Shown here: piece by piece, positions 1 to 64,000 of the stretch
Numbering within the stretch: position 1 is the first letter of the stretch
How the letters are laid out: each line of letters opens with the position of its first letter
DNA from: Candidatus Bathyarchaeota archaeon
GTDB taxonomy: Archaea > Thermoproteota > Bathyarchaeia > Bathyarchaeales > Bathycorpusculaceae
Assembly (NCBI GenBank): GCA_963833575.1
Contig: CAWHXY010000004.1
Span: 864,001-928,000, forward strand
Direction of reading: 5' to 3'
DNA: 64,000 bases
Position numbers and translations under genes: made by a program
The notes under the pieces: model-generated
Seen by the model: only the letters and a program-made list of their open reading frames with translations
Database searches by the model: none
What the model was told of the DNA's origin: nothing

Positions 1-418
1 ACGCGATTTTTCTGCAAATGTACTTTAGACTTTTCTCAATCTCAACCGTAAGCCGCGCATAAACAGAGGTCAACGTGTTGCCTAAACGATATTTAATATT
101 AGCTTTTGTCATTTCTTCCTTTCCAAGATAACCTGGAAAAAGAATGGTGAACAAATCCTCTAAAACTTCGGTTACTACTTTCTTTGATGGTAAATCTCTG
201 CCTTCAAGATGATCCATGCCACCGAAAGCTTGATAATTAGAAATGATCTGATCGACTAAATTCGGTAAGCCCTTTTCAACCCAGTCCTTCTCTACTTCAT
301 CATTGTTCTTCATTAATGTGTCAAGCATGCGATCTGGGTTCCAGCAGTCGATATCTCGATTCTGCTCTGCGCATTCTTTGCAGTTCTTTGGTCGAGGCTG
401 GTTTGTTTTTGTGGACAT
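1..418 (-). CDS. cysE: Serine O-acetyltransferase, long form; N-terminal part only, runs off the window edge
   Basis: Manual translation from ATG at 418: MSTKTNQPRPKNCKEC...LPSKKVVTEVLEDLFTILFPGYLG. The LPS...LFPGY segment is typical of long SATases, and the gene lies directly downstream of cysK. Not in the ORF track. Confidence 0.8.
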   Translation of the reverse strand, partial: MSTKTNQPRPKNCKECAEQNRDIDCWNPDRMLDTLMKNNDEVEKDWVEKGLPNLVDQIISNYQAFGGMDHLEGRDLPSKKVVTEVLEDLFTILFPGYLGKEEMTKANIKYRLGNTLTSVYARLTVEIEKSLKYICRKIA

Positions 419-484
419 TATGCTTCCCTTTTCGCTCAATAATGAAGAAAGGGGGATATAAAATAAGCGTCTTTAAGTCGAGAC

Positions 485-1435
485 TTAGATGCTTGAGTTT
501 GTGTTTGCAGGTTCTTGAAATAATACTGTGCTAAGGTAACGCTCGCCCGTGTCCGGTAGGATGACAACTATTAGTTTGTCTTTGTTTTCGGCTCTTTTCG
601 CTATTTCGATTGCTGCGTAGGCTGCTGCGCCTGACGATATGCCAACGAGTAATCCTTCTTTTTGAGCTAGTTGCCTTGCCGTCTGAAGTGCTTGATCGTC
701 AGTAACTTTGAATATTTCATCCACTATGTCGAGCTTTAGTACATCTGGTTTGAAGCCTGCGCCTATTCCTTGTATTTTGTGGGGTCCTTTCTGCCCTCCA
801 CTTAGAACTGGAGAGGCAGCGGGTTCAATGGCTATCGCTTTGAACTCTGGTTTCTGTGGCTTAATGAATTGAGCTATGCCCGTTATGGTTCCGCCAGTTC
901 CAACACCTGCAACTACGATGTCAACTTTGCCGTCGGTATCTTCCCAAATTTCTGGCCCAGTAGTTTCTCTATGAATTTTGGGGTTGGCTAGGTTTTTGAA
1001 CTGCTGGGGCATGAAACTGTTAAGGGTTTCTTTAACGAGTTCTTCGGCTTTTTTGATTGCGCCTCCCATACCCTCTGATCCTGGAGTCAGGACGAGTTGT
1101 GCGCCGTAGGCTTTGAGGAGGTTGCGGCGTTCGACACTCATGGTTTCTGGCATGGTTAGTATTAGTTTGTATCCTTTTACTGCTGCTACCATGGCTAAGC
1201 CGATGCCTGTGTTGCCGCTTGTGGGTTCGATGAGAGTTGCGCCGGGTTTGATTAAGCCTTGTTTTTCTGCTTCAGCTATCATGCTTAGGCAGATGCGGTC
1301 TTTGACGCTTCCTCCGGGGTTGCGCGCTTCAAGCTTGGCTACTACAGTTGCGTTTGTGTCTTGGGTTAGTTTGTTTAGCTTTACTAGTGGGGTTTTTCCT
1401 ATGGTTTCTAGGACGTTTTGGTAGATTTTTGTCAT
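485..1435 (-). CDS. cysK: Cysteine synthase A (O-acetylserine sulfhydrylase)
   Basis: PLP lysine motif NPGGSVKDR, plus [20 protein letters not shown] and [10 protein letters not shown]. Confidence 0.97.
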
Positions 1436-1559
1436 ATAATCACCTGATTATAACACTGTTATAATTCTCGAGGAAATAAACTTTTCCAATTACAAAAAAT
1501 AATCAGCAACTTCAAATTTATAAACAAATCTAACGACCAACCGCACGCAACCGCAAAGT

Positions 1560-1572
1560 AAAGCCTTTAAAT
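1560..1572 (+). promoter_or_regulatory. Putative BRE/TATA box for the tRNA
   Basis: aaagcctttaaat about 45 nt upstream of the tRNA start. Confidence 0.35.
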
Positions 1573-1616
1573 GTCAAGACTAATTCTATATTTCGCACCA
1601 GCTCAAAAAATTCCAA

Positions 1617-1704
1617 GCGGAGGTCGCCCAGCATGGCCAAAGGCGTAGGACTGAGGCTCCTATCCCGCAGGGGTTCGTGGGTTCAAATCCCACCCTCCGC
1701 ACCA
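1617..1704 (+). tRNA. tRNA-Leu(GAG), CCA encoded, no intron
   Basis: Acceptor stem GCGGAGG/CCTCCGC, anticodon arm TAGGA-CT-GAG-GC-TCCTA, long variable arm, T-loop GTTCAAATC, discriminator A followed by CCA. Confidence 0.97.
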
Positions 1705-1843
1705 TTAAACTTCAATGCAGACTTATTTAGCTAAAAGGAGCAGCGTTTGTAGGATTAAGGCTCTCTGGGTTGCTGTTGCAGAAAATGGTTTGCTTGTTTT
1801 GAAGCAAGGGCGGTAATATACACAACGGAAAGGTGCAAATATG

Positions 1844-2194
1844 TCAGCTATCTACAGAATGTTTCTGAATCATAGATTTCCAAGAAGAAAGGAGTTCTTT
1901 TCTGCTTGCTTGCAAGATTAAAGCTTGTTCCTTTTTGGTTTCAATCAAGAAGTCTAAAGCTTTCTCGATCGATAACGCCGAAAACAGTGCAGGACGCTCA
2001 AGAGTAGCATTTACTATGCCTTTCCTCTGGAGACGTTTCAGACTTCTATAGAGTTGTTGCTTGTAAAGTTTTAGCGCTTCAGCTATGTCTGTTGCTTTTT
2101 GGAGACCTTCGGTTGTGAGATAGACGTAGATTTGGGCGTCTGTTTCTGAGAATCCTACACTTACGAGTGTTTTGAGCATCCAGTCTTTACTCAA
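1844..2194 (-). CDS. Stand-alone TrmB-type winged-helix protein
   Basis: GFSETDAQIYVYL...IAEALKLYKQQLYRSLKRLQRKGIV...RPALFSA is a TrmB N-terminal HTH plus coiled coil, with no effector domain. Confidence 0.8.
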   Translation of the reverse strand: MSKDWMLKTLVSVGFSETDAQIYVYLTTEGLQKATDIAEALKLYKQQLYRSLKRLQRKGIVNATLERPALFSALSIEKALDFLIETKKEQALILQASRKELLSSWKSMIQKHSVDS

Positions 2195-2263
2195 TCGAAC
2201 CGCATCCTCCTGGAAAGATAAAACGGAAAAAATGAGGAAAGAAATTTGTAAGCTGTTTGTTTG

Positions 2264-2854
2264 CTATAGAGGCCAACCGCCGATTAGGCCGAAGTGGCGT
2301 ACGACATAACCCGTTGAAACTCCTCCCATTGCAGATCCATCACCATGCACATTGCTGAACATTTTAGTACCGCTTAATTGGAAATTGCCAAACTCTTCCC
2401 AATGGCTGATATCCATAGCAGGAGATAGAATTAAACCCGAAACTTTCTCCTCCGCCCGACCGTTCAAAGTTGGATGCCCAGGCAAGTTTTTGAAGGTAAG
2501 TGTCTCCTGAATTATATCTAAACCATATCCCGTGACATAATTGAGTTCCATGTGGCCGGCATAACTGTAGTCAAAATCCTTAGGATAATTATACACCACG
2601 CCGTTTATTGTGACACTAGCCGATACTATAGCTGCTTCTGTACTATAGATTTCTTGGACGACGACTGGGAAACCGCTGGTATCCATGAGAGTATTGACGA
2701 CACCGGCCGGGTTAATACTTACTTTGAAGTCGTAGATTACATATTCTGGTTTGGGTTTACAGGGCAACCCTGCTTGGGACAGTGTTAACATCGATGATGA
2801 TATGAGTATAGTCGTTAATGCGATGATGGAGATTAAAAGAGTCTTTCTTTTCAT
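2264..2854 (-). CDS. Hypothetical secreted beta-rich protein
   Basis: MKRK plus hydrophobic signal peptide; GGAGGTGA RBS upstream. Confidence 0.75.
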   Translation of the reverse strand: MKRKTLLISIIALTTILISSSMLTLSQAGLPCKPKPEYVIYDFKVSINPAGVVNTLMDTSGFPVVVQEIYSTEAAIVSASVTINGVVYNYPKDFDYSYAGHMELNYVTGYGLDIIQETLTFKNLPGHPTLNGRAEEKVSGLILSPAMDISHWEEFGNFQLSGTKMFSNVHGDGSAMGGVSTGYVVRHFGLIGGWPL

Positions 2855-2981
2855 TTTTTCTCACCTCCCTACAGATTAGTGGATGGTTCGTTTCAAATCA
2901 TCGAAAAACAATTAAGCCCTTGACGTTACTTAAACTTGGACGAGTGACAAAGTCTATCACCGTACGATCGGGGTAGCTGGA

Positions 2982-5036
2982 TTGAGCGAGGAAACAATAA
3001 AAAAAGTTCTCATGAATTCTGGCTTAACCGAAAAAGAGGCAGAGGTGTACATTTTCCTCGCCAAGCGCGACGCGATGAAAGTTACCGAAATCGCCAGACT
3101 GCTTGGGAAAGATAAGGCGCAGGTTTTTCACATTCTAAATAAGCTTCAAGCCAAAGGTTTTGCAGAGTCAACTGCAGAGTTTCCCACACACTTCACAGTA
3201 GTTCCATTCGAGAACATTCTAGACTCGATTATTGGAGCTAGGCAAAAAGAAGTTACCCTTATAGAGAAAAGCAGGAAAGAACTCCTTGACTACCTAAAGA
3301 AAAAACACAAGACAGAGCTGGAACCTTCCTTAGAAAAGTTTGTCGTATTCAAAGGAAACAAAAGAATCTACTCAAGAATATCCAAGATGATTCTAGATAC
3401 TAAACATCAACTGTTGACAGCAACGACTGTTCCAGGTCTGATGCGTGCTGACCAATTTGGCATTTTTGACATGGCCTTTACTCATCCTTTGAGGTCACAA
3501 ATTACGTATCGTTTTCTCACCGAATTGTCAGAAAAAAACCTGAATATTATGAAAACCGTTCTCAAGAGAGCACGTAAGACCGACTTCAATCTGAAGGCAA
3601 GAAATCCTGATTTAGGCCTGAGTCTTTTTCCCAGAATGGTCACAAGAGATAACGAAGAAATATTGTTCTTCATCACGCCAAGATCGGACAAGACAGAAAA
3701 GGATGACGTATGCCTTTGGACGAACTGTAAGTCTCTGGTACAAGCTTTTACAGCTGTCTTTGAGGATTTGTGGACTAACTCCACAGACATAAATGAAAAA
3801 ATTTCGGAGATTGAAACTGGTAAACCAACACCGACAACGCGCGTTATCAGTGACGCTCACACTGCCCTTGAGACCTACAATGAGACCCTGAGGTCAGCTC
3901 AAGAGGAAATCATGATAATGACCTCTTCAAAAGGTCTCATTGAATCTTGGAAACATATTTCCATGCTGAAAGAACAGATTGAACGAGGAATCTCTGTTAA
4001 AATCATGTCGCCCATAATCAAGGACAACTTGCAGGCTGCTCAAGAGTTATTGAAATGCTGTGCTGTCAAGCATGTGATTGCAAGCTACTCTGACACAGTT
4101 ATTGTTGATGGAAAACGCCTCTTCCAGTCTCAAGCATTCTCCAATCAGAAATCTGCCTTAACGCCGCATTTCTATACTGATGATTTTGAATACGTGGTAA
4201 AGACCAAAAAGATGTTAAATGAAGTTTGGAAAAACTCATCCGTTCCTTCAGTCATCACTCTGGACTCTATCCTGAAACCTCCAATACCCGCAAGCGTTCC
4301 TCCTCCTGAAGAAGAACACGCTTGGTCCAAGCCAGATGGGGCATACCAGAAAATGATCCATGCGGTCGTGGAGAAACCTGGGATAATCACAGAAAAAGAC
4401 GTTTTGAACAAGATCGTCAACGCCGAGAAATACCCGCTCAAAGACTGGGCTAAGGATATAATAAGAGTTTACGGTAGCAGCGGACACGCCGTTATTCACC
4501 CGCCAGACAGCTTTAACCTGCCTGATATGATGATTTGGGTCAACCATTTCAACAAGCAATCCCAGCAAGGTGGCGGGGACAGGCTAATAGTCTACTTGTG
4601 GCTTGAAACACCTAAGGGCTACGCTTACGTGCCAGTAGTTGTCGTTACAGACAACCCCCGAGCTGTGGAGTCTGAGAAGGTACAAAATGCAGGCACTCCT
4701 GCCGGAGAAAACGTTCATCTCGTCAGGAAAAACGAGCTCCAGGTACGAGTTCAAGGTAACATTGTTTTCGCTGGATGGACTAAGCCTATCCCACTTCTTC
4801 CATCACTTAGTCTACCACCTGCTTGCATATTGCTTGAAGGCTACAGTAAACTCAACAGCGGCGTTGTTGAGTATGTGTTACCTTCCGGCGTAAAGACAAA
4901 TATTGAGTATAATGGTTTCGATGCGTTTGTAACTTTCTTTCATCCAGCGTCAAAATATTCTGGTCCCGGAACTGAAGGAACAATCGGCAGAGACATAGTT
5001 ATAACCATGTACCCACCTCGAGCGACGGAAACCTAA
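2982..5036 (+). CDS. Large multidomain TrmB-family transcriptional regulator
   Basis: N-terminal GLTEKEAEVYIFL...L.KLQAKG HTH, two TrmB effector (PLD-like) modules and an unknown C-terminal domain. Confidence 0.8.
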   Translation: MSEETIKKVLMNSGLTEKEAEVYIFLAKRDAMKVTEIARLLGKDKAQVFHILNKLQAKGFAESTAEFPTHFTVVPFENILDSIIGARQKEVTLIEKSRKELLDYLKKKHKTELEPSLEKFVVFKGNKRIYSRISKMILDTKHQLLTATTVPGLMRADQFGIFDMAFTHPLRSQITYRFLTELSEKNLNIMKTVLKRARKTDFNLKARNPDLGLSLFPRMVTRDNEEILFFITPRSDKTEKDDVCLWTNCKSLVQAFTAVFEDLWTNSTDINEKISEIETGKPTPTTRVISDAHTALETYNETLRSAQEEIMIMTSSKGLIESWKHISMLKEQIERGISVKIMSPIIKDNLQAAQELLKCCAVKHVIASYSDTVIVDGKRLFQSQAFSNQKSALTPHFYTDDFEYVVKTKKMLNEVWKNSSVPSVITLDSILKPPIPASVPPPEEEHAWSKPDGAYQKMIHAVVEKPGIITEKDVLNKIVNAEKYPLKDWAKDIIRVYGSSGHAVIHPPDSFNLPDMMIWVNHFNKQSQQGGGDRLIVYLWLETPKGYAYVPVVVVTDNPRAVESEKVQNAGTPAGENVHLVRKNELQVRVQGNIVFAGWTKPIPLLPSLSLPPACILLEGYSKLNSGVVEYVLPSGVKTNIEYNGFDAFVTFFHPASKYSGPGTEGTIGRDIVITMYPPRATET

Positions 5037-5081
5037 TTTCTTCTATTAAACTTCACCAAGCTATTTTTGCCGGTAAAATAA

Positions 5082-5106
5082 GGTTGAGATCCCATCCTCC
5101 GCACCA
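5082..5106 (+). repeat. Degenerate direct repeat of the tRNA-Leu 3' end (attR-like)
   Basis: ggttgagatcccatcctccgcacca vs tRNA 1680-1704 ggttcaaatcccaccctccgcacca, 22/25 identical. Confidence 0.8.
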
Positions 5107-5177
5107 AATTAATTGTAAAGTTGCAACAGCAAAAATGTAATATAATTGTTTTTTATACTCTGACCACTGTGACTAAA

Positions 5178-5630
5178 ATGGCTTTAGCGGTTAGGTATTA
5201 TTTTAGCCAGCGTTTTGCTTTCCCTGCCCAGAAGGTGTTCGATTGGTGCACCGATTTTGATCCTAAGGACCATGTGCTAATGGGTGACGCGAATGCTAAG
5301 CGACAAATTAGCCACATCACTGATGATACCATAATATTGAAAGATGTTTTTCTAACACCATCAGGCCCTTTGGAAAAGGAAAAGCTTGTACAACTTTATC
5401 CAAACCGACTATCATGGACATCAACGCATTTAACAGGTCCAAACAAATACTCACAATTTCTATACAAGATTACTTCAGAGGGTAAGGGCTTTTCAGCTTT
5501 GAACTTTACTGCTCTCCACATTGAGTATGACGAAAAAGCGGATGCTAAGCTGCTTGCCGATCGATTGTGCAAGGAGGATGCGGCTGCTTGGAAGCTTTTG
5601 GCAAAAGCAATGGCGGAAGAATGCACTTAG
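5178..5630 (+). CDS. Hypothetical protein, possibly SRPBCC/START-like fold
   Basis: ORF with likely ATG at 5178; PAQKVFDWCTD resembles an SRPBCC N-terminus. Confidence 0.55.
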   Translation: MALAVRYYFSQRFAFPAQKVFDWCTDFDPKDHVLMGDANAKRQISHITDDTIILKDVFLTPSGPLEKEKLVQLYPNRLSWTSTHLTGPNKYSQFLYKITSEGKGFSALNFTALHIEYDEKADAKLLADRLCKEDAAAWKLLAKAMAEECT

Positions 5631-5758
5631 TTTCCACGTAATTTAGTTGCATAACTGAATTGGAAAGCACCTTTTTTGATTAAAAATTCATTTTTCTTAA
5701 GTAATGGTTAAAAGCTAATGATGCACACAATATCTAAAACCGAAAGGTTTGGTTAAAA

Positions 5759-6382
5759 ATGCAGTCTGCTAAAACCGAACAAAAAAGAAAATTCGTATCT
5801 GTTGACCCTGGTAAGTGTATTGGCTGTGGAATCTGCGAGTACGCTTGCACAGTAGAAAAGGGAGAAGGCGTATGGAACCCAATTAGGTCCCGAATTCGAG
5901 TAGTTCGTATGGCTCCAGTTTTCAATTTTGCATTGTCATGCCGCGCCTGCAAAGACGCTAAATGCGTAAAAGCCTGCCCGGAAAGAGCAATTTCTCAATC
6001 AGAAAGTACAGGTTTACTAATTATCGATGAAAAGAAATGTAAAGGCTGCGACTGGTGCGTACAAGCCTGTGACCACGGCGGAATAACCATACATGCTGAC
6101 ACGGGAATAGCCATAGCCTGCGATTTGTGCCAAGGCGAACCAAAATGTGTCGACTCTTGTCCAGAAGAAGCTTTGCAAATCGTTGATTCCGATGAAGCGG
6201 CAGACAAACTCTTCAACGACGCATTAGAAAAATTGCCTGCACAAACTGAACAGTTAACAACTACCATCAAAAATAAGGACTGGAAACCGCTGCTTGCAAA
6301 TGCAGAGAAAAGATCCGAAAAAGTAACAGAGAAACTTGTTGCCTTAAACAAGAAGGCAATGGCGTCGCAAAAACAAAAGTAA
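5759..6382 (+). CDS. 4x[4Fe-4S] ferredoxin-like protein (DmsB/CooF-like) with helical C-terminal tail
   Basis: CIGCGICEYAC, CRACKDAKCVKACP, CKGCDWCVQAC, CDLCQGEPKCVDSCP. Confidence 0.88.
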   Translation: MQSAKTEQKRKFVSVDPGKCIGCGICEYACTVEKGEGVWNPIRSRIRVVRMAPVFNFALSCRACKDAKCVKACPERAISQSESTGLLIIDEKKCKGCDWCVQACDHGGITIHADTGIAIACDLCQGEPKCVDSCPEEALQIVDSDEAADKLFNDALEKLPAQTEQLTTTIKNKDWKPLLANAEKRSEKVTEKLVALNKKAMASQKQK

Positions 6383-6391
6383 ATTTTTTCG

Positions 6392-7252
6392 TTAGAGGTT
6401 TTCTTCATAACCTCTCAATAAATTATCTATATCCAATCCCACATTTTCACCAACGTAGCCGCCTTCTAAAACAAAGAACGTGGGTTTTTGTAATTGTGCA
6501 ATTCTTTTGCCAATTTTCTGGTAGTCAGCACAAATTAAACCCAAAGATGCCAAGTCTTTAAGGTGTGTGTCAAAACCACAGGAAACCGCGACTTGCTCAA
6601 TCTTATCCAACTGAACCATACATAACGCCTTGTCAAGAGTCTTTAGATAATTTGCGCCGCCGCATTCTGGTTGTAAAGCGAAATTGATGCAATTTCCTTC
6701 TGTTAAAGCTCCTGTTCCTGGAAAATTTGGTGACTGATGCAAGGATACATAAGTCACTTTGTCGTCGTTTTGAAAAACCTCTTGTGTTCCATTTCCGTGG
6801 TGTCCATCAATATCTAAAATCAAAGTTTTTTTGTCCAACTCTTTAACTGCGATTGCTATGTTGTTGAAGTAGCAGAATCCACGGGTATAGACACCTAAGG
6901 CAGCGCCGTACCTGCCAACATGATGCCCTGGCGGACGCATAAGTGAGAATCCATTAATTTTGCTGGCTAAAAGTGAGCCTCCGACTGAGAGTCTCGCAAA
7001 TTCGAAGATGTTGTCGTATGCGGGAGTATCGGAATCTTCGACCAGCCCTTTCTTGACTTTCCAAATATACTCTGGGTCATGAACAGCTAAAATATCATCT
7101 TCGCTTGCAGGTGTTGGCGTCAAAAACTCATAACCTTTAGTTTTCAAAATGTCATGTGCAGTTTTAACTCTTTGCGGGCCTTCAATATGCCAGGTGCCAT
7201 AGCCTAAACACTTTTCTGAATAGACTACCTTAGTTTTCATGGCTAAATGCAT
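6392..7252 (-). CDS. Histone-deacetylase family (AcuC/AphA-like) Zn deacetylase
   Basis: RPPGHH, GFCYFNN, DIDGHHGNGT, GFD, LEGGY; the start may be 7240. Confidence 0.92.
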   Translation of the reverse strand: MHLAMKTKVVYSEKCLGYGTWHIEGPQRVKTAHDILKTKGYEFLTPTPASEDDILAVHDPEYIWKVKKGLVEDSDTPAYDNIFEFARLSVGGSLLASKINGFSLMRPPGHHVGRYGAALGVYTRGFCYFNNIAIAVKELDKKTLILDIDGHHGNGTQEVFQNDDKVTYVSLHQSPNFPGTGALTEGNCINFALQPECGGANYLKTLDKALCMVQLDKIEQVAVSCGFDTHLKDLASLGLICADYQKIGKRIAQLQKPTFFVLEGGYVGENVGLDIDNLLRGYEENL

Positions 7253-7333
7253 CCATTAGACAGATAAATGCGCGTACACATTTAAAAAACATAACGCAAA
7301 CAAAGTAAGCGTCAACTAGAAAACGGGCGAAAA

Positions 7334-9286
7334 ATGATGATTTCAGTAAATCCGTACGAACAATTTCGACTAGAGTGCGAAAATGCGTTAGCAAACGCGC
7401 TAAAAAAAGCGTTGCCAGAAATTAAAACGCCGACTATTGCACTAAATAAAACACCTAACATTGATTATGGTCAGTTAGCGTCCTCGCTTAGTTTTGAATT
7501 GGCAAAAAAACTCAACGAAAAACCGCTAAGCGTTGCAAATATTATTGTTGACGCAATCGACAAATCCAGTTTTGAATTAATCGAAAAGGTTACGTGCGCG
7601 GGCGCAGGGTACATAAATTTTCATGTTAACTTCGAAAAGTTTTCAGCTTCAACTCTTCAGTCGGTTAAGCAATTGAAGTCAGATTACGGCTTTGTTAAAG
7701 CTGCTAGACGCACCAAAATCATTGTGGAGCATACAAGCGTCAATCCTCTTCACCCAATTCACATTGGACAAGCCAGGAATCCTATGCTTGGTGATGCGTT
7801 AGCACGAATTCTAGAATGCAGAGGGCATGAGGTTTCGCGACATTATTACATTGATGATGTGGGCAGACAATCATCTGTGGTTGCTTATGGCTATGAAAAG
7901 CTTGGAAGACCCAAGCCAACCGAAAAACCAGATCTTTTCGTTGGCAAAATCTACACAGTTACTAGTTGCATTGTTGAAATTAATCGACAAAAAAGAGTGC
8001 GTGAACTCGCTATAGTTGTCCAGTCGATAGAAGATTTGGCCAAGGCAAATAAGGAAATTGACGAGTGGATGTCAATCGCGGCTGAACTCAAAGAAAAATT
8101 CCCTGTTCTTTTTGATCTTTTAATGACTAAAATCGGAGAAGACGAAAACCCAGAGGAAGAAATAAACCGCCTAAACCGAGCTTACGAGGACGGAGAACCC
8201 CACGCTAAACAGCTTATCCGTGAAGTCAGCGATTTGTGCCTTGAGGGTTTTAGAGAAACAATGAAACGGGTTGATGTCACCTATGATTCGTGGGATTGGG
8301 AAAGCGACTTTGTTTGGAGCGCTCAGGTTAATGAGGTTTTGCAGAAGCTCAAAACTTCACCTTTTGTTTATAATGAAAAAGATGTGCTGGAGTTTGATGC
8401 TGACAAAGTATCCAACGTTTTGAACTTGAGAGGCAAATTGGGTTTAAGTGAGAACAATGAAGTTCCTCCGTTAACGCTTGGGCGAGCAGACGGCACAACA
8501 CTCTACACAACACGTGACATTGCTTACACGTTATGGAAGTTTAAGCGGGCACAAAAAGTCATAAATGTCATCGGTATGGAACAGTCACTTGCACAACTGC
8601 AATTAAAAATTGCACTCTATGCATTAGGCTACACTGAATGTGCTGAGAATTTAGTTCATTTTGCTTACAACTTGGTTACATTACCAGGTTACAAGATGAG
8701 CAGCCGCAGAGGACACTACATTACCTTCGACCAAGTTCTTGACGAAGCGGTCCAACGCGCATACGAAGAAGTTTCGAAACGCTCGCCACAACTATCCGAG
8801 GAAGAAAAACGTAAAATCGCGAATTTTGTAGGTTTAGGCGCCGTCCGTTATGCCCTTGTTGATGTAGACAGTTCAAAACCAGTCATCTTCACCTGGGAAC
8901 GTGTCCTCAATTTCGAAACTAACAGTGCCCCATATGTGCAGTATACTCATGCAAGGGCATGCAGTATTTTACGCAAGGCCGCCAGAGAACCAGAAAAACC
9001 AGCTTATGAACTGCTATCAGAAAAGCTTGAACGCGAACTTATCTTGAATCTTGCAAGTTTCCCGGACACATTCATAGACGCCGCAGAATACCTCAAGCCA
9101 AACTTGATTGCTGATTACGCAAATGCGTTGGCAGACAAATTTAACACTTTCTACAATGCGCTCCCCGTCATAAAAGCCGAATCACAAGAGCTAAGTGACG
9201 CACGATTAACCTTGACACAAGCTATACAGATCGTAATGCATAACGCCCTAACCCTGATCGGTGTCGTTGCTCCCGAGAAAATGTAA
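7334..9286 (+). CDS. argS: Arginine--tRNA ligase
   Basis: EHTSVNPLHPIHIGQARN (HIGH), KMSSRRG, YVQYTHARACSIL, terminal PEKM. Confidence 0.97.
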   Translation: MMISVNPYEQFRLECENALANALKKALPEIKTPTIALNKTPNIDYGQLASSLSFELAKKLNEKPLSVANIIVDAIDKSSFELIEKVTCAGAGYINFHVNFEKFSASTLQSVKQLKSDYGFVKAARRTKIIVEHTSVNPLHPIHIGQARNPMLGDALARILECRGHEVSRHYYIDDVGRQSSVVAYGYEKLGRPKPTEKPDLFVGKIYTVTSCIVEINRQKRVRELAIVVQSIEDLAKANKEIDEWMSIAAELKEKFPVLFDLLMTKIGEDENPEEEINRLNRAYEDGEPHAKQLIREVSDLCLEGFRETMKRVDVTYDSWDWESDFVWSAQVNEVLQKLKTSPFVYNEKDVLEFDADKVSNVLNLRGKLGLSENNEVPPLTLGRADGTTLYTTRDIAYTLWKFKRAQKVINVIGMEQSLAQLQLKIALYALGYTECAENLVHFAYNLVTLPGYKMSSRRGHYITFDQVLDEAVQRAYEEVSKRSPQLSEEEKRKIANFVGLGAVRYALVDVDSSKPVIFTWERVLNFETNSAPYVQYTHARACSILRKAAREPEKPAYELLSEKLERELILNLASFPDTFIDAAEYLKPNLIADYANALADKFNTFYNALPVIKAESQELSDARLTLTQAIQIVMHNALTLIGVVAPEKM

Positions 9287-9507
9287 TAAACTGTTGAATT
9301 TAGGATTTTGACACTGAAAACACCAATCCTTCTTTTCAATTTTGATAAAATAGAGCAATTAATCATCAATAACAAACTATCAATAACTTGTTTAGAATGA
9401 GAAAAGAGCCTGCGCTAGAGAAAACAGTTTATCCAGATTATTTTGCTATTTGTTTCGATGACAAATTTCATATAGAAGCCTAATAATTTACAACGAGGTG
9501 CACCATA

Positions 9508-10572
9508 ATGAGTGATCCATACTTCAAAAAGAAACTTGAACCAATCCACGTTAAACAAAAAAGCATTTCACAACTTTTATCAGAAATGAGCAAAACCGCT
9601 TACCAAGGACGCAAGCTTGGCGAAGCAGTTGATGTTTGGGAAAACATGCTTAAAGAAAAAAATCTCACCATAGCTATGGGCTTTGCCGGTTCCATGAGCA
9701 CAGCAGGGCAATGGACAATTATTAATTGGCTTATAGAAAATCGCTTCATCGATGTTCTGGTTTCCACGGGCGCGAACGTTTCCGAAGACATTGTGGATGC
9801 CATGGGCTTAGGCTACTATCAAGGTAGCCACATGGTAAACGACGAGCAACTTCTCCAAGATGACGTCAACCGATACTACGACGTTTACGGAAAAGAAACA
9901 GACTACCGTAAAATGGAAGAAGTCGTCACCGACTTCGTAATGACATGCAAAGAAGATTACAATTACACTTCAGCAGAATTCCTCTACGGACTTGGCAAAT
10001 ACTTGGGAAAGAAAAAGATTCCTGCAATCTCCGCAGTTGCAGCAGCAAATGGCGTTCCAATTTTCAGCCCAGCAATGGTTGACAGCGCATACGGTGAAAC
10101 CTTCCTCTTAGCCAAAAACCAAGGCCATAACGTCCACATCGACAGTGTCAAAGAATTCGACCAATTCGTTAGCATAGGCACAAAAACCAAAGAAGTCGGT
10201 GTAGTCTACATTGGTGGCGGCGTCCCCAAAGATTTAACCCAACTCATCGCCATCTCAGTTTCACCATTCACCTGTGATGAAGGAGTAAAAGGCAGAAAAG
10301 GTGGCCTGCGCAAAGGTCTACAAGAATACTACTACCCCCACAAATACGCCATACAAATAACCACAGATTCACCACAATGGGGAGGCTTAAGTGGATGCAC
10401 ACTGGAAGAAGCAATCAGCTGGGGCAAAATAAACAGCAAGGAAGGTACAAGAGCAGTATGCTACTGCGACGCCACAATCGCACTGCCACTAATAGCCCAC
10501 GCACTATGCGAAAGAGTGCCAGAAAAACGCAAAGGGCCAGATATGAGCTGGCTCTTCAATGGCGTCCAATAA
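9508..10572 (+). CDS. Deoxyhypusine-synthase-like protein (non-canonical / homospermidine-synthase-like)
   Basis: STGAN, GGGVPKD, DSPQWGGLSGCTLEEAISWGK. Confidence 0.85.
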   Translation: MSDPYFKKKLEPIHVKQKSISQLLSEMSKTAYQGRKLGEAVDVWENMLKEKNLTIAMGFAGSMSTAGQWTIINWLIENRFIDVLVSTGANVSEDIVDAMGLGYYQGSHMVNDEQLLQDDVNRYYDVYGKETDYRKMEEVVTDFVMTCKEDYNYTSAEFLYGLGKYLGKKKIPAISAVAAANGVPIFSPAMVDSAYGETFLLAKNQGHNVHIDSVKEFDQFVSIGTKTKEVGVVYIGGGVPKDLTQLIAISVSPFTCDEGVKGRKGGLRKGLQEYYYPHKYAIQITTDSPQWGGLSGCTLEEAISWGKINSKEGTRAVCYCDATIALPLIAHALCERVPEKRKGPDMSWLFNGVQ

Positions 10573-10607
10573 AACGCCCCTTTACTTTTTTGTTTTTCTC
10601 TGCAATG

Positions 10608-11579
10608 TTAAGGTTTTTTCTTTTTGCCCAGCCTGTCAAGGAGTGCGCTTGTCATTATTGGCATTATTACTGTGGCGTCGCCTTCTATCATTATGCGTTT
10701 GGCTTTTTCGTTGATTTTTCCCCACGAAACGGCTTCTCTGGGGCGTGCGCCGCTGAGGCTTCCATCCCACTCGTCTGCTGTGGTTATGTAGACGACGTAG
10801 TCTAAGCCGTCTTTGAATTGGTTCCACCAAATCGTATGATGCTTGCTGATACCTCCGCCAACGATCAGGGCGCCGCTTTTCTTAGCGTCGAAAACGATGT
10901 TGTTTAGGTCGCCTTCGTCTTTTAACAGGTTAATTCTGAAGTCGTGATGGTCTTGGCTGAAGAACCAGAGTTGGTAACCTACTGATCCATCAGTTATGCC
11001 TGGTACGAAGATGGGAATGTTGTTTTTGGCTGCCCAATAAAGAATCGAGCTCTCATTGCAACAGCGTAATCCAATTTCGCGGCACAGCTCAGTGGTGGAG
11101 AGTTCCCTTTTGCCTTCCTTGTATAGTTCTTCAAGAAGCCCGAGGATTTTCTTTTCTATAATTATGCCGTAGCTGTCATTTGGGACAAGTACGTTTCCCA
11201 GGCGGTTTAGGCCTTCTTGGTGAAGTTTGGAATCGTTCATGATGAAGCTGCCTTTATAGTAGTCTTTCCAGCTGCGTGCAACGTCGTGATCAAGCGTCCC
11301 ACATGTGGTGATTACGACATCAACTAGTCTGCGTTTCACTAGTTCTTTGATAACGCCTCGTGTCCCAGTAGCCACTATGTCGGCGGTGAATGAGAGAAAC
11401 TTTACGCAGCCTTTGGCTTTTATCATGGATTCCATGATGCTGACGCCTGTTGAGAGCTTTCCTGCCGTGAAACCCCACGCCTTATCCATTTGCCCAACAA
11501 GTTTATTTACCGTCATTTTTTCAGTAAACTGATAATCTTCAACTGGTACCTTATGTGCCTCTGTTTCTTTATGCGCCAT
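10608..11579 (-). CDS. dys: Deoxyhypusine synthase (canonical archaeal type)
   Basis: GGGISKHH, DGSLSGARPREAVSWGK, NRLGN. Confidence 0.92.
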   Translation of the reverse strand: MAHKETEAHKVPVEDYQFTEKMTVNKLVGQMDKAWGFTAGKLSTGVSIMESMIKAKGCVKFLSFTADIVATGTRGVIKELVKRRLVDVVITTCGTLDHDVARSWKDYYKGSFIMNDSKLHQEGLNRLGNVLVPNDSYGIIIEKKILGLLEELYKEGKRELSTTELCREIGLRCCNESSILYWAAKNNIPIFVPGITDGSVGYQLWFFSQDHHDFRINLLKDEGDLNNIVFDAKKSGALIVGGGISKHHTIWWNQFKDGLDYVVYITTADEWDGSLSGARPREAVSWGKINEKAKRIMIEGDATVIMPIMTSALLDRLGKKKKP

Positions 11580-11644
11580 AACAAGTCACTCGATGCAGTT
11601 TGTTAAGAAACGTTAGGATAAATACGTGTCGAAAACGTCGGCTT

Positions 11645-12535
11645 TTATTCTGATAGGTAGGAGATGATCCGATTGTAGATGTCTTTGTCGGATGAGTCTT
11701 CGTATCCGGCGTAAATGCTTGGGTTATCGTTAACTTCTACTACAACGTAGTTGCCGTTTACTTCTTTGATGTCAACGCCGTAGAGTCCTTTTCCGACAAC
11801 GCTGCATGCTTTCAAAGCTACTTCTCTAAGTCTAGCAGGCAACTCTTTTTTGTGGAGGCTTACTGTTCTGCCCCATATCACTGTTGGTTTTCCGCGGAGT
11901 TTGGCGCCATGTTTCCATTTGCCTTTTGGAATCATGTATTTGCACACGTACAGTATGTCATTGTTTAGTACGCCGACTCTCCAGTCAAACGCTGTTGGCG
12001 TAAACTGTTGAATTGCCAAAACATCAGATTTCTTAAAGAACCGTTTCGCTACATCTCTGAAACTTGTTTCGCAAGCAGCCTTTTCTACGTAGCGTGAGAA
12101 GCTTGTATAAGGTGCTTTTATGACAACTGGTTTTCCAAGTTCGTCGAATATGTCGCTAATTTTCTTGTGGTGCAGTTCGTCTTTGTTTAGGAAAACGGTG
12201 GGTATGTGTGGAACGTTGAACTTTTCGAATAAAGCGTATTGGTGGATTTTGTTGCCGCAGATTGTTATGGATTCAGGATCATCAATGACTTTTAACCCTA
12301 GTTCCCATGCTGTTTTGGAAACCACATAGGCCGTATTCAAAGGGTCGGTTGTTGCCCTGATGAAGACAGAATCATATTTTGGGACGTCAGAGATGTTTTC
12401 GCGAAAAAGGAAACTAAATTCGCTCCCTTGTTTTTCTGCGGCTGACTTGAAGTTTTGGAGTGCGCCTTCTTCTCGGGGATCAGTAAAATTATATTTCTCA
12501 ACAAAGCATGCGATCTTAGACACCGAAGTGTTCAC
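11645..12535 (-). CDS. RimK-family ATP-grasp ligase
   Basis: PVVIKAPYTSFS, QQFTPTAFDWRVGVL, GLYGVDIK, VEVNDNPS; the start may be GTG 12523. Confidence 0.9.
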   Translation of the reverse strand: MNTSVSKIACFVEKYNFTDPREEGALQNFKSAAEKQGSEFSFLFRENISDVPKYDSVFIRATTDPLNTAYVVSKTAWELGLKVIDDPESITICGNKIHQYALFEKFNVPHIPTVFLNKDELHHKKISDIFDELGKPVVIKAPYTSFSRYVEKAACETSFRDVAKRFFKKSDVLAIQQFTPTAFDWRVGVLNNDILYVCKYMIPKGKWKHGAKLRGKPTVIWGRTVSLHKKELPARLREVALKACSVVGKGLYGVDIKEVNGNYVVVEVNDNPSIYAGYEDSSDKDIYNRIISYLSE

Positions 12536-13217
12536 CCTGCTCAGAAATGAGCATGACCTCTTTGGAGATCTGTTGCAAGTCTATCTCTGAAAGCTCCTCT
12601 TTGCTTACGGGTTGCAATCCACACAAATAAGCTTTATCTACTGTTTTTTGTATATGCAAATTGCAAACTGGAATCTTGAATGTTTCAAATACACGTTTTG
12701 CAATTTCCTGTGTCTGCGAATCTTGATTTGTTGTTTTCCCGAAGAATGATTTGATGGTGATAAGCTCACCTTTAAGCGGTTGGGCACAAACGGCGAATTT
12801 GTAGTTCATTCCTAGACTTTTCATGCCTCGATAAAGCGCGCTTTTATTATTGGCGATTTTGTAGCCGTCGTAAATGAATGGGTTTACTGCAAAAAGAATG
12901 ACGGGATAGCCAAGTTCAGCAGTTATTTTTCTAACGGAATCTGTGACGAGAAACGGTAAGGTTGGAACTCCAGCTCTTGCTGCTCTCAAAATTAGAATAG
13001 GAGTTCTGCTTGAATCAATAATGTTTTCACATGATGGAATTACTTGGTTGCCGAGAATTTCGGCATGCATCGAGACGTAATAGCCTGTTTTCATGTATCG
13101 GTATTCGTTGTTAATGTTGATAGTGGTTTCTTTGAGTGTGGAATCTAAAAACGTTGCGGGCTTCATTATTTGCATATTGGTTGTTAGGTCGATGTTTGAG
13201 ACGACCAACACGGTCAT
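12516..13217 (-). CDS. RimK-like ATP-grasp N-terminal (RLAN) domain protein
   Basis: ININNEYRYMKTGYYVSMHAEILGNQVIPS matches the RLAN signature; overlaps the ATP-grasp gene. Confidence 0.8.
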   Translation of the reverse strand: MTVLVVSNIDLTTNMQIMKPATFLDSTLKETTININNEYRYMKTGYYVSMHAEILGNQVIPSCENIIDSSRTPILILRAARAGVPTLPFLVTDSVRKITAELGYPVILFAVNPFIYDGYKIANNKSALYRGMKSLGMNYKFAVCAQPLKGELITIKSFFGKTTNQDSQTQEIAKRVFETFKIPVCNLHIQKTVDKAYLCGLQPVSKEELSEIDLQQISKEVMLISEQGEHFGV

Positions 13218-13324
13218 GAGACACCAGGTTGCTTAAAACCCGATATTGGTGCAGTTATATTTAAGATTAACTATGACATATTTATGCCAAAAATCGAAGG
13301 TTAAAATATAAGAGGTAAAATCCT

Positions 13325-14512
13325 ACGTTTAAACCGCTTGAAGTCTTAGGGCCAGAACATGAATTTTCTCTCGTTAACCCAGAGCTAAAAGTTCTGCCAA
13401 TCTCAGACAAAATTATAAAAGACTACTGCGGAAAAATCGTCAACTTTGTTGAGTTGACGTCTTTCACATTTGGGAAAGAACTGCAAATGCATGTCATGGA
13501 GGTAAAAGCAAACTCGCCTTTCAAATCCCCTGTGGAATTTGAAGAAACAATGCAACAGGCAGTCACAACCTTAAACCAAATTGTACAGAAACGTGGCGCC
13601 AAACTTCTCGGAACTGGAATGCATCCTTTACTTAAACTAGAAGACACCGCCATCTGGCCTCATTACCACAAAAAAATCTACTGCGAATACGGCAAAATCT
13701 TCAACCTAAATCAGCATGGATGGCTAAACATACAAAGCTTTCACTTAAATCTCCCGTACCAAAAAGAACCCGACGGCGTTCAAATCCATAATCTGCTTGC
13801 TAATTTGAGTGCATATCTACCTGCTATTGCTTCTTCCTCGCCAATTTATGAATGCAAAAATGGACCCGACATCGATAACCGACTTCAATTCTACAGGGTA
13901 AACCAGAAAGAAATTCCGTCAATAACTGGCGAAGTTATCCCAGAATACGTCACTTCATTTAGCCAGTACAAACATGACGTTATCGAACGATACTCAGAGG
14001 ACTTAGCTAAATCCGGGGCAAGCAAAACCTTGCTGAATCGGGAATGGGTTAATTCAAGAGGCGTAATTTTCCGTTTTGACCGTTGTGCTCTTGAAGTACG
14101 AGTGATGGATGAGCAAGAATGCATTAAGTCTGATGTTGCTTTGAGCTGTTTTGTACGGGCTACCCTCAGAGGATTAATCGCTTTAAAGGCTGAGCTTTCT
14201 CCACATGACTTGATAGTTAAAGACTTCAACATAATAGTTAAGGAAGGATTAGACGCTCAGGTTTCAAGCTCTTACGGCAAGACAGCAAGGCAGGTTTGCC
14301 AACATTTCCTACACTTGGCTTGTGAATTCGCAAATGACGATGAAAAAAAGTATTTGTGGATTATAAAGAAAAGACTAGAAAACGGCAGCCTATCAGAAAT
14401 TGTGCGAAATCGCGTCTTGAGGCGAGCAGAAAAAACCGATTTCCACGAAGCAATCATAAATGTCTTTTCAACGCTTATTAAGTGCCTCTCCGATAATGAA
14501 CCCTACTTCTAA
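13325..14512 (+). CDS. Glutamate--cysteine ligase family 2 (GCS2/YbdK-like) carboxylate-amine ligase
   Basis: LGPEHEFSLV (upstream of the track start at 13454), ELQMHVME, GTGMHP, QSFHLN, ASSSP, FRFDRCALEVRVMDEQ; start codon uncertain. Confidence 0.85.
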   Translation, partial: TFKPLEVLGPEHEFSLVNPELKVLPISDKIIKDYCGKIVNFVELTSFTFGKELQMHVMEVKANSPFKSPVEFEETMQQAVTTLNQIVQKRGAKLLGTGMHPLLKLEDTAIWPHYHKKIYCEYGKIFNLNQHGWLNIQSFHLNLPYQKEPDGVQIHNLLANLSAYLPAIASSSPIYECKNGPDIDNRLQFYRVNQKEIPSITGEVIPEYVTSFSQYKHDVIERYSEDLAKSGASKTLLNREWVNSRGVIFRFDRCALEVRVMDEQECIKSDVALSCFVRATLRGLIALKAELSPHDLIVKDFNIIVKEGLDAQVSSSYGKTARQVCQHFLHLACEFANDDEKKYLWIIKKRLENGSLSEIVRNRVLRRAEKTDFHEAIINVFSTLIKCLSDNEPYF

Positions 14513-14529
14513 AAAATGGCGAAATCGCA

Positions 14530-15081
14530 ATGCCTGAAGACAACGAAGGAGCAACTTTCTCATTTGATGTATGTAGCCAGTGCAAAAGCATCTGTTGTCA
14601 AGACGCAAAACCACCGCTAACTGAAAACCGAAAAAAAATCGTAGAAAAATATCTAAGAGAACAGAAAATTAACATTGAAAAACCATTCGCAAAAGAAGAT
14701 TATTCTTATCCAGCTGTTGATGAACTTGTTTTTTGTAGGCTGTTCAATAAGAAAACTGGTAAATGTTCGGTGCACGTTGTCAAGCCTGAAACCTGCGTGG
14801 CGGGACCAGTTACTTTTGACATTAACTTTTCAACAAAGAAAGTTGAGTGGTTTCTTAAGAAATCGGAACTTTGCGCTTTTGCCGGAATACTGTATAGGGA
14901 CAAAGCTGCTTTCAAACAACATTTGGAAGCGGCTAAGAAAGAATTAACTGAGCTTATTTGTCAATTAGACGCCGAAGAGTTACGGGCGATTGTGAGAATT
15001 GCTGAGCCTCTAACATTCAAAGTTGGCGAAGATGACTTGCCTTTAGGCGTAAAGAAAAAACTTGGGTTAGTAACGGCTTAA
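14530..15081 (+). CDS. YkgJ/CxxCxxCC family cysteine-cluster protein
   Basis: CSQCKSICC ... C.L....GKCSVH..KPETC. Confidence 0.82.
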   Translation: MPEDNEGATFSFDVCSQCKSICCQDAKPPLTENRKKIVEKYLREQKINIEKPFAKEDYSYPAVDELVFCRLFNKKTGKCSVHVVKPETCVAGPVTFDINFSTKKVEWFLKKSELCAFAGILYRDKAAFKQHLEAAKKELTELICQLDAEELRAIVRIAEPLTFKVGEDDLPLGVKKKLGLVTA

Positions 15082-15419
15082 AGTAATCCTGCATCCCTCA
15101 ATTTTAGAGCTAAACTTATGTCACCATTAAAACGGATTCTTCCTGTAAAAAAAGCCTTTTCCGTGCTTAATTTTCCATTTAACATGTCCATGAAGTCATT
15201 TTCCGAAACCCTGATCGATAATGAGGCTGATGGATTAGTTCCTTCTGTCACTTGCAGTTTCTGGTTTTTTATGATTATTACCCAGTTTTGTTCCTTTTGT
15301 CCGCCGCTTAAGCTCAATTGAATTACCGTATCGATGCCTGCTGCTTTGTCCGGTTTGAATCTTGCGGGAAGCTGTTTCTCGAAAAATTCCTCAGGATTTT
15401 TGACTTCCATCATGTTCAA
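15078..15419 (-). CDS. SCP2 sterol/lipid-binding domain protein
   Basis: DFMDMLNGKLSTEKAFFTGRIRFNGDISLALKL. Confidence 0.88.
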   Translation of the reverse strand: MNMMEVKNPEEFFEKQLPARFKPDKAAGIDTVIQLSLSGGQKEQNWVIIIKNQKLQVTEGTNPSASLSIRVSENDFMDMLNGKLSTEKAFFTGRIRFNGDISLALKLRDAGLL

Positions 15420-15471
15420 CTCGTGTTTTCAGGTAAGTTACACACTTGAGCTATTGAACTTTGTTGAAAAA

Positions 15472-16230
15472 TTATCTGAAGAGGTCTTTTTCTTTGGCTC
15501 TAATAAGTTCGGTAGTTGATGCGCCCTCAGTTGTTTGGTACTTGTATCCTCGAATGATAGCAACAGGTATTCCCTCGTTGGCTTGTCCAATCACAAGTTC
15601 CGCTGCCGAAGATAATTCATCGGCAATGGCGGTTTGTTTTATTCGAAGAACGTATCCAAAGAGATCTTTTTCTCCACGTCTATCCCTAATTGGTTTAATT
15701 CCTGCAACACCAACTGCCACGTTTATTTCTCCTAAACGTAGAGGTCTTCCATGAGTATCAGAAATGATTACTGCAACGGTGGCTCCGGTTAACCGTTTTA
15801 TTCCCCGTCTTATGTTTTGTGCAGAAACGTTTGGGTTTTTTGGCAATGGTACCACGTTGCGGTCGCCTGAAACATTTGACCTGTCAATTCCAGCATTTGC
15901 ACAAATTATTCCGTTTTTAGTCTCCGTTATAATGCTGTTTTGTCCCAATCGCACTATTTCTTTAGTTTCTCTAAGAATGACCTCGACTAGAGCAGGCTCT
16001 TTGTTAGTTTCTTCTGCTAACTCCATTGCTCTCTCAGAAGGAGTCACTTTGTCAAGGTCGATAATGTTTCCTTCAGCTTTTGAAACTACCACATGAGTAA
16101 CAACTAATATGTCGTTTTCCATTAGTGGTGTACCCTGTTTTTCTGTAGCGTTTGAAATGAGCTCTGCTAAATTATCTCCATCTTTTATTAGCGGTAGATT
16201 TTCAACAGCAATTATCTTTATAATATCCAT
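15472..16230 (-). CDS. cofE: Coenzyme F420-0:L-glutamate ligase
   Basis: VVSKAEG, ANAGIDRSN, ISDTHGRPLRLG, ADELSSAAELVIG, DLFR. Confidence 0.95.
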   Translation of the reverse strand: MDIIKIIAVENLPLIKDGDNLAELISNATEKQGTPLMENDILVVTHVVVSKAEGNIIDLDKVTPSERAMELAEETNKEPALVEVILRETKEIVRLGQNSIITETKNGIICANAGIDRSNVSGDRNVVPLPKNPNVSAQNIRRGIKRLTGATVAVIISDTHGRPLRLGEINVAVGVAGIKPIRDRRGEKDLFGYVLRIKQTAIADELSSAAELVIGQANEGIPVAIIRGYKYQTTEGASTTELIRAKEKDLFR

Positions 16231-16396
16231 TTTTGTGCTTCCTTCTGAATTAAAGAGGCTACGGGAAAATCACTTTAAAGCTTATCTGTTCAGCTATTCG
16301 TTACTGGTGTCCAAAATTAGGTAAATACTGACAAGTTTTAAGAACTACTTACGGCTACATACAATAGTTGTCTGTTTTCTAATTGGTGTTTAATGG

Positions 16397-19063
16397 ATGG
16401 GCATCGAGAAACTTGAGAATTTATTCAATCCTAAACGAATAGCAGTTATCGGTGCAAGCGACAGAGAAGGTTCCATAGGCGCGAAAATTTTAGGAAATCT
16501 AATTGGAGTCGGTTATAAAGGCGCGGTTTTCCCCGTAAATGCATTTAGAGACACTGTACACGGAATAACCGCTTATCCAAGCATTTGCAAAATCCATCGT
16601 TTAATCGATCTAGCGATAATTGCCGTTCCAGCCCATACTGTGCCACAGATCGTTGAAGAATGTGGTGAAGCTGGCGTTTCTGGAATCATAATCTGCTCCG
16701 CCGGTTTTAGAGAAGTTGGTGAAGAAGGCGTTCTACTCGAAAGGAAAATCCTTGAAAGCCAAAAGAAATACGGAATGCGGATTATTGGTCCCAACAGTTT
16801 CGGAATCATCAGACCCAAAGCAAATCTTTATGCTACATTTGCAGATGAAAAAGCAGTTTCTGGAAAAATCGCTTTCATATCCCAAAGTGGGGCTTTGTGT
16901 GCTTCGGCGCTTGATTGGGCGTCTGAAGCTCAAGTTGGATTCAGCGCCGTTGTGTCTACCGGTTCAATGCTTGATGTTGATTTAGGTGACTTAATAGATT
17001 ATTTTGGAGCTGATGCTCAAACTAAAAGTATTGTTTTGTATGTTGAGTCAATTAAGAACGCCAGGAAATTTATGAGTGCTGCACGTGGCTTTGCCAGAAC
17101 CAAACCTATTGTGGTTGTTAAAGCTGGACGTTTTCAGGAGAGTGTCATTCCAACCCTGTCTCATAGTGGTTCTTTAGGCGGGGAAGATGCAGTTTATGAC
17201 TCAGCTTTTAGACGTGCCGGAGTAGTCAGAGTCGAAAGCATGATTGATCTGTTTAATTGTGCCGAAGCATTAGCTATGCAGCCAAATCCTACAGGACCTA
17301 ATTTGACCATTATTACCAATGCAGGAGGCCCAGGTATTATGGCTACTGACCAGCTTATCGACAAAGGTGGAAAGCTATCGCCGCTAAGTCAGGAAACTAT
17401 ACAATCTTTAAAAAATATACTGCCTTCCTACTGTAACACAACAAATCCAATTGATATTTTTGAGGAAGCAACGGCGGCAAGGTTCAAGGATGTTATGAAC
17501 GTTTGTTTGAAAGATCCAAACAGTAATGGTTTTCTTTTGATCTATGCTCCTCAAGCAGCATCAGATCCGTCGGCCTTAGCGAATGCAGTTGTAGAATTGT
17601 CGCACCAAACGCAAAAGCCAATACTCACCTGTTTAATGGGCCAAGACTCGAGATGTGGTGAAGCTCGTAGGTTTCTTCAAAAAAGCGGTATTCCAAATTT
17701 TCCGACTCCTGAACAAGCTGTGTCAACTTTCATGTATATGTACCGTTACACCCAAGATTTGGAACTTCTTTATCAAACACCTGAAGAGATTTCTGAAGAG
17801 CCAGCAAATTCAAAAGTACTAAAATCCATTTTAAAGCAAGCTTATCAACAAGGGCACCAGGTCCTTGGGTTAGTTGACTCTCTCAGATTTTTAGAAGCCT
17901 ACAAAATACCCGCCATCAAGACTTTGGTAGCGAAAACCTCAGATGAAGCTGAAGTTTTAGCTTCTAAAATGGGGTTTCCTGTAGTAATGAAAGTCTTGTC
18001 TCCGCAGGTTACTCATAAATCCAGAATCGCAGGGGTTATCCTCAACATATGCTCTAATGAGGCCGTTCATAATTGCTTTGATGAATTATCTGAAAAAGTG
18101 AAGCAACTAAGTAATAGCACTGAATTTGAAGGCGTTGCAATACAGCCTATGATCTGCAAAAAAAGTTACGAATTGTTAATCGGATCCAAAAAAGATCTTC
18201 AATTCGGTTCTGTCGTAATTTTTGGTAGGGGTGGAACAGATGCCGAGTTACTTAAGGACGTTAGTATAGGTTTCCCACCTTTGAATCAGGTGCTTGCAAG
18301 AAGACTAATTGAGGATACTAATGTCTACAAGTATGCGGCGTTGTCAGATTTTCCATTAAACGTTAAAGCAATTGAAGAAACCTTGGTGAAGTTTTCTCAG
18401 CTAATTATTGATTTTCCAGAAGTCAAAGAAATAGACATAAACCCTTTGATTGTGGATAAAAATAGCGTTGTTGCGGTAGATGCACGCATCGTTATGGATA
18501 TGGATCGTATAACTCAACGAGTTAGGTCTTATGAACATCTTGTCATCGCTCCTTATCCAAGTAAGTATAAATCTAGTTGGAAAGCCAAAAATGGAGTGGT
18601 ACTTCAGTTGCGGGCAATAAAACCTGAAGATGAAGATAGATTCAATGAACTTTTCAAATCTCTTTCTCCACAAACAATGCATTTCCGCTTCTTTGAGATA
18701 ATAAAAGAGCTTTCTCATGAAACATTGACACGATACTGTAATTTAGATTATGATAGAGAAATTGCTGTAGTAGCCGAAATTCCAGAGAGCAGACAAATCA
18801 TTGGCGTAGCCCGATTAATAGTAGATGCCACTGGAAAAAGCGGCGAATACGCTGTCTTAATTGGAGACGACTGGCAAGGCTTTGGGGTAGGTGGCAAACT
18901 GATGGATTATCTAATAAAAATAGCTAAGGACAAGAATTTAGAGAAAATTTATGGTTACGTCATGGCGGATAACACTAAAATGGTAAACCTTTGCAATAGA
19001 CTTGGATTCGTAACTGGAACTCTTGATTCTGAGACCTTAATTACATCCTTAATTATATCGTAA
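16397..19063 (+). CDS. Acetate--CoA ligase (ADP-forming)-like protein fused to a C-terminal GNAT (Pat/YfiQ architecture)
   Basis: AVIGAS, GPNSFG, SQSGAL, SHSGSL, TNAGG, ATP-grasp domain (EIDINPL), GNAT motif WQGFGVGGKL. Confidence 0.9.
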   Translation: MGIEKLENLFNPKRIAVIGASDREGSIGAKILGNLIGVGYKGAVFPVNAFRDTVHGITAYPSICKIHRLIDLAIIAVPAHTVPQIVEECGEAGVSGIIICSAGFREVGEEGVLLERKILESQKKYGMRIIGPNSFGIIRPKANLYATFADEKAVSGKIAFISQSGALCASALDWASEAQVGFSAVVSTGSMLDVDLGDLIDYFGADAQTKSIVLYVESIKNARKFMSAARGFARTKPIVVVKAGRFQESVIPTLSHSGSLGGEDAVYDSAFRRAGVVRVESMIDLFNCAEALAMQPNPTGPNLTIITNAGGPGIMATDQLIDKGGKLSPLSQETIQSLKNILPSYCNTTNPIDIFEEATAARFKDVMNVCLKDPNSNGFLLIYAPQAASDPSALANAVVELSHQTQKPILTCLMGQDSRCGEARRFLQKSGIPNFPTPEQAVSTFMYMYRYTQDLELLYQTPEEISEEPANSKVLKSILKQAYQQGHQVLGLVDSLRFLEAYKIPAIKTLVAKTSDEAEVLASKMGFPVVMKVLSPQVTHKSRIAGVILNICSNEAVHNCFDELSEKVKQLSNSTEFEGVAIQPMICKKSYELLIGSKKDLQFGSVVIFGRGGTDAELLKDVSIGFPPLNQVLARRLIEDTNVYKYAALSDFPLNVKAIEETLVKFSQLIIDFPEVKEIDINPLIVDKNSVVAVDARIVMDMDRITQRVRSYEHLVIAPYPSKYKSSWKAKNGVVLQLRAIKPEDEDRFNELFKSLSPQTMHFRFFEIIKELSHETLTRYCNLDYDREIAVVAEIPESRQIIGVARLIVDATGKSGEYAVLIGDDWQGFGVGGKLMDYLIKIAKDKNLEKIYGYVMADNTKMVNLCNRLGFVTGTLDSETLITSLIIS

Positions 19064-19119
19064 ACGACATCTTTTTAAACACAACTTGCGATTACTTTTG
19101 TTTTAGGAGCGAACCATGT

Positions 19120-19404
19120 ATGGATTACCCTAAATTAGTTGAACTTGTTCCATCCGAAAAGTTAGGACCTTTGTCGGATCAACTTCTTAACTTTATTTTA
19201 ACCACAAAAAATGAAGGAAAAATGCCGACCAAAGTGGCCAATTGTATGCTGAGCGCAATGCAGATGGGTGCAATCAAAAACAAAACCGGTGTATCTGTTC
19301 TGTTAGAAGCGGCGTTATTGCTTGAGCCAGAAAAAACCCTGACTGCGCTAAATGAAATGCAAATGGCGACATTGGTTGACGAGATAAGGAAAGGAGGCAT
19401 GTAA
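19120..19404 (+). CDS. Hypothetical protein, translationally coupled to mer
   Basis: AGGAG RBS; stop codon 1 nt before the mer start, and the mer RBS (GGAGG) lies in its 3' end. Confidence 0.75.
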   Translation: MDYPKLVELVPSEKLGPLSDQLLNFILTTKNEGKMPTKVANCMLSAMQMGAIKNKTGVSVLLEAALLLEPEKTLTALNEMQMATLVDEIRKGGM

Positions 19405-19405
19405 T

Positions 19406-20401
19406 TTGGCGCTCAAGTTCGGAATCGAATTCGTTCCAAAAGACCCCTACTGGAAACTAGCAGCCTACGCTATACAAGCAGAAAACAGCGGTTTTGATAA
19501 CCTCTGGATAACAGACCACTATGGCAACCGTAATGTCTACGTGACCCTTGCAGCCGCAGCCATATATACAAACAAAATTGTCTTCGGCACAGGCGTAACC
19601 AACCCATGGATGGTTAACCCAGTCATAACCGCACAAGCCATCGCAACACTAGACGAGCTAGCGCCGGGAAGAGTTGTGCTCGGCATGGGTGCAGGAGACA
19701 AAACCACTCTTGAAGCAGTTGGCATAGATATGGGCAAACCCTTAGCGGCAGTAAAAGAAGCAATAGACATGTTCCGCAAACTAACAAACGGCGAAAAAGT
19801 AGCTTTCCAAGGCGAAGTCTTCAAAGCTGCCGGCGCCAAATTCAACTTTAAACCAGCACACAAGATTCCCGTTTACATCGGCGCTCAAGGGCCAAAAATG
19901 TTAGAGCTAGCCGGAAAAATCGGTGATGGTGTCCTCATCAACGCAAGTCACCCAAGCGATATAGAATTCGCTGTTAAAATGGCAAATGAAGGCATAAAAC
20001 AAGCAGGCAAATCACCAAGCGATGTTGACATAACAGCTTACACATCATTCTCAGTTAACGAAGATCCGAAAAAAGCAGTAAAAGCTGCAACGCCAGTCGT
20101 AGCTTTCATAGTCGCAGGCAGTCCACCGCCAGTACTTGAAAAACACAAAATTGATGTTGCCAAAGCAGACGAAATACGCGCAGGTCTCAAAGCAGGAGAT
20201 TTTCCCAAGGCATTAGCAGCTGTAACACCGGAAATGCTTGACGCCTTCTCAATATGTGGTACACCCGACATGTGCATTGAAAAAATCGCAGCACTACAAA
20301 AAATCGGCATAGGTCAATTCGTCGTAGGATCTCCAATCGGCACTAACGTCAAGAACTCAATTGACCTCATCGGCAGCAAAATCATCCCCCACTTTAAATA
20401 A
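19406..20401 (+). CDS. mer: F420-dependent methylene-H4MPT reductase
   Basis: KFGIEFVP, WITDHYGNRNV, GTGVTNP, GAQGPKML, INASHP, VGSPIG. Confidence 0.95.
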   Translation: MALKFGIEFVPKDPYWKLAAYAIQAENSGFDNLWITDHYGNRNVYVTLAAAAIYTNKIVFGTGVTNPWMVNPVITAQAIATLDELAPGRVVLGMGAGDKTTLEAVGIDMGKPLAAVKEAIDMFRKLTNGEKVAFQGEVFKAAGAKFNFKPAHKIPVYIGAQGPKMLELAGKIGDGVLINASHPSDIEFAVKMANEGIKQAGKSPSDVDITAYTSFSVNEDPKKAVKAATPVVAFIVAGSPPPVLEKHKIDVAKADEIRAGLKAGDFPKALAAVTPEMLDAFSICGTPDMCIEKIAALQKIGIGQFVVGSPIGTNVKNSIDLIGSKIIPHFK

Positions 20402-20508
20402 ACAAGCATTGCCCTTAGGGGCATCTAAATATTTTTAGGCAACCAAACCAAACAAACTAAGAACATAGCAGTAGCGTTCAACAATGTCGCTAAAGGAGTT
20501 CCTTCACA

Positions 20509-21147
20509 ATGGTTGTTTACGCGATAGTTCCAGTAAAAAAAATTGGCGTTTCCAAAAGACGTCTCTCTCAAAGCCTCAGCCTGCACGAACGCAAATCTTT
20601 AACCGTAGCCATGCTGGAGGACGTTTTAAAAGCACTACAAACATCGGTTGTCAACAAGGTTTTGGTCGTTAGCAACGACCCCAAGGTTCGCCCCATAGCC
20701 GAACGGTTTGGCGCCGACTTTTTTTCTCCGTTTCGCAAGGGCCTGAACTCCGCTATTGAAGAAGCGTGGGCTTGGTGTATAAGAAATAAAGCTGATTCAG
20801 TTTTGGTTTTGCCCGCTGACATTCCACTATTGGCCTCAAAGGATATTGATTGCATAGTCCAATTAGGTTCAGGTAACCGCCATGTGGTTTTAGCTCCATC
20901 CAAAGATTGGGGCACCAACGCTTTTTACCAGTGCCCACCACATATTGTTCACGCAAATTTTGGAAACGACAGCTTCATAAAACACACAAAAGAAGCGCAT
21001 AGCAAAGGGGCTTGCGTCAAATATTACTATTCACAGGGGGTCGGTTTGGATGTTGATTCTACCGATGATCTCCAAGTTTTGCTTAAGGTTAAGAATGAAA
21101 CGTTAAGTAGACAAGTTTTGCAGGGTTTCAAAATAACAAAAAGTTGA
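20509..21147 (+). CDS. cofC: 2-phospho-L-lactate/PEP guanylyltransferase
   Basis: AIVPVK..SKRRLS, AMLEDVL, GLNSA, PADIP, GTNA, DVDSTDDL. Confidence 0.93.
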   Translation: MVVYAIVPVKKIGVSKRRLSQSLSLHERKSLTVAMLEDVLKALQTSVVNKVLVVSNDPKVRPIAERFGADFFSPFRKGLNSAIEEAWAWCIRNKADSVLVLPADIPLLASKDIDCIVQLGSGNRHVVLAPSKDWGTNAFYQCPPHIVHANFGNDSFIKHTKEAHSKGACVKYYYSQGVGLDVDSTDDLQVLLKVKNETLSRQVLQGFKITKS

Positions 21148-21153
21148 AAGTAG

Positions 21154-21170
21154 TAGGCAAAAACTGCCTA
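21154..21170. terminator. Hairpin between convergent cofC and npdG
   Basis: taggca-aaaac-tgccta followed by a T-rich tract. Confidence 0.35.
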
Positions 21171-21185
21171 TTCTTTCTGTCGAGT

Positions 21186-21857
21186 TTAAGCTGGTGGAAC
21201 ACCGACTAATTGGATGCCTGCGCCTTTGATCTTGTAGCGTATGTTTATAGCGATTAGGGCTGCTGTCATGGTTTCAACGACTACTGCGTTCTCGATTGCG
21301 CCTGCATCGTAGGCGTCTATGCCGATTTTCTTTATCATGCCTATAATCATGTCGCGTGTTTCTCTATTTGCGCCGACGACTAGAACGTTTGTTTCTATTT
21401 TCTCGTCAAATTTTTCTAGTTGCTCTGGGCTTATGTTCTGGAATGCATCAACTACTTTTGCTTCAGGACCTAGGAAATTTTGTATTTCCTGGGCGATTGA
21501 GCCTGCAGGGTTGATTCTTGCTCGGCTTTTCTTTTCAGCATCAAGTGATGAGGCTATGTTGATTATGATTTTTCCTGGTGTGACTGGTTTGATGTCTTCA
21601 AGTATGGGTTTCATTCCGTCGTATGGAATAGCGAGGAGTACAATGTCGGCTTTGGCTGTTGCGTCGCGATTGGTGGAGCCTTCAGCTGTAAGAACGTTGA
21701 ATTCGGTGTTGAGATTATAAGCCGCGTTTATGGCCTTTTCAGAAGAACGAGATCCGATAATTGTGCGAAAACCTGCTCTAGCAAATCTAGCGGCAATCGC
21801 AAATCCTTCTTTACCCGTTCCACCGATTATAGCTATTGAGGATTTATTTTGCGACAT
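21186..21857 (-). CDS. npdG: F420H2:NADP+ oxidoreductase
   Basis: IAIIGGTGKEG, IGSRS..KA, VVDAFQNIS, NAVVVETMT..LI.INIRYK. Confidence 0.92.
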   Translation of the reverse strand: MSQNKSSIAIIGGTGKEGFAIAARFARAGFRTIIGSRSSEKAINAAYNLNTEFNVLTAEGSTNRDATAKADIVLLAIPYDGMKPILEDIKPVTPGKIIINIASSLDAEKKSRARINPAGSIAQEIQNFLGPEAKVVDAFQNISPEQLEKFDEKIETNVLVVGANRETRDMIIGMIKKIGIDAYDAGAIENAVVVETMTAALIAINIRYKIKGAGIQLVGVPPA

Positions 21858-22009
21858 TTTTAATCATCCTATATGTTTATATTTTAGACTTTGCTTTCAC
21901 AAAGCAATATATAAATGTTTCTGACCTGTAGTATGTTTTTGCACAGTTCTTTCATTCAAATGCACAGTTGACCGATTATATGTTACTATCGAGCGCGGTT
22001 AGAGCCCTC

Positions 22010-22345
22010 CTACGTGTATGCTTTTTTTGTTTGTTGTGTGATTATTTCTCTTATTAATCGGCACAGATGAATTATTTTTGGGCTAGCAATCTGATAATAA
22101 ACTACTGCTCCGTCTCTCCTGACCGTTATGATTTTTTGTTGCCTCATGAGAGCTAAATGCTGCGAGAGATTGCTATGACTTACACTGACTATTTCCATTA
22201 GGTCCGTCATAGTTTTTTCACCTCCTTCCAGAAAATGTAGAATCATAAGACGTGTTGGGTGCGCCATGTTTCTTAGCAACTGAGCTTGCATTTCGCAGAG
22301 CATGATGTTAGATTTGATTGCCGCTTGCCTCTGCTCTTTCTCCAT
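22010..22345 (-). CDS. ArsR/SmtB family regulator (BigR/SqrR-like, two Cys)
   Basis: MAHPTRLMIL, SNLSQHLALMR, VRRDG..VYY; likely ATG at 22345 after a GGAG-rich RBS. Confidence 0.85.
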   Translation of the reverse strand: MEKEQRQAAIKSNIMLCEMQAQLLRNMAHPTRLMILHFLEGGEKTMTDLMEIVSVSHSNLSQHLALMRQQKIITVRRDGAVVYYQIASPKIIHLCRLIREIITQQTKKAYT

Positions 22346-22821
22346 ATTCTCCTGCTCCTCCACCTTAAGACAATTTACAAGCAAGTGTATAGATTAAGTT
22401 GCAATATAACAACATTAACACGGGTTCATATGATTTCCTCCAATTTAACTAATATAGAATAAGTAGTAAGAGAGCTAGCTATGCTTGTACTAGCTGTGCT
22501 TGTATCTGTTATGAAGTAAAGAGTGTAGACGCCTTTCCTATTGGCAGCCCTTGCTTGGGACAATGAAAAGCCAATTTGAAAACTACTCCATTTTGGTTGT
22601 GCGCGCTGGCTGTCCAAAATTAAAATATCTTATAACTATAAATGCGGTCGGCATTTGAAGAATGAATTAGCACAAGGAAGTTGAATCCCTCGCCTTTCTG
22701 ATCAGAATAAAACTTAGCGCCATGTATGCGGTTCTCTCTTCAGGCATTTGAGATAGCGATACGATTACAAATTTTATATCACTATGTTTGCTCCTTTCTC
22801 GATTAGACGTTGTGATATTTT

Positions 22822-23007
22822 ATGGCTGCCAAACCAGATTCTATTGACTTGTTAAACCAAACGGTAGAACGCGAGTTCCACGTAGCAGTACAGTATTTCC
22901 TTCAGCACGATAAAATCGAGAAAGTCCGTTTTTTTATGTATTTTATTCAAAAAGAATCATTTTTTTCTGCAAGTTCCATTGTTAAAATGCCCGTTAGCAA
23001 GGTTTAG
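22822..23007 (+). pseudogene. Truncated ferritin-like (bacterioferritin/DPSL-type) N-terminal fragment
   Basis: IDLLNQTVEREFHVAVQYFLQH resembles helix A of ferritin-like proteins; similarity is lost after about 35 codons. Confidence 0.55.
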
Positions 23008-23077
23008 GAAAAATACTTAAAGCCGAAAGCACCCAATTAAATGCAAATATAACCGAACTCAGTGTTGAGGTTGATTT

Positions 23078-23530
23078 GTGTCAGTAGAGAAAATTGATAG
23101 AATCATCGATAAATATGCTGACCAAAAAGGTGTTTTGATTCAACTTTTATTAGATGTACAGAAAGAGTTCAATTGGATACCGAAAGAAGCCGTTATCAGA
23201 ATAAATCAGAGATTGAAAATTCCAGTAAGCGAAATCTACCGAGTTGCAAGCTTCTACACTTCATTAAGCCTCAAACCGCGAGGACGCCATCTAATACGCG
23301 TGTGCCTCGGTACCGCCTGCTACGTACGTGGAGGCCCAAGAATTCTTGATTCTGTAGAGCGATGTTTCACCGTAAAGCCTGGCGAAACCACAGCTGACGG
23401 TCGTTTCAGCTTAGAAACAGTAAGTTGTTTAGGTGCATGCGATTTGGGACCCGTTATTGAATTGGATGGAAAATATCATGGAAGGCTCACTCCGACAAAT
23501 CTCGGGGAGATTCTTTCCAAGTATAAATAG
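23078..23530 (+). CDS. NuoE/HydC-like [2Fe-2S] subunit
   Basis: VCLGTACYVRG, VSCLGACDLGP, VASFY. Confidence 0.93.
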   Translation: MSVEKIDRIIDKYADQKGVLIQLLLDVQKEFNWIPKEAVIRINQRLKIPVSEIYRVASFYTSLSLKPRGRHLIRVCLGTACYVRGGPRILDSVERCFTVKPGETTADGRFSLETVSCLGACDLGPVIELDGKYHGRLTPTNLGEILSKYK

Positions 23531-23557
23531 GTAAAAAGAGCACGGAGGAAAAAAAAG

Positions 23558-25480
23558 ATGCCCTTCTTAACTTCCCCTGAGGATTTAGAACAGCTCCGAC
23601 GAGTTCTACTAGCCATAAGCGACTACAAAAAGCCCACAGTCATATTATGTGGAGCTACAGGTTGCGATACTCTTGGAGCAAAAGAAGTCGTTAAAGCTTT
23701 TAAAGAAGAATTTGAGAAACGAAACTTAGAAGGCAAAGTAGACATCAAAGAAACCGGCTGTTTGGGATCGTGTGAAAAAGGACCACGTGTCACCATACAG
23801 CCTGAAGAAATCGCTTATTTCCGTGTGAAAGCGTCTGATGTCGCTGAAATAGTTGAAAGGACCCTGCTTAACAAAGAAATAATTGAGCGGCTGCTCTACA
23901 TTGATCCGACCACGGGCGTGGTAGCTCGATATCTTTACGAAGTGCCTTTTTACAAATATCAAAATAGGCTTCTCCTAGACAGAAATGCAAAGCTTGACCC
24001 AAAAAACATAGAAGACTACATTAAATTAAACGGTTACCAAGCTTTAGCTAAAGCTCTATTTCATATGACCCCAGACCAAGTGATTGAAGAAATCAAAAAA
24101 TCTGGGCTCCGAGGACGAGGGGGAGGGGGATTCCCAACTTTTCAGAAGTGGGACTCAGCTCGCAAAGCAAATGGCACCCCCAAGTACGTAATCGTCAACG
24201 GCAACGAGAGCAACCCTGGAACGTTCATGAGCCGCATTTTAATGGAAGGAAACCCGAACGTTATCCTTGAAGGCCTAATAATTGGAGGGTACACAATCGG
24301 TGCACATGAAGGCTTTATCTACTTACGTCAAGACTACCCGCTTGCCTTAGAAAACATGCAAGCTGCCATCGATCAAGCAACGGCTTTTGGGCTGCTCGGA
24401 AAGAACATTCTCGGATCAGGCTTCGACTTTGAAGTTAAGATCTACCGAAGTGCAGGAGGCTTCGTTTCGGGAGAATCAACCGCCCTCATGAAGGCGATTG
24501 AAGGCAAAGCAGGTGAACCAAGGCCTAAGTACATACGTAGCTCAGAAAAGGGGCTTTGGGGTAAACCTACAGTTCTCAACAACGTAGAAACATGGGCAAA
24601 CATTCCATTAATTATCAACAACGGCGCAGAATGGTTCTCAGGAATAGGTTTAGCAGGAAACAAAGGTACCAAAATCTTTGTTTTGTCAGGAAACGCTATC
24701 AACACTGGATTGATTGAGGTTCCGCTAGGCGTAACCATGAGAGACATAGTCTTCAAAATTGGCGGCGGCATACGAAATGGAAAAAAGTTCAAAGCGGTTC
24801 AAATAGGTGGACCCGCAGGTGGCATGATTCCTGAGCAATACCTTGATGTCCCAATAGCCTTTGACGAACTCGAAAAATTGGGTGCCAAGATGGGTTCAGG
24901 TGGATTAATCGTAATGGATAATGAAACCTGTATGGTTGATGCAGCGCGTTACTTTGTTAACTTCCTCTCCAAAGAGTCCTGTGGCAAATGTGTACCCTGT
25001 AGAGAGGGTCTGCTACAGGCAAACGAAATACTTACTAGGATCGTGTCGGGAAAAGGTGAAGAAAAAGACATCGAGAAACTTCGGCAAATCGCCGAGACAT
25101 CTAGCCTTGCTTCTCTTTGTGCTTTGGGAGCGACATCTGCTAATCCAATGCTTACATCTCTTCGGTATTTTGCGTACGAATACGAAGAGCACATAAACGG
25201 GAAAAGATGCCCCGCGCTGTCTTGCAAGCCTCTGATAAACTTCTACATTGACCCATTGAAATGCATGGCCTGCACGCTCTGCTCAAGAAATTGCCCAGTG
25301 AAAGCCATCGATGGCGCGCCAGGCAAGATCCATATCATTGACCAAAATAAATGTGTTAAATGCGGTACTTGTTTTGACCAATGCAAGTTCAAAGCGGTTA
25401 CAAAGATATCTGGAGAACCCGTTCCTCCGCCAATTCCCGAGGAGCAAAGGATAAAAAAGCCAGTTGGACGGGCGAACTAA
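23558..25480 (+). CDS. NuoF/HydB-like FMN/NAD(P)H subunit, long (bifurcating-type) architecture
   Basis: N-terminal Trx-like [2Fe-2S] (CGATGC, GCLGSC), GLRGRGGGGFPT, ESCGKCVPCREG..SLC, H....CPALSC, C-terminal 2x[4Fe-4S]. Confidence 0.93.
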   Translation: MPFLTSPEDLEQLRRVLLAISDYKKPTVILCGATGCDTLGAKEVVKAFKEEFEKRNLEGKVDIKETGCLGSCEKGPRVTIQPEEIAYFRVKASDVAEIVERTLLNKEIIERLLYIDPTTGVVARYLYEVPFYKYQNRLLLDRNAKLDPKNIEDYIKLNGYQALAKALFHMTPDQVIEEIKKSGLRGRGGGGFPTFQKWDSARKANGTPKYVIVNGNESNPGTFMSRILMEGNPNVILEGLIIGGYTIGAHEGFIYLRQDYPLALENMQAAIDQATAFGLLGKNILGSGFDFEVKIYRSAGGFVSGESTALMKAIEGKAGEPRPKYIRSSEKGLWGKPTVLNNVETWANIPLIINNGAEWFSGIGLAGNKGTKIFVLSGNAINTGLIEVPLGVTMRDIVFKIGGGIRNGKKFKAVQIGGPAGGMIPEQYLDVPIAFDELEKLGAKMGSGGLIVMDNETCMVDAARYFVNFLSKESCGKCVPCREGLLQANEILTRIVSGKGEEKDIEKLRQIAETSSLASLCALGATSANPMLTSLRYFAYEYEEHINGKRCPALSCKPLINFYIDPLKCMACTLCSRNCPVKAIDGAPGKIHIIDQNKCVKCGTCFDQCKFKAVTKISGEPVPPPIPEEQRIKKPVGRAN

Positions 25481-25481
25481 A

Positions 25482-26954
25482 ATGACGACAAATAATGCGG
25501 AACCGGCGGTTAAAGAAATCACTTTAAAAATAGATAACCAAGAAGTCAAGGCAAAAGAGGGCGAAACCATCCTCGACGTTGCCAAAAGGCTGAACATAAA
25601 CATACCTACACTATGCTTTGTGAAGGCGCTCTCTCCGTTTGGCGCTTGCCGCCTGTGCTCAGTGGAGATCGCCGAAAAAAATGGAAAAAGCCGCATGGTG
25701 ACTAGCTGCAATTATCCTGTTCAAGAAGGCTTGGTCGTTTTTACGAGATCCGAAAAAACCATAAAGATTCGCAAAATGTTGCTTGAACTGCTGCTGGCGC
25801 GTTGCCCCAAGGTTGCGAAAATTCAAGAGTTAGCCCTTGAATATGGCGTTAAAACGACGGGTTTTTGGGTAGCCGATGAAAATGAAGACTGTATCTTGTG
25901 TGGTTTATGCACTCGTGTATGTGACGAACTTGTAGGCGTAAACGCAATAGATTTTGCCAACCGTGGGCTTGAACGTGAAGTCACTGCTCCGTATCACGAG
26001 TTTTCCAATGACTGCATAGGTTGTGGTGCCTGCGCTGCCATATGCCCAACTAAATCAAAAAGAACAAGGATAACCACGTACCCGGTATTAGAGGAAGACG
26101 CTAAGAAAATTAACGAGCAGTTCCTCAAAGGCACTTGCGACGAGAATATAGGCGTCTATCAAGAAATAATCGGAGCTAAAAGCTTGGTTGCCGGCCAAGA
26201 CGGCGGCATGGCCACAGCACTTTTGATCTCAGGCATGCAAAAGGGCATGTTTGATTCAGCAATCGTTGTCCAACGAAAAGATGGCTATCAAGCGGAAGCA
26301 GTCGTAGCAGAAAACATTGATGATATTATGAAAGCCAAGGGCACAAAGTATCTTCGTGTAAAGATGCTTTCTTTGCTGACTGATTTGGTGGCCAAGGGAA
26401 AGCGTAAAATTGCCTTGGTAGGCACGCCCTGTGAAATCCGTGCGGCACGAAAGATTCAGCAAGCACTTCTTGAGGCGCACCCTGATTTGCAGTTAACACT
26501 TGTGGGCCTGTTCTGCTTCGAAGCATTCGAATACGACAAACTCAAGGAGGCAGCACAGCAGCTTATGGGCGTCGACATTGACACCGTCGAAAAAACACAG
26601 ATAACCAAAGGCAAATTTATTGCAACCGTCAACGGAACCGACCACACAATACCCGTTAAAGAAATGAGCGCTGCACAGGCGCATGGCTGCAACTTCTGCG
26701 ATGACCTCACTAACAAATTCGCTGACATCTCTGTAGGTTCAGTCGGAACTCCAGAGGGCTTCTCAACCATCATAGTCAGGTCCGACATCGGAGCTAAGCT
26801 GCTAGAAAACGTTGAGTTCACTAAAATAGACGTCAACAAAGACGAACTTACGAAGCTGTCAGGATTCAAAAAGGGTCGGGCGAAAAAGAACTTCGCCAAG
26901 ATTATGCCGCCTGAACCTCCAATTCAAGTAGCACCAAAACTCGCAGTTCAATAA
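25482..26954 (+). CDS. Fusion of a HydA/NuoG-type N-terminal Fe-S module with a FrhB/FdhB F420-binding domain
   Basis: IPTLC..GACRLCSVE..SC [2Fe-2S]; CILCGLCTRVC and CIGCGACAAICP; then GQDGGMATALL, VGTPC, GLFCFEAF, GCNFCDD, ADISVGSVG..GFSTIIVRS. ATG at 25482 lies 1 nt after the upstream stop. Confidence 0.9.
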   Translation: MTTNNAEPAVKEITLKIDNQEVKAKEGETILDVAKRLNINIPTLCFVKALSPFGACRLCSVEIAEKNGKSRMVTSCNYPVQEGLVVFTRSEKTIKIRKMLLELLLARCPKVAKIQELALEYGVKTTGFWVADENEDCILCGLCTRVCDELVGVNAIDFANRGLEREVTAPYHEFSNDCIGCGACAAICPTKSKRTRITTYPVLEEDAKKINEQFLKGTCDENIGVYQEIIGAKSLVAGQDGGMATALLISGMQKGMFDSAIVVQRKDGYQAEAVVAENIDDIMKAKGTKYLRVKMLSLLTDLVAKGKRKIALVGTPCEIRAARKIQQALLEAHPDLQLTLVGLFCFEAFEYDKLKEAAQQLMGVDIDTVEKTQITKGKFIATVNGTDHTIPVKEMSAAQAHGCNFCDDLTNKFADISVGSVGTPEGFSTIIVRSDIGAKLLENVEFTKIDVNKDELTKLSGFKKGRAKKNFAKIMPPEPPIQVAPKLAVQ

Positions 26955-26992
26955 TTGCTTTTTCTTCCCTTACTTTCGCTAAACCCACGGGG

Positions 26993-27730
26993 TTATGTGC
27001 ATCCGTTGTATGCAGAGGGAATCCACGGTACTACTCGAATTGACGGTTCTTTAAGCTCGTTAAGGGTGGCTACGGTTAGCAGGAGAGGAACCATGGCTTC
27101 AATCAGTCTGGAGTTTTCTAGAGGGCCTGCTTTCAGTGGTCTCAAGTTAGGTATTTCGCAGATCAGCTTAGCCACTTCAGTGACTGACCAGTCATCGTTG
27201 CCTGCTGCAAAAACATCGATATTTAGTGATTTCTCTGTGTCACTCAAGTACACCGCGGGAATAGTGTGAAACGAGGACACTACGCTGGCTGGTCTTACAA
27301 TTTCCTGAATTAGCTCTGCAACTGATTTCTGTTCTGCTGCTTCAGCCTCAAAGCTTCCCGCGGTAGAGTTTGAAATTGGTATGTGCCTAAAGATACCTTG
27401 ACTTCTTTTCATTGAGACTATTGTTGAAATGACTATTTGATTTTGATGAAAATATGGTTTCAGTTCTTGCATTGCTTGAAGAGTAGCGTCGGCTGGAATG
27501 GTAACGATTACCGTTTCAGACTTTTCTACCGCATCCTTAGCAGAAGCACCATTAATGCTTCCCAACATGTTACTCTTATGAAAGTCACGGGCGTCAGCTT
27601 CAAGCCTTTTCGCGGTTTGAACTGCTTTTTCATAGTTCCTTGAAGTAATGAGCACATCGTGGTTTTTTGCCATCCTAAAGGCAAGACCTCTGCCCATTCT
27701 ACCCACTCCACCAATAATGCCTATTTTCAA
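26993..27730 (-). CDS. Second F420-dependent NADP oxidoreductase (NpdG family), divergent paralog
   Basis: MKIGIIGGVGRMGRGLA, TSRNYEKA, VVSSFHTIPA, AGPLENSRLIEAMVPLL. Confidence 0.85.
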   Translation of the reverse strand: MKIGIIGGVGRMGRGLAFRMAKNHDVLITSRNYEKAVQTAKRLEADARDFHKSNMLGSINGASAKDAVEKSETVIVTIPADATLQAMQELKPYFHQNQIVISTIVSMKRSQGIFRHIPISNSTAGSFEAEAAEQKSVAELIQEIVRPASVVSSFHTIPAVYLSDTEKSLNIDVFAAGNDDWSVTEVAKLICEIPNLRPLKAGPLENSRLIEAMVPLLLTVATLNELKEPSIRVVPWIPSAYNGCT

Positions 27731-27920
27731 ATCAGCAACCCCTTAATTCATAATTTATTAAAATCAGACTTTGACTACAATAAACTTTGTTTTCCAAGAA
27801 TTAAAACATTATTTGTTTTTAGCTCTCGCACTTTTCTGAAAGAACAACAATTGAAATTGCCATTTTCTGGAAAGACCGTTTTGAGTTGCTTTTTTGATTT
27901 AGAGCTTTAATCGTTTGCAG

Positions 27921-27990
27921 ACAGTGTCCCAAAATGTCCCTAAATGTCCAGAATTGTCCCCATTTGTCCTTGTTTGTCCCCAAATATCCC
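27921..27990 (+). repeat. Phased array A: 7 x 10-bp units with core TGTCCC
   Basis: Cores at 27925, 27935, 27945, 27955, 27965, 27975, 27985 (TGTCCC, TGTCCC, TGTCCA, TGTCCC, TGTCCT, TGTCCC, TATCCC). Confidence 0.9.
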
Positions 27991-28120
27991 GAAAACTCAA
28001 CCTTTGAAACTCTTAGGGGAAGTCTTGTTTTGAAGAACGAGGTTTCTACATTGGCTTTTCCCGCAGTTTTGTTCTTTGAAGTTTAGATTGCTTTTTGGTT
28101 TGGGTTTGAATTGGTTGCAG

Positions 28121-28200
28121 GATGAGTCTAAAAAAGTTTAGATAAGTCAAAAAAAGTTAGAAATAGATTAAGAAAGTTTGAAAAAGTCAAAATTAGTTAA
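28121..28200 (+). repeat. Phased array B: 8 x 10-bp A-rich units with core AGT(C/T)
   Basis: gatgAGTcta aaaaAGTtta gataAGTcaa aaaaAGTtag aaatAGAtta agaaAGTttg aaaaAGTcaa aattAGTtaa. Confidence 0.8.
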
Positions 28201-28408
28201 ACCGCTACAATGTTCATAGTGGATTTCTTAGTCTACCCGTGGCTTAGGGATTTCAGCGAAAAAAAGACCTATGGCAAAACAAAGGAGCAAGAAAATCAAA
28301 TTATGAAAACGTTAAGTGATATGTTAACCCAGACAGATTGATTAACTGCTTTGGAGAATTACAAAACAATCGCTACCACGGAACTGTAGCGAAAGAGAAG
28401 GCGATTGA

Positions 28409-29950
28409 ATGGCTCCTAGTATTGAGCTCATTGTAGCGGCGTTTCTGCTTATGGCTTTCTTAGCCGCGGTTCTATCTAACAAGCTCAAGATACCGTACAC
28501 TTTGATTTTAGTTTTGGCAGGAGTATTGGTCACTGTCATCGCATCTTCGCTAACATTGCAAGGTGGGTCTTTCCAAAACCTGATTTCTCAACTGAGATCA
28601 ATTTATACTCAATTGCTTCAAGGCGGTGGAGGCGGACTTTTCGTGGGTTTAGTGGTTCCACCATTGATTTTTGAAGCAATGATTCACCTTCGCGCCAGTG
28701 ATCTAAAGGCTGTAATCAAACCTTCATTAGCTTTAGCGACCGTGGGTGTCTTGATAGCAACCTCGGTTGGGGGGTTAATCTTGTGGAAGGTAGTTGGTCT
28801 TTCTCCATATGTTTCTTTTCTTTTTGCTGCCTTAATTGCTCCAACGGACACAGTCACGGTTTTAGAGGTTTTTCGACGAGTCAAGGTTCCTTCTAAACTA
28901 TCTACGCTACTCGACACCGAAGCAGCATTCAACGATGCCACTGGAATTGTTATCTTCTCAGTAATTCTTTCAACTATCAGTCTTCAAAAAGTCGCGATAA
29001 CACAAACAATCTTCAGTTTCGGGTTTAATCTAGGCGCAGGTGTCTTAATCGGCATCGGAGTCGCATTTCTAGGCGAATTGCTCTCAAGTCTAATAGAAGA
29101 CAAAGTGGCAGAAACCATTCTAGCGGTAGCCGTAGTGTACGGGTCCTACGCTTTAGCAACGGGAATAGGTGCTTCTGGACTGATAGCGGTTGCGGTTGCA
29201 GGTTTATACTTTGGTAACTTCACAATGCGATCTGCAATGGAACCAGCATCAAAAGAAGCCGTGACTACCTTCTGGCAGATAGCAGCATTCTTAGGCAACT
29301 CGATTGCGTTCACAATCATCGGTTTCGAAACAAACCTTATTACACTTTCGCAATCAGTTTTTGTCATTGTTGCAGCCTACGCTGCAGTGACCATAGCAAG
29401 AGCTGCCACAGTTTACCCAATTCTCACAATATTCAATAAATTCGGAGACAAAATATCCACAATTTGGCGTAACATTGCTATGCTTGGCGGAGTCCGAGGT
29501 GCATTGTCCATTGCTTTAGTAGCTACGATAACAACTTCTGCAGTTATCTCTCAGGGAGACATTAACATGCTAAACACAATGGTGCTTGGAGTAGCCTTCA
29601 TCTCAATTGTTCTTCAGGTGCCCTTGCTCTTCCGCTACGTAAGTAAAAAAATACCGCAAACGGAAACTGTTTCAACTACAGAAATTGACGAACAATTCGA
29701 GCTAATAGCCTCGCACATGCAAGAATTGAAAAAACTAAAATCAGAAGGCAAAATATCCAACGAGGAATTCACAAAAAGAATAGACGTAAACAAAAAGAAA
29801 CTCGACGACCTGATCGCAACTACGCCCATCACGATAGAAACAAGAAAAATTATCCGCGCAAGAGCTGCCGCATTATATACTTCTTTCCCCAAAATCCCAA
29901 AACGTAAAACCAAAAACAAGGAAACAAAAACTAATACAGTTGAAGAATAG
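28409..29950 (+). CDS. CPA1 family Na+(K+)/H+ antiporter (NhaP-like)
   Basis: About 12 TM segments, PPLIFEA, APTDTVTV, EAAFNDATG, GGVRGALSIAL. Confidence 0.92.
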   Translation: MAPSIELIVAAFLLMAFLAAVLSNKLKIPYTLILVLAGVLVTVIASSLTLQGGSFQNLISQLRSIYTQLLQGGGGGLFVGLVVPPLIFEAMIHLRASDLKAVIKPSLALATVGVLIATSVGGLILWKVVGLSPYVSFLFAALIAPTDTVTVLEVFRRVKVPSKLSTLLDTEAAFNDATGIVIFSVILSTISLQKVAITQTIFSFGFNLGAGVLIGIGVAFLGELLSSLIEDKVAETILAVAVVYGSYALATGIGASGLIAVAVAGLYFGNFTMRSAMEPASKEAVTTFWQIAAFLGNSIAFTIIGFETNLITLSQSVFVIVAAYAAVTIARAATVYPILTIFNKFGDKISTIWRNIAMLGGVRGALSIALVATITTSAVISQGDINMLNTMVLGVAFISIVLQVPLLFRYVSKKIPQTETVSTTEIDEQFELIASHMQELKKLKSEGKISNEEFTKRIDVNKKKLDDLIATTPITIETRKIIRARAAALYTSFPKIPKRKTKNKETKTNTVEE

Positions 29951-30110
29951 ACCGCAAAAATATGTTCAATCCAAATGAGCGCTTCTCCAATCTCTGAAAA
30001 GCATTAAGAAACAATGGCATTTAAATTTGTCAATTCCGTTAGTAAAATAATTAATCCGTTTAGTGGAATAGAAGGTTTTGTAGTCGGAATCCGATCAAAC
30101 AAAAAAACCA

Positions 30111-32612
30111 TTGGAAGAAACCCCATTTTCGGTCTATGTTAAAACTGGGTTATCTTCAGAAGAGGTAGTTCGAAAACTTCAAAAGTACGGCAATAACGAA
30201 ATCCCTGAAAAGAAAATTAGTCCTTTTCGCAAGTTTTTAGGTTATTTCTCGGGACCCATTCCTTGGATGATAGAAATTGCCTCGGTTCTATCTATAATTA
30301 TACAACACTATGACGATTTTGCAATTATTTTCACGTTGCTAATTGTGAATGCAGCAGTGGGATTTTGGCAAGAACGGAAAGCCGACAATGCTATAGAATT
30401 GTTAAAAAAGCGACTTGCCCCTAAAGCCCGCGTGTTAAGAGATGGAACATGGAATGAGATAGCTTCAAAGGAACTTGTCCCGGGAGACATTGTACGTGTC
30501 CGTTTGGGTGACATTGTCCCTGCTGATATCAAACTTATGAAAGGAACCTACTTGCTTGCGGACGAATCTGCGTTAACGGGGGAGTCGCTTCCTGTAGAGA
30601 AACATGTTTCTGACATTGCCTATGCTGGAGCTATCATTAGGCAAGGCGAAATGGACGCTTATGTTGTGGCAACAGGAATAAGCAGCTTCTTTGGAAAAAC
30701 CGCAAAACTGGTGGCGGAAGCCAGAACCATAAGTCACTTCCAAAAAGCAGTTATACGAATAGGAAACTACTTGATCATCCTTGCTGCAGTAATGGTTTCT
30801 GCTGTTGTTATCGCAGCTCTTTTTCGGCATGCCAATCCGTTAGCTATTCTGCAGTTTGCGCTGATTTTGGTTGTAGCTTCAATACCTGTCGCGTTGCCAG
30901 CCGTTTTGACAGTCACTATGGCTGTTGGGGCAATCGTGCTCGCTAAAAAAGAAGCCATCGTAAGCAAGTTGGTTTCAATTGAAGAAATGGCTGGAGTTGA
31001 CGTGTTATGCTCAGACAAAACAGGCACAATAACGAAGAATGAACTTACTATTGCAGAAGCAAAAACTTTAGGAAAATTCGAAATCGACGATGCCCTCCTA
31101 TTTGGAACATTGGCATCCAGAGGAGAAAATCACGATCCCATAGATGATGCTGTCATCACCAAAGCTAGGTCGATCAGAGCAGTAGCCGATGCTCTTGGTC
31201 AATACAGCGTAGTTGATTTTAAGCCGTTTGACCCTGTTTTGAAGAGGACAGAAGCCACGGTAGAGAGTCCAGATCATGAACGATTCAAAGTGGCCAAGGG
31301 TGCGCCGCAGGTTGTTTTGTCTCTTGTTTCTAACAAGACGGAAATCGAAGATAGAGTTAACGAAATTGTAAACACTTTTGCAATCAAAGGTCACCGAGCG
31401 TTAGGAGTAATTAAGGGAGACGAAGAAGGTAATTGGGAATTTGTTGGTCTCCTTGCAATTTACGACCCGCCCAGAGAAGACTCTGCTGAGACAATAAAAA
31501 CAGCCCAGAAAATGGGTATAAACGTCAAGATGGTTACTGGCGATCATATTGCTATAGCTAAACAGATTGCGCAAGAAGTCAATCTGGGCACAAACATAAT
31601 ACCCGCATCCGCCTTCACAGACAAGCCCGACAGCGAAGCTAAAGGCATTATTGAGGGTGCAGATGGTTTTGCCCAAGTTTTTCCTGAGCATAAATATCGC
31701 ATCGTTGAGTTGCTCCAAGAACAAGGACACATTGTAGGCATGACAGGCGATGGAGTTAATGATGCTCCGGCGTTAAAAAAGGCTGATGCAGGAGTTGCCG
31801 TTGACGGAGCCACTGACGCGGCTAAATCGGCAGCGGACGTGGTATTAACGAAGCCGGGTCTTTCCGTCATCATTGACGCGATAAAAGAGAGCCGCAAGAT
31901 TTTCGAACGTATGACCAATTACGCCGTCTACCGAATCGCTGAGACTACTCGAGTGTTAATTTTCTTATCGCTTGCAATCCTTGCCTTCAACTTTTATCCG
32001 TTAACGGCAGTAATGCTAGTCATTCTGGCGTTGCTCAACGACATTCCAATCATGACCATTGCTTATGATAATGTGAGGGTGCAAGAGAAACCCGTTCGCT
32101 GGAACATGCGTGGGGTATTAATCGTAGCGTCTCTGCTTGGCACAACAGGTGTCATTTCAAGTTTTGGGCTATTCTTGATTGGCTTAACAATATTTCACCT
32201 AAGCTTTAGTACACTGCAGACGCTGATTTTCTTAAAAATGGCCGTCGCAGGACACTTGACTATTTATTTGGCTCGAACTGGAGTGAACCACTTCTGGAAA
32301 CGTCCGCTTCCGGCCAGTATTCTCTTTGTTGCCACAGAGGTCACTCAAGTTGTTGGAACGTTGTTTGCTGTCTATGGTGTATTTATGAATCCGATTGGGT
32401 GGGGATTCGCCGCTTTCGTCTGGGGGTATGCATTGCTTGCTTTCTTGATAACCGACCAGTTAAAGATTCACTTCTTCAGGTTAATGGGGCATGAAGAAGC
32501 GATTTCTAATAGAGAACAATCCATAATTTCAACCACATTTTCTCATGTCAAATTGTACTTTTTCAAAACTTTTAAAAATCGTCAAACCCTGAAAATGAAG
32601 GAAGCGAAATAG
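30111..32612 (+). CDS. P3A plasma-membrane-type proton-exporting P-type ATPase
   Basis: GPIPWMIE, TGESLP, ASIPVALPAV, CSDKTGT, KGAPQ, GDGVNDAPALK, ALLNDIP (proton-acceptor Asp). Confidence 0.93.
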   Translation: MEETPFSVYVKTGLSSEEVVRKLQKYGNNEIPEKKISPFRKFLGYFSGPIPWMIEIASVLSIIIQHYDDFAIIFTLLIVNAAVGFWQERKADNAIELLKKRLAPKARVLRDGTWNEIASKELVPGDIVRVRLGDIVPADIKLMKGTYLLADESALTGESLPVEKHVSDIAYAGAIIRQGEMDAYVVATGISSFFGKTAKLVAEARTISHFQKAVIRIGNYLIILAAVMVSAVVIAALFRHANPLAILQFALILVVASIPVALPAVLTVTMAVGAIVLAKKEAIVSKLVSIEEMAGVDVLCSDKTGTITKNELTIAEAKTLGKFEIDDALLFGTLASRGENHDPIDDAVITKARSIRAVADALGQYSVVDFKPFDPVLKRTEATVESPDHERFKVAKGAPQVVLSLVSNKTEIEDRVNEIVNTFAIKGHRALGVIKGDEEGNWEFVGLLAIYDPPREDSAETIKTAQKMGINVKMVTGDHIAIAKQIAQEVNLGTNIIPASAFTDKPDSEAKGIIEGADGFAQVFPEHKYRIVELLQEQGHIVGMTGDGVNDAPALKKADAGVAVDGATDAAKSAADVVLTKPGLSVIIDAIKESRKIFERMTNYAVYRIAETTRVLIFLSLAILAFNFYPLTAVMLVILALLNDIPIMTIAYDNVRVQEKPVRWNMRGVLIVASLLGTTGVISSFGLFLIGLTIFHLSFSTLQTLIFLKMAVAGHLTIYLARTGVNHFWKRPLPASILFVATEVTQVVGTLFAVYGVFMNPIGWGFAAFVWGYALLAFLITDQLKIHFFRLMGHEEAISNREQSIISTTFSHVKLYFFKTFKNRQTLKMKEAK

Positions 32613-32693
32613 GTCAACTATAAAAAAGACAAGAAAACAATCTGGCGCCATTTACCCTTAGTAACTTTGCAGCTCATTTGCATGATTTTTTCG

Positions 32694-34505
32694 CTAAGTT
32701 CTCTTTTCTTCTTCTCCATCGACGCTTCCTGAAAGTTTAACCTCGTCCAATTTTGATCTAATCTCAATGTTATAGACCCGCCAGATGTCTTCTCGTGTGA
32801 TTATACCTATCAACTTTAGTTTACCTTCCTGTTCAATAACTGGTAAGCGTCCGACTTGGTTGCTTGTCATCTTGTCAAACGCTGTATAGAGGCTTTCATT
32901 TGGGGTTGTTGTGACCAGCTCTTTCGCCATTACTGAGCTCACTTTGGTCTTAGCCCTCTGATCTGGATGGACTTGAAGAACATCGGTAAGTGTAACTATG
33001 CCAACAAGTTTGCTGTTGTTATCCAAGACTGGATTGCCTTTTATTCCGTTCTTTGACAATATCTCAGCGACTTCTGAAATCAATGAGTTAGGCGTAGTTG
33101 TGATGATCTTTTTGGTCATTGCATCTTTGACAAATAGCTTTTGAAGTAGAGGAATTGAGTATTCGCCTCTGTGTGCTGGAGACTCAGCCCTTGATTGAAC
33201 CTGGCTTCTATAGATCGTTATTTTTCCTGTGATTACATATGCAATAGTTGTAGCTATCATAGATGGAACAAGCAGAGTGAATCCTCCCGTCATTTCGCTA
33301 ACCATAAGTATTACTGCAACAGGCACTTTGCCTACCCCACCGAAAAACGCCATCATCCCAACAATTACAAACGCTGCAATAACTGGACTAAAGTTTGGAA
33401 AAACATTGCTTAGAAGTATCCAAAGTGATGCGCCTAGCAAGCCTCCTACAACCAAGGCCGGAGCGAAAACGCCTCCGCTTCCTCCGGAACCTACCGTAAG
33501 TGAAGTAGCTATTATTTTGACTACTATAATTACAGGAATCAAAATGATAGGGAACAAGACGAAGTTACCCGTCATTGCTATTTGAAGCCAACCGTAACCC
33601 ATGCCGAGCACTTGCGGGAGAAACATTCCGATAATACCCACAAGTAATCCGCCCAATGCTGGTTTCAAGAAACGCGATATTCCTAGACGCTGAAAATAAG
33701 CTCTCATGCCGTAAAATCCCTTGACGTAAACTATGCCTACTAAACCACAGAGTAAACCCAAGACAGCGTAAAATGGCAGATTAATTGGATCGTTGAAGGC
33801 ACCCAGATTCATGTACCCAAATATGGGTGTCCATCCAGTATAGGACGCGAATATGCTGTAGCCCACAGTGGAAGCAATGAAGGCTGGCAGCAACGTCTCA
33901 ACTTCAAAATCACCAATGTAGAGAATTTCAGTGCTTAATATAGCCCCTCCAAATGGTGCCTTGAAGATAGAGCCGATTCCTGCGCCTATGCCAACTGCAA
34001 CTGCAATTCTTCTGTCTTTTGAGCTAAGATGAAGTCTCCTACCTAAGAAAGAACCGAAACCTGCGCCTATCTGCGCTGTTGGGCCTTCTCTGCCAGCACT
34101 TCCTCCAGAGCCAATTGTTATCGCTGAGGCCACAAGCTTAACTAAAGGTATTCGGGATCTAATCTCGCCCTTTTTATTATGAAAGGCATCAATTGCTGCG
34201 TCAGTTCCGTGGCCCTCAGCTTCTGGTGCAAAGCCATATACAAGTATGCCACTCAAGAGTCCACCAACAGTAGTCACCAGCGGGATCAAGTAAAAACGGG
34301 AAGAAACTAACCCTAAGGTTCCGCCTTCTCCCGCCGGTGAAGGAGCAAAAAAACCAGCGACGCCCCCGAGTAAAACTTTACTTGCGAGTCTAATGGCTTC
34401 ATAGAAAACAATACTTCCTACTCCGCTGACCAGGCCAATCAAAATAGCGATAGGAACCCATTTTCTAAGATAACTGAACTCCTGAGAAGCACTTGGGGAT
34501 TTCAC
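32694..34505 (-). CDS. ClC chloride channel/antiporter with CBS pair
   Basis: GHGTD, GSAGREGP (gating Glu present), GGVFAP, C-terminal tandem CBS domains. Confidence 0.93.
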   Translation of the reverse strand: MKSPSASQEFSYLRKWVPIAILIGLVSGVGSIVFYEAIRLASKVLLGGVAGFFAPSPAGEGGTLGLVSSRFYLIPLVTTVGGLLSGILVYGFAPEAEGHGTDAAIDAFHNKKGEIRSRIPLVKLVASAITIGSGGSAGREGPTAQIGAGFGSFLGRRLHLSSKDRRIAVAVGIGAGIGSIFKAPFGGAILSTEILYIGDFEVETLLPAFIASTVGYSIFASYTGWTPIFGYMNLGAFNDPINLPFYAVLGLLCGLVGIVYVKGFYGMRAYFQRLGISRFLKPALGGLLVGIIGMFLPQVLGMGYGWLQIAMTGNFVLFPIILIPVIIVVKIIATSLTVGSGGSGGVFAPALVVGGLLGASLWILLSNVFPNFSPVIAAFVIVGMMAFFGGVGKVPVAVILMVSEMTGGFTLLVPSMIATTIAYVITGKITIYRSQVQSRAESPAHRGEYSIPLLQKLFVKDAMTKKIITTTPNSLISEVAEILSKNGIKGNPVLDNNSKLVGIVTLTDVLQVHPDQRAKTKVSSVMAKELVTTTPNESLYTAFDKMTSNQVGRLPVIEQEGKLKLIGIITREDIWRVYNIEIRSKLDEVKLSGSVDGEEEKRT

Positions 34506-34766
34506 TTATTTTTTCCATCTCGAATATCCTTTGCACACATTAAAGTCAGATATAAATAGAATGCAAATAATATATCAAAATAGGATAAAAGGAATAGTGA
34601 AACCGGCTCTTTCTTTGGCTCCATATTTGAATTTTGGTTGTTCCTCGTGTTCCAGTATGTTCAAGGATTTTATTGGAATAATGATGTAAACACAGTCTTC
34701 AAACTTATAGAGTGCTTTTGTAGTTTCTTGAAGTTGGGCAATCAAGGACTTGTGGGAGTAGGATTA

Positions 34767-35006
34767 CTACCAGCGACCGCACATGCCCATGCCCATTCCA
34801 TGCCCATAAGGATATACAGATTGTCCTGACCCATAGGACCCTTGCTGTGGATACGGATAGTAACTGCCACTAGCCCCCTGTAAAATTTGGTTTGTAGAAT
34901 TGTTTCTTGTCTGCGCACCTGCAAATTGTGCAAACGCAATGCCAGCAACTACAGCGACCAGAACCGAAGCTACTACCAGGAGTATTATGGCTTTTGTCTT
35001 TTCCAT
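34767..35006 (-). CDS. Small exported peptide with Gly/Tyr-rich body and His/Met/Cys C-terminus
   Basis: Signal peptide ending GIAFA; C-terminus YPYGHGMGMGMCGRW; GAGGTGA RBS. Confidence 0.75.
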   Translation of the reverse strand: MEKTKAIILLVVASVLVAVVAGIAFAQFAGAQTRNNSTNQILQGASGSYYPYPQQGSYGSGQSVYPYGHGMGMGMCGRW

Positions 35007-35056
35007 TCTTTTTCACCTCAACATACTATTATGCTTGGAGTGGTAAGATAGTTCGC

Positions 35057-35104
35057 TGAAACAAAGTCAGTGATCTATGAAACAATATTGAAACAGTCTA
35101 AACA
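35057..35104 (+). promoter_or_regulatory. Helically phased TGAAACA direct repeats (putative operator)
   Basis: TGAAACA at 35057, 35078 and 35089, and TAAACA at 35099. Confidence 0.6.
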
Positions 35105-35174
35105 ATCGGGCTATGGATAAAAAACAGACGGAAGCGCATAAACTTTAATTCATCGCTCAGACTTTCTCTGAGAT

Positions 35175-35879
35175 ATGCAAAGATTGCATATTTTCCTCAT
35201 TATTCTTATCACGACAATTGCGGTGCTGATATCCATAGCTACAGTCGCTTGGTATCTATCCGTTACAGATCCATCCTACTACGGGTCAAGCTGGATGAGC
35301 CAAATGTGGGGTAACCATCTAGGCGCCAGCGGAAACTATGGAGGAATGGGCGGCATGATGGGAACCGGCAATGGAAGCAATGGAACAAACACAACCTCTT
35401 ATTTGTGGATAGTACCTGTATTGTTGATTGTTGCTTCCGCAGTTGCCGTCATCGGAGTTGTTTTTTACTTGGTTTTTCCTGAGCTAAGGTACATTAAAAG
35501 CAAAGGTTCATTCAATCCTCAAATGCCAGAACTTACTCCCACCCAAACAACAAACACAAGTACAACTGCCAACGTTTCTCCTGCTTCTGTTCCGCCTGTT
35601 TCAAGTGTTTCAGCTGTTTCAAATAGCTGCGAAGTACTTTTGAAAACAATGACTCCTGAAGAGCAGAAAGTTCTAAACATTTTGATCAATCATCAGGGCA
35701 AATATTTGCAGAAATATGTTGTAAAAGAAGCTGGTCTTAGCAGACTTAAGACTCATAGGGTAGTAGCTCGTTTCGCCCAACGAGGCATCGTAACAGTTAA
35801 TGAATTCGGGAACACCAATGAAATAATTCTGTCGGATTGGGTCAAAGGTTACACTGTACAAAAAACATCTGGATCCTAA
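35175..35879 (+). CDS. Membrane-anchored winged-helix regulator (2 TM, Met/Gly-rich loop)
   Basis: TM1, loop WMSQMWG..GGMGGMMG, TM2, C-terminal wHTH (QKYVVKEAGLSRLKTHRVVARFAQRGIV...GNTN). Confidence 0.82.
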   Translation: MQRLHIFLIILITTIAVLISIATVAWYLSVTDPSYYGSSWMSQMWGNHLGASGNYGGMGGMMGTGNGSNGTNTTSYLWIVPVLLIVASAVAVIGVVFYLVFPELRYIKSKGSFNPQMPELTPTQTTNTSTTANVSPASVPPVSSVSAVSNSCEVLLKTMTPEEQKVLNILINHQGKYLQKYVVKEAGLSRLKTHRVVARFAQRGIVTVNEFGNTNEIILSDWVKGYTVQKTSGS

Positions 35880-35977
35880 TTAGTTTCAGTGACGACATTT
35901 CTTCATGTCATCAACAAAATGTTAGTTTCCTTTTCCAAAATATTTGAAGAAGAATGTTAAGGCTAAACCTTAACCGC

Positions 35978-36166
35978 TTAGCAGTGGTCGCGACCGCAAC
36001 TGCAATTTTGACTCGATGACGTACCGCTGATGTATTTTTGGGGATTTGCTTCAAAGGATTTTTTGCAGCCTGGAGCGCAGAAATAGTAGTATTTGCCTTG
36101 ATAGATTGTTTTGTACTTTGCAGTTTTCTCATCGACTTCCATGTTGCATACTAAATCTTTAGCCAT
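35978..36166 (-). CDS. YHS/TRASH-domain metal chaperone
   Basis: KDLVCNMEV...YYYFCAPGCKKSFEANPQKY; C-terminal CSCGRDHC; strong RBS. Confidence 0.9.
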   Translation of the reverse strand: MAKDLVCNMEVDEKTAKYKTIYQGKYYYFCAPGCKKSFEANPQKYISGTSSSQNCSCGRDHC

Positions 36167-36203
36167 ATTTTTTCACCTCCAAAACATTGCTTGATGTCTG
36201 TGA

Positions 36204-38624
36204 CTATATTTTTGGTTTAAATCTCCTGAGGAGTGAGGCGTTTGTGACTACAGTTACTGAACTGCTTGCCATGGCTGCTGCCGCATACACCGGGTTAAAG
36301 AGGACATGCAAGATAGGATAGAATGCGCCTGCCGCCAAGGGAACGAGGATGATGTTGTAGAAGAATGCCCAGAATAGATTCTGCCGAATTTTCTTCATCG
36401 TCGCTCGACTTAACTGGATTGCGACAACTACATCTCGCAAATCGTTCTTTATTAACACTATATCTCCCGTTTCAATAGCTACATCTGTTCCGCTGCCCAC
36501 AGCTATCCCAATGTTAGCCTGGGCTAATGCGGGTGCATCGTTTATTCCGTCTCCGACCATAGCGACAACTTTGCCTTCTGCTTGAAGCCTCTTTATCTCT
36601 GTTGCTTTTTCGCTTGGAAGAACCTCTGCAAAGACGCGGTTAACGCCTACCTGCGCTGCGATGGCTTTGGCTGTTCTCTGGTTGTCGCCCGTAATCATGA
36701 TGACTTCCAATCCCATCTGTTGAAGGGTCTTTACTGCATCGGCGGAGTGCTCCTTTAAGGTGTCAGCCACCGCTATCAAACCTGCAAACTGGTTGTCAAC
36801 GGCTAGGAGCATGGCGGTTTTGCCTTCTTCCTCAAACGCCGACATTTCCCCCTCAAGCGCTCTGATGTCCAAGTTGTTTGCTTCCATCAGTTTTCGGTTG
36901 CCCAACAATATTTTGGCGCCTCTATGTTCCACCTCTACTCCGTATCCGGGGATAGCGTTGAACAATTCCGGTTCATCAATTTGGATTCCCTTTTCTTTTG
37001 CTTTTTTCACTATGGCTGCTCCCAGGGGATGCTCGGAGTTTTTCTCTGCGATGGCGGCGAACTGAAGAAGTTGAGCTTCCCCGAACGGTTCAGATGGGGC
37101 GATGTCGGTTACTTCGGGTTCGCCCTTCGTTAGTGTTCCTGTTTTATCAAAGACAATTGCTTGAAGCTTGTATACCGCTTCCAATGCTTCGCCGCTTTTT
37201 ATCAGGATGCCGTTTTCTGCTCCTTTTCCGACACCCACCATTATCGCTGTAGGAGTAGCGAGTCCAAGAGCGCAAGGGCAAGCCACTATTAACACTGCGA
37301 TGAAAACTGTGAGTGAGAAGATAAATGATGCTCCGACAATAAAGTACCATGCCAACGCTGAAAGTGTCGCCGTAATTATGATGGCTGGAACAAAATATCC
37401 CGAAGCAATGTCGGCTAATCTTTGAATTGGCGCTTTGGAAGTTAACGCATCTTCAACCATGCTTATGATTTGTGCAAGAACTGTGTCTTTGCCGACTTTT
37501 GTGGCTTTGAACTTTAGCATACCTGTCTTGTTCATGGTGGCTCCTATGACTTGGTCGCTGATTCTCTTTTCGACTGGGATGCTTTCGCCCGTGATGACTT
37601 TTTCGTCCACTGCCGAGTATCCTTCGGTAACAGTGCCGTCGACGGGAATTTTTTCTCCTGGTCTAACTACGACGATGTCGCCTACTTGTACGTCTTCAAC
37701 TGGAATTTCCTGTTCTTCGCCGTTGCGGATTACTCGGGCTGTTTTGGCTTGGAGACCCATGATTTTTCGGATGGCTTCCGAGGTTCTGCCCTTAGCTACG
37801 GCATCTAAGAGTTTTCCCAGCAAGATGAAGCTCATAATCATGGTGGCGGTATCGAAGAACACTCCTGCACCTGGGAAAACGTTTGGGGCAAAGGTTACGA
37901 CGGTGCTGTAAATCCATGCGGTGGATGTGCCCATGGCAATTAAGGTGTCCATGTTAGTGGTCTTGTTTCGTAGCCCTTTGTAGGTGCCAACGTAGAAGGT
38001 CCAGCCCACGATGAACTGAACTGGCGTTGCAAGTAGGAACATGAAGATGTTGTTTTGCTCCATGGGCAGAGGTGAGAGCCACATCAAAACAAGGATCGGA
38101 ATAGTCAGAGCAACGCTTGTGGCTAAAAGGATTTTTAGGTGTCGAATGTGGCGTTTGCGTTCTTCTCCCGCTGTGTCCTCATGGGTTTTTTGTTGTTGTT
38201 CGATTACTTGGTATCCGCTGTCCTGGATGGTTTTTTTGATGCTTGGCAAGCTGATTTGCTGGGGGTTATATTCGACTGAGACGCTTTCAGCGACAAAGTT
38301 GACGACTGCGTTATAGACTCCTTCGCGGTTGCCCAAGGCTTTCTCGATGGTTTTGGCGCAGTTAACGCATGACATGCCGCCGATTTGGAGGACGATTTTT
38401 TCGTGGATTACATGATAGCCTGAGTCGGTGATGACGGTTTCGATGGTTTTTTGGGTGATGAGGTCGGGGTTGTAGTCAATTAGTGCTTGTTCAGCGGCGA
38501 GATTTACTGTAGCTTGGGTTACGCCTTTTAGTTTGGCGAGTTCCTTTTCGATGGTATGTGCGCAGTTTATGCAGCTCATGCCACCGATGTTGAGGGTGAT
38601 TCTCTTGTTTTTTTCTTGGCTCAT
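36204..38624 (-). CDS. copA: Cu(I)-translocating P1B-1 ATPase
   Basis: Two GMSCxxC HMA domains, [28 protein letters not shown]. Confidence 0.95.
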
Positions 38625-38691
38625 ATTATCTTTGCCTTGAGTTGTGTCTTTTTTGCGTTTATCTTAGTCAAGTCCATTTTTGATAAATCTG

Positions 38692-39684
38692 TTATTCGAA
38701 CTGGTAACTATTTCCAACACTGTTGTAAGTAAAGGCATTTGGGAATGTTTGAGCTATCAAGATTAATGCTCGCCATCCAGTGCAATGAGAGGGTACGATT
38801 AATTCCGGGTTAATCTCTTTTAGCGCATCTATCGTAGGTTCAATTCTTTTCTCAAATTCTTTTCCAGCTAAATGAAAGCCGCCCAATATTGCGTAAACCT
38901 TTGTTAATCCTGTAATCTCTTGAGCATATCGAATGGTGTTTATAATGCCAGCGTGAGCACACCCAGAAATGATAACTAAACCTTTGCCTTTGACTTTAAT
39001 GACTATAGCACGGTCATCCAGGACTACTAGGTCGGGTTGCCAAGTGTTGTCATCATAAATTCTATTTTGCGTTAAGCCATGTTCAAAAGTCGCTTTTCTT
39101 GGAATTTCTCCAGTGATGCAGGCTAAATCATTTGCAATTAAATACGGCTTTTTTGTGTTAACGATTTTCGCTGGAATTAGCTGCTCTAAATCCGGGAAAA
39201 GTGGATACTCTCTTATATTTCCGCTAAGACTGGCGGTTCCTCTACGTTTAACCACGTCTTCGTGAGCTATTATTGGCAAGTCGATTTTGTTAACAACTTT
39301 AATTACTGCTTGTAATCCCCCAAAATGATCGTAATGGCCATGGGAAAGGACAACATAAGAAACTTCGTTTAGGTCGATTCCCATACGCTTTGAGTTCACA
39401 ATTACTCCGTTGGAACTAACGCCAGTATCAAAAAGAATGCTCCAACGCTCTTGATCTGTAAAAATGCGAACGAGTATAGAAAAACCATGCTCTGCAAACG
39501 GCAAGTCTTTATGCGCTGAAGCCCACTCCGCGCCATATTGATCTTTAGCCCAGTGCCAAAGCGATTTCACTTCTTTTCTAGTGTTGCTTGAAAGAAAATC
39601 TATATTGTTGTCCATTAAGGAAACGATTTCTATTTTTGATGCTTCTTTCAAGTCTATAGTTTCTGTGACCAAATACTGATCCAA
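38692..39684 (-). CDS. MBL-fold metallohydrolase (COG1237/MJ0301-like)
   Basis: AEHGFS, LFDTG, LSHGHYDHFGG, GCAHAG, GGFHL, PSHCTG. Confidence 0.88.
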   Translation of the reverse strand: MDQYLVTETIDLKEASKIEIVSLMDNNIDFLSSNTRKEVKSLWHWAKDQYGAEWASAHKDLPFAEHGFSILVRIFTDQERWSILFDTGVSSNGVIVNSKRMGIDLNEVSYVVLSHGHYDHFGGLQAVIKVVNKIDLPIIAHEDVVKRRGTASLSGNIREYPLFPDLEQLIPAKIVNTKKPYLIANDLACITGEIPRKATFEHGLTQNRIYDDNTWQPDLVVLDDRAIVIKVKGKGLVIISGCAHAGIINTIRYAQEITGLTKVYAILGGFHLAGKEFEKRIEPTIDALKEINPELIVPSHCTGWRALILIAQTFPNAFTYNSVGNSYQFE

Positions 39685-40260
39685 CTATAAAATTCCTCGG
39701 TAATTTTCTGTGGTTGGGCAACCGACACACTTTTGGGTTTCATATCGGCTGCAGGGGTCGCATTCAATATTGCACGGTGCAACTTTTTTTTCTTTGTTTG
39801 CCAGGTTTTCTCTTATTTGAAGGAAAGGTGAAAAATAGGTGTCGCTTACAGGGTAGAATTCTGATCTTCGAATTCCTTTGCTGCATCTTAAGGAGCATTT
39901 CTCCATCGAGATGCTTTCTAAGGTTTCTCTCGTTTCTGCAACTATAAGTGCCATTAAATTGTAGCCGCCTATTGTTTTAAAAATCTGAACTATCCTGGGG
40001 CATTCTTCGAAACGGTCGAGGACGTTTTGCATCGCTTCTGCGCTCTCCATTTCCAGCATTACGATAGCCAGATGAAGCCCAAGTGCGCTTGGGTTGACCA
40101 GAGCGGATATTTTGATTACACCGTTATCAATAAGTTTTTCAAGTCTTTTCTTTGTTCCCATACTCGTGAAGCCTGTTAGTTTTGATAAATCCTCAAGAGA
40201 CGTCCTGCCATCTGCTTGAAGTTGAGCTATTATTTTCTTGTCAACCTCATCCATTGCCAT
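39685..40260 (-). CDS. Lrp/AsnC regulator with Cys-rich C-terminal extension
   Basis: MDEVDKKIIAQLQADGR HTH; tail PCNIECDPCSRYETQKCVGCP. Confidence 0.88.
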   Translation of the reverse strand: MAMDEVDKKIIAQLQADGRTSLEDLSKLTGFTSMGTKKRLEKLIDNGVIKISALVNPSALGLHLAIVMLEMESAEAMQNVLDRFEECPRIVQIFKTIGGYNLMALIVAETRETLESISMEKCSLRCSKGIRRSEFYPVSDTYFSPFLQIRENLANKEKKVAPCNIECDPCSRYETQKCVGCPTTENYRGIL

Positions 40261-40341
40261 ACCCGTTTACTTTCTAAACATAACCTATTAATATTGTTTA
40301 TCTATTAAACTATGTTATAATTAAAATAAAAGGTTATCGAA

Positions 40342-40731
40342 ATGACAAAAAGAATAATGATGCCAGTTGAAGATGATGCAGGATTAGAAGCTCAATTAGC
40401 ACACCACTTCGGAAGAGCACCCTACTTCGCCATAGTAGAACTCGACGAAAACCAAAAAACCTCGAAAGTTAAAACTGAACCAAACAGAAGCGAACACATG
40501 GGAGGCGCCCCAGGGCACTCACATGAAAGCTTTCTAGCACTAAAACCAGACGTCGTCGTGGCCTACACAATGGGTCCTGGAGCACTGAGCACTTTCCAAA
40601 ATGCCGGCATCACAGTTTTAAAAGCAACTGAAAATACGGTGAAGGGCAACGTTGAATCTTTCAAAGAAGGCAAACTCGAAGAGCTAGTTGGCGGATGCGA
40701 ACACGCCCACCACCATGAACACGAACATTAA
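40342..40731 (+). CDS. NifB/NifX-family (COG1433) protein with His-rich tail
   Basis: HHFGRAPYFAIV, MGPGA, tail CEHAHHHEHEH. Confidence 0.88.
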   Translation: MTKRIMMPVEDDAGLEAQLAHHFGRAPYFAIVELDENQKTSKVKTEPNRSEHMGGAPGHSHESFLALKPDVVVAYTMGPGALSTFQNAGITVLKATENTVKGNVESFKEGKLEELVGGCEHAHHHEHEH

Positions 40732-40762
40732 ATTAAACTAAAATCAATAGAGGTGAAGAAAA

Positions 40763-41179
40763 TTGCCGAAAATAAAAGCAAAAGCAACATGGGTTGAAAA
40801 TGTCCGCTCAAAGGTTGATAATCAAAGAAACCACAGCGTAGAATGTGACCTCTCCACGGCTGCGGGAGGAACAGATTGTGGTCCGACCGCACTTGAGCTT
40901 AGCTTGATGGCGTTAGCAGACTGCGGCGTGACAATCTTTGCCGAGGTTTGCAAGAAAAGCAACATTAAACTAAAGATGGTTGAAATTACCGCTGAAGCTG
41001 ACAAATCGCCAGATTCACCGATGATAAGTGGTGTTATTATGAAAGTTAATGCTTCCTCTGATGCAAGAAAAGAGCTGCTAGAGGCTGCTTGGCGAAGAAC
41101 CGAAGCAAATTGTCCTGTGTTGTTTGTCTTTAAAGAACCAACGCCAGTCAAGGTTGAATTTGAAGGAAAAACGGAATAG
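40763..41179 (+). CDS. OsmC-like protein
   Basis: GGTDCGPTALEL..ALADC ... NCPV. Confidence 0.85.
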   Translation: MPKIKAKATWVENVRSKVDNQRNHSVECDLSTAAGGTDCGPTALELSLMALADCGVTIFAEVCKKSNIKLKMVEITAEADKSPDSPMISGVIMKVNASSDARKELLEAAWRRTEANCPVLFVFKEPTPVKVEFEGKTE

Positions 41180-41197
41180 ACGCCTAAGGACCTACAA

Positions 41198-41734
41198 ATG
41201 AAGACTGCTCTGATAATTTACTGGTCTAAGACAGGTAACACTGAAAAAGTGGCTAATGCAATCAAACAGGGCTTAGAAGACGCGAGCATTCAAGTAACAA
41301 TTAAGAAGCCTGAGGAAGCAGAAGCGCTTGATTACTTTGACTATGATTTAGTTTGCATAGGTTGTCCGTCGTACTCTTGGCATCCTCCTGAACCCGTGAC
41401 AAACTTTCTTAAGAAAAAATTCGCTGAATATCGACAAAATGGTAAAATCAAGCCTTCAGCTCCAAAAGTTCCAGGCAAAAACGCTATAGTCTTCGTAACT
41501 TACTCTGGACCACATACAGGAATTGACGAAGCAACTCCAGTTGGCAAAGATATACGACAATATTTTGAGCACATAGGTTTCAATGTTATCGATGAATGGT
41601 ACGTTTTAAGCGAATTTCACGGTTCACTTGAACATAGCACTTTGGGTAGATTAGGCGATGTTAGGGGAAAACCGACTTCTGAACAATTGCAAGTCGTAAA
41701 AGATGACTCAAGGCGCATAGGTAAGCTGCTCTAA
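41198..41734 (+). CDS. Flavodoxin family protein
   Basis: IIYWSKTGNTEKVA, IGCPSY. Confidence 0.88.
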   Translation: MKTALIIYWSKTGNTEKVANAIKQGLEDASIQVTIKKPEEAEALDYFDYDLVCIGCPSYSWHPPEPVTNFLKKKFAEYRQNGKIKPSAPKVPGKNAIVFVTYSGPHTGIDEATPVGKDIRQYFEHIGFNVIDEWYVLSEFHGSLEHSTLGRLGDVRGKPTSEQLQVVKDDSRRIGKLL

Positions 41735-41742
41735 TTCTGTTT

Positions 41743-42099
41743 GTGGTCAATTTGGATAACACTCAAAATAGTTGCAATGCAGAAGCGTCTCAGAAAATTC
41801 TGAGACCAGTTCCCTATGCTCAAGGCTTCCATTTTTTCATGCCAGATGGCCATTATACCGGTGAAATAGCATTATCCCTTTGCTCATTCTTAAAAGACAT
41901 GGGAAGCATTGATACACAATCGATCAAATTTCACTTTGACCGCGGTGACTTCCAGAAGTGGTTAAGAACTACAGTCGGCGATGAGAAACTCGCCCTAATA
42001 ATTGACAAATTAGACAAGAAAACTCCAGAAGAAAGCCTCCAAGAAAAGTTAGCGGACATAGTGCAAAAAAGAATTGCAGAATTGAAGTTATCACGTTAG
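41743..42099 (+). CDS. DUF5752-like protein
   Basis: GFHF...G..A.SL..F...SIKFHFDRGDFQKWL..TVGD..LA. Confidence 0.7.
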   Translation: MVNLDNTQNSCNAEASQKILRPVPYAQGFHFFMPDGHYTGEIALSLCSFLKDMGSIDTQSIKFHFDRGDFQKWLRTTVGDEKLALIIDKLDKKTPEESLQEKLADIVQKRIAELKLSR

Positions 42100-42155
42100 A
42101 TCATCTTGATTGCGACGGTTAGATAGTTGCGAGCCTTTTTCTAAGGGCTAAAATT

Positions 42156-42536
42156 TCAAACGCTTTTTGTTTCCCATTTCGTAAAGTAAATTTTGCCGTC
42201 TTCTCTAAAGGCTCGGAGTAGTTCGCAATGCCTAAAGAAAGCAAATTCTTGCTCTAACTGCTCTGGTTTGATGTTTAGGGTCTTGATCAAATCTTCTTTT
42301 GTAGTTTTACCGTATTTCTCTACGGTGTTGTAGATTTTTTGCTGTAACTCAGTTAAGCCTGAACTTCCTGATTGGCCTAATTGTTTTCGCACAGATAAGG
42401 CTGATGACACAGCCATGGGGTCACAAGCTTTTGGAGGGTTAGTTTCATACATGTAGCAATCTTCGCATAAAACTTGTCCGTTGAGGTCATAAGATTCTCT
42501 TTCATTAATAGATGATTTGCAGCGTTCACATTCCAT
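42156..42536 (-). CDS. Zn-finger plus wHTH-like hypothetical protein
   Basis: MECERC...LCEDCY...ACDPMAV, RHCELL. Confidence 0.75.
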   Translation of the reverse strand: MECERCKSSINERESYDLNGQVLCEDCYMYETNPPKACDPMAVSSALSVRKQLGQSGSSGLTELQQKIYNTVEKYGKTTKEDLIKTLNIKPEQLEQEFAFFRHCELLRAFREDGKIYFTKWETKSV

Positions 42537-42579
42537 TTGCTCTCACCGTTATGTTCTTTCTTTATTTTCTTTTCTTGAC

Positions 42580-42972
42580 TTATGTTTTTTGCGCTTGTTT
42601 TAAGTGTTTTTGGAGATCTGATTCGAAGCTGTCTATAAGTGCTTCAAGGCTTTCAGTGATTTCTTTTACTCTCTCGAGTGAATGCTTCTTAATTGTTGCT
42701 GGGTCAAGCATAGCGTAAGTGTGGTAGTATCCGCCGCCTTTGAGGGATTTTGATTGCTTGTTTATTAGATTTATACTTACAAGTTTAGAAAGGCAGCGGT
42801 GTACTGAGCTTCGATCCTTCTGCACTATTTTTGCGATTTGGTCAAGCGTAGCGTTTTCATTTTTTGCCAGTGCAAGGAGGACTTCAAGGTCTGAGGGTTT
42901 TAGGTTGTATAGGCATGTTAGTAAGTCGGTGCAAGAAGCGCCCTTTTTTGTTAGTAGGTTTATGCTTTCCAT
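42580..42972 (-). CDS. HTH transcriptional regulator (COG3355/TrmB-like)
   Basis: C.DLL.C.YNL, DRSSVHRCLSKLV, GGYYHTY; ATG at 42972 is more plausible than the track start at 43149. Confidence 0.82.
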   Translation of the reverse strand: MESINLLTKKGASCTDLLTCLYNLKPSDLEVLLALAKNENATLDQIAKIVQKDRSSVHRCLSKLVSINLINKQSKSLKGGGYYHTYAMLDPATIKKHSLERVKEITESLEALIDSFESDLQKHLKQAQKT

Positions 42973-43081
42973 GAGTAAGAGATTATTGAATCTTGCATAT
43001 AAATGGTATTGTTTGGTATTGACAATACCGTAAGATATATTTGGAAGTGAGATGCAATGGTACAGCATAGGAAGTATAGCG

Positions 43082-43189
43082 ATGCAGAAAAAAATTGAAT
43101 GTCCACGCGGTATTCCCGAAGAGCTATGTGACCACTCTCCAACCTGCAAGGTCTGGGTAGCAAGGTTAAACGCTCAAAAACAAGTTTAA
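43082..43189 (+). CDS. Putative small Cys/His peptide
   Basis: MQKKIECPRGIPEELCDHSPTCKVWVARLNAQKQV; co-oriented just upstream of trxA; alternative ATG at 43052. Confidence 0.4.
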   Translation: MQKKIECPRGIPEELCDHSPTCKVWVARLNAQKQV

Positions 43190-43225
43190 AAGTTCCATTA
43201 AAAAGAAAATGAAGGTAGTTAAGGT

Positions 43226-43636
43226 ATGTATGAAGAAAATGAACCAGAACAAATAAGATTTAAAAAAGTTCAAGCTATGCGAGATGCTGCCAAAAAAGGT
43301 CAAGCACCGGTTGTAAGACAGCCAATAATTCTGACTGATAGCAACTTTTCAGGAGCAGTCTCAGCAAATGAATTATTGGTGGTAGATTTTTGGGCTCCTT
43401 GGTGTGGCCCATGCCGAATGGTAGGACCCATAATTGAGGCACTATCAGCTGAATATACCGGTAAAGCAGCGTTTGGAAAAATGAACGTTGACGAGAATCA
43501 AGTAGTGCCGAGCAGATTTGGAATAATGAGCATTCCAACTATAATCATCTTTAGTCATGGCAAAGAAGTTGAGAGGTTAGTTGGCGCTTACCCCAAAGCG
43601 CATATCGAAGCGATGATCAAACGGTATCTGGGATAG
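43226..43636 (+). CDS. trxA: Thioredoxin
   Basis: VDFWAPWCGPC, SIPT. Confidence 0.95.
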   Translation: MYEENEPEQIRFKKVQAMRDAAKKGQAPVVRQPIILTDSNFSGAVSANELLVVDFWAPWCGPCRMVGPIIEALSAEYTGKAAFGKMNVDENQVVPSRFGIMSIPTIIIFSHGKEVERLVGAYPKAHIEAMIKRYLG

Positions 43637-43801
43637 CAGCCACAGAGGATAGCACATGACGAATGTCGTAGAAAAAATAGACGCAGTAAAATCACGGTTT
43701 GCTGGCCGTTACCGCTTGGTTATCAGCTGGAACAGGTTATTGCACGCACGCGAATTTGTTGTTCTAAAAACTTATATTTCAATCGTTTGGAAGAGGTTGG
43801 C

Positions 43802-44281
43802 ATGACAGAACCAAAAAACGGTCGACCAATTTTCTTTCCAGAAAAACTGGTTCTCTTTGGTAACCTAGCGCTTTTTCTTTGGATTGTTCTTGATTCGGTG
43901 GCTTTTCTGCTATATGATTTCACAACCGGTATTGTGTTTTTTGTCCTAACTCTTATCTTGATTTATGGTGTACTGCATATTCTGGGTTGCCTACGTCCAT
44001 GCTACAATTGCATAAAATGCACTCATGGCATGGGGCGCTTGGCAGCCTTGTACTTTGGCAGACGTATCTTTAAAGACTACAAATACAACTACAAACTGCC
44101 CACTGCAATATTTTTCACACTATACATCGGAGGATTCCCCGCAGCATTCGCACTCTACTCAGCAATCGTAGATTTCACGGCCATCAAAGCAGCGGTGTTT
44201 GGGGCTCTCTTAGTGTTTACGATCTATAGCGCCTTAACATGGAGACCAAGAAAACCAAAAAACACAAAAGAGGTACTATAG
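43802..44281 (+). CDS. Hypothetical 4-TM membrane protein with a Cys cluster
   Basis: Hydrophobic segments; GCLRPCYNCIKC; GAGGT RBS before ATG 43802. Confidence 0.72.
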   Translation: MTEPKNGRPIFFPEKLVLFGNLALFLWIVLDSVAFLLYDFTTGIVFFVLTLILIYGVLHILGCLRPCYNCIKCTHGMGRLAALYFGRRIFKDYKYNYKLPTAIFFTLYIGGFPAAFALYSAIVDFTAIKAAVFGALLVFTIYSALTWRPRKPKNTKEVL

Positions 44282-44313
44282 CCTCGCGGAGTTTACCTAT
44301 TGAGGAGTTAACT

Positions 44314-44898
44314 ATGGAAAATCATCTAGATCGTGCTAAGTTCTTAATGTCTGAAGAAAGAAAGCAATGGCATAATCCGGAAACAATCTTAAAATTTGCA
44401 GGCGCAACAGAAGGAATGACGATGGCGGACCTTGGCTCAGGACCTGGTTTCTTCACGATACAAATGGCTCATATTACCGGAAAAAAAGGTCTCGTGTATG
44501 CTGTTGATAGTGATCAGCATATGCTGGAAAGTTTGAAGGAAAACATTGCCAAGTCGGAAGTAAATCCAAAATTAATAAAAATTGTTAAAAGTGATGTGTG
44601 TCATACAGGAATTCCTGAAAAATCCATCGACTTTGTTCTTTTTGCGAATGTTCTTCATGAAGTGACTGACAAGAAAGCTTTCTTTCAAGAAGTGAACCGC
44701 ATATCTAAACTCACAGCATACATCGTTGATGTGGATTGGAAAAAGATTAAAACAGAACACGGACCGCCACTAAAAAGTCGTCTATCCGAAGTTGAATCTA
44801 AGCAAATCCTTTCAGAGAGTGGCTTCAACGTTGTAAAACAGACTGATGCAGGACCATACCATTATGAATTAATTTGCAAGCCAACAGTTCTACCTTAG
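44314..44898 (+). CDS. Class I SAM-dependent methyltransferase
   Basis: ADLGSGPGFF, VYAVD, ANVLHE, VDWKK...GPP; GAGGAG RBS before ATG 44314. Confidence 0.88.
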   Translation: MENHLDRAKFLMSEERKQWHNPETILKFAGATEGMTMADLGSGPGFFTIQMAHITGKKGLVYAVDSDQHMLESLKENIAKSEVNPKLIKIVKSDVCHTGIPEKSIDFVLFANVLHEVTDKKAFFQEVNRISKLTAYIVDVDWKKIKTEHGPPLKSRLSEVESKQILSESGFNVVKQTDAGPYHYELICKPTVLP

Positions 44899-45046
44899 AA
44901 TATGCACTGATCACGAGTTCGTTTATCTTTCCTTTTACTGTGTAAACCGAAGAAATGGTCGCAAAAAAATTAGATGCCGAGCTACACTATCCGAAACTAA
45001 GCTGGACAAGCTAATGAGATTTAAGTTATGCTAACTATCGTGGATA

Positions 45047-46369
45047 TTAGCGTTTTCTGCCCCGAATTATTATAACAATGGCAACGATGGTGCTAGCTGC
45101 GATTACAACGGTTATTGATAACTCTAACTCTCCCAGAGAGAATATATTTGATGTGGGTGAGTTTGAAGACGATTGTTTAGGCGTTGTTTGTGGGTTGCCA
45201 AACGCGTAAATATTGTGGTCCCATGACCCAATGTATACTGTTCCTCCTGCAACTGCGGGAGAAGAACTTACGTGACCTTGGGTTGTGTATGTCCATTTGC
45301 TTGCTCCACTTGAGGCGTTTAGGCAGTAAACATTGTCATCCCAACCTCCCACGTAGACATATCCGCCTGCGACTGCTGGAGACGAATTTACTCCGTCTTT
45401 AGTTGTGTAATTCCATATTTTCTGGCCGCTTGAGGCGTTTAGGCAATAAACGTTTTTATCTGGGTTATCTGATACGCCTGACCCAATGTAAACATAGCCG
45501 TTGGCAACTGCGGGAGAAGAGTCAACCCACCCTTGCGTTGTGTAATTCCACAGTTTTGTTCCTGTTGAAGCATCTAGACAATAAATATTCATATCTTCAG
45601 ATCCTATGTAGACACGGTCGCCGACAACTGCAGGAGAAGACATTATCAGATTCCCAGTCGTGTAATTCCATATCTTACTGCCTGTTAAGGCATCAAAACA
45701 ATAAACGTTGCTATCTGCTGAACCAACATAAACATGGTCGTTGAGGATCGCTGGAGAAGACTCAACAAGGTTTCCGGTTGTGTAATTCCATATTCTAGTG
45801 CCGGTTAATGCGTCAAGGCAGTAAATGTTTCCGTCCCAAGAACCCACGTAAACGTAGCCGTTGGCAACTGAGGGGCAAGATTCCACGGTATTTCCAGTTG
45901 TGAAATTCCACACTTCATTACCTGTAGAAGCATTCAAACAGTACACATTACGGTCATAACTTCCAAAATAGACATAGCCTTCTGCAACAGCAATGGAGGA
46001 ACTTATTGCTGCTGGTCGACCCATAGGTGAGTAGGTCCATACTTGGGACCCATCTGCGGCATTAAGCTTATAGACGGTTCCATCATCGGAGGGTATGTAG
46101 ACGTAACCGTCAACTATTGCAGGCGAAGCCCCTATGGGGTTTTTGGTTGTGTAATTCCAAAGCAAATTGGCAGAAGTTGCGGGTGCTGTACTGGCTGAAT
46201 AGCCTGTGTGAGTTAAGTCGTGATGAAACATCGGCCAGTTATTTGAGGCAGCAGTAGCGAAGGCTTGCAATTCAATCGAAAACAAGAAAGCCATAAGAAG
46301 AATCAAATAGAGAATTTTTGTGATTATGCTTTTCAAAATTTTTGCCCCGCGCTTTGTAAACAAGTCCAT
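45047..46369 (-). CDS. Surface PQQ-like (BamB-type) beta-propeller repeat protein
   Basis: Signal peptide, WPMFHHD, about 8 repeats of SSPAV..GYVY.GS.D.N.YCL.A.TG...WNYTT, C-terminal TM anchor. Confidence 0.9.
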   Translation of the reverse strand: MDLFTKRGAKILKSIITKILYLILLMAFLFSIELQAFATAASNNWPMFHHDLTHTGYSASTAPATSANLLWNYTTKNPIGASPAIVDGYVYIPSDDGTVYKLNAADGSQVWTYSPMGRPAAISSSIAVAEGYVYFGSYDRNVYCLNASTGNEVWNFTTGNTVESCPSVANGYVYVGSWDGNIYCLDALTGTRIWNYTTGNLVESSPAILNDHVYVGSADSNVYCFDALTGSKIWNYTTGNLIMSSPAVVGDRVYIGSEDMNIYCLDASTGTKLWNYTTQGWVDSSPAVANGYVYIGSGVSDNPDKNVYCLNASSGQKIWNYTTKDGVNSSPAVAGGYVYVGGWDDNVYCLNASSGASKWTYTTQGHVSSSPAVAGGTVYIGSWDHNIYAFGNPQTTPKQSSSNSPTSNIFSLGELELSITVVIAASTIVAIVIIIRGRKR

Positions 46370-46428
46370 GTCAACATTTAAATGTTGTTATGTTAGGAAA
46401 TAGTAAAGGCAACTTAAAACATGGCTGT

Positions 46429-46779
46429 CTAAGCGGTCCAAAAAGAAAAAACTTTTAGATTTTCGTTCTTGAACTCTTTTTCTAGAATCATTTTCACTTC
46501 ATCCTCATCCAAGTTATTAATTCCATTCTTGTCCCTGTGAAGTGGGATTCCAGTTTCTCTGAGTGCCTCGCCTTTCGGAAAATCAAGAAAAATGTAGTAA
46601 CGTCTGTCGTAGAGCATTATTAGTCTTAACGAGGTTAATTCCTTGTTTGGAGAAAAGCCATTTTGCTCAAGGACAAAAACGATTGAGCCAGGCTTTTTTT
46701 CTCTGACCAAACGTTTGAATTCATCCCATTTTCTAACCCTTACGTGACCCTCACTCATAACCTTGACATCAGTTTTCAT
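46429..46779 (-). CDS. Hypothetical protein in the arsC operon
   Basis: 116-aa ORF overlapping the arsC stop. Confidence 0.65.
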   Translation of the reverse strand: MKTDVKVMSEGHVRVRKWDEFKRLVREKKPGSIVFVLEQNGFSPNKELTSLRLIMLYDRRYYIFLDFPKGEALRETGIPLHRDKNGINNLDEDEVKMILEKEFKNENLKVFSFWTA

Positions 46780-47161
46780 TTATCAACTTATCAACTTGTT
46801 TCTCAATTTCATCTCTGATTTCCCGTACTTTTTCGATTGACTTTCCTTTTGGGTCCTCAAGTTTCCAATCGATTGTTGGTTTAAAAAATGGACCAGGGCA
46901 GATTCCCTGATCATTGCAGCCCATAGTAACAATTAGATCTACATCTTCCGCCATTTTGGCAGTGAGCAATTTTGGCTTGTTATTTGAAATTTCAATGCCT
47001 ATCTCCTTCATTGATTCAACAACTACTGGGTTAACTTCGTCAGCAGGTTTGTTGCCCGCACTGGACGCAACAAACTTATCTTTTCCAAACTTGTTGGTAA
47101 ATGCTTCTGCCATTTGGCTTCTACCGGCATTTTCAACGCACACAAACAAGACTTTCTTCAT
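46769..47161 (-). CDS. arsC: Arsenate reductase (LMW-PTPase fold)
   Basis: VLFVCVENAGRSQMAE, VTMGC....CP, W.LEDP. Confidence 0.9.
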   Translation of the reverse strand: MKKVLFVCVENAGRSQMAEAFTNKFGKDKFVASSAGNKPADEVNPVVVESMKEIGIEISNNKPKLLTAKMAEDVDLIVTMGCNDQGICPGPFFKPTIDWKLEDPKGKSIEKVREIRDEIEKQVDKLINEN

Positions 47162-47165
47162 TTTT

Positions 47166-47474
47166 TCACGTTTCCATTTTGTTTTGCAAAGGATAGTTCT
47201 TTCTCAAGCCCTTGATTATTTCGCGCGTCTGTTTATTAGATTGGTGAGCGATTGCGTCAGAAGGGCATATAGAGTCACAACCCGTGCAGAGCACCACACA
47301 ATTATTTGGGTTCTTTACAACTGGCCTGTTCTTTCCGTCCCTTTCTTCAAACCCGTAAGTTCCAAGTTTGCAATAGTCTACACATTTTCCACAACTAACA
47401 CATTTTTCATAATCTATTGTGGGGTACCATTGTATCTTGCTTCGAGGAATTCCATACCAGTTTTCTTCAGACAT
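47166..47474 (-). CDS. 2x[4Fe-4S] ferredoxin family protein
   Basis: WYPTIDYEKCVSCGKCVDYC, CVVLCTGCDSICP. Confidence 0.88.
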   Translation of the reverse strand: MSEENWYGIPRSKIQWYPTIDYEKCVSCGKCVDYCKLGTYGFEERDGKNRPVVKNPNNCVVLCTGCDSICPSDAIAHQSNKQTREIIKGLRKNYPLQNKMET

Positions 47475-47503
47475 ATTTTTTCCCCTATATTGCATGCTGT
47501 TTT

Positions 47504-47545
47504 ATATTCATATTAATAGCAACTTTTAAATATTGTTATGAATAT
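47504..47545. promoter_or_regulatory. Inverted repeat in the divergent arsR/ferredoxin-arsC promoter
   Basis: ATATTCATA-N24-TATGAATAT; the region is AT-rich, so a chance match is possible. Confidence 0.35.
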
Positions 47546-47556
47546 TAAGTCAAACC

Positions 47557-47886
47557 ATGTCAGCGAAACTGGAAAATCAGAACCGGTTTGAATCAACAAT
47601 ATTCTACGCGCTTTCCGATCCAATCCGACTCGAAATAATAACATATTTGCGCGACGGAGAAAAATGTGTCTGCGAAATAGTTCCTCACTTAAACCTCATT
47701 CAACCACTCGTCTCACGTCACTTGAAAATCCTCAAAGATACCGGAATAGTTAGATGCCGAAAGGACGGAACAAAACGAATGTACTCAATTGTTGATGCCA
47801 GAATATACAATGTTGTTAACGCTTTAACCTCGGAACTCTTAAGCACTCTCGCAAAAGAAGCGTTTGAAAGTATTACCCGCAGCTAA
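47557..47886 (+). CDS. arsR: ArsR family As/metal-sensing repressor
   Basis: ALSDPIRLEI, EKCVCEI, VSRHLKILK. Confidence 0.88.
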   Translation: MSAKLENQNRFESTIFYALSDPIRLEIITYLRDGEKCVCEIVPHLNLIQPLVSRHLKILKDTGIVRCRKDGTKRMYSIVDARIYNVVNALTSELLSTLAKEAFESITRS

Positions 47887-48012
47887 CGCAATTGGTAAAA
47901 AATAGGCGAAAGGGTACTAAGCAGCGTATCTAAAGCCAAAACATTTGTTGACAAAAAGAGGATTTATTTCAAGGTACTGCCGATACCTCGAATTCGTTAT
48001 TATGTTTTGTTT

Positions 48013-48297
48013 CTATAGTTTTTTAGCTACCTCGCTCAAGGGTTGAACTGGCCTCACTTCAACTGCCATCTGACCGAAGAATTTCGAAACTGTCATCGGG
48101 CTATCTGCATCTATGGTGAAGAAGCCTTTGTGATCTGCTGTAGTGTCTGCCGGGCAGCTCATTTAAGCTGCGACTAAATTGATGCCTGATTTTTTGATGT
48201 TGTCAGAGCTGAAAAGTTGCTTAAGCATGGCTTTGCCTTCATTGCTTAGCAGGGGACATCGAGCAGCGGAATGAGTGTGGGTTGCTTCATATAACAA
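48013..48297 (-). pseudogene. Small HxH...CP protein interrupted by an in-frame TAA
   Basis: GGAGGTGA RBS, TTG start, MLYEATHTHSAARCP...LVAA*MSCPADTTADHKGFF...EVAKKL; TAA at 48163-48165. Confidence 0.7.
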
Positions 48298-48468
48298 GTA
48301 TTTCACCTCCCATTTTTAGACTAAAAAAGCCTAGATTTTTGGTTAATGACCAAATGGTATTTTGCTTATCTGAAGATATAAAAATTTCCGTTAAGATTCA
48401 TATTCAATTATTCAATTTTAAGGAAACGTAAATTAATGTACGCTTAAATTTATTCAATAGTGAATTCT

Positions 48469-49248
48469 ATGAAGGTAGCAGTTTCTGGTAAAGGCGGAGT
48501 CGGCAAAACCCTAATTGCTGGTGGTTTAGCCCATGGTTTTGCTGAACGCGGCTTAAAAACTATTGCGATTGATGCAGATTCCTCTCCAAATCTGGCTTTA
48601 ACGCTGGGTTTGTCGGCTGAGGAAACGCGTAAAATCGTGCCTATTTCCGAGAATAAGACTCTAGTCGAGTCCAAAACAAGCACTGAATACACAGGTGTTT
48701 ACAACTTAAATTTCACGGTTGACGACATTGTCAAGGAATATTCTGTTCCCACACCATTAGGTGTAAACTTGATTGTTATGGGTACCGTTCAGGCAATGGA
48801 GGCAGGATGCATGTGTGCTCCAAACGCTGTCATACGCGCTTTGCTTCGCCATCTAGTTGTGGAACGAGACGAAGCTGTTGTTTTGGACCTTGAAGCCGGT
48901 GTAGAGCATATAGGCAGGGGCACCGCCAGACAAGTAGACGCATTACTAATTATTGCTGACTCTAACCTGAAATCTCTGGAAATCGCTAAGCACATACATG
49001 ACATGGCGTCTGTCGCTGGCATGAAAAAACTTTACCTCATCGGCAACAGAGTCATGAACGATGCCCAAAAAGAGGCCATTCAGAACTTCGCAGACAAAAA
49101 TGGCTTAACGGTGCTTGCTTTTATACCGTGGGATCAAAAAGTCATAGATGCTGACATGCAAGGCGAAACCCCGCTTAAGAATAAGGAAATAGTTGCTGTT
49201 AAAACCATAGATAATATATGTGAGCTTTTGCTTAAGAAAGCAGCTTAG
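48469..49248 (+). CDS. cooC: CooC/AcsF nickel-insertion ATPase
   Basis: GKGGVGKT, IDAD, GCMC, DLEAGVEH.GRG. Confidence 0.92.
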   Translation: MKVAVSGKGGVGKTLIAGGLAHGFAERGLKTIAIDADSSPNLALTLGLSAEETRKIVPISENKTLVESKTSTEYTGVYNLNFTVDDIVKEYSVPTPLGVNLIVMGTVQAMEAGCMCAPNAVIRALLRHLVVERDEAVVLDLEAGVEHIGRGTARQVDALLIIADSNLKSLEIAKHIHDMASVAGMKKLYLIGNRVMNDAQKEAIQNFADKNGLTVLAFIPWDQKVIDADMQGETPLKNKEIVAVKTIDNICELLLKKAA

Positions 49249-49266
49249 ACTATGAGGTTTTATTAA

Positions 49267-50031
49267 ATGAAAACTCTTGTTACTATTGGGCGTGGTGGAA
49301 CAGGAAAATCCAGCTTCACGGCTTTAATGGCTAAAAGTTTCATAGAAACTTACCAATCACCTCTTTTGCTAGTTGATGCTGATCCAGACCAGAACCTAGG
49401 CGAAATGCTTGGAATTGACCTGAAAGAAGCAGGAAAATCAACCATAGCCGAGCTTCTTGTGAGCACATTCATCGAGCAAGGAGGCACTACAATCGGCGTT
49501 CCTCCGACCCAACGAATAGAAAGCCGCATCTGGGAAAAAGGGTTATACGAGAGCGAAAATTTCGATTTTCTCTCGGTTGGCACTAAATGGGTTGAAGGCT
49601 GCTATTGCATGCCGAATTCAGCTCTGAAAGGTGCACTAGAATCATTAACTAAAAATTACAAATATATACTCGTTGACTCTCCAGCTGGACTAGAAAACCT
49701 AAACAGACGAATTACTTCAAACGTAAACGACATTTTCGATATTCTCGATCACTCAAAGAAATCCCAAGACCATGTTAGACGAGCCGTCAAAATAGCTAAT
49801 GAAGTTGACATGAAATTTGAAAACTTTTACTTAGTGGGTGGCTACCGTTTTCCAGCAGAACTTGGAAAACAAGCTGAAGCTGACCTAAAATTCAAGTACT
49901 TGGGAAAAATTGAAGCTGATGAGACGTTAGATGAATATGTTTTGGGTGGAAAGTCGCTTCTTGAATTGCCAAAAGACAACAAAGCATACCTCTCAGTTAA
50001 GGAAATACTGAAAACTTTGGGCTATTTGTAG
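49267..50031 (+). CDS. cooC: Second CooC/AcsF-type ATPase
   Basis: GRGGTGKS, VDADPDQNL, EGCYC, DSPAGLENLNRR. Confidence 0.88.
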   Translation: MKTLVTIGRGGTGKSSFTALMAKSFIETYQSPLLLVDADPDQNLGEMLGIDLKEAGKSTIAELLVSTFIEQGGTTIGVPPTQRIESRIWEKGLYESENFDFLSVGTKWVEGCYCMPNSALKGALESLTKNYKYILVDSPAGLENLNRRITSNVNDIFDILDHSKKSQDHVRRAVKIANEVDMKFENFYLVGGYRFPAELGKQAEADLKFKYLGKIEADETLDEYVLGGKSLLELPKDNKAYLSVKEILKTLGYL

Positions 50032-50167
50032 TCCCATATTTTTTTACATAGTTTTTCAAAAACATTCCATATCTACAGCTGCAACATGACTTTTGCCTAA
50101 GAAATCTGGAAAGGTTTAAAAAGATTGTAATGTGACATACACGTAAACCTTTACAGAGGTTTCTCAT

Positions 50168-52516
50168 TTGACAAGTAAAAACGTCCAAATTAAAATCGAC
50201 GAAATGAAGACCAGTAATGGTCAAATTAAAAACTTTGAATTGTCCATTGGCAAAGTTATCAACGATAATTACACAGAACCGATGGGTCCTACCCCAATGC
50301 CATCCATGACTACCCTGCGAGATTGGGACATGAAACTCCTCAATAAGTACAAGCCATTTTACATGCCAGATTGTGATCTTTGCTGTCTGTGCACTTTTGG
50401 AAAATGCGATTTGACAGCTGGAAAACGCGGTGCATGCGGCATAGACATAGCAACCCAATCATCTCGAATTGTGATGTTAGCTTGTGCAATTGGCGCAGCA
50501 TGCCACTCAGCACACTCACGCCACTTAGTTCAACACTTAATTGAAAAATACGGTCGCAGATACCCATTAAACGTCGGCGGCCTAAACATTAAAGTTGAAG
50601 CGCCAGTTACACGCCTTGTTGTAGGAGTAAAACCCGAAACTCTCGGAGATCTTGAAGATGTTTTGTCTTATGTTGAAGAACAAATCACCCAAGTTCTTGC
50701 AGTTGGACACACAGGTCAAGAAGGTCACAATTTAGATTTTGAATCCAAAGCTTTCCACGTCGGCATGATTGACCACGTTGGTATGGAAGTCGGTGACATT
50801 GCACAGATTTCCACCTTAGGTTACCCAAAAGCTGAGGCTGACGCACCACTTGTGAAGCTTGGTATTGGTAGTGTTGATCGAGCAAAGCCCGTTGTTATGG
50901 TCATCGGACACAACGTGGTTCCATCGATTGGAATTATCGATTATGCAAAAGAAACCAAAGCTGACGACAAAATAGAAGTAGTCGGCTTATGCTGCACAGC
51001 ACACGACATAACTAGGTACTATAACAAAGCCAGAATCGTTGGACCAATCAGCTGGGAGTTAAGATACATACGTGCAGGTTTGGCAGACGTGGTCGTTCTT
51101 GACGAACAATGCATTCGAACAGACGTCTACGAAGAAGCAGCAAAAGTTAACGCTCCAGTAATCGCTGCATCAGAAAAGAACTGCATGGGCTTCAAGAACC
51201 GCACAAATGACCCAACAGACGAAATTGTCTCTGACCTAGTAAGCGGCAAAGTTCAAGGTGTGCTGATCCTTGACCCAGAAAAAGTTGGCGAAGTCGCAGT
51301 CCGTGTCGCTCAGAGTGTTGCTCCATTACGCAAACGAAAGAGCAGCCTTCCAACGTTAGAGGAAATTACCCAAATTGCTAAGACTTGCACACAATGCAAG
51401 AGTTGCCAACGTAACTGTCCACAAGACTACGCAATTCCAGCAGCAATCAAAGCAGCAGCAAAAGGTGACATAACCTTACTAACCGACTTGTATGAGACGT
51501 GCATCGGCTGCGGAAGGTGCGAAGAAGCATGCCCACAAAAAATCATGATCCACAGTCTCATCGTTAAAGCAGGCGAAAAAGCAATGCTTGCAGAAAACAA
51601 TCTTTGCAGGGTAGGCAGAGGCGCAGTTCAGGACGTTGAAATCCGCAATGTAGGCAGCCCAATCGTCCTTGGAGAAATCCCAGGTATCCTTGCAGTAGTT
51701 GGTTGCAGCAACTATCCAAAAGGCGGAAAAGACGTCTATGATATATGCAGAGAATTCGCACTGAGACGATACATCGTTGTCTTATCAGGATGCTCAGCCA
51801 TGTCAGCTGGCAGCTACAGAAACAGCGAAGGCCAAACAATATACGAAGAATTCCCAGGCGGATTCGAAGCTGGAGGAGTGCTCAACGTCGGCTCATGCGT
51901 AGCAAACAGCCACATCGCCGGTGCATGTATCAAAGTAGCAAACATATTCGCAAAACGCCCATTAAGAGGCAACTATGAAGAAATCGCAGATTACATCCAC
52001 AACCGCTTAGGTGCAGTTGGCTTAGCTTGGGGTGCATATTCACAGAAAGCCGCAGCAATTGGAGCGGGATTCTGGCGTTTAGGCGTACCAGTCCTCGTTG
52101 GACCACACGGTGTAAAGTACCGTCGTATGCTCCTTGGTAGAAAAGATCACCCAGAAGACTTTGAAGTTTACGATGCACGCACAGGCGACAAAGTAAGAGT
52201 CGGACCAGCACCAGAACACCTCTTTAACTCAGTAGAAACCAAAGAAGAATGTATGGTTGCCATCGCAAAGCTTTGCATTAGACCAAACGATACATGGAAA
52301 GGACGCAGCATAAAACTAAGCCACTATGTCGACTTAAGCAAACGATACTTAGGCGTTATGCCTGATGACTTGCACCTGTTCGTAAGAACAATGGCTGATG
52401 TCCCAATGACCATGAAAGACGAATTCACAAAGATACTTGAAGCACACGACTGGAAAGAAACAGTAATTCCGGACCCAACATTACTTCCAAGAATGGTCCG
52501 AAAAATGAAGGAGTAA
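50168..52516 (+). CDS. cdhA: CO dehydrogenase/acetyl-CoA synthase alpha subunit
   Basis: CDLCCLCTFGKC, GHN, GLCCT, DEQC, 2x[4Fe-4S] insert, GSCVAN, SQKA. Confidence 0.97.
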   Translation: MTSKNVQIKIDEMKTSNGQIKNFELSIGKVINDNYTEPMGPTPMPSMTTLRDWDMKLLNKYKPFYMPDCDLCCLCTFGKCDLTAGKRGACGIDIATQSSRIVMLACAIGAACHSAHSRHLVQHLIEKYGRRYPLNVGGLNIKVEAPVTRLVVGVKPETLGDLEDVLSYVEEQITQVLAVGHTGQEGHNLDFESKAFHVGMIDHVGMEVGDIAQISTLGYPKAEADAPLVKLGIGSVDRAKPVVMVIGHNVVPSIGIIDYAKETKADDKIEVVGLCCTAHDITRYYNKARIVGPISWELRYIRAGLADVVVLDEQCIRTDVYEEAAKVNAPVIAASEKNCMGFKNRTNDPTDEIVSDLVSGKVQGVLILDPEKVGEVAVRVAQSVAPLRKRKSSLPTLEEITQIAKTCTQCKSCQRNCPQDYAIPAAIKAAAKGDITLLTDLYETCIGCGRCEEACPQKIMIHSLIVKAGEKAMLAENNLCRVGRGAVQDVEIRNVGSPIVLGEIPGILAVVGCSNYPKGGKDVYDICREFALRRYIVVLSGCSAMSAGSYRNSEGQTIYEEFPGGFEAGGVLNVGSCVANSHIAGACIKVANIFAKRPLRGNYEEIADYIHNRLGAVGLAWGAYSQKAAAIGAGFWRLGVPVLVGPHGVKYRRMLLGRKDHPEDFEVYDARTGDKVRVGPAPEHLFNSVETKEECMVAIAKLCIRPNDTWKGRSIKLSHYVDLSKRYLGVMPDDLHLFVRTMADVPMTMKDEFTKILEAHDWKETVIPDPTLLPRMVRKMKE

Positions 52517-52532
52517 ATGGAGGAGAAAAAAC

Positions 52533-53075
52533 ATGTCCTGTGAACCATGGCAATGTGCAGAAATAGCCTCAACTAAAAAAGCAAACCCCATAACTAAACC
52601 CGAGATAGCAGTAGCAATGATCAAAAAAGCCCAACGTCCCCTTCTTATTGTGGGAAGCAATGCGACTGAAAGGTACATGGAAGGCAAACAATTAATCGAA
52701 TACATGATTGACTTTGCTAACGCCTCCAAAGTACCAGTGGTAGCAACTGCTCACATGGTGGGCGAATTCATAAAGCGTGGATACCAACCAGCGGCATTTA
52801 TGAATGCAATGGAGATTGGAAACCTAGTAGTTGATCCAACCTGGCAGGGGTTGGACGGCAAAGGACACCCAGACTTAGTTATGTTTGTCGGGTTGCCTTA
52901 CTATGTTGAATCGTTGATGCTCTCAGGGCTCAAACATTTTGCACCGGACCTAAAAACTATGACTCTCGACAACCTGTTTCATGTGCATGCGAGCTGGTCT
53001 TTCCCAAATGCAACCCTAGAAGAATGGGCTGCAAACCTCAAAGTAATGACCTCAAAATTTAATGGAGGAAATTAA
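52533..53075 (+). CDS. cdhB: CODH/ACS epsilon subunit
   Basis: IKKAQRPLLIVG, WQGLDGKGHPDL, ASWSFPN. Confidence 0.95.
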   Translation: MSCEPWQCAEIASTKKANPITKPEIAVAMIKKAQRPLLIVGSNATERYMEGKQLIEYMIDFANASKVPVVATAHMVGEFIKRGYQPAAFMNAMEIGNLVVDPTWQGLDGKGHPDLVMFVGLPYYVESLMLSGLKHFAPDLKTMTLDNLFHVHASWSFPNATLEEWAANLKVMTSKFNGGN

Positions 53076-53078
53076 AAA

Positions 53079-54491
53079 ATGTCTATGTTTAAAGATATAC
53101 CTGTTGAAGTTGGCGTAATATTCGAAGGCGAACGTATCCGAAGAAATGACATGCAAGTAGAACTCGGCGGACCCACTGTAAAACAAAAGTTTGAATTAGC
53201 TAAAGTAAAACCCATGGATGAAGTCGAAGATGGAAAAATTACCATCATCGGCCCAGACTTAAAAGACCTGAAAGAAGGCGGCGCATACCCCTTCGGTATT
53301 CTTGTCGAAGCTGCAGGCGCAAAACTTGACCAAGGCCTCGAAGGAGTTATTGAAAGGCGCATTCACGGCTATCTGAACTACATCGAAGGCTTCATGCACC
53401 TCAATCAGCGTTATGACATCTGGATACGCATTGGCAAAAAATCATTCCAAAAAGGTTTGAACAGTTTTGAACCAATCGGCAAAGTTCTCTTACGCTTATT
53501 CAAGAGTGAACTACCAATTATTGAGAAAGTGCAAATTACCTTCATAACAGACCCAGCAAAACTAGAAGAAATGACTCCTGAAGCAATGCAAGCATATGAA
53601 TCACGCGATGCAAAAGCCAGAGGCCTCAAAGACTCAGAAGTAGACACATTCTATGGTTGTGCGCTCTGCCAATCATTTGCACCAAGCCACGTCTGCATAA
53701 TTACACCTCAAAGGTACAGCAACTGCGGCGCAATCAGCTGGTTTGACGGCAAAGCCTCAGCAAGCATTGATCCGAAAGGTCCAGTATTCGCTATTCCAAG
53801 AGGAGAAATGATCAACGAAGAGAAAGGCGAGTTCTCAGGCGTCAACGAAGCCGCGAAAAAACGTACCATGGGCGAAGTTAACCAAGTTTGGCTCTACACA
53901 GCATTTGACCACCCACACACTTCATGCGGATGCTTCGAAGCAGTAACATTCTATATCCCTGAAGTCGACGGATTAGCAGTAGTAAACAGAGCCTTCAAAG
54001 GTGCAGCTGTAAACGGCTTACCCTTCAGCACTATCGCAGATTCAGCCGCAGGCGGAAGACAAATTGACGGGTTCCACGGAATGTCCATTGAATACATGAG
54101 AAGCAAAAAATTCTTCGCTGCAGACGGTGGATGGAACCGAATAGTTTGGGTACCTAAAGAAGTCAAAGAAAAAGTGAAAGACTTCATACCCCCAGAACTC
54201 GTTGATAAAATAGCGACTGAAGAAGACGCAAAGAACGTAGATGAACTCAAAGCTTTCCTTAAAGCTAAGAATCACCCAGTCGTCGCAAGATGGGAAAAAG
54301 AAGAAGCACCAGTAGCAGAAGCACCAACAATGCAAATTAATGAAGAAGCAGCAGGAACAATGATGCCAGTTGCAACAGCAGGCACACTCCCAATAATGGC
54401 CGGCGGATTCAAAATCATACTTAAAGACGCAAAAATCTATGCAAACAAAGTCATCATAACAACAGTCAAAGACGACAAAGACAAACGGTGA
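53079..54491 (+). CDS. cdhC: Acetyl-CoA synthase beta subunit
   Basis: FYGCALCQSFAP.HVC, PHTSCGCFE. Confidence 0.97.
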   Translation: MSMFKDIPVEVGVIFEGERIRRNDMQVELGGPTVKQKFELAKVKPMDEVEDGKITIIGPDLKDLKEGGAYPFGILVEAAGAKLDQGLEGVIERRIHGYLNYIEGFMHLNQRYDIWIRIGKKSFQKGLNSFEPIGKVLLRLFKSELPIIEKVQITFITDPAKLEEMTPEAMQAYESRDAKARGLKDSEVDTFYGCALCQSFAPSHVCIITPQRYSNCGAISWFDGKASASIDPKGPVFAIPRGEMINEEKGEFSGVNEAAKKRTMGEVNQVWLYTAFDHPHTSCGCFEAVTFYIPEVDGLAVVNRAFKGAAVNGLPFSTIADSAAGGRQIDGFHGMSIEYMRSKKFFAADGGWNRIVWVPKEVKEKVKDFIPPELVDKIATEEDAKNVDELKAFLKAKNHPVVARWEKEEAPVAEAPTMQINEEAAGTMMPVATAGTLPIMAGGFKIILKDAKIYANKVIITTVKDDKDKR

Positions 54492-55729
54492 TTTCTACGC
54501 CCCAAAACGACACAGACAAAGACAAAAAGAAAGACAATGAAGGATTAATACTAAGCGAAGAATTACTTAATGCGCTCGCAAAATTCCAGCAAATAGAGCT
54601 GCAAGACTTCCAAATGGACGTCAAGGACTTGGAAATAGTCTTTGAACCCGGCATGGCTGGACAAATAATGCCCAAACTAAAGCTTCCAGGCGCAGTAGCA
54701 GGCGGAAAACCAATTTCAATGCTACAGGTGCCTTTCCTGCCGCCAATCGAAACTTACCCAAACAAAATTACCGAAGTAACACTTGGGGCAACAAGAAAAG
54801 ACGGCGGCACACGCGGAAAATCATTCACTATAGGCGGAGAAGTCTCCCCTGCTTTCTACAGTTTTGAGAACCCAATGCCTCACAAACCAGTAATTACCCT
54901 TGACGTTTTCGACATGGAAGTTCCATTAAGCAAAGCCGTCAAAATGCACGTAAAAGACGTCGTTGGCGACCCAGCAGCATGGGCAAAACTAGCCGTAGAA
55001 AAATTTGGCGCGGACATGGTAACAGTCCACTTAATCAGCATAGATCCCTTACTGAAAGACGCTACACCAAAAGATGCAGTAAAAACCGTTGAAAAAGTTC
55101 TTCAAGCAGTTGACGTACCACTTGTTATCGGTGGATGCGGAGACCCAGTTAAAGATGCAGATGTTTTCGAAGCAATATGCGAAGCCTTCCCTGGAGAGCG
55201 GTTCCTAATCAGTTCAGTAACACGCGACATGGACGTCGAACGATGTGCAAAATACATAAAGAAAGCAGGTCACGCGGTCCTATCATTCACTCCAATGGAC
55301 CTTAACTTAGCACGAGAACTAAACAGACGACTATACGACTTCCTTGGAAGAGAAGACATAGTTATGGACTTAACAACTGCTGCATTAGGCTACGGTTTAG
55401 ACTACGCATTCACAAACATGGAACGCGCACGAATAGGCGGATTAATGGGCGATTCCGAGTTAGCTCATCCAATGTCCTCAGGCACAACCAACGCTTGGGC
55501 AGCCCGTGAAGCATGGCTAAAGATGTCAGCTGAATGGGAACCACGCGAACTTAGAGGTCCACTTTGGGAAGTAACCACGGCATTGACATTATTGCTTGCA
55601 GGCGTTGATCTATTCATGATGATGCACCCAGCAGCCGTAAAAACACTAAAAGACGTCACAAACTACATGACAAGCGGCAAAAAAGCCGACCCATCAAAAT
55701 ACGCAAGCTGGGTTACAGTAAAAGCTTAA
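54488..55729 (+). CDS. cdhD: Corrinoid Fe-S protein delta subunit
   Basis: IGGE...FY.FE, DLTTAALGYGLDY, AWAAREAW, MMHP. Confidence 0.95.
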   Translation: MISTPQNDTDKDKKKDNEGLILSEELLNALAKFQQIELQDFQMDVKDLEIVFEPGMAGQIMPKLKLPGAVAGGKPISMLQVPFLPPIETYPNKITEVTLGATRKDGGTRGKSFTIGGEVSPAFYSFENPMPHKPVITLDVFDMEVPLSKAVKMHVKDVVGDPAAWAKLAVEKFGADMVTVHLISIDPLLKDATPKDAVKTVEKVLQAVDVPLVIGGCGDPVKDADVFEAICEAFPGERFLISSVTRDMDVERCAKYIKKAGHAVLSFTPMDLNLARELNRRLYDFLGREDIVMDLTTAALGYGLDYAFTNMERARIGGLMGDSELAHPMSSGTTNAWAAREAWLKMSAEWEPRELRGPLWEVTTALTLLLAGVDLFMMMHPAAVKTLKDVTNYMTSGKKADPSKYASWVTVKA

Positions 55730-55735
55730 GGAGAT

Positions 55736-57169
55736 ATGACTGAAATGGCAGAAAAGAAAAAAGGCGGATTAAAAGAACTTAGCCCCATACTCATTTACAA
55801 GTCCTTGCCAAAAATTAACTGCAAAGAATGCGGCGTCGACAACTGCATGGCATTCGCCACCAAGATTGTCAACCGAGAAGTTGAACTAGACAGCTGCAAA
55901 CCACTCCTCAAACCAGAAAACGCCAAATCCTACGCCGTACTCAAAGAACTCCTAAAACCAGCAGTAAAAGAAGTTATTGTTGGCGTTGGCGACAAAGCAA
56001 AGAAAATCGGCGGAAAGCTTGTCATGTACCGCCATGAATTCACTTACAAAAACCCCACAGCCATCGCAATTGATGTAACTGACGAAATGCCCGAGAATGA
56101 AGTAGTTGCCCGTGTCCAAAAAACAGAAAACTTCACTTTCGAATACATCGGCAATACACTAAAACTAGACATGATAGCAATTAGATGCACCTCAGAAGAT
56201 GCAGACAAATTCAAAGCGATTGTCAAGAAAGTTTCAGAAACAACCAAACTACCCATGATACTTTGCACCCTAAACCCAACAATCGCAGAAGCAGGCTTAA
56301 TGGCTTCACCAAAAGCAAGACCACTACTCTACGCAGCAACCACAACCAACTGGAAAGACATGGCAGAACTCGCAATAATGTATGATTGTCCATTAGTGGC
56401 GTCGGCACCTAACGATATGACTGCACTCGTATCTCTTGCAAAGACATTGATGACGTACGGGGTAAAAGACATAGTTTTAGATCCAGGCACATTCATCAAC
56501 GAAGGATTACCCGACACAATTAACAATTTCACAATGCTCCGAAGAGCAGCAACCAAAGGCGGCGAGGAACTAGCAGGTTTACCATTACTTGGCGTGCCCA
56601 TGGTAGCTTGGGTAGACAAAGGAGACACAGCCGACGACCTAATCAAATGGCGAGAAGCATATGTAGCGTCAATGCTTATCGTCCGATACGCAGACGTACT
56701 CATAATGCACGGCGACAGCGGATGGTCACTTCTACCGACCGCAGTATTGCGCCAGAACATTTACACGGACCCACGCAAGCCAGTCGCAGTAGCTCCAGGA
56801 CTCAAAGTCTACGGCACACCCGACGAAAACTCACCAGTAATGTTCACAACAAACTTCGCATTAACCTACTACACAGTAGCCTCAGACATAGAAAGCAACA
56901 AACTCAACGCCTACCTAATCGTAGTCGAAACAGAAGGCTCAGCAATCGACAGCGGAGTCGCAGGACGCAAACTAACCGCAGAAAGAGTCGCAGACGCAAT
57001 CAAAGCATCAGGCATAGAAAGCAAAGTTAAACACCGAAAAATCATCATCCCAGGCAAAGCCTCACGCATAAGCGGCGAAATCGAAGAACTAAGCGGCTGG
57101 AAAGTACTGGTTGGACCACGCGACAGCAGCGAGATACCAAAGTATCTCATAGAAAAATGGCAACCATAA
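55736..57169 (+). CDS. cdhE: Corrinoid Fe-S protein gamma subunit
   Basis: LPKINCKECG..NCMAFA, RQNIYTDP, TTNFALTY, VGPRDS. Confidence 0.97.
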   Translation: MTEMAEKKKGGLKELSPILIYKSLPKINCKECGVDNCMAFATKIVNREVELDSCKPLLKPENAKSYAVLKELLKPAVKEVIVGVGDKAKKIGGKLVMYRHEFTYKNPTAIAIDVTDEMPENEVVARVQKTENFTFEYIGNTLKLDMIAIRCTSEDADKFKAIVKKVSETTKLPMILCTLNPTIAEAGLMASPKARPLLYAATTTNWKDMAELAIMYDCPLVASAPNDMTALVSLAKTLMTYGVKDIVLDPGTFINEGLPDTINNFTMLRRAATKGGEELAGLPLLGVPMVAWVDKGDTADDLIKWREAYVASMLIVRYADVLIMHGDSGWSLLPTAVLRQNIYTDPRKPVAVAPGLKVYGTPDENSPVMFTTNFALTYYTVASDIESNKLNAYLIVVETEGSAIDSGVAGRKLTAERVADAIKASGIESKVKHRKIIIPGKASRISGEIEELSGWKVLVGPRDSSEIPKYLIEKWQP

Positions 57170-57173
57170 GCCA

Positions 57174-57204
57174 TCCATTTTTTCCCTTTGTCTTTAATCT
57201 TTTT
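57174..57204 (+). terminator. Oligo-T archaeal terminator after cdhE
   Basis: tccattttttccctttgtctttaatctttt immediately after the stop codon. Confidence 0.45.
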
Positions 57205-57529
57205 AAGAAACTTGGTTTTCCGTCTATGAATCCGACACTTTCACAATAGATTTAAGTGCAGATTCGACAAAACTTCATCATGCCACTGATTTCTAAATTC
57301 ATAAGATTTACGGTTTCGTGGGCCTCGTTTATGTACCATACCATAATGCCCCACATTGCAACTTTTGGGTGAAGGGTGAACAAGAGAAGGAGCTTGAGCG
57401 ATTGCTCGCCTAAGTTTGAGCGTAGAAGATATATCATCTTTCTTAAAAAACTATCTGTCAAACCTCAAGACTGGAAAAATCGTAAACCCTTGGAATTTCT
57501 ATTGCGATTTCTTTGCCGAAAAACCGAGA

Positions 57530-58543
57530 TCATGCCAAACTGAAATTGTTTTTGGAGTTCAAGAGTTCGTATGCTCTTCTTAGTTGTTCCTCAGCTTTCT
57601 TACGTTCAGTTGTGGAGATTGTCAACTCTAAAGCGGATACAACATTTCCTTTTTCATCTCTAATTGGGGTAACTATGATTTGTATCCAAAACACTTCTCC
57701 ATTGGAATCTATGTTGGTGTATTCGTGAGAGTCAAAAGTTGCTCCGTTTTTAAAAATCTTTTTTACTCCGCAATCTGGACAAACATCGTTCATTTTGTTG
57801 TAGGTCGAATAGCACAGTTTGTTCCGTTCTCCACCAAACTGCCTTAGAACCTTGTTTGCCCAGATAATTCGATAATTCTTTCCGATGATTGTTAACCCAG
57901 CACCAATATTCTCAGTAACACTTTCTATAATGGATAGTTTTTCCCTCAAATCCTGAGCCAATTTAGCCCGCTCCACAGAGAGTACTATTCCATGTGCCAG
58001 TTCACCGTAAACTGTTTCGGGGTCACCTATCTTGTTGAAGTATCCTATAGCTCCAAGATTTATTGCTTTTATGGCTACTTCTTCTCGACCCTTGCCCGTA
58101 AATATTATGAAGGGGATTTCATTTTTTGTTTCACGTAACTCTTTTAGAAATTGGAGACCGTTTTTCTGAGGCATCTCAAAATCAGAAATTATAATATCAT
58201 AGCTTCCACATGCCAATTTAGAGAACGCTTCTTCAACACTGCTGGCATCGTCAATCTCGAATCTGGCATCCCTATCCATCAATATTTGCTTGGAAACTCG
58301 TAAAATAGATGCATCATCATCAACATGCAAAATATGATAAGAAACCTTTTGAATTGAATCTTCTGTTAGAATATTTTTCTTTTCTTCGCTGAAAATCCTG
58401 CTTTCGGAAAAGGAAACGGGTTCTTCTTGTGAGTTTCTTTCTTTCGTTCGAAACCGCCTTAGCTGCGAAACATAAGCATCAGTGTACAATAAGTATTTAC
58501 TGCGTGACACAAAACAGTGTTTTTTGGATATTTTGTGGAACAT
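57530..58543 (-). CDS. Receiver + PAS domain protein, probably a truncated hybrid sensor
   Basis: ILHVDDD, IISDFEMP, FTGKG, then a PAS/PAC ending TERKKAEEQL; no kinase domain; start uncertain. Confidence 0.8.
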   Translation of the reverse strand: MFHKISKKHCFVSRSKYLLYTDAYVSQLRRFRTKERNSQEEPVSFSESRIFSEEKKNILTEDSIQKVSYHILHVDDDASILRVSKQILMDRDARFEIDDASSVEEAFSKLACGSYDIIISDFEMPQKNGLQFLKELRETKNEIPFIIFTGKGREEVAIKAINLGAIGYFNKIGDPETVYGELAHGIVLSVERAKLAQDLREKLSIIESVTENIGAGLTIIGKNYRIIWANKVLRQFGGERNKLCYSTYNKMNDVCPDCGVKKIFKNGATFDSHEYTNIDSNGEVFWIQIIVTPIRDEKGNVVSALELTISTTERKKAEEQLRRAYELLNSKNNFSLA

Positions 58544-58659
58544 CTGTCACCGAAAAATGCCCATTTCTGTAAGTTTTTCGATAGGTTAATCGAAACAAAG
58601 TGTGAGCAATATTTTTTAAGCAACTTATCAGAAATAATAACCAGGCATGAGGTATCGTT

Positions 58660-59112
58660 TTGTCAGTTGTTTTGGATGAATTGGACAAGAAAATCCTTCA
58701 TGAAATTTGCAGCGGAATTCATTCTTATGATGATTTGGCTAAAACACTAAATGTGACTAGAGGAACGGTCTATAGAAGAATAGAAAAGCTGGAAAAAACC
58801 AATGTCATCGAAAAGAAAATTATGGCAATACCAAACTTTGCAGTCCTCAATCTCTCCGCCATAATTTTGGGCATGGAGTTGGCTTACGATGACACTGAAG
58901 AAGTGACGGAAGCTCTCAAGCAACTGCCACATACTAAGCTTCTTTGGAAGTGCTATGGCGCTACTAATTTAGTTGCAGTTCTGAATTGCGAAAAAGGCTG
59001 TGAGGGAGAAACGATAACTAATCTGCGCCAGCTTCTCTCAAAGCTTAGAATTAGCGCAGTCCATGTATCTGTCGGCTTCGAGTGGGCGAAAATAGAAATT
59101 TCGCCATATTGA
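58660..59112 (+). CDS. Lrp/AsnC family regulator
   Basis: LDELDKKIL...LAKTLNVTRGTVYRRIEKLE; GAGGT RBS. Confidence 0.88.
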   Translation: MSVVLDELDKKILHEICSGIHSYDDLAKTLNVTRGTVYRRIEKLEKTNVIEKKIMAIPNFAVLNLSAIILGMELAYDDTEEVTEALKQLPHTKLLWKCYGATNLVAVLNCEKGCEGETITNLRQLLSKLRISAVHVSVGFEWAKIEISPY

Positions 59113-59239
59113 AGAACTCTGGTTTTGGGCATGGTATTCCTAATTGAACATGTTTGCTGGAAAGTCGTAAATGAGCGCCAGAATTGTTAACTGAAACTTT
59201 TTAAGTGCCTGTAAATCAGAGTTTTTAGGGTGATAAAAA

Positions 59240-59359
59240 ATGTCTAGCGAAATGGATAAAATTAAGAAGAAGGTTGAAGAACTTGAAGCGACTGTTAAAA
59301 AGCATACCTCTGCAGCGAAACATACGGATAAGAAAAGGCTTGACGATTTAGACACCTGA
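59240..59359 (+). CDS. Small basic coiled-coil ORF, possibly decayed
   Basis: GGGTGA RBS; MSSEMDKIKKKVEELEATVKKHTSAAKHTDKKRLDDLDT. Confidence 0.45.
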   Translation: MSSEMDKIKKKVEELEATVKKHTSAAKHTDKKRLDDLDT

Positions 59360-59662
59360 TTAAAGACGTAAGAGGAAAAAACCAAGAATAAACTATAATT
59401 TTGTTGAAGCAATTTTTTTTCTATCAAGCCTTTTTTCTTGTATGAAAATTTAGTTCTTGAAGTGTCGTTCGCAAAGCTGTTTCCTAATTGTTCAAAAAAG
59501 GTTAAAATTCACCTTTTCCAAAAAGAATCTGAGAAGGAAATGCTTTTGCCAGTGTTTTTTACGGTTGATTGCTGATTTTTCATGTTAATGTTTTTGGCTC
59601 AATAAGCTAACCCATCTGCATTTATTAGTATATTCTTTATTTATCGCTTTAGCTGGTATCCA

Positions 59663-60385
59663 ATGATTGTTCCAATTGATATTGAACTGGTCGCAAAAAA
59701 CGCAAATAGAGTCACTAAAAGGGGAGACGTTATCATCACAATTGATGTTGTCAGAGCTACCACCAGCATCATTGCCTCATTAGCTAATGGAGCCAAAACG
59801 GTAATTCCGGTTCAAACCCTAAAAGAAGCAAAAAAAATACGCAAAGAAAACCCTAATTACCTGCTTGCTGGAGAACGGAAAGGTATCAAACCAGAAGGAT
59901 TTGATCTTGATAACTCACCTATGTCATTATCCAAAGAAAATGTGGAAAACAAAAATCTTATTATGACTACAACTAATGGAACACGAGCTTTAGTACAATC
60001 GAAGGGGTCAAAATGGGTTTTTGTTGGGGCTTTTGTGAATGCTACTGCGGTTGCTCAGAAGAGCATTGGGATAGCAAGCGAGCATGAGGTTGGTATTTCC
60101 TTTGTTCTCGCTGGTCAAGAAAACCATTTTGCGTTGGAGGATTTTATTTGTGCTGGTGGAATAATTAAGACGCTTGCAGAGAACACTGTTGAGTTTTCCG
60201 ACAAGGCATTAGGAGCACTCTTAGCTTTTAAAGGAGCCAAAAATAACCTGCATGAGAATATATGCAAAAGCAAACATGCTCAAGAACTGATGAAAATTGG
60301 GTTTGCCAAGGACATAGAGTTCGCTTGCCAATTAGACCTCTATAATATAGTACCCTTCTATCAAAATGGAGTTATACGGATTTGA
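59663..60385 (+). CDS. comB: 2-phosphosulfolactate phosphatase family protein
   Basis: IDVVRATTSI, AGER.G, FDLDNSP, TTTNGT, LEDFICAG. Confidence 0.9.
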   Translation: MIVPIDIELVAKNANRVTKRGDVIITIDVVRATTSIIASLANGAKTVIPVQTLKEAKKIRKENPNYLLAGERKGIKPEGFDLDNSPMSLSKENVENKNLIMTTTNGTRALVQSKGSKWVFVGAFVNATAVAQKSIGIASEHEVGISFVLAGQENHFALEDFICAGGIIKTLAENTVEFSDKALGALLAFKGAKNNLHENICKSKHAQELMKIGFAKDIEFACQLDLYNIVPFYQNGVIRI

Positions 60386-60499
60386 TCAGTAGTATTCGGT
60401 TAAATGCATTCAAATCATAATTAGCTAACAAATATTATAAAAAAACGTTTTTGCACAATTTAACGCCATGGCTTATTGTTAGTCGAAGTCTGCTCTTTT

Positions 60500-60850
60500 T
60501 AGAACAGAAATTTTCCTGCGAAGACAACCAGAAAACCTCTGTAATCATGCACGCTGTTGGCAAAGCTGCTATTCGGCTACAAGAACAAGTGCTAATGAAG
60601 CTGCCATCCCCGTATTTTTGTAAGTACTGGACAAAGTTGCTGAAACAGCCCTTTTTTGGTCTACTCCATTCTTAAGGATGATAAGGCGGAAGATAATGCC
60701 AACACCGAAAGTTCTAACGACAGCGAGAGCTACTATGATTGCTATGATGACTCCGGCTGAAAATATCATTTCTCTGTTTTCGCCTATCACGGCTATAACT
60801 AGAATGGCAAAGCAAGATGTTGATAAGCATATTGCGTATATCGTTAGAAG
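60500..60850 (-). pseudogene. Fragment of a bile acid:Na+ symporter (BASS/BART) family gene
   Basis: C-terminal motif TYKNTGMAASLAL; continues in another frame as IAALPTACMITEVFW; no N-terminal half; boundaries approximate. Confidence 0.55.
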
Positions 60851-61062
60851 TTAGAAAACGTTCCCTGCTAATGTACACTTGTCCCAACGACTATCTGATC
60901 AGTTATTAAGAAGCTACTTGGCATTACCTCGTTTAAATGCCAGGGACAAAGCGACGCGCGATTACTATTCGCAGTGGAGTACAATCTCTTTCTCCGCTAC
61001 TCGTCAGACGCCAGAAGCAACGCCGCGATCTCCTATCGCCAAGCATAACGCAGTTGCCGGTT

Positions 61063-61746
61063 TTAGCTTTTCGCTTGATCTTTTTCTAGCCGTCGCCTGT
61101 GCATTCTTGCCACCCAGACTAAAACCAAAGGAACCACCCAAATCAAGAATCGAATCGGGATTCCATTAATCTGGAGCACCCAAAATATTGGAATGGCTGA
61201 AACGAAGAAAAAGGCAGCGGAGAACAACCACACGTTTCTTTCTGATCTAAACGTCTCATTTAGGTCCATTGCAACTAGTTTTCTGTCTTTCGTTGCAATC
61301 TCGTTGCAGAAAAGCCCCAGCATTAGCATCATTCCGCCGACATCCAAAGCGAAAAGAGCGGATGCTGTGTCAAGAAAAGCGGAGGTTTCAACGCCTGCGA
61401 AAGGTCTTTGAAGCAAGTTGAACAGGAATGGCTCAATAGCCACGCAAAACAGGAGCAGAACATTCGCAAAAGTGGTTCTACGTCTTTCCAGCGGTAGCAC
61501 CGACATAATCCGAGTATAACGGAGCCAAATCGAAATGAGAATGTAGAAGCTAACTGCAAAAGTCCCAACGTCCTGATATATTGCCGGGCTCGTTTGTGGC
61601 GGGTTATCAACGAGAGTGATTGCCCCGATGGATAACGCGAGTCCAAACAATAGATCCGAAAGACCCTCAATCCTAGGTTTAGGCTTGGGCGGTTCAAGCT
61701 TCTCATTCTCAGACAGACTGACACCAAATAATCTGGGGACTCGCAC
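61063..61746 (-). CDS. TMEM175 (DUF1211) family K+ channel
   Basis: RIEGLSDLLFGLALSI signature, SF..L...W, about 6 TM segments. Confidence 0.85.
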   Translation of the reverse strand: MRVPRLFGVSLSENEKLEPPKPKPRIEGLSDLLFGLALSIGAITLVDNPPQTSPAIYQDVGTFAVSFYILISIWLRYTRIMSVLPLERRRTTFANVLLLFCVAIEPFLFNLLQRPFAGVETSAFLDTASALFALDVGGMMLMLGLFCNEIATKDRKLVAMDLNETFRSERNVWLFSAAFFFVSAIPIFWVLQINGIPIRFLIWVVPLVLVWVARMHRRRLEKDQAKS

Positions 61747-61944
61747 TTATATCAAAATTGTGCCCGCCTGCATGGGTGACCGTTAAGGTCTTCCCAAAAA
61801 CAGGAAGGCCATATAAATACAAGCGGCTTGAAAATTATTTAAAATTTTTTCGTAATAGTTTTGAATGGAAATTAAGAGCAAGCTTGACTGCTCATATGGG
61901 AATAATTCCCCTTCTTCTTAACTATTTAGAAACAACCACATGCG

Positions 61945-62697
61945 TTATGTTGGGTTGCACGGTTTTCCTTTGTCCCAGTAGTAAAGGAAAAGTTCCCTTG
62001 CCCAGTTCACGAACATTTGGTCTTTGCCGTAGAATGCAGCGTAGTCCATTCTTCCTTCGGTTGAAGGCAGACATATTAAGGCTTCTTTTTCTGTGCAAAC
62101 TATTGTTATTGGGGCGTCGGTGAGAGTTCTTATTTCAATATGTGGGACTTCTCCAGAAACATGATTGAAGTTGGGAAGCCTGCTTTCGCAGCCCATGAAT
62201 CTGAATTTGACTCCTTTGGAGATTGGGCCCGTCATCGCTGGACCTAACGATTCTAGGAGTTTTTCGCCCATAGCCCACGCATACGTCTCGGCTTCGCTAA
62301 ACATGTCACCCGCTTTGTTCATGTTTTCAATTGCGTCCATACTCAGCGTGCTCCTTGATAGCTCGCCTATCCTGTTAACAAACTGGTATGGAAGTCGCCA
62401 AACGTCGTGATTTAAAAAGTACTCTTTGTGCTCGAAGGTAAATTCGAGTGATTGAAGAAGCTGCAGAGTTAATTTACCGTAGTTTGTAATTGCGTACGTT
62501 CCATCAGGGAGTCTCTGAACTATAAGTGTCTCGGTTAGGTGTTGTAGCTGTCTGAAAGCTTCAGTGGCTGTTAGATCCAGCTTTCCGGCTAACTCGTTGT
62601 TTTTGAGATTTCGATCTTTGAGTTCGCGTATTATGCTAAGCCTGCTTTCACTTGCAAGATCAAAAAACAGTTTTTCTATTCCTTCATTTTTTTCCAA
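61945..62697 (-). CDS. Winged-helix regulator with C-terminal effector domain (COG4742-like)
   Basis: LASESRL.II..L, G.Y.ITNYG, F..HD...LP, WARELF.YYW. Confidence 0.82.
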   Translation of the reverse strand: MEKNEGIEKLFFDLASESRLSIIRELKDRNLKNNELAGKLDLTATEAFRQLQHLTETLIVQRLPDGTYAITNYGKLTLQLLQSLEFTFEHKEYFLNHDVWRLPYQFVNRIGELSRSTLSMDAIENMNKAGDMFSEAETYAWAMGEKLLESLGPAMTGPISKGVKFRFMGCESRLPNFNHVSGEVPHIEIRTLTDAPITIVCTEKEALICLPSTEGRMDYAAFYGKDQMFVNWARELFLYYWDKGKPCNPT

Positions 62698-62805
62698 GCT
62701 GCCTCACCGATGTTAACGCGTATACACTGCTGTAAACGAGTACACATGCCCGTCAAATAAAACTAATGGGTATTGCGACCTATTTGTATTTTGAAGGAAG
62801 CAAAA

Positions 62806-63822
62806 ATGGCGAATGAGTCGATAATCGAAGTTAAACACCTTACAAAAATGTTCAACAAGTTCACAGCTGTAGACGACATATCATTTGATGTAAAAAAAGG
62901 CGAAATCTTCGGGTTACTGGGACCTAACGGAGCAGGCAAAAGCACAACTCTGCGTATGCTCTCCACCTTAGCCAGACCCACAAAAGGAACGGCAACAATA
63001 GCAGGCTACGATATCGTTAAAGACGATACAAAAGTACGCCAGCTCATCGGCATTGTATCCGAAAAAATGATAATGTACAATCGCCTAACCGCCAGAGAAA
63101 ACCTCTGGTTCTTCGGTTGCCTCTTTGACATCCCCAAAGAAGTCTTAACCAAACGTATTGATGAACTTTTAGATATGGTACAACTGACGAAGTGGAAGAA
63201 TTCCCAAGTGGGTACGTTTTCGACTGGCATGCGCCAAAGAATGAATGTAATTCGTGCGCTACTTAACACGCCTCAGGTGCTCTATTTAGATGAACCCACA
63301 TTAGGCTTAGATCCTCAATCTTCCGTTGAAATTAGAGAATTTGTAAAAAAAATGAATCGGGAAAATGGCACAACTGTTGTTTTAACTACACACATGATGG
63401 TTGACGCTGATTTAATGTGTAACCGCATAGCCATCGTTGACCACGGAAAAGTCGTGGCGCTGGATACTTCAGCCAACTTGAAAAAAACAATCTCAGGAAC
63501 AGACACACCCATAGTGAAACTTGTCATACCAAACCTATCTTCAACTCTGGTAGAAAAACTTCAGGCGCTCAAATGCGCGGACGCTGTAACCCAAGAGAGT
63601 CAGATCGAACTTAAGTTTTTGGTTCATGGAGATGACGCGTTAGATAACATTATTGATGCCACAAGAGCAAACGGCGGAAAAATAAGCTCCATGGAAAATC
63701 TTCAACCAACCCTTGAGGATGTATTTCTCCACATTACAGGTCATCAGGTACGTGATAGTGCAGACCAGAAAATTCCAATGGCGAATAGTCGTTTTGGGGC
63801 GCCGCAAGGGAGAATCAGGTGA
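62806..63822 (+). CDS. ABC-2 (DrrA-like) exporter ATP-binding subunit
   Basis: GPNGAGKST, FSTGMRQR, LDEPTLGLDP, TTH, PTLEDVF. Confidence 0.93.
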   Translation: MANESIIEVKHLTKMFNKFTAVDDISFDVKKGEIFGLLGPNGAGKSTTLRMLSTLARPTKGTATIAGYDIVKDDTKVRQLIGIVSEKMIMYNRLTARENLWFFGCLFDIPKEVLTKRIDELLDMVQLTKWKNSQVGTFSTGMRQRMNVIRALLNTPQVLYLDEPTLGLDPQSSVEIREFVKKMNRENGTTVVLTTHMMVDADLMCNRIAIVDHGKVVALDTSANLKKTISGTDTPIVKLVIPNLSSTLVEKLQALKCADAVTQESQIELKFLVHGDDALDNIIDATRANGGKISSMENLQPTLEDVFLHITGHQVRDSADQKIPMANSRFGAPQGRIR

Positions 63823-64000
63823 GCAACATGGCCGCAAAAGATCTTTCACACTCTCTCAGAATTGCTTGGAAAGACCTAACTGACCTGTTCAGAAATCACT
63901 TGGGCATGGTTCTGCTAATCTTGATGCCGCTGTTTATGATGGTTATGGTTAGTTTGATTTATCCATCCACAGGCACAGTGACTAACCTACAAGTTGGACT
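63819..64000 (+). CDS. ABC-2 exporter permease, partial
   Basis: GTGA overlap with the ATPase stop; IAWKDLTDLFRN..GMVLLILMPLFMM. Confidence 0.82.
   Translation, partial: MSNMAAKDLSHSLRIAWKDLTDLFRNHLGMVLLILMPLFMMVMVSLIYPSTGTVTNLQVG

Follow-up and report, generated by a model that had tools for sequence, protein, structure and literature searches.

The window analysed here, a 64,000-nucleotide stretch of a Candidatus Bathyarchaeota contig, carries three co-directional open reading frames, bfuC, bfuB and bfuA, at positions 23078-26954 (Table 1). ORF and domain analysis assigns to them a NuoE/HydC-like subunit, a long NuoF/HydB-like subunit and a third subunit, each with Pfam matches, confirming the three-gene operon described in the first-pass annotation of this DNA. 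The genes mer, cofC, cofE, two npdG and cdhA-E, also placed there by that annotation, were found by TIGRFAM/Pfam profile matches. The cdh operon lies 21.5 kb from bfuCBA, with cdhB 25 kb away. The ArsR/SmtB regulator gene and bfuC are divergent, and their 693-nt spacer gave no Rfam match.

Table 1. Features of the bfuCBA locus and its surroundings in the window
Feature	Position	Strand	Description and match
cofE, F420 gamma-glutamyl ligase	15472..16230	-	PF01996, E 1.3e-76
mer, F420-dependent methylene-H4MPT reductase	19406..20401	+	TIGR03555, 444 bits, cut-off 348.7
cofC, F420 biosynthesis	20509..21147	+	TIGR03552, 153 bits, cut-off 105
npdG copy 1, F420:NADP oxidoreductase	21186..21857	-	TIGR01915, 167.9 bits, cut-off 149.8
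ArsR/SmtB-family regulator	22010..22384	-	PF01022, NF033788
bfuC	23078..23530	+	150 aa; NuoE/HydC-like subunit with C1 [2Fe-2S] cluster; PF01257
bfuB	23558..25480	+	640 aa; long NuoF/HydB-like subunit; Pfam domains, conserved ligands
bfuA	25464..26954	+	496 aa as called; PF13510, PF12838, PF04422, PF04432
npdG copy 2, F420:NADP oxidoreductase	26993..27730	-	TIGR01915, 160.7 bits, cut-off 149.8; convergent with bfuA
Two cooC-like maturation ATPase genes, head of cdh operon	48460..50031	+	PF01656, PF13614
cdhA, CODH alpha subunit	50168..52516	+	PF03063 + Fer4 insert
cdhB, CODH epsilon subunit, free gene	52533..53075	+	PF02552, E 7.1e-31
cdhC, cdhD, cdhE, acetyl-CoA synthase and corrinoid protein subunits	53079..57169	+	PF03598/PF19436, PF03599, PF03599+PF04060

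BfuC matches PF01257 over its full length (E 2.5e-49), its best solved relative is the bifurcating NiFe-HydC 7t2r_C (E 9.1e-45), and its Cys 76, 81, 117 and 121 have the spacing given for the C1 ligands of Tsi NfnC (PMC12018979). BfuB, with GGAGG 8 nt 5' of its ATG, begins with a thioredoxin-like [2Fe-2S] domain (residues 25-101), followed by Complex1_51K, NADH_4Fe-4S and two Fer4 motifs. Its predicted sites comprise FMN/NAD(H), an N3-type [4Fe-4S], a Cys3His site and a C-terminal 2x[4Fe-4S], ahead of a Pro-rich tail (617-640). Conservation among orthologues extends to all 19 Cys and to His545, the Cys458/His545/Cys551/Cys556 site included, and these domains and ligands bear out the additional HydB-type sites claimed earlier (N-terminal [2Fe-2S], TC..H..C..C and C-terminal 2x[4Fe-4S]). 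bfuA likely starts at ATG 25482, one base past the bfuB stop; the resulting 490 aa equal the length of the 96%-identical P0001.

Non-bifurcating homologues are described as having no B2-B5 sites (PMC9304861). In BfuB, all B2-B5 ligands are present (Cys 31, 36, 68 and 72; Cys458/His545/Cys551/Cys556; Cys 569-579 and 599-609), whereas HoxF of the same genome is without the last eight Cys; judged by these predicted cofactors, bfuCB appears to encode a bifurcating BfuBC core. Among solved structures, the six chains that match BfuB best (7t2r_B, 9mqx_B, 8a6t_B, 7q4v_B, 7p5h_B and 9n5u_B; 618-719 bits, near full length) all belong to characterised bifurcating enzymes, 7t2r_B scoring 719 bits over residues 27-617 and 9mqx_B 698 bits, against at most 358 bits for NuoF chains, over the core region only. 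A careful BfuB tree of 61 rows places the window copy inside a 34-row archaeal F420-Bfu clade (support 100/100) that includes Methanothrix/Methanosaeta, the lineage of the original F420-Bfu prediction, and a branch of 1.2 changes per column separates HoxF from all 59 rows of the long BfuB type.

BfuA matches Fer2_4 (17-96), Fer4-type 2x[4Fe-4S] (139-198), FrhB_FdhB_N (243-305) and FrhB_FdhB_C (314-451). Its predicted layout is a NuoG/HoxU-like [2Fe-2S] and 2x[4Fe-4S] chain (A1, A2 and A4, no A3) followed by an FrhB-type FAD/[4Fe-4S] F420 module. Residues 21-196 match WorA (9mqx_A) of the bifurcating WorABCSL, matches over residues 183-477 are to Fsr, FrhB and the zeta subunit of CODH, and 16 Cys are invariant across orthologues. 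Four of the invariant Cys lie in the C-terminal half, with blocks common to FrhB, Fsr and the zeta subunit of F420-reducing CODH. In the predicted model, this half superposes on FrhB chains of F420-reducing [NiFe] hydrogenase (e.g. 9R51, 6QII, 4CI0) with TM 0.77-0.78 and rmsd 2.9 A, at 32% identity and with the same Pfam families and four Cys, whereas the N-terminal half, with pLDDT <50, is unreliable. These matches support an FrhB module in BfuA, which, unlike FrhB, has no FrhA or FrhG partner. Thus, the FrhB domain is complete as first annotated, and domain profile searches gave no H-cluster, Mo-bisPGD or NiFe match, but the HydA/NuoG-type wire ascribed to this subunit is incomplete: in the orthologue alignment, the His-x3-Cys-x2-Cys-x5-Cys cluster is absent and Cys114 is not conserved. 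The missing His-ligated cluster is the equivalent of complex I N5, which passes electrons to NuoI. The A3-type cluster is likewise reported missing from Bfu clade 45 and WorA (PMC9304861, PMC12318220).

The fusion had been suspected to figure already in family surveys and indeed corresponds to F420-Bfu (Type 1, BfuB clade 45). This type was predicted in 2022 by Schut et al. from two Methanosaetaceae sequences, with the same three subunits and a BfuA that carries a fused F420 dehydrogenase (FrhB-like) domain but no A3 (PMC9304861). Methanothrix/Methanosaeta orthologues of the window genes (BfuA 47-48%, BfuB 57% identity) belong to the same 100/100 clade. Their host is a methanogen, whereas the window host belongs to Bathyarchaeia, and the window sub-clade displays a variant FMN-site motif, unlike Methanosaetaceae F420-Bfu. 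Schut et al. proposed a biosynthetic F420H2 supply (PMC9304861), whereas the linkage of the window genes to mer, and of related copies to cdh, makes the role look catabolic (Wood-Ljungdahl). The type being known, what is new is its distribution (19 of 401 sampled Bathyarchaeia genomes), the status of bfuA as sole FrhB-family gene of this genome, the cdh embedding with a BfuB::CdhB fusion or the cdh adjacency in related loci, and the retained Pro-rich tail. As the first-pass annotation had it, no purification or characterisation of any F420-Bfu was found in the literature searched, where a single paper uses the name.

Among solved enzymes, WorABCSL of Acetomicrobium mobile (PDB 9MQX) is closest for the N-terminal part of BfuA (E 3.4e-38) and second-best for BfuB. 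It has the same bifurcating BC core and a WorA with A1, A2 and A4 but no A3; however, the short WorA recruits a separate tungsten WorSL via a C-terminal helix, whereas FrhB is fused in the window BfuA, and the third substrate is an aldehyde instead of the predicted F420 (PMC12318220). The archaeal Type 1 Bfu NfnABC from Thermococcus sibiricus (PDB 9N5U/9N5V) has the same BC core and resembles the window enzyme in that a flavin domain fused to BfuA handles a hydride carrier at roughly -340 to -380 mV, but its third substrate is NADPH, handled by an NfnL-like FAD domain (PMC12018979). In the F420-reducing CODH (alpha2 epsilon2 zeta2) of Ca. Ethanoperedens thermophilum (PDB 8RIU), an FrhB-type module placed after 2x[4Fe-4S] links F420 to CODH; 8riu_B matches BfuA residues 188-456 (E 2.2e-33, TM 0.64). 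That enzyme is described as non-bifurcating, without NuoE/NuoF subunits and passing electrons from CO to F420 only (PMC11493965), whereas the FrhB module of the window type would feed a bifurcating core, and its physical tie to CODH occurs in relatives only, with CdhB fused to BfuB. HoxEFU diaphorase, encoded on another contig of the same genome (C1), is a homologous trio of NuoE-, NuoF- and NuoG-N-terminal-like subunits; the C-terminal 2x[4Fe-4S] domain is missing from its HoxF, and the HoxU model scores HoxU at E 1.9e-93 against E 1.5e-37 for BfuA.

In the best explanation, the product of bfuCBA is a soluble heterotrimer that belongs to the Bfu (HydABC-type) family and, within it, to the F420-Bfu type already published as a prediction. 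As a candidate reversible F420H2:NAD+/ferredoxin bifurcating oxidoreductase, a role with a somewhat better than even chance, BfuCBA would work as follows. The FrhB-like half of BfuA would bind FAD and exchange hydride with F420H2/F420. Single electrons would pass from the FrhB [4Fe-4S] through A4, A2 and A1 of BfuA to B1 and FMN of BfuB and would be split at the FMN/B1/C1 site, one pair leaving to NAD(P)+ as hydride at the FMN and the other reaching ferredoxin via the mobile C1 of BfuC and the C-terminal B3/B4 of BfuB. The net reaction would be 2 F420H2 + NAD(P)+ + 2 Fd(ox) <-> 2 F420 + NAD(P)H + 2 Fd(red), which, at potentials of -360 mV for F420, -280 mV for NAD and -500 mV for Fd (PMC9304861), lies near equilibrium, so that pool ratios would set its direction. 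Gene content, conservation of cofactor ligands, the FrhB fold, phylogenetic placement and synteny are observed, whereas the bound cofactors, electron path, coupling and direction of this scheme are predictions by homology.

BfuCBA may be a hub connecting three pools, those of F420 (Mer and two NpdG), ferredoxin (CODH/ACS) and NAD(H); if so, an archaeon of the acetate pathway could pass electrons between F420, NAD and ferredoxin through this enzyme. Profile searches found Mer, Mch, Ftr and CODH/ACS but no McrA in the host genome, in keeping with the non-methanogenic Wood-Ljungdahl host envisaged earlier. In this genome, 94% complete, bfuA is the only PF04432 (FrhB-family) match, and Mtd (PF01993) was not found by profile search. 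Two NpdG, Hox, HdrABC-MvhADG, an Fpo-like complex and an RnfD-like gene offer other routes between the three pools and count against the best explanation. Contigs from metatranscriptome libraries, 95-99% alike, fall on bfuB (three studies) and bfuA (two studies); coming from close relatives, they are a weak hint of expression and no proof of transcription.

The FMN site of the window BfuB departs from the Bfu signatures, namely, Asp-195, the AFM motif and the GGPSG loop of Tsi NfnB (PMC12018979). Its variant motif (214-226) has Asn216 for Asp-195, TFM for AFM (Thr for Ala-201) and GGPAG for GGPSG, the equivalents of Met-203 and Phe-281 being kept. The position of Asn216 is Asp in 29/29 other orthologues examined, and the window BfuB carries 16 substitutions at columns invariant in these 29, the most among the 30 copies compared. 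This departure is a point against bifurcation. The variant motif is conserved in four independent relatives and is therefore selected; three cdh-embedded orthologues (L013, L021, L023) read VFA, as does the non-bifurcating HoxF, and the AFM signature is therefore not strict in the F420-Bfu clade.

The loss of an Asp proposed to stabilise the flavosemiquinone (PMC12018979), with TFM for AFM, would suit a plain F420H2:NAD(P)+ oxidoreductase, i.e. a diaphorase resembling HoxEFU but carrying an FrhB head, in which the extra BfuB clusters are structural or dead ends with no ferredoxin role. F420 and NAD(P) differ little in potential, and bifurcation in F420-Bfu is only a prediction in the literature searched. 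Such an enzyme is nevertheless unlikely: orthologues 57-78% identical retain the mobile-C1 subunit and every B2-B5 ligand, the short HoxF of the same genome serves plain NAD(H) chemistry, two NpdG genes stand beside the operon for F420:NADP exchange, and recurrent fusion and adjacency to CODH/ACS genes argue that the low-potential end is used and tied to CODH/ACS.

This tie emerges from the synteny survey. Of 33 related loci, 29 have bfuC, bfuB and bfuA as one cluster, arranged in either of two orders, and the four others are cut by contig ends or fragmented; the arrangement is therefore not a chance one. In seven loci, bfuACB stands between cdhA and cdhC, inside the cdh operon, where it replaces the free cdhB, and CdhB is fused to BfuB after the B3/B4 domain; some relatives thus build the bfu genes into their own carbon-monoxide dehydrogenase operon. 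In two more (L014, L015), bfuCBA lies directly 5' of cooC-cdhABCDE, with cooC adjoining bfuA. CdhC is present in all 19 carrier genomes, against a background also high (152/201). The order mer-cofC-bfuCBA recurs in L001, L014, L015 and L033, with npdG also between cofC and bfuC in L015, but Mer was found in only 8/19 carriers and in 0/5 genomes with cdh-embedded copies. Hence, of the Mer-to-CODH/ACS link proposed in the first-pass annotation, the Mer side is weakened, holding only for the clade of the window copy, whereas the CODH/ACS side is supported more strongly than that annotation could see, and its interpretation as a whole is partly supported.

In a rival reading, the complex would dock directly on CODH/ACS, the B3/B4 domain and tail of BfuB binding at the CdhA/CdhB surface, with CO2/CO instead of free ferredoxin as low-potential partner (2 F420H2 + NAD+ + CO2 <-> 2 F420 + NADH + CO + H2O). 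The BfuB::CdhB fusion of the seven cdh-embedded loci is also carried by 6 of the 120 best-matching relatives of BfuB; its linker is the Pro-rich tail, also kept in unfused archaeal BfuBs, including the window copy, and missing from bacterial BfuBs examined; and the N-terminus of the window's free CdhB matches the fusion junction. In Ca. Ethanoperedens, the FrhB-like zeta subunit docks at the alpha/epsilon interface (PDB 8RIU), and CO2 reduction by F420H2 alone is given as endergonic (PMC11493965), a barrier that a bifurcating module would overcome. However, cdhB is a separate and distant gene in the window, the fetched flanks of 22/33 loci are free of cdh genes, and the fused forms are a single clade (100/100), so that the fusion may be a lineage-specific elaboration; direct docking therefore seems improbable, to about the same degree as the plain oxidoreductase.

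Much less probable still is that bfuCBA is the missing NuoEFG/FpoF-type input module of a membrane Fpo/Hfo-like complex, feeding it NADH and/or F420H2 electrons. The Fpo-like cluster of the genome, of the 11-subunit type, does lack FpoF and NuoEFG genes, and a three-gene 'NuoEFG' cluster of B. tardum has been so read (PMC10477458), a Bathyarchaeum MAG carrying bfuCBA. Yet BfuA is without both the His-ligated cluster and the whole C-terminal NuoG domain, BfuB groups with soluble Bfu enzymes, bfuCBA and the Fpo-like cluster lie on different contigs (C4 and C7), and 0/33 loci stand beside nuo/fpo genes with the queries used, which included no direct nuo query. Finally, that the trimer is incomplete and relies on a catalytic hydrogenase or formate dehydrogenase subunit encoded elsewhere is hardly credible, in keeping with the first-pass annotation. 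NiFe hydrogenases are indeed encoded by several gene sets of this genome, none of them Frh-type, but each set has its own partners (HoxEFU or HdrABC/MvhD), BfuA has no A3, the entry point from NiFe-Bfu SL subunits (PMC12318220), its A4 branch is taken by the fused FrhB module, and only the three bfu genes are conserved together.

The cluster of three co-directional genes that the first-pass annotation had proposed is found by ORF calling, and a Pfam domain scan assigns to its products the domains expected of them. The spacings, 27 nt between bfuC and bfuB and 1 nt between bfuB and bfuA, suggest that the genes form a single operon, and a GGAGG sequence precedes bfuB. For bfuA, an ATG codon at 25482, located one base past the bfuB stop and giving a protein of 490 aa, is a more likely start than the TTG codon listed in the table. 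The 693-nt spacer from bfuC to a divergent ArsR gene includes no convincing small ORF, and an Rfam search of 22300-27900 matches no family up to E 0.1. A sigma-70 promoter/terminator scan, a method not applicable to archaea, finds 4 promoter-like sites in 22300-27200 vs 6.8 in shuffled sequences.

Location and content of the genes, loci and intervals discussed in the text
Feature	Position	Strand	Product or content
bfuC-bfuB-bfuA	window 23078-26954	+	three-gene cluster
bfuC		+	150 aa; full-length thioredoxin-like [2Fe-2S] NuoE/HydC homologue (PF01257, E 2.5e-49)
bfuB		+	640 aa; N-terminal [2Fe-2S] domain, Nuo51 FMN domain, N3-type [4Fe-4S] region, two C-terminal ferredoxin-type motifs (Pfam)
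bfuA	window, TTG at 25464	+	496 aa; Fer2_4, 2x[4Fe-4S], FrhB_FdhB_N, FrhB_FdhB_C (Pfam)
Small ORF	window 22822-23007	+	61 aa, in the spacer upstream of bfuC
Block between bfuA and cooC	window 26955-48459		21.5 kb; npdG2, Na+/H+ exchanger, two P-type ATPases (one heavy-metal), ClC channel, regulators, flavodoxin, thioredoxin, OsmC-like
Deoxyhypusine synthase paralogues	window 9508-10572; window 10608-11579	+; -	adjacent pair
Deoxyhypusine synthase pair of L013	L013 3750-5739		just upstream of cooC-cdhA
cdh-embedded bfu loci	L013 7636-18459; also L021, L023, L025, L026, L028, L029		PF02552 on the BfuB C-terminus; BfuB of 813-827 aa
Lone FrhB paralogue near cdh	L037 145-10795; also genomes G102, G127, G217		divergent, ~290 aa, 1-7 kb from the cooC-cdh operon
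Acetyl-CoA synthetase-GNAT fusions	window 16397-19063; L081 2792-5638	+; +	ADP-forming, alpha + beta, C-terminal GNAT domain
hox-hdr run	L081 5866-14770 (contig C1 of the same genome, G000)		hoxE-hoxF-hoxU-hoxY-hoxH, immediately followed by hdrC-hdrB and a second NiFe small/large pair, co-directional
RnfD-FrhB fusion	L084 4784-6940 (genome G038, contig C10)	-	718 aa; RnfD-like membrane domain (PF03116), 2x[4Fe-4S], full FrhB module

The three proteins carry the cofactor sites of the Bfu family of HydABC-type bifurcating enzymes. BfuC has the single [2Fe-2S] cluster (C1), with Cys 76, 81, 117 and 121 spaced like Cys 74, 79, 115 and 119 of Tsi NfnC. BfuB includes an FMN/NAD(H) domain (PF01512, E 2e-40; PF10589, E 5.8e-29) with a Gly-rich FMN loop at residue 183, as well as conserved Cys 475, 478, 481 and 521 for the N3-type [4Fe-4S] cluster B1. 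The additional HydB-type sites formerly read in this subunit are indeed present, as the ligands of B2-B5 are complete and conserved in an alignment with 29 other orthologues. The N-terminal [2Fe-2S] ligands are Cys 31, 36, 68 and 72, and the Cys3His site is formed by Cys458/His545/Cys551/Cys556, a site modelled in solved Bfu structures as a [2Fe-2S] cluster or as zinc (PMC12318220). All 19 Cys and His545 are kept across the 29 orthologues from public genomes, except at the L022 locus, where the first two Cys are missing.

Sixteen Cys of BfuA are invariant: four belong to A1, eight to two [4Fe-4S] clusters and four to the FrhB part. With no His-ligated cluster motif, BfuA displays A1, A2 and A4 without A3, together with a fused FrhB-like F420 dehydrogenase domain, as expected of F420-Bfu, the predicted FrhB-bearing type of the family. 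Its N-terminal half best matches WorA of the bifurcating WorABCSL (9mqx_A, E 3.4e-38), which is likewise described as devoid of A3 (PMC12318220). The FrhB domain is complete, as the first-pass annotation had it, with matches to both FrhB_FdhB_N and FrhB_FdhB_C (PF04422, 56 bits for a cut-off of 22; PF04432, 134 bits for a cut-off of 23.3) and invariant [4Fe-4S] ligands at Cys 323, 351, 409 and 412. In Foldseek, this part superposes on FrhB chains with TM 0.77-0.78 and an rmsd of 2.9 A, in an AlphaFold2 model that is otherwise weak (10 sequences, mean pLDDT 56.7, residues 1-209 under 50). BfuA is neither an FrhB nor an FpoF orthologue, because the NCBIfam equivalog models of both match below their cut-offs. 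Conserved sequence blocks link it to FrhB, to Fsr and to the zeta subunit of CODH, and it is predicted to bind FAD and to react with F420.

F420-Bfu was defined by Schut et al. 2022 as Type 1, BfuB clade 45, with a BfuA carrying an F420-reducing FAD domain; the definition relies on 2 sequences from Methanosaetaceae, for which the production of F420H2 from NADH and ferredoxin was proposed (PMC9304861). The interpretation made from the sequence alone is therefore largely reasonable but had already been published as a prediction, and its caveat that such fusions might be listed in family surveys was justified (PMC9304861). The term F420-Bfu was not found in the literature searched beyond that paper, and no literature combining Bfu, electron bifurcating and FrhB was found. 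In a BfuB tree of 61 rows (6 proteins dropped, namely that of L012 and five over 900 aa), the BfuB of the window falls inside an archaeal clade of 34 rows (support 100/100), in which a group made up of Methanothrix, Methanosaeta and Ca. Methanolliviera, and including L030 and L031, is sister to the 31 rows from Bathyarchaeia. With 4 clade-45-like Chloroflexota rows, this clade forms a 38-row group (100/99). Thus, BfuB groups with the Methanosaetaceae F420-Bfu, near Chloroflexota BfuBs, and its placement beside Methanothrix/Methanosaeta makes the locus a further example of the predicted F420-Bfu. The present analysis adds the Bathyarchaeia distribution, the fusion and operon ties to CODH/ACS, a tail conserved in BfuB and an FMN-site variant that occurs naturally.

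Of 1418 BfuA database matches, the best 120 all have the fused architecture, with 62-96% identity, and the NCBI names present among them are mostly Bathyarchaeota. In a 50% identity clustering, the best 150 of 12,588 matches include only 2 representatives that cover the whole fusion, so the family appears abundant but narrow. A full-length copy exists in 19 of 401 sampled Bathyarchaeia genomes, this one included; all carriers belong to two families of one order, and 4 of 40 genomes of the window's genus are among them. Most congeners possess instead a lone FrhB paralogue of ~290 aa, and bfuA is the sole FrhB-family gene of the present genome. Outside Bathyarchaeia, M. harundinacea has a fused bfuCBA, and FrhB-family matches number three in the MAG behind L031 (G401), the ORFs concerned having 379, 467 and 651 aa. 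The DIET literature on this species refers to Mhar_2358 as the only frhB gene, and a 2025 electron-uptake model treats 'FrhB' as an HdrABC partner, with no mention of Bfu; the highly expressed frhB of this literature may be the fused bfuA.

On this sequence evidence, BfuCBA is probably a reversible F420H2:NAD(P)+/ferredoxin oxidoreductase operating by the Bfu flavin/cluster mechanism. By homology, electrons would enter at the FrhB FAD and pass through A4-A2-A1-B1 to FMN, from which a hydride would be transferred to NAD(P)+ and low-potential electrons would reach ferredoxin via C1 and B3/B4. The reaction would lie near equilibrium because of the potentials quoted in PMC9304861. F420H2 would be supplied to Mer when NADH and reduced ferredoxin are abundant, and during methyl-group oxidation CODH/ACS would receive reduced ferredoxin. 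In combination with the two NpdG enzymes, the complex may act like an Nfn transhydrogenase. The making and disposal of F420H2 and the provision of ferredoxin-level electrons to CODH/ACS are an acknowledged gap in non-methanogenic archaea with an H4MPT-type Wood-Ljungdahl pathway. Loh et al. 2021 call the F420H2 source for Mer in Bathyarchaeia unclear, and papers on Bathyarchaeia refer to a lone FrhB, to FrhB with HdrABC, or to the cluster read as 'NuoEFG'. The locus and its relatives offer a concrete, clonable three-gene candidate for that gap, and characterising F420-Bfu would bring a new third-substrate class to the Bfu family.

The cofE, mer, cofC, two npdG and cdhABCDE genes reported in the window are all recovered by profile matches, with an ADP-forming acetyl-CoA synthetase and cooC-cooC ahead of cdhABCDE. 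A synteny survey, recommended by the first-pass annotation, sorts the 33 loci with a fused bfuA into four context groups. Seven have the order cooC-cooC-cdhA-bfuA-bfuC-bfuB::cdhB-cdhC-cdhD-cdhE without a separate cdhB (five complete, two cut by contig ends). Two others (L014 and L015; 72% and 70% BfuA identity) read mer-cofC-bfuCBA-cooC-cooC-cdhABCDE as one run; two more show mer-cofC-bfuCBA with cdh out of reach, and both mer and cdh are missing from the fetched flanks of the remaining 22. In the window, the mer-bfu and cdh blocks stand 21.5 kb apart, separated by ion/metal-homeostasis genes. The fused BfuBs make up one clade of the tree and the mer-linked ones another, which includes that of the window. 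The literature search found no paper describing either a BfuB::CdhB fusion or bfu genes inside a cdh operon; through their fused genes, these relatives argue for a joint function of the enzyme and CODH/ACS.

The proposed connection of Mer to CODH/ACS holds only for the clade of the window, where bfu is mer-linked. Since Mer was found in only 8 of 19 carriers (vs 49 of 201 genomes of the order) and in none of the five genomes with cdh-embedded copies, the link is clade-specific. All 19 carriers have CdhC, but so do 152 of the 201 genomes, and these co-occurrence counts, drawn from related genomes, do not discriminate.

A closer association with CODH/ACS, by direct docking and without free ferredoxin, is an unlikely alternative for the complex of the window. 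A Pro-rich BfuB tail of about 25 residues is conserved in archaeal F420-Bfu BfuBs except that of L030, is weaker in L031 and is missing from the bacterial BfuBs examined. Where BfuB is fused, the tail forms the linker to CdhB, and the free CdhB of the window starts at the fusion junction motif. In the F420-reducing CODH, CO oxidation is coupled to F420 reduction by an FrhB-like zeta subunit docked on CdhA/CdhB (Lemaire et al. 2024, PMC11493965), whereas in the Bathyarchaeia relatives the tie is covalent and CdhB is fused to BfuB, not to the FrhB-bearing subunit. The reverse reaction, CO2 reduction driven by F420H2, would be endergonic according to the same work. A bifurcating module would be needed for the reductive direction. 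With direct wiring, B3/B4 would be connected to the CdhA clusters via the BfuB tail and the epsilon subunit (fused in one Bathyarchaeia clade), and F420H2 oxidation, pulled by NAD+ reduction, would drive CO2 to CO for acetyl-CoA. For the fused relatives, such a role has nearly an even chance of being correct; for the unfused enzyme of the window, F420-Bfu as a dedicated electron module of the archaeal CODH/ACS is a rather doubtful proposition. If true, the complex would function as a bifurcating CO2 reductase dependent on F420H2 and NAD+, and would mirror in the reductive direction the F420-reducing CODH found in ethane oxidisers. Separately, the lone FrhB paralogue that many Bathyarchaeia possess, placed divergently near cooC-cdh operons (see table), indicates that a link of FrhB modules to CODH/ACS does not depend on a Bfu core.

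Residues 214-226 of the window BfuB read NGNESNPGTFMSR; the DEGDPG core is kept in all 29 orthologues, mostly inside NCDEGDPGAFMNR. Asp-195, Ala-Phe-Met 201-203, Phe-281 and GGPSG are reported as highly conserved, not family-defining, signatures of the Bfu FMN site, Asp-195 being the proposed stabiliser of the flavosemiquinone (PMC12018979). The corresponding residues of the window BfuB, mapped onto 9n5u_B without gaps at an offset of 21, are Asn216, Thr222-Phe-Met224, Phe302 and GGPAG 417-421, so that Asp-195, Ala-201 and the Ser of GGPSG are changed and Met-203 and Phe-281 kept. The Asp is found in 29 of 29 other orthologues and AFM in 26, replaced by VFA in three fused ones; at otherwise invariant columns, the window BfuB has 16 substitutions, the highest number among 30 copies compared. 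Four independent database proteins (P0121-P0124, 80-94% identity) have the variant motif, and the variant BfuBs form a 100/100 sub-clade on a stem of 0.15, which argues that the variant is selected and not an error. An assembly error was rejected, as these proteins agree and RNA-library contigs from three studies overlap the motif DNA without listed difference. Ser307 replaces Glu-286, a residue linked to NADH selectivity (PMC12018979), but is no firm indication of NADP use, because the NAD-using WorB has Ser at the aligned position too. The natural Asp-to-Asn variant would offer a direct test of the role proposed for that Asp in bifurcation. Beside it stands the reading of BfuCBA as a plain F420:NAD(P) oxidoreductase, which is unlikely: B2-B5, namely the N-terminal [2Fe-2S], the Cys3His site and the C-terminal 2x[4Fe-4S], are described as absent in non-bifurcating homologues (PMC9304861), and all are found in the window BfuB. 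The eight C-terminal Cys are missing from HoxF of the same genome and from L033b.

Outside the window, the genome, which is 94% complete, encodes Mch, Ftr (two genes), HoxEFUYH, HdrABC-MvhADG, an Fpo-like complex that lacks FpoF, and an RnfD-like gene; McrA and an F420-dependent Mtd were not found in it. NuoG possesses a His-ligated [4Fe-4S] cluster and a C-terminal molybdopterin-like domain contacting the Q-module. BfuA has neither, and the NuoG equivalog TIGR01973 matches only residues 21-113, with 81.5 bits for a cut-off of 470; a role as input module of a membrane complex, such as the Fpo-like one lacking FpoF, is very improbable. That the trimer is short of a hydrogenase or formate dehydrogenase partner is hardly credible.

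Five metatranscriptome runs from five studies, each with 5-9% of sampled words, were considered and four were mapped. The short contigs, 95-99% alike, map to mer, npdG, the ArsR gene, bfuB (in 3 studies) and bfuA (in 2). Cover is missing over most of bfuC and parts of bfuA and cofC, which carries no information on whether those parts are expressed. Since close relatives are the source of the contigs and DNA may be present in an RNA library, they give only a weak hint of expression.

The junction between bfuA and cooC, 21.5 kb long in the window, measures about 100-210 nt in L014 and L015; the intervening block contains no tRNA, and no integrase-like domain was matched in it. The deoxyhypusine synthase pair is common to the window and L013, a hint that the two loci derive from one older neighbourhood. 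The acetyl-CoA synthetase-GNAT fusions are two in the genome, of 888 and 948 aa. The RnfD-FrhB fusion of L084, absent from the genome of the window, has no other rnf gene within about 4 kb, and ORFs of similar size and match are found in 9 of the 401 sampled genomes.
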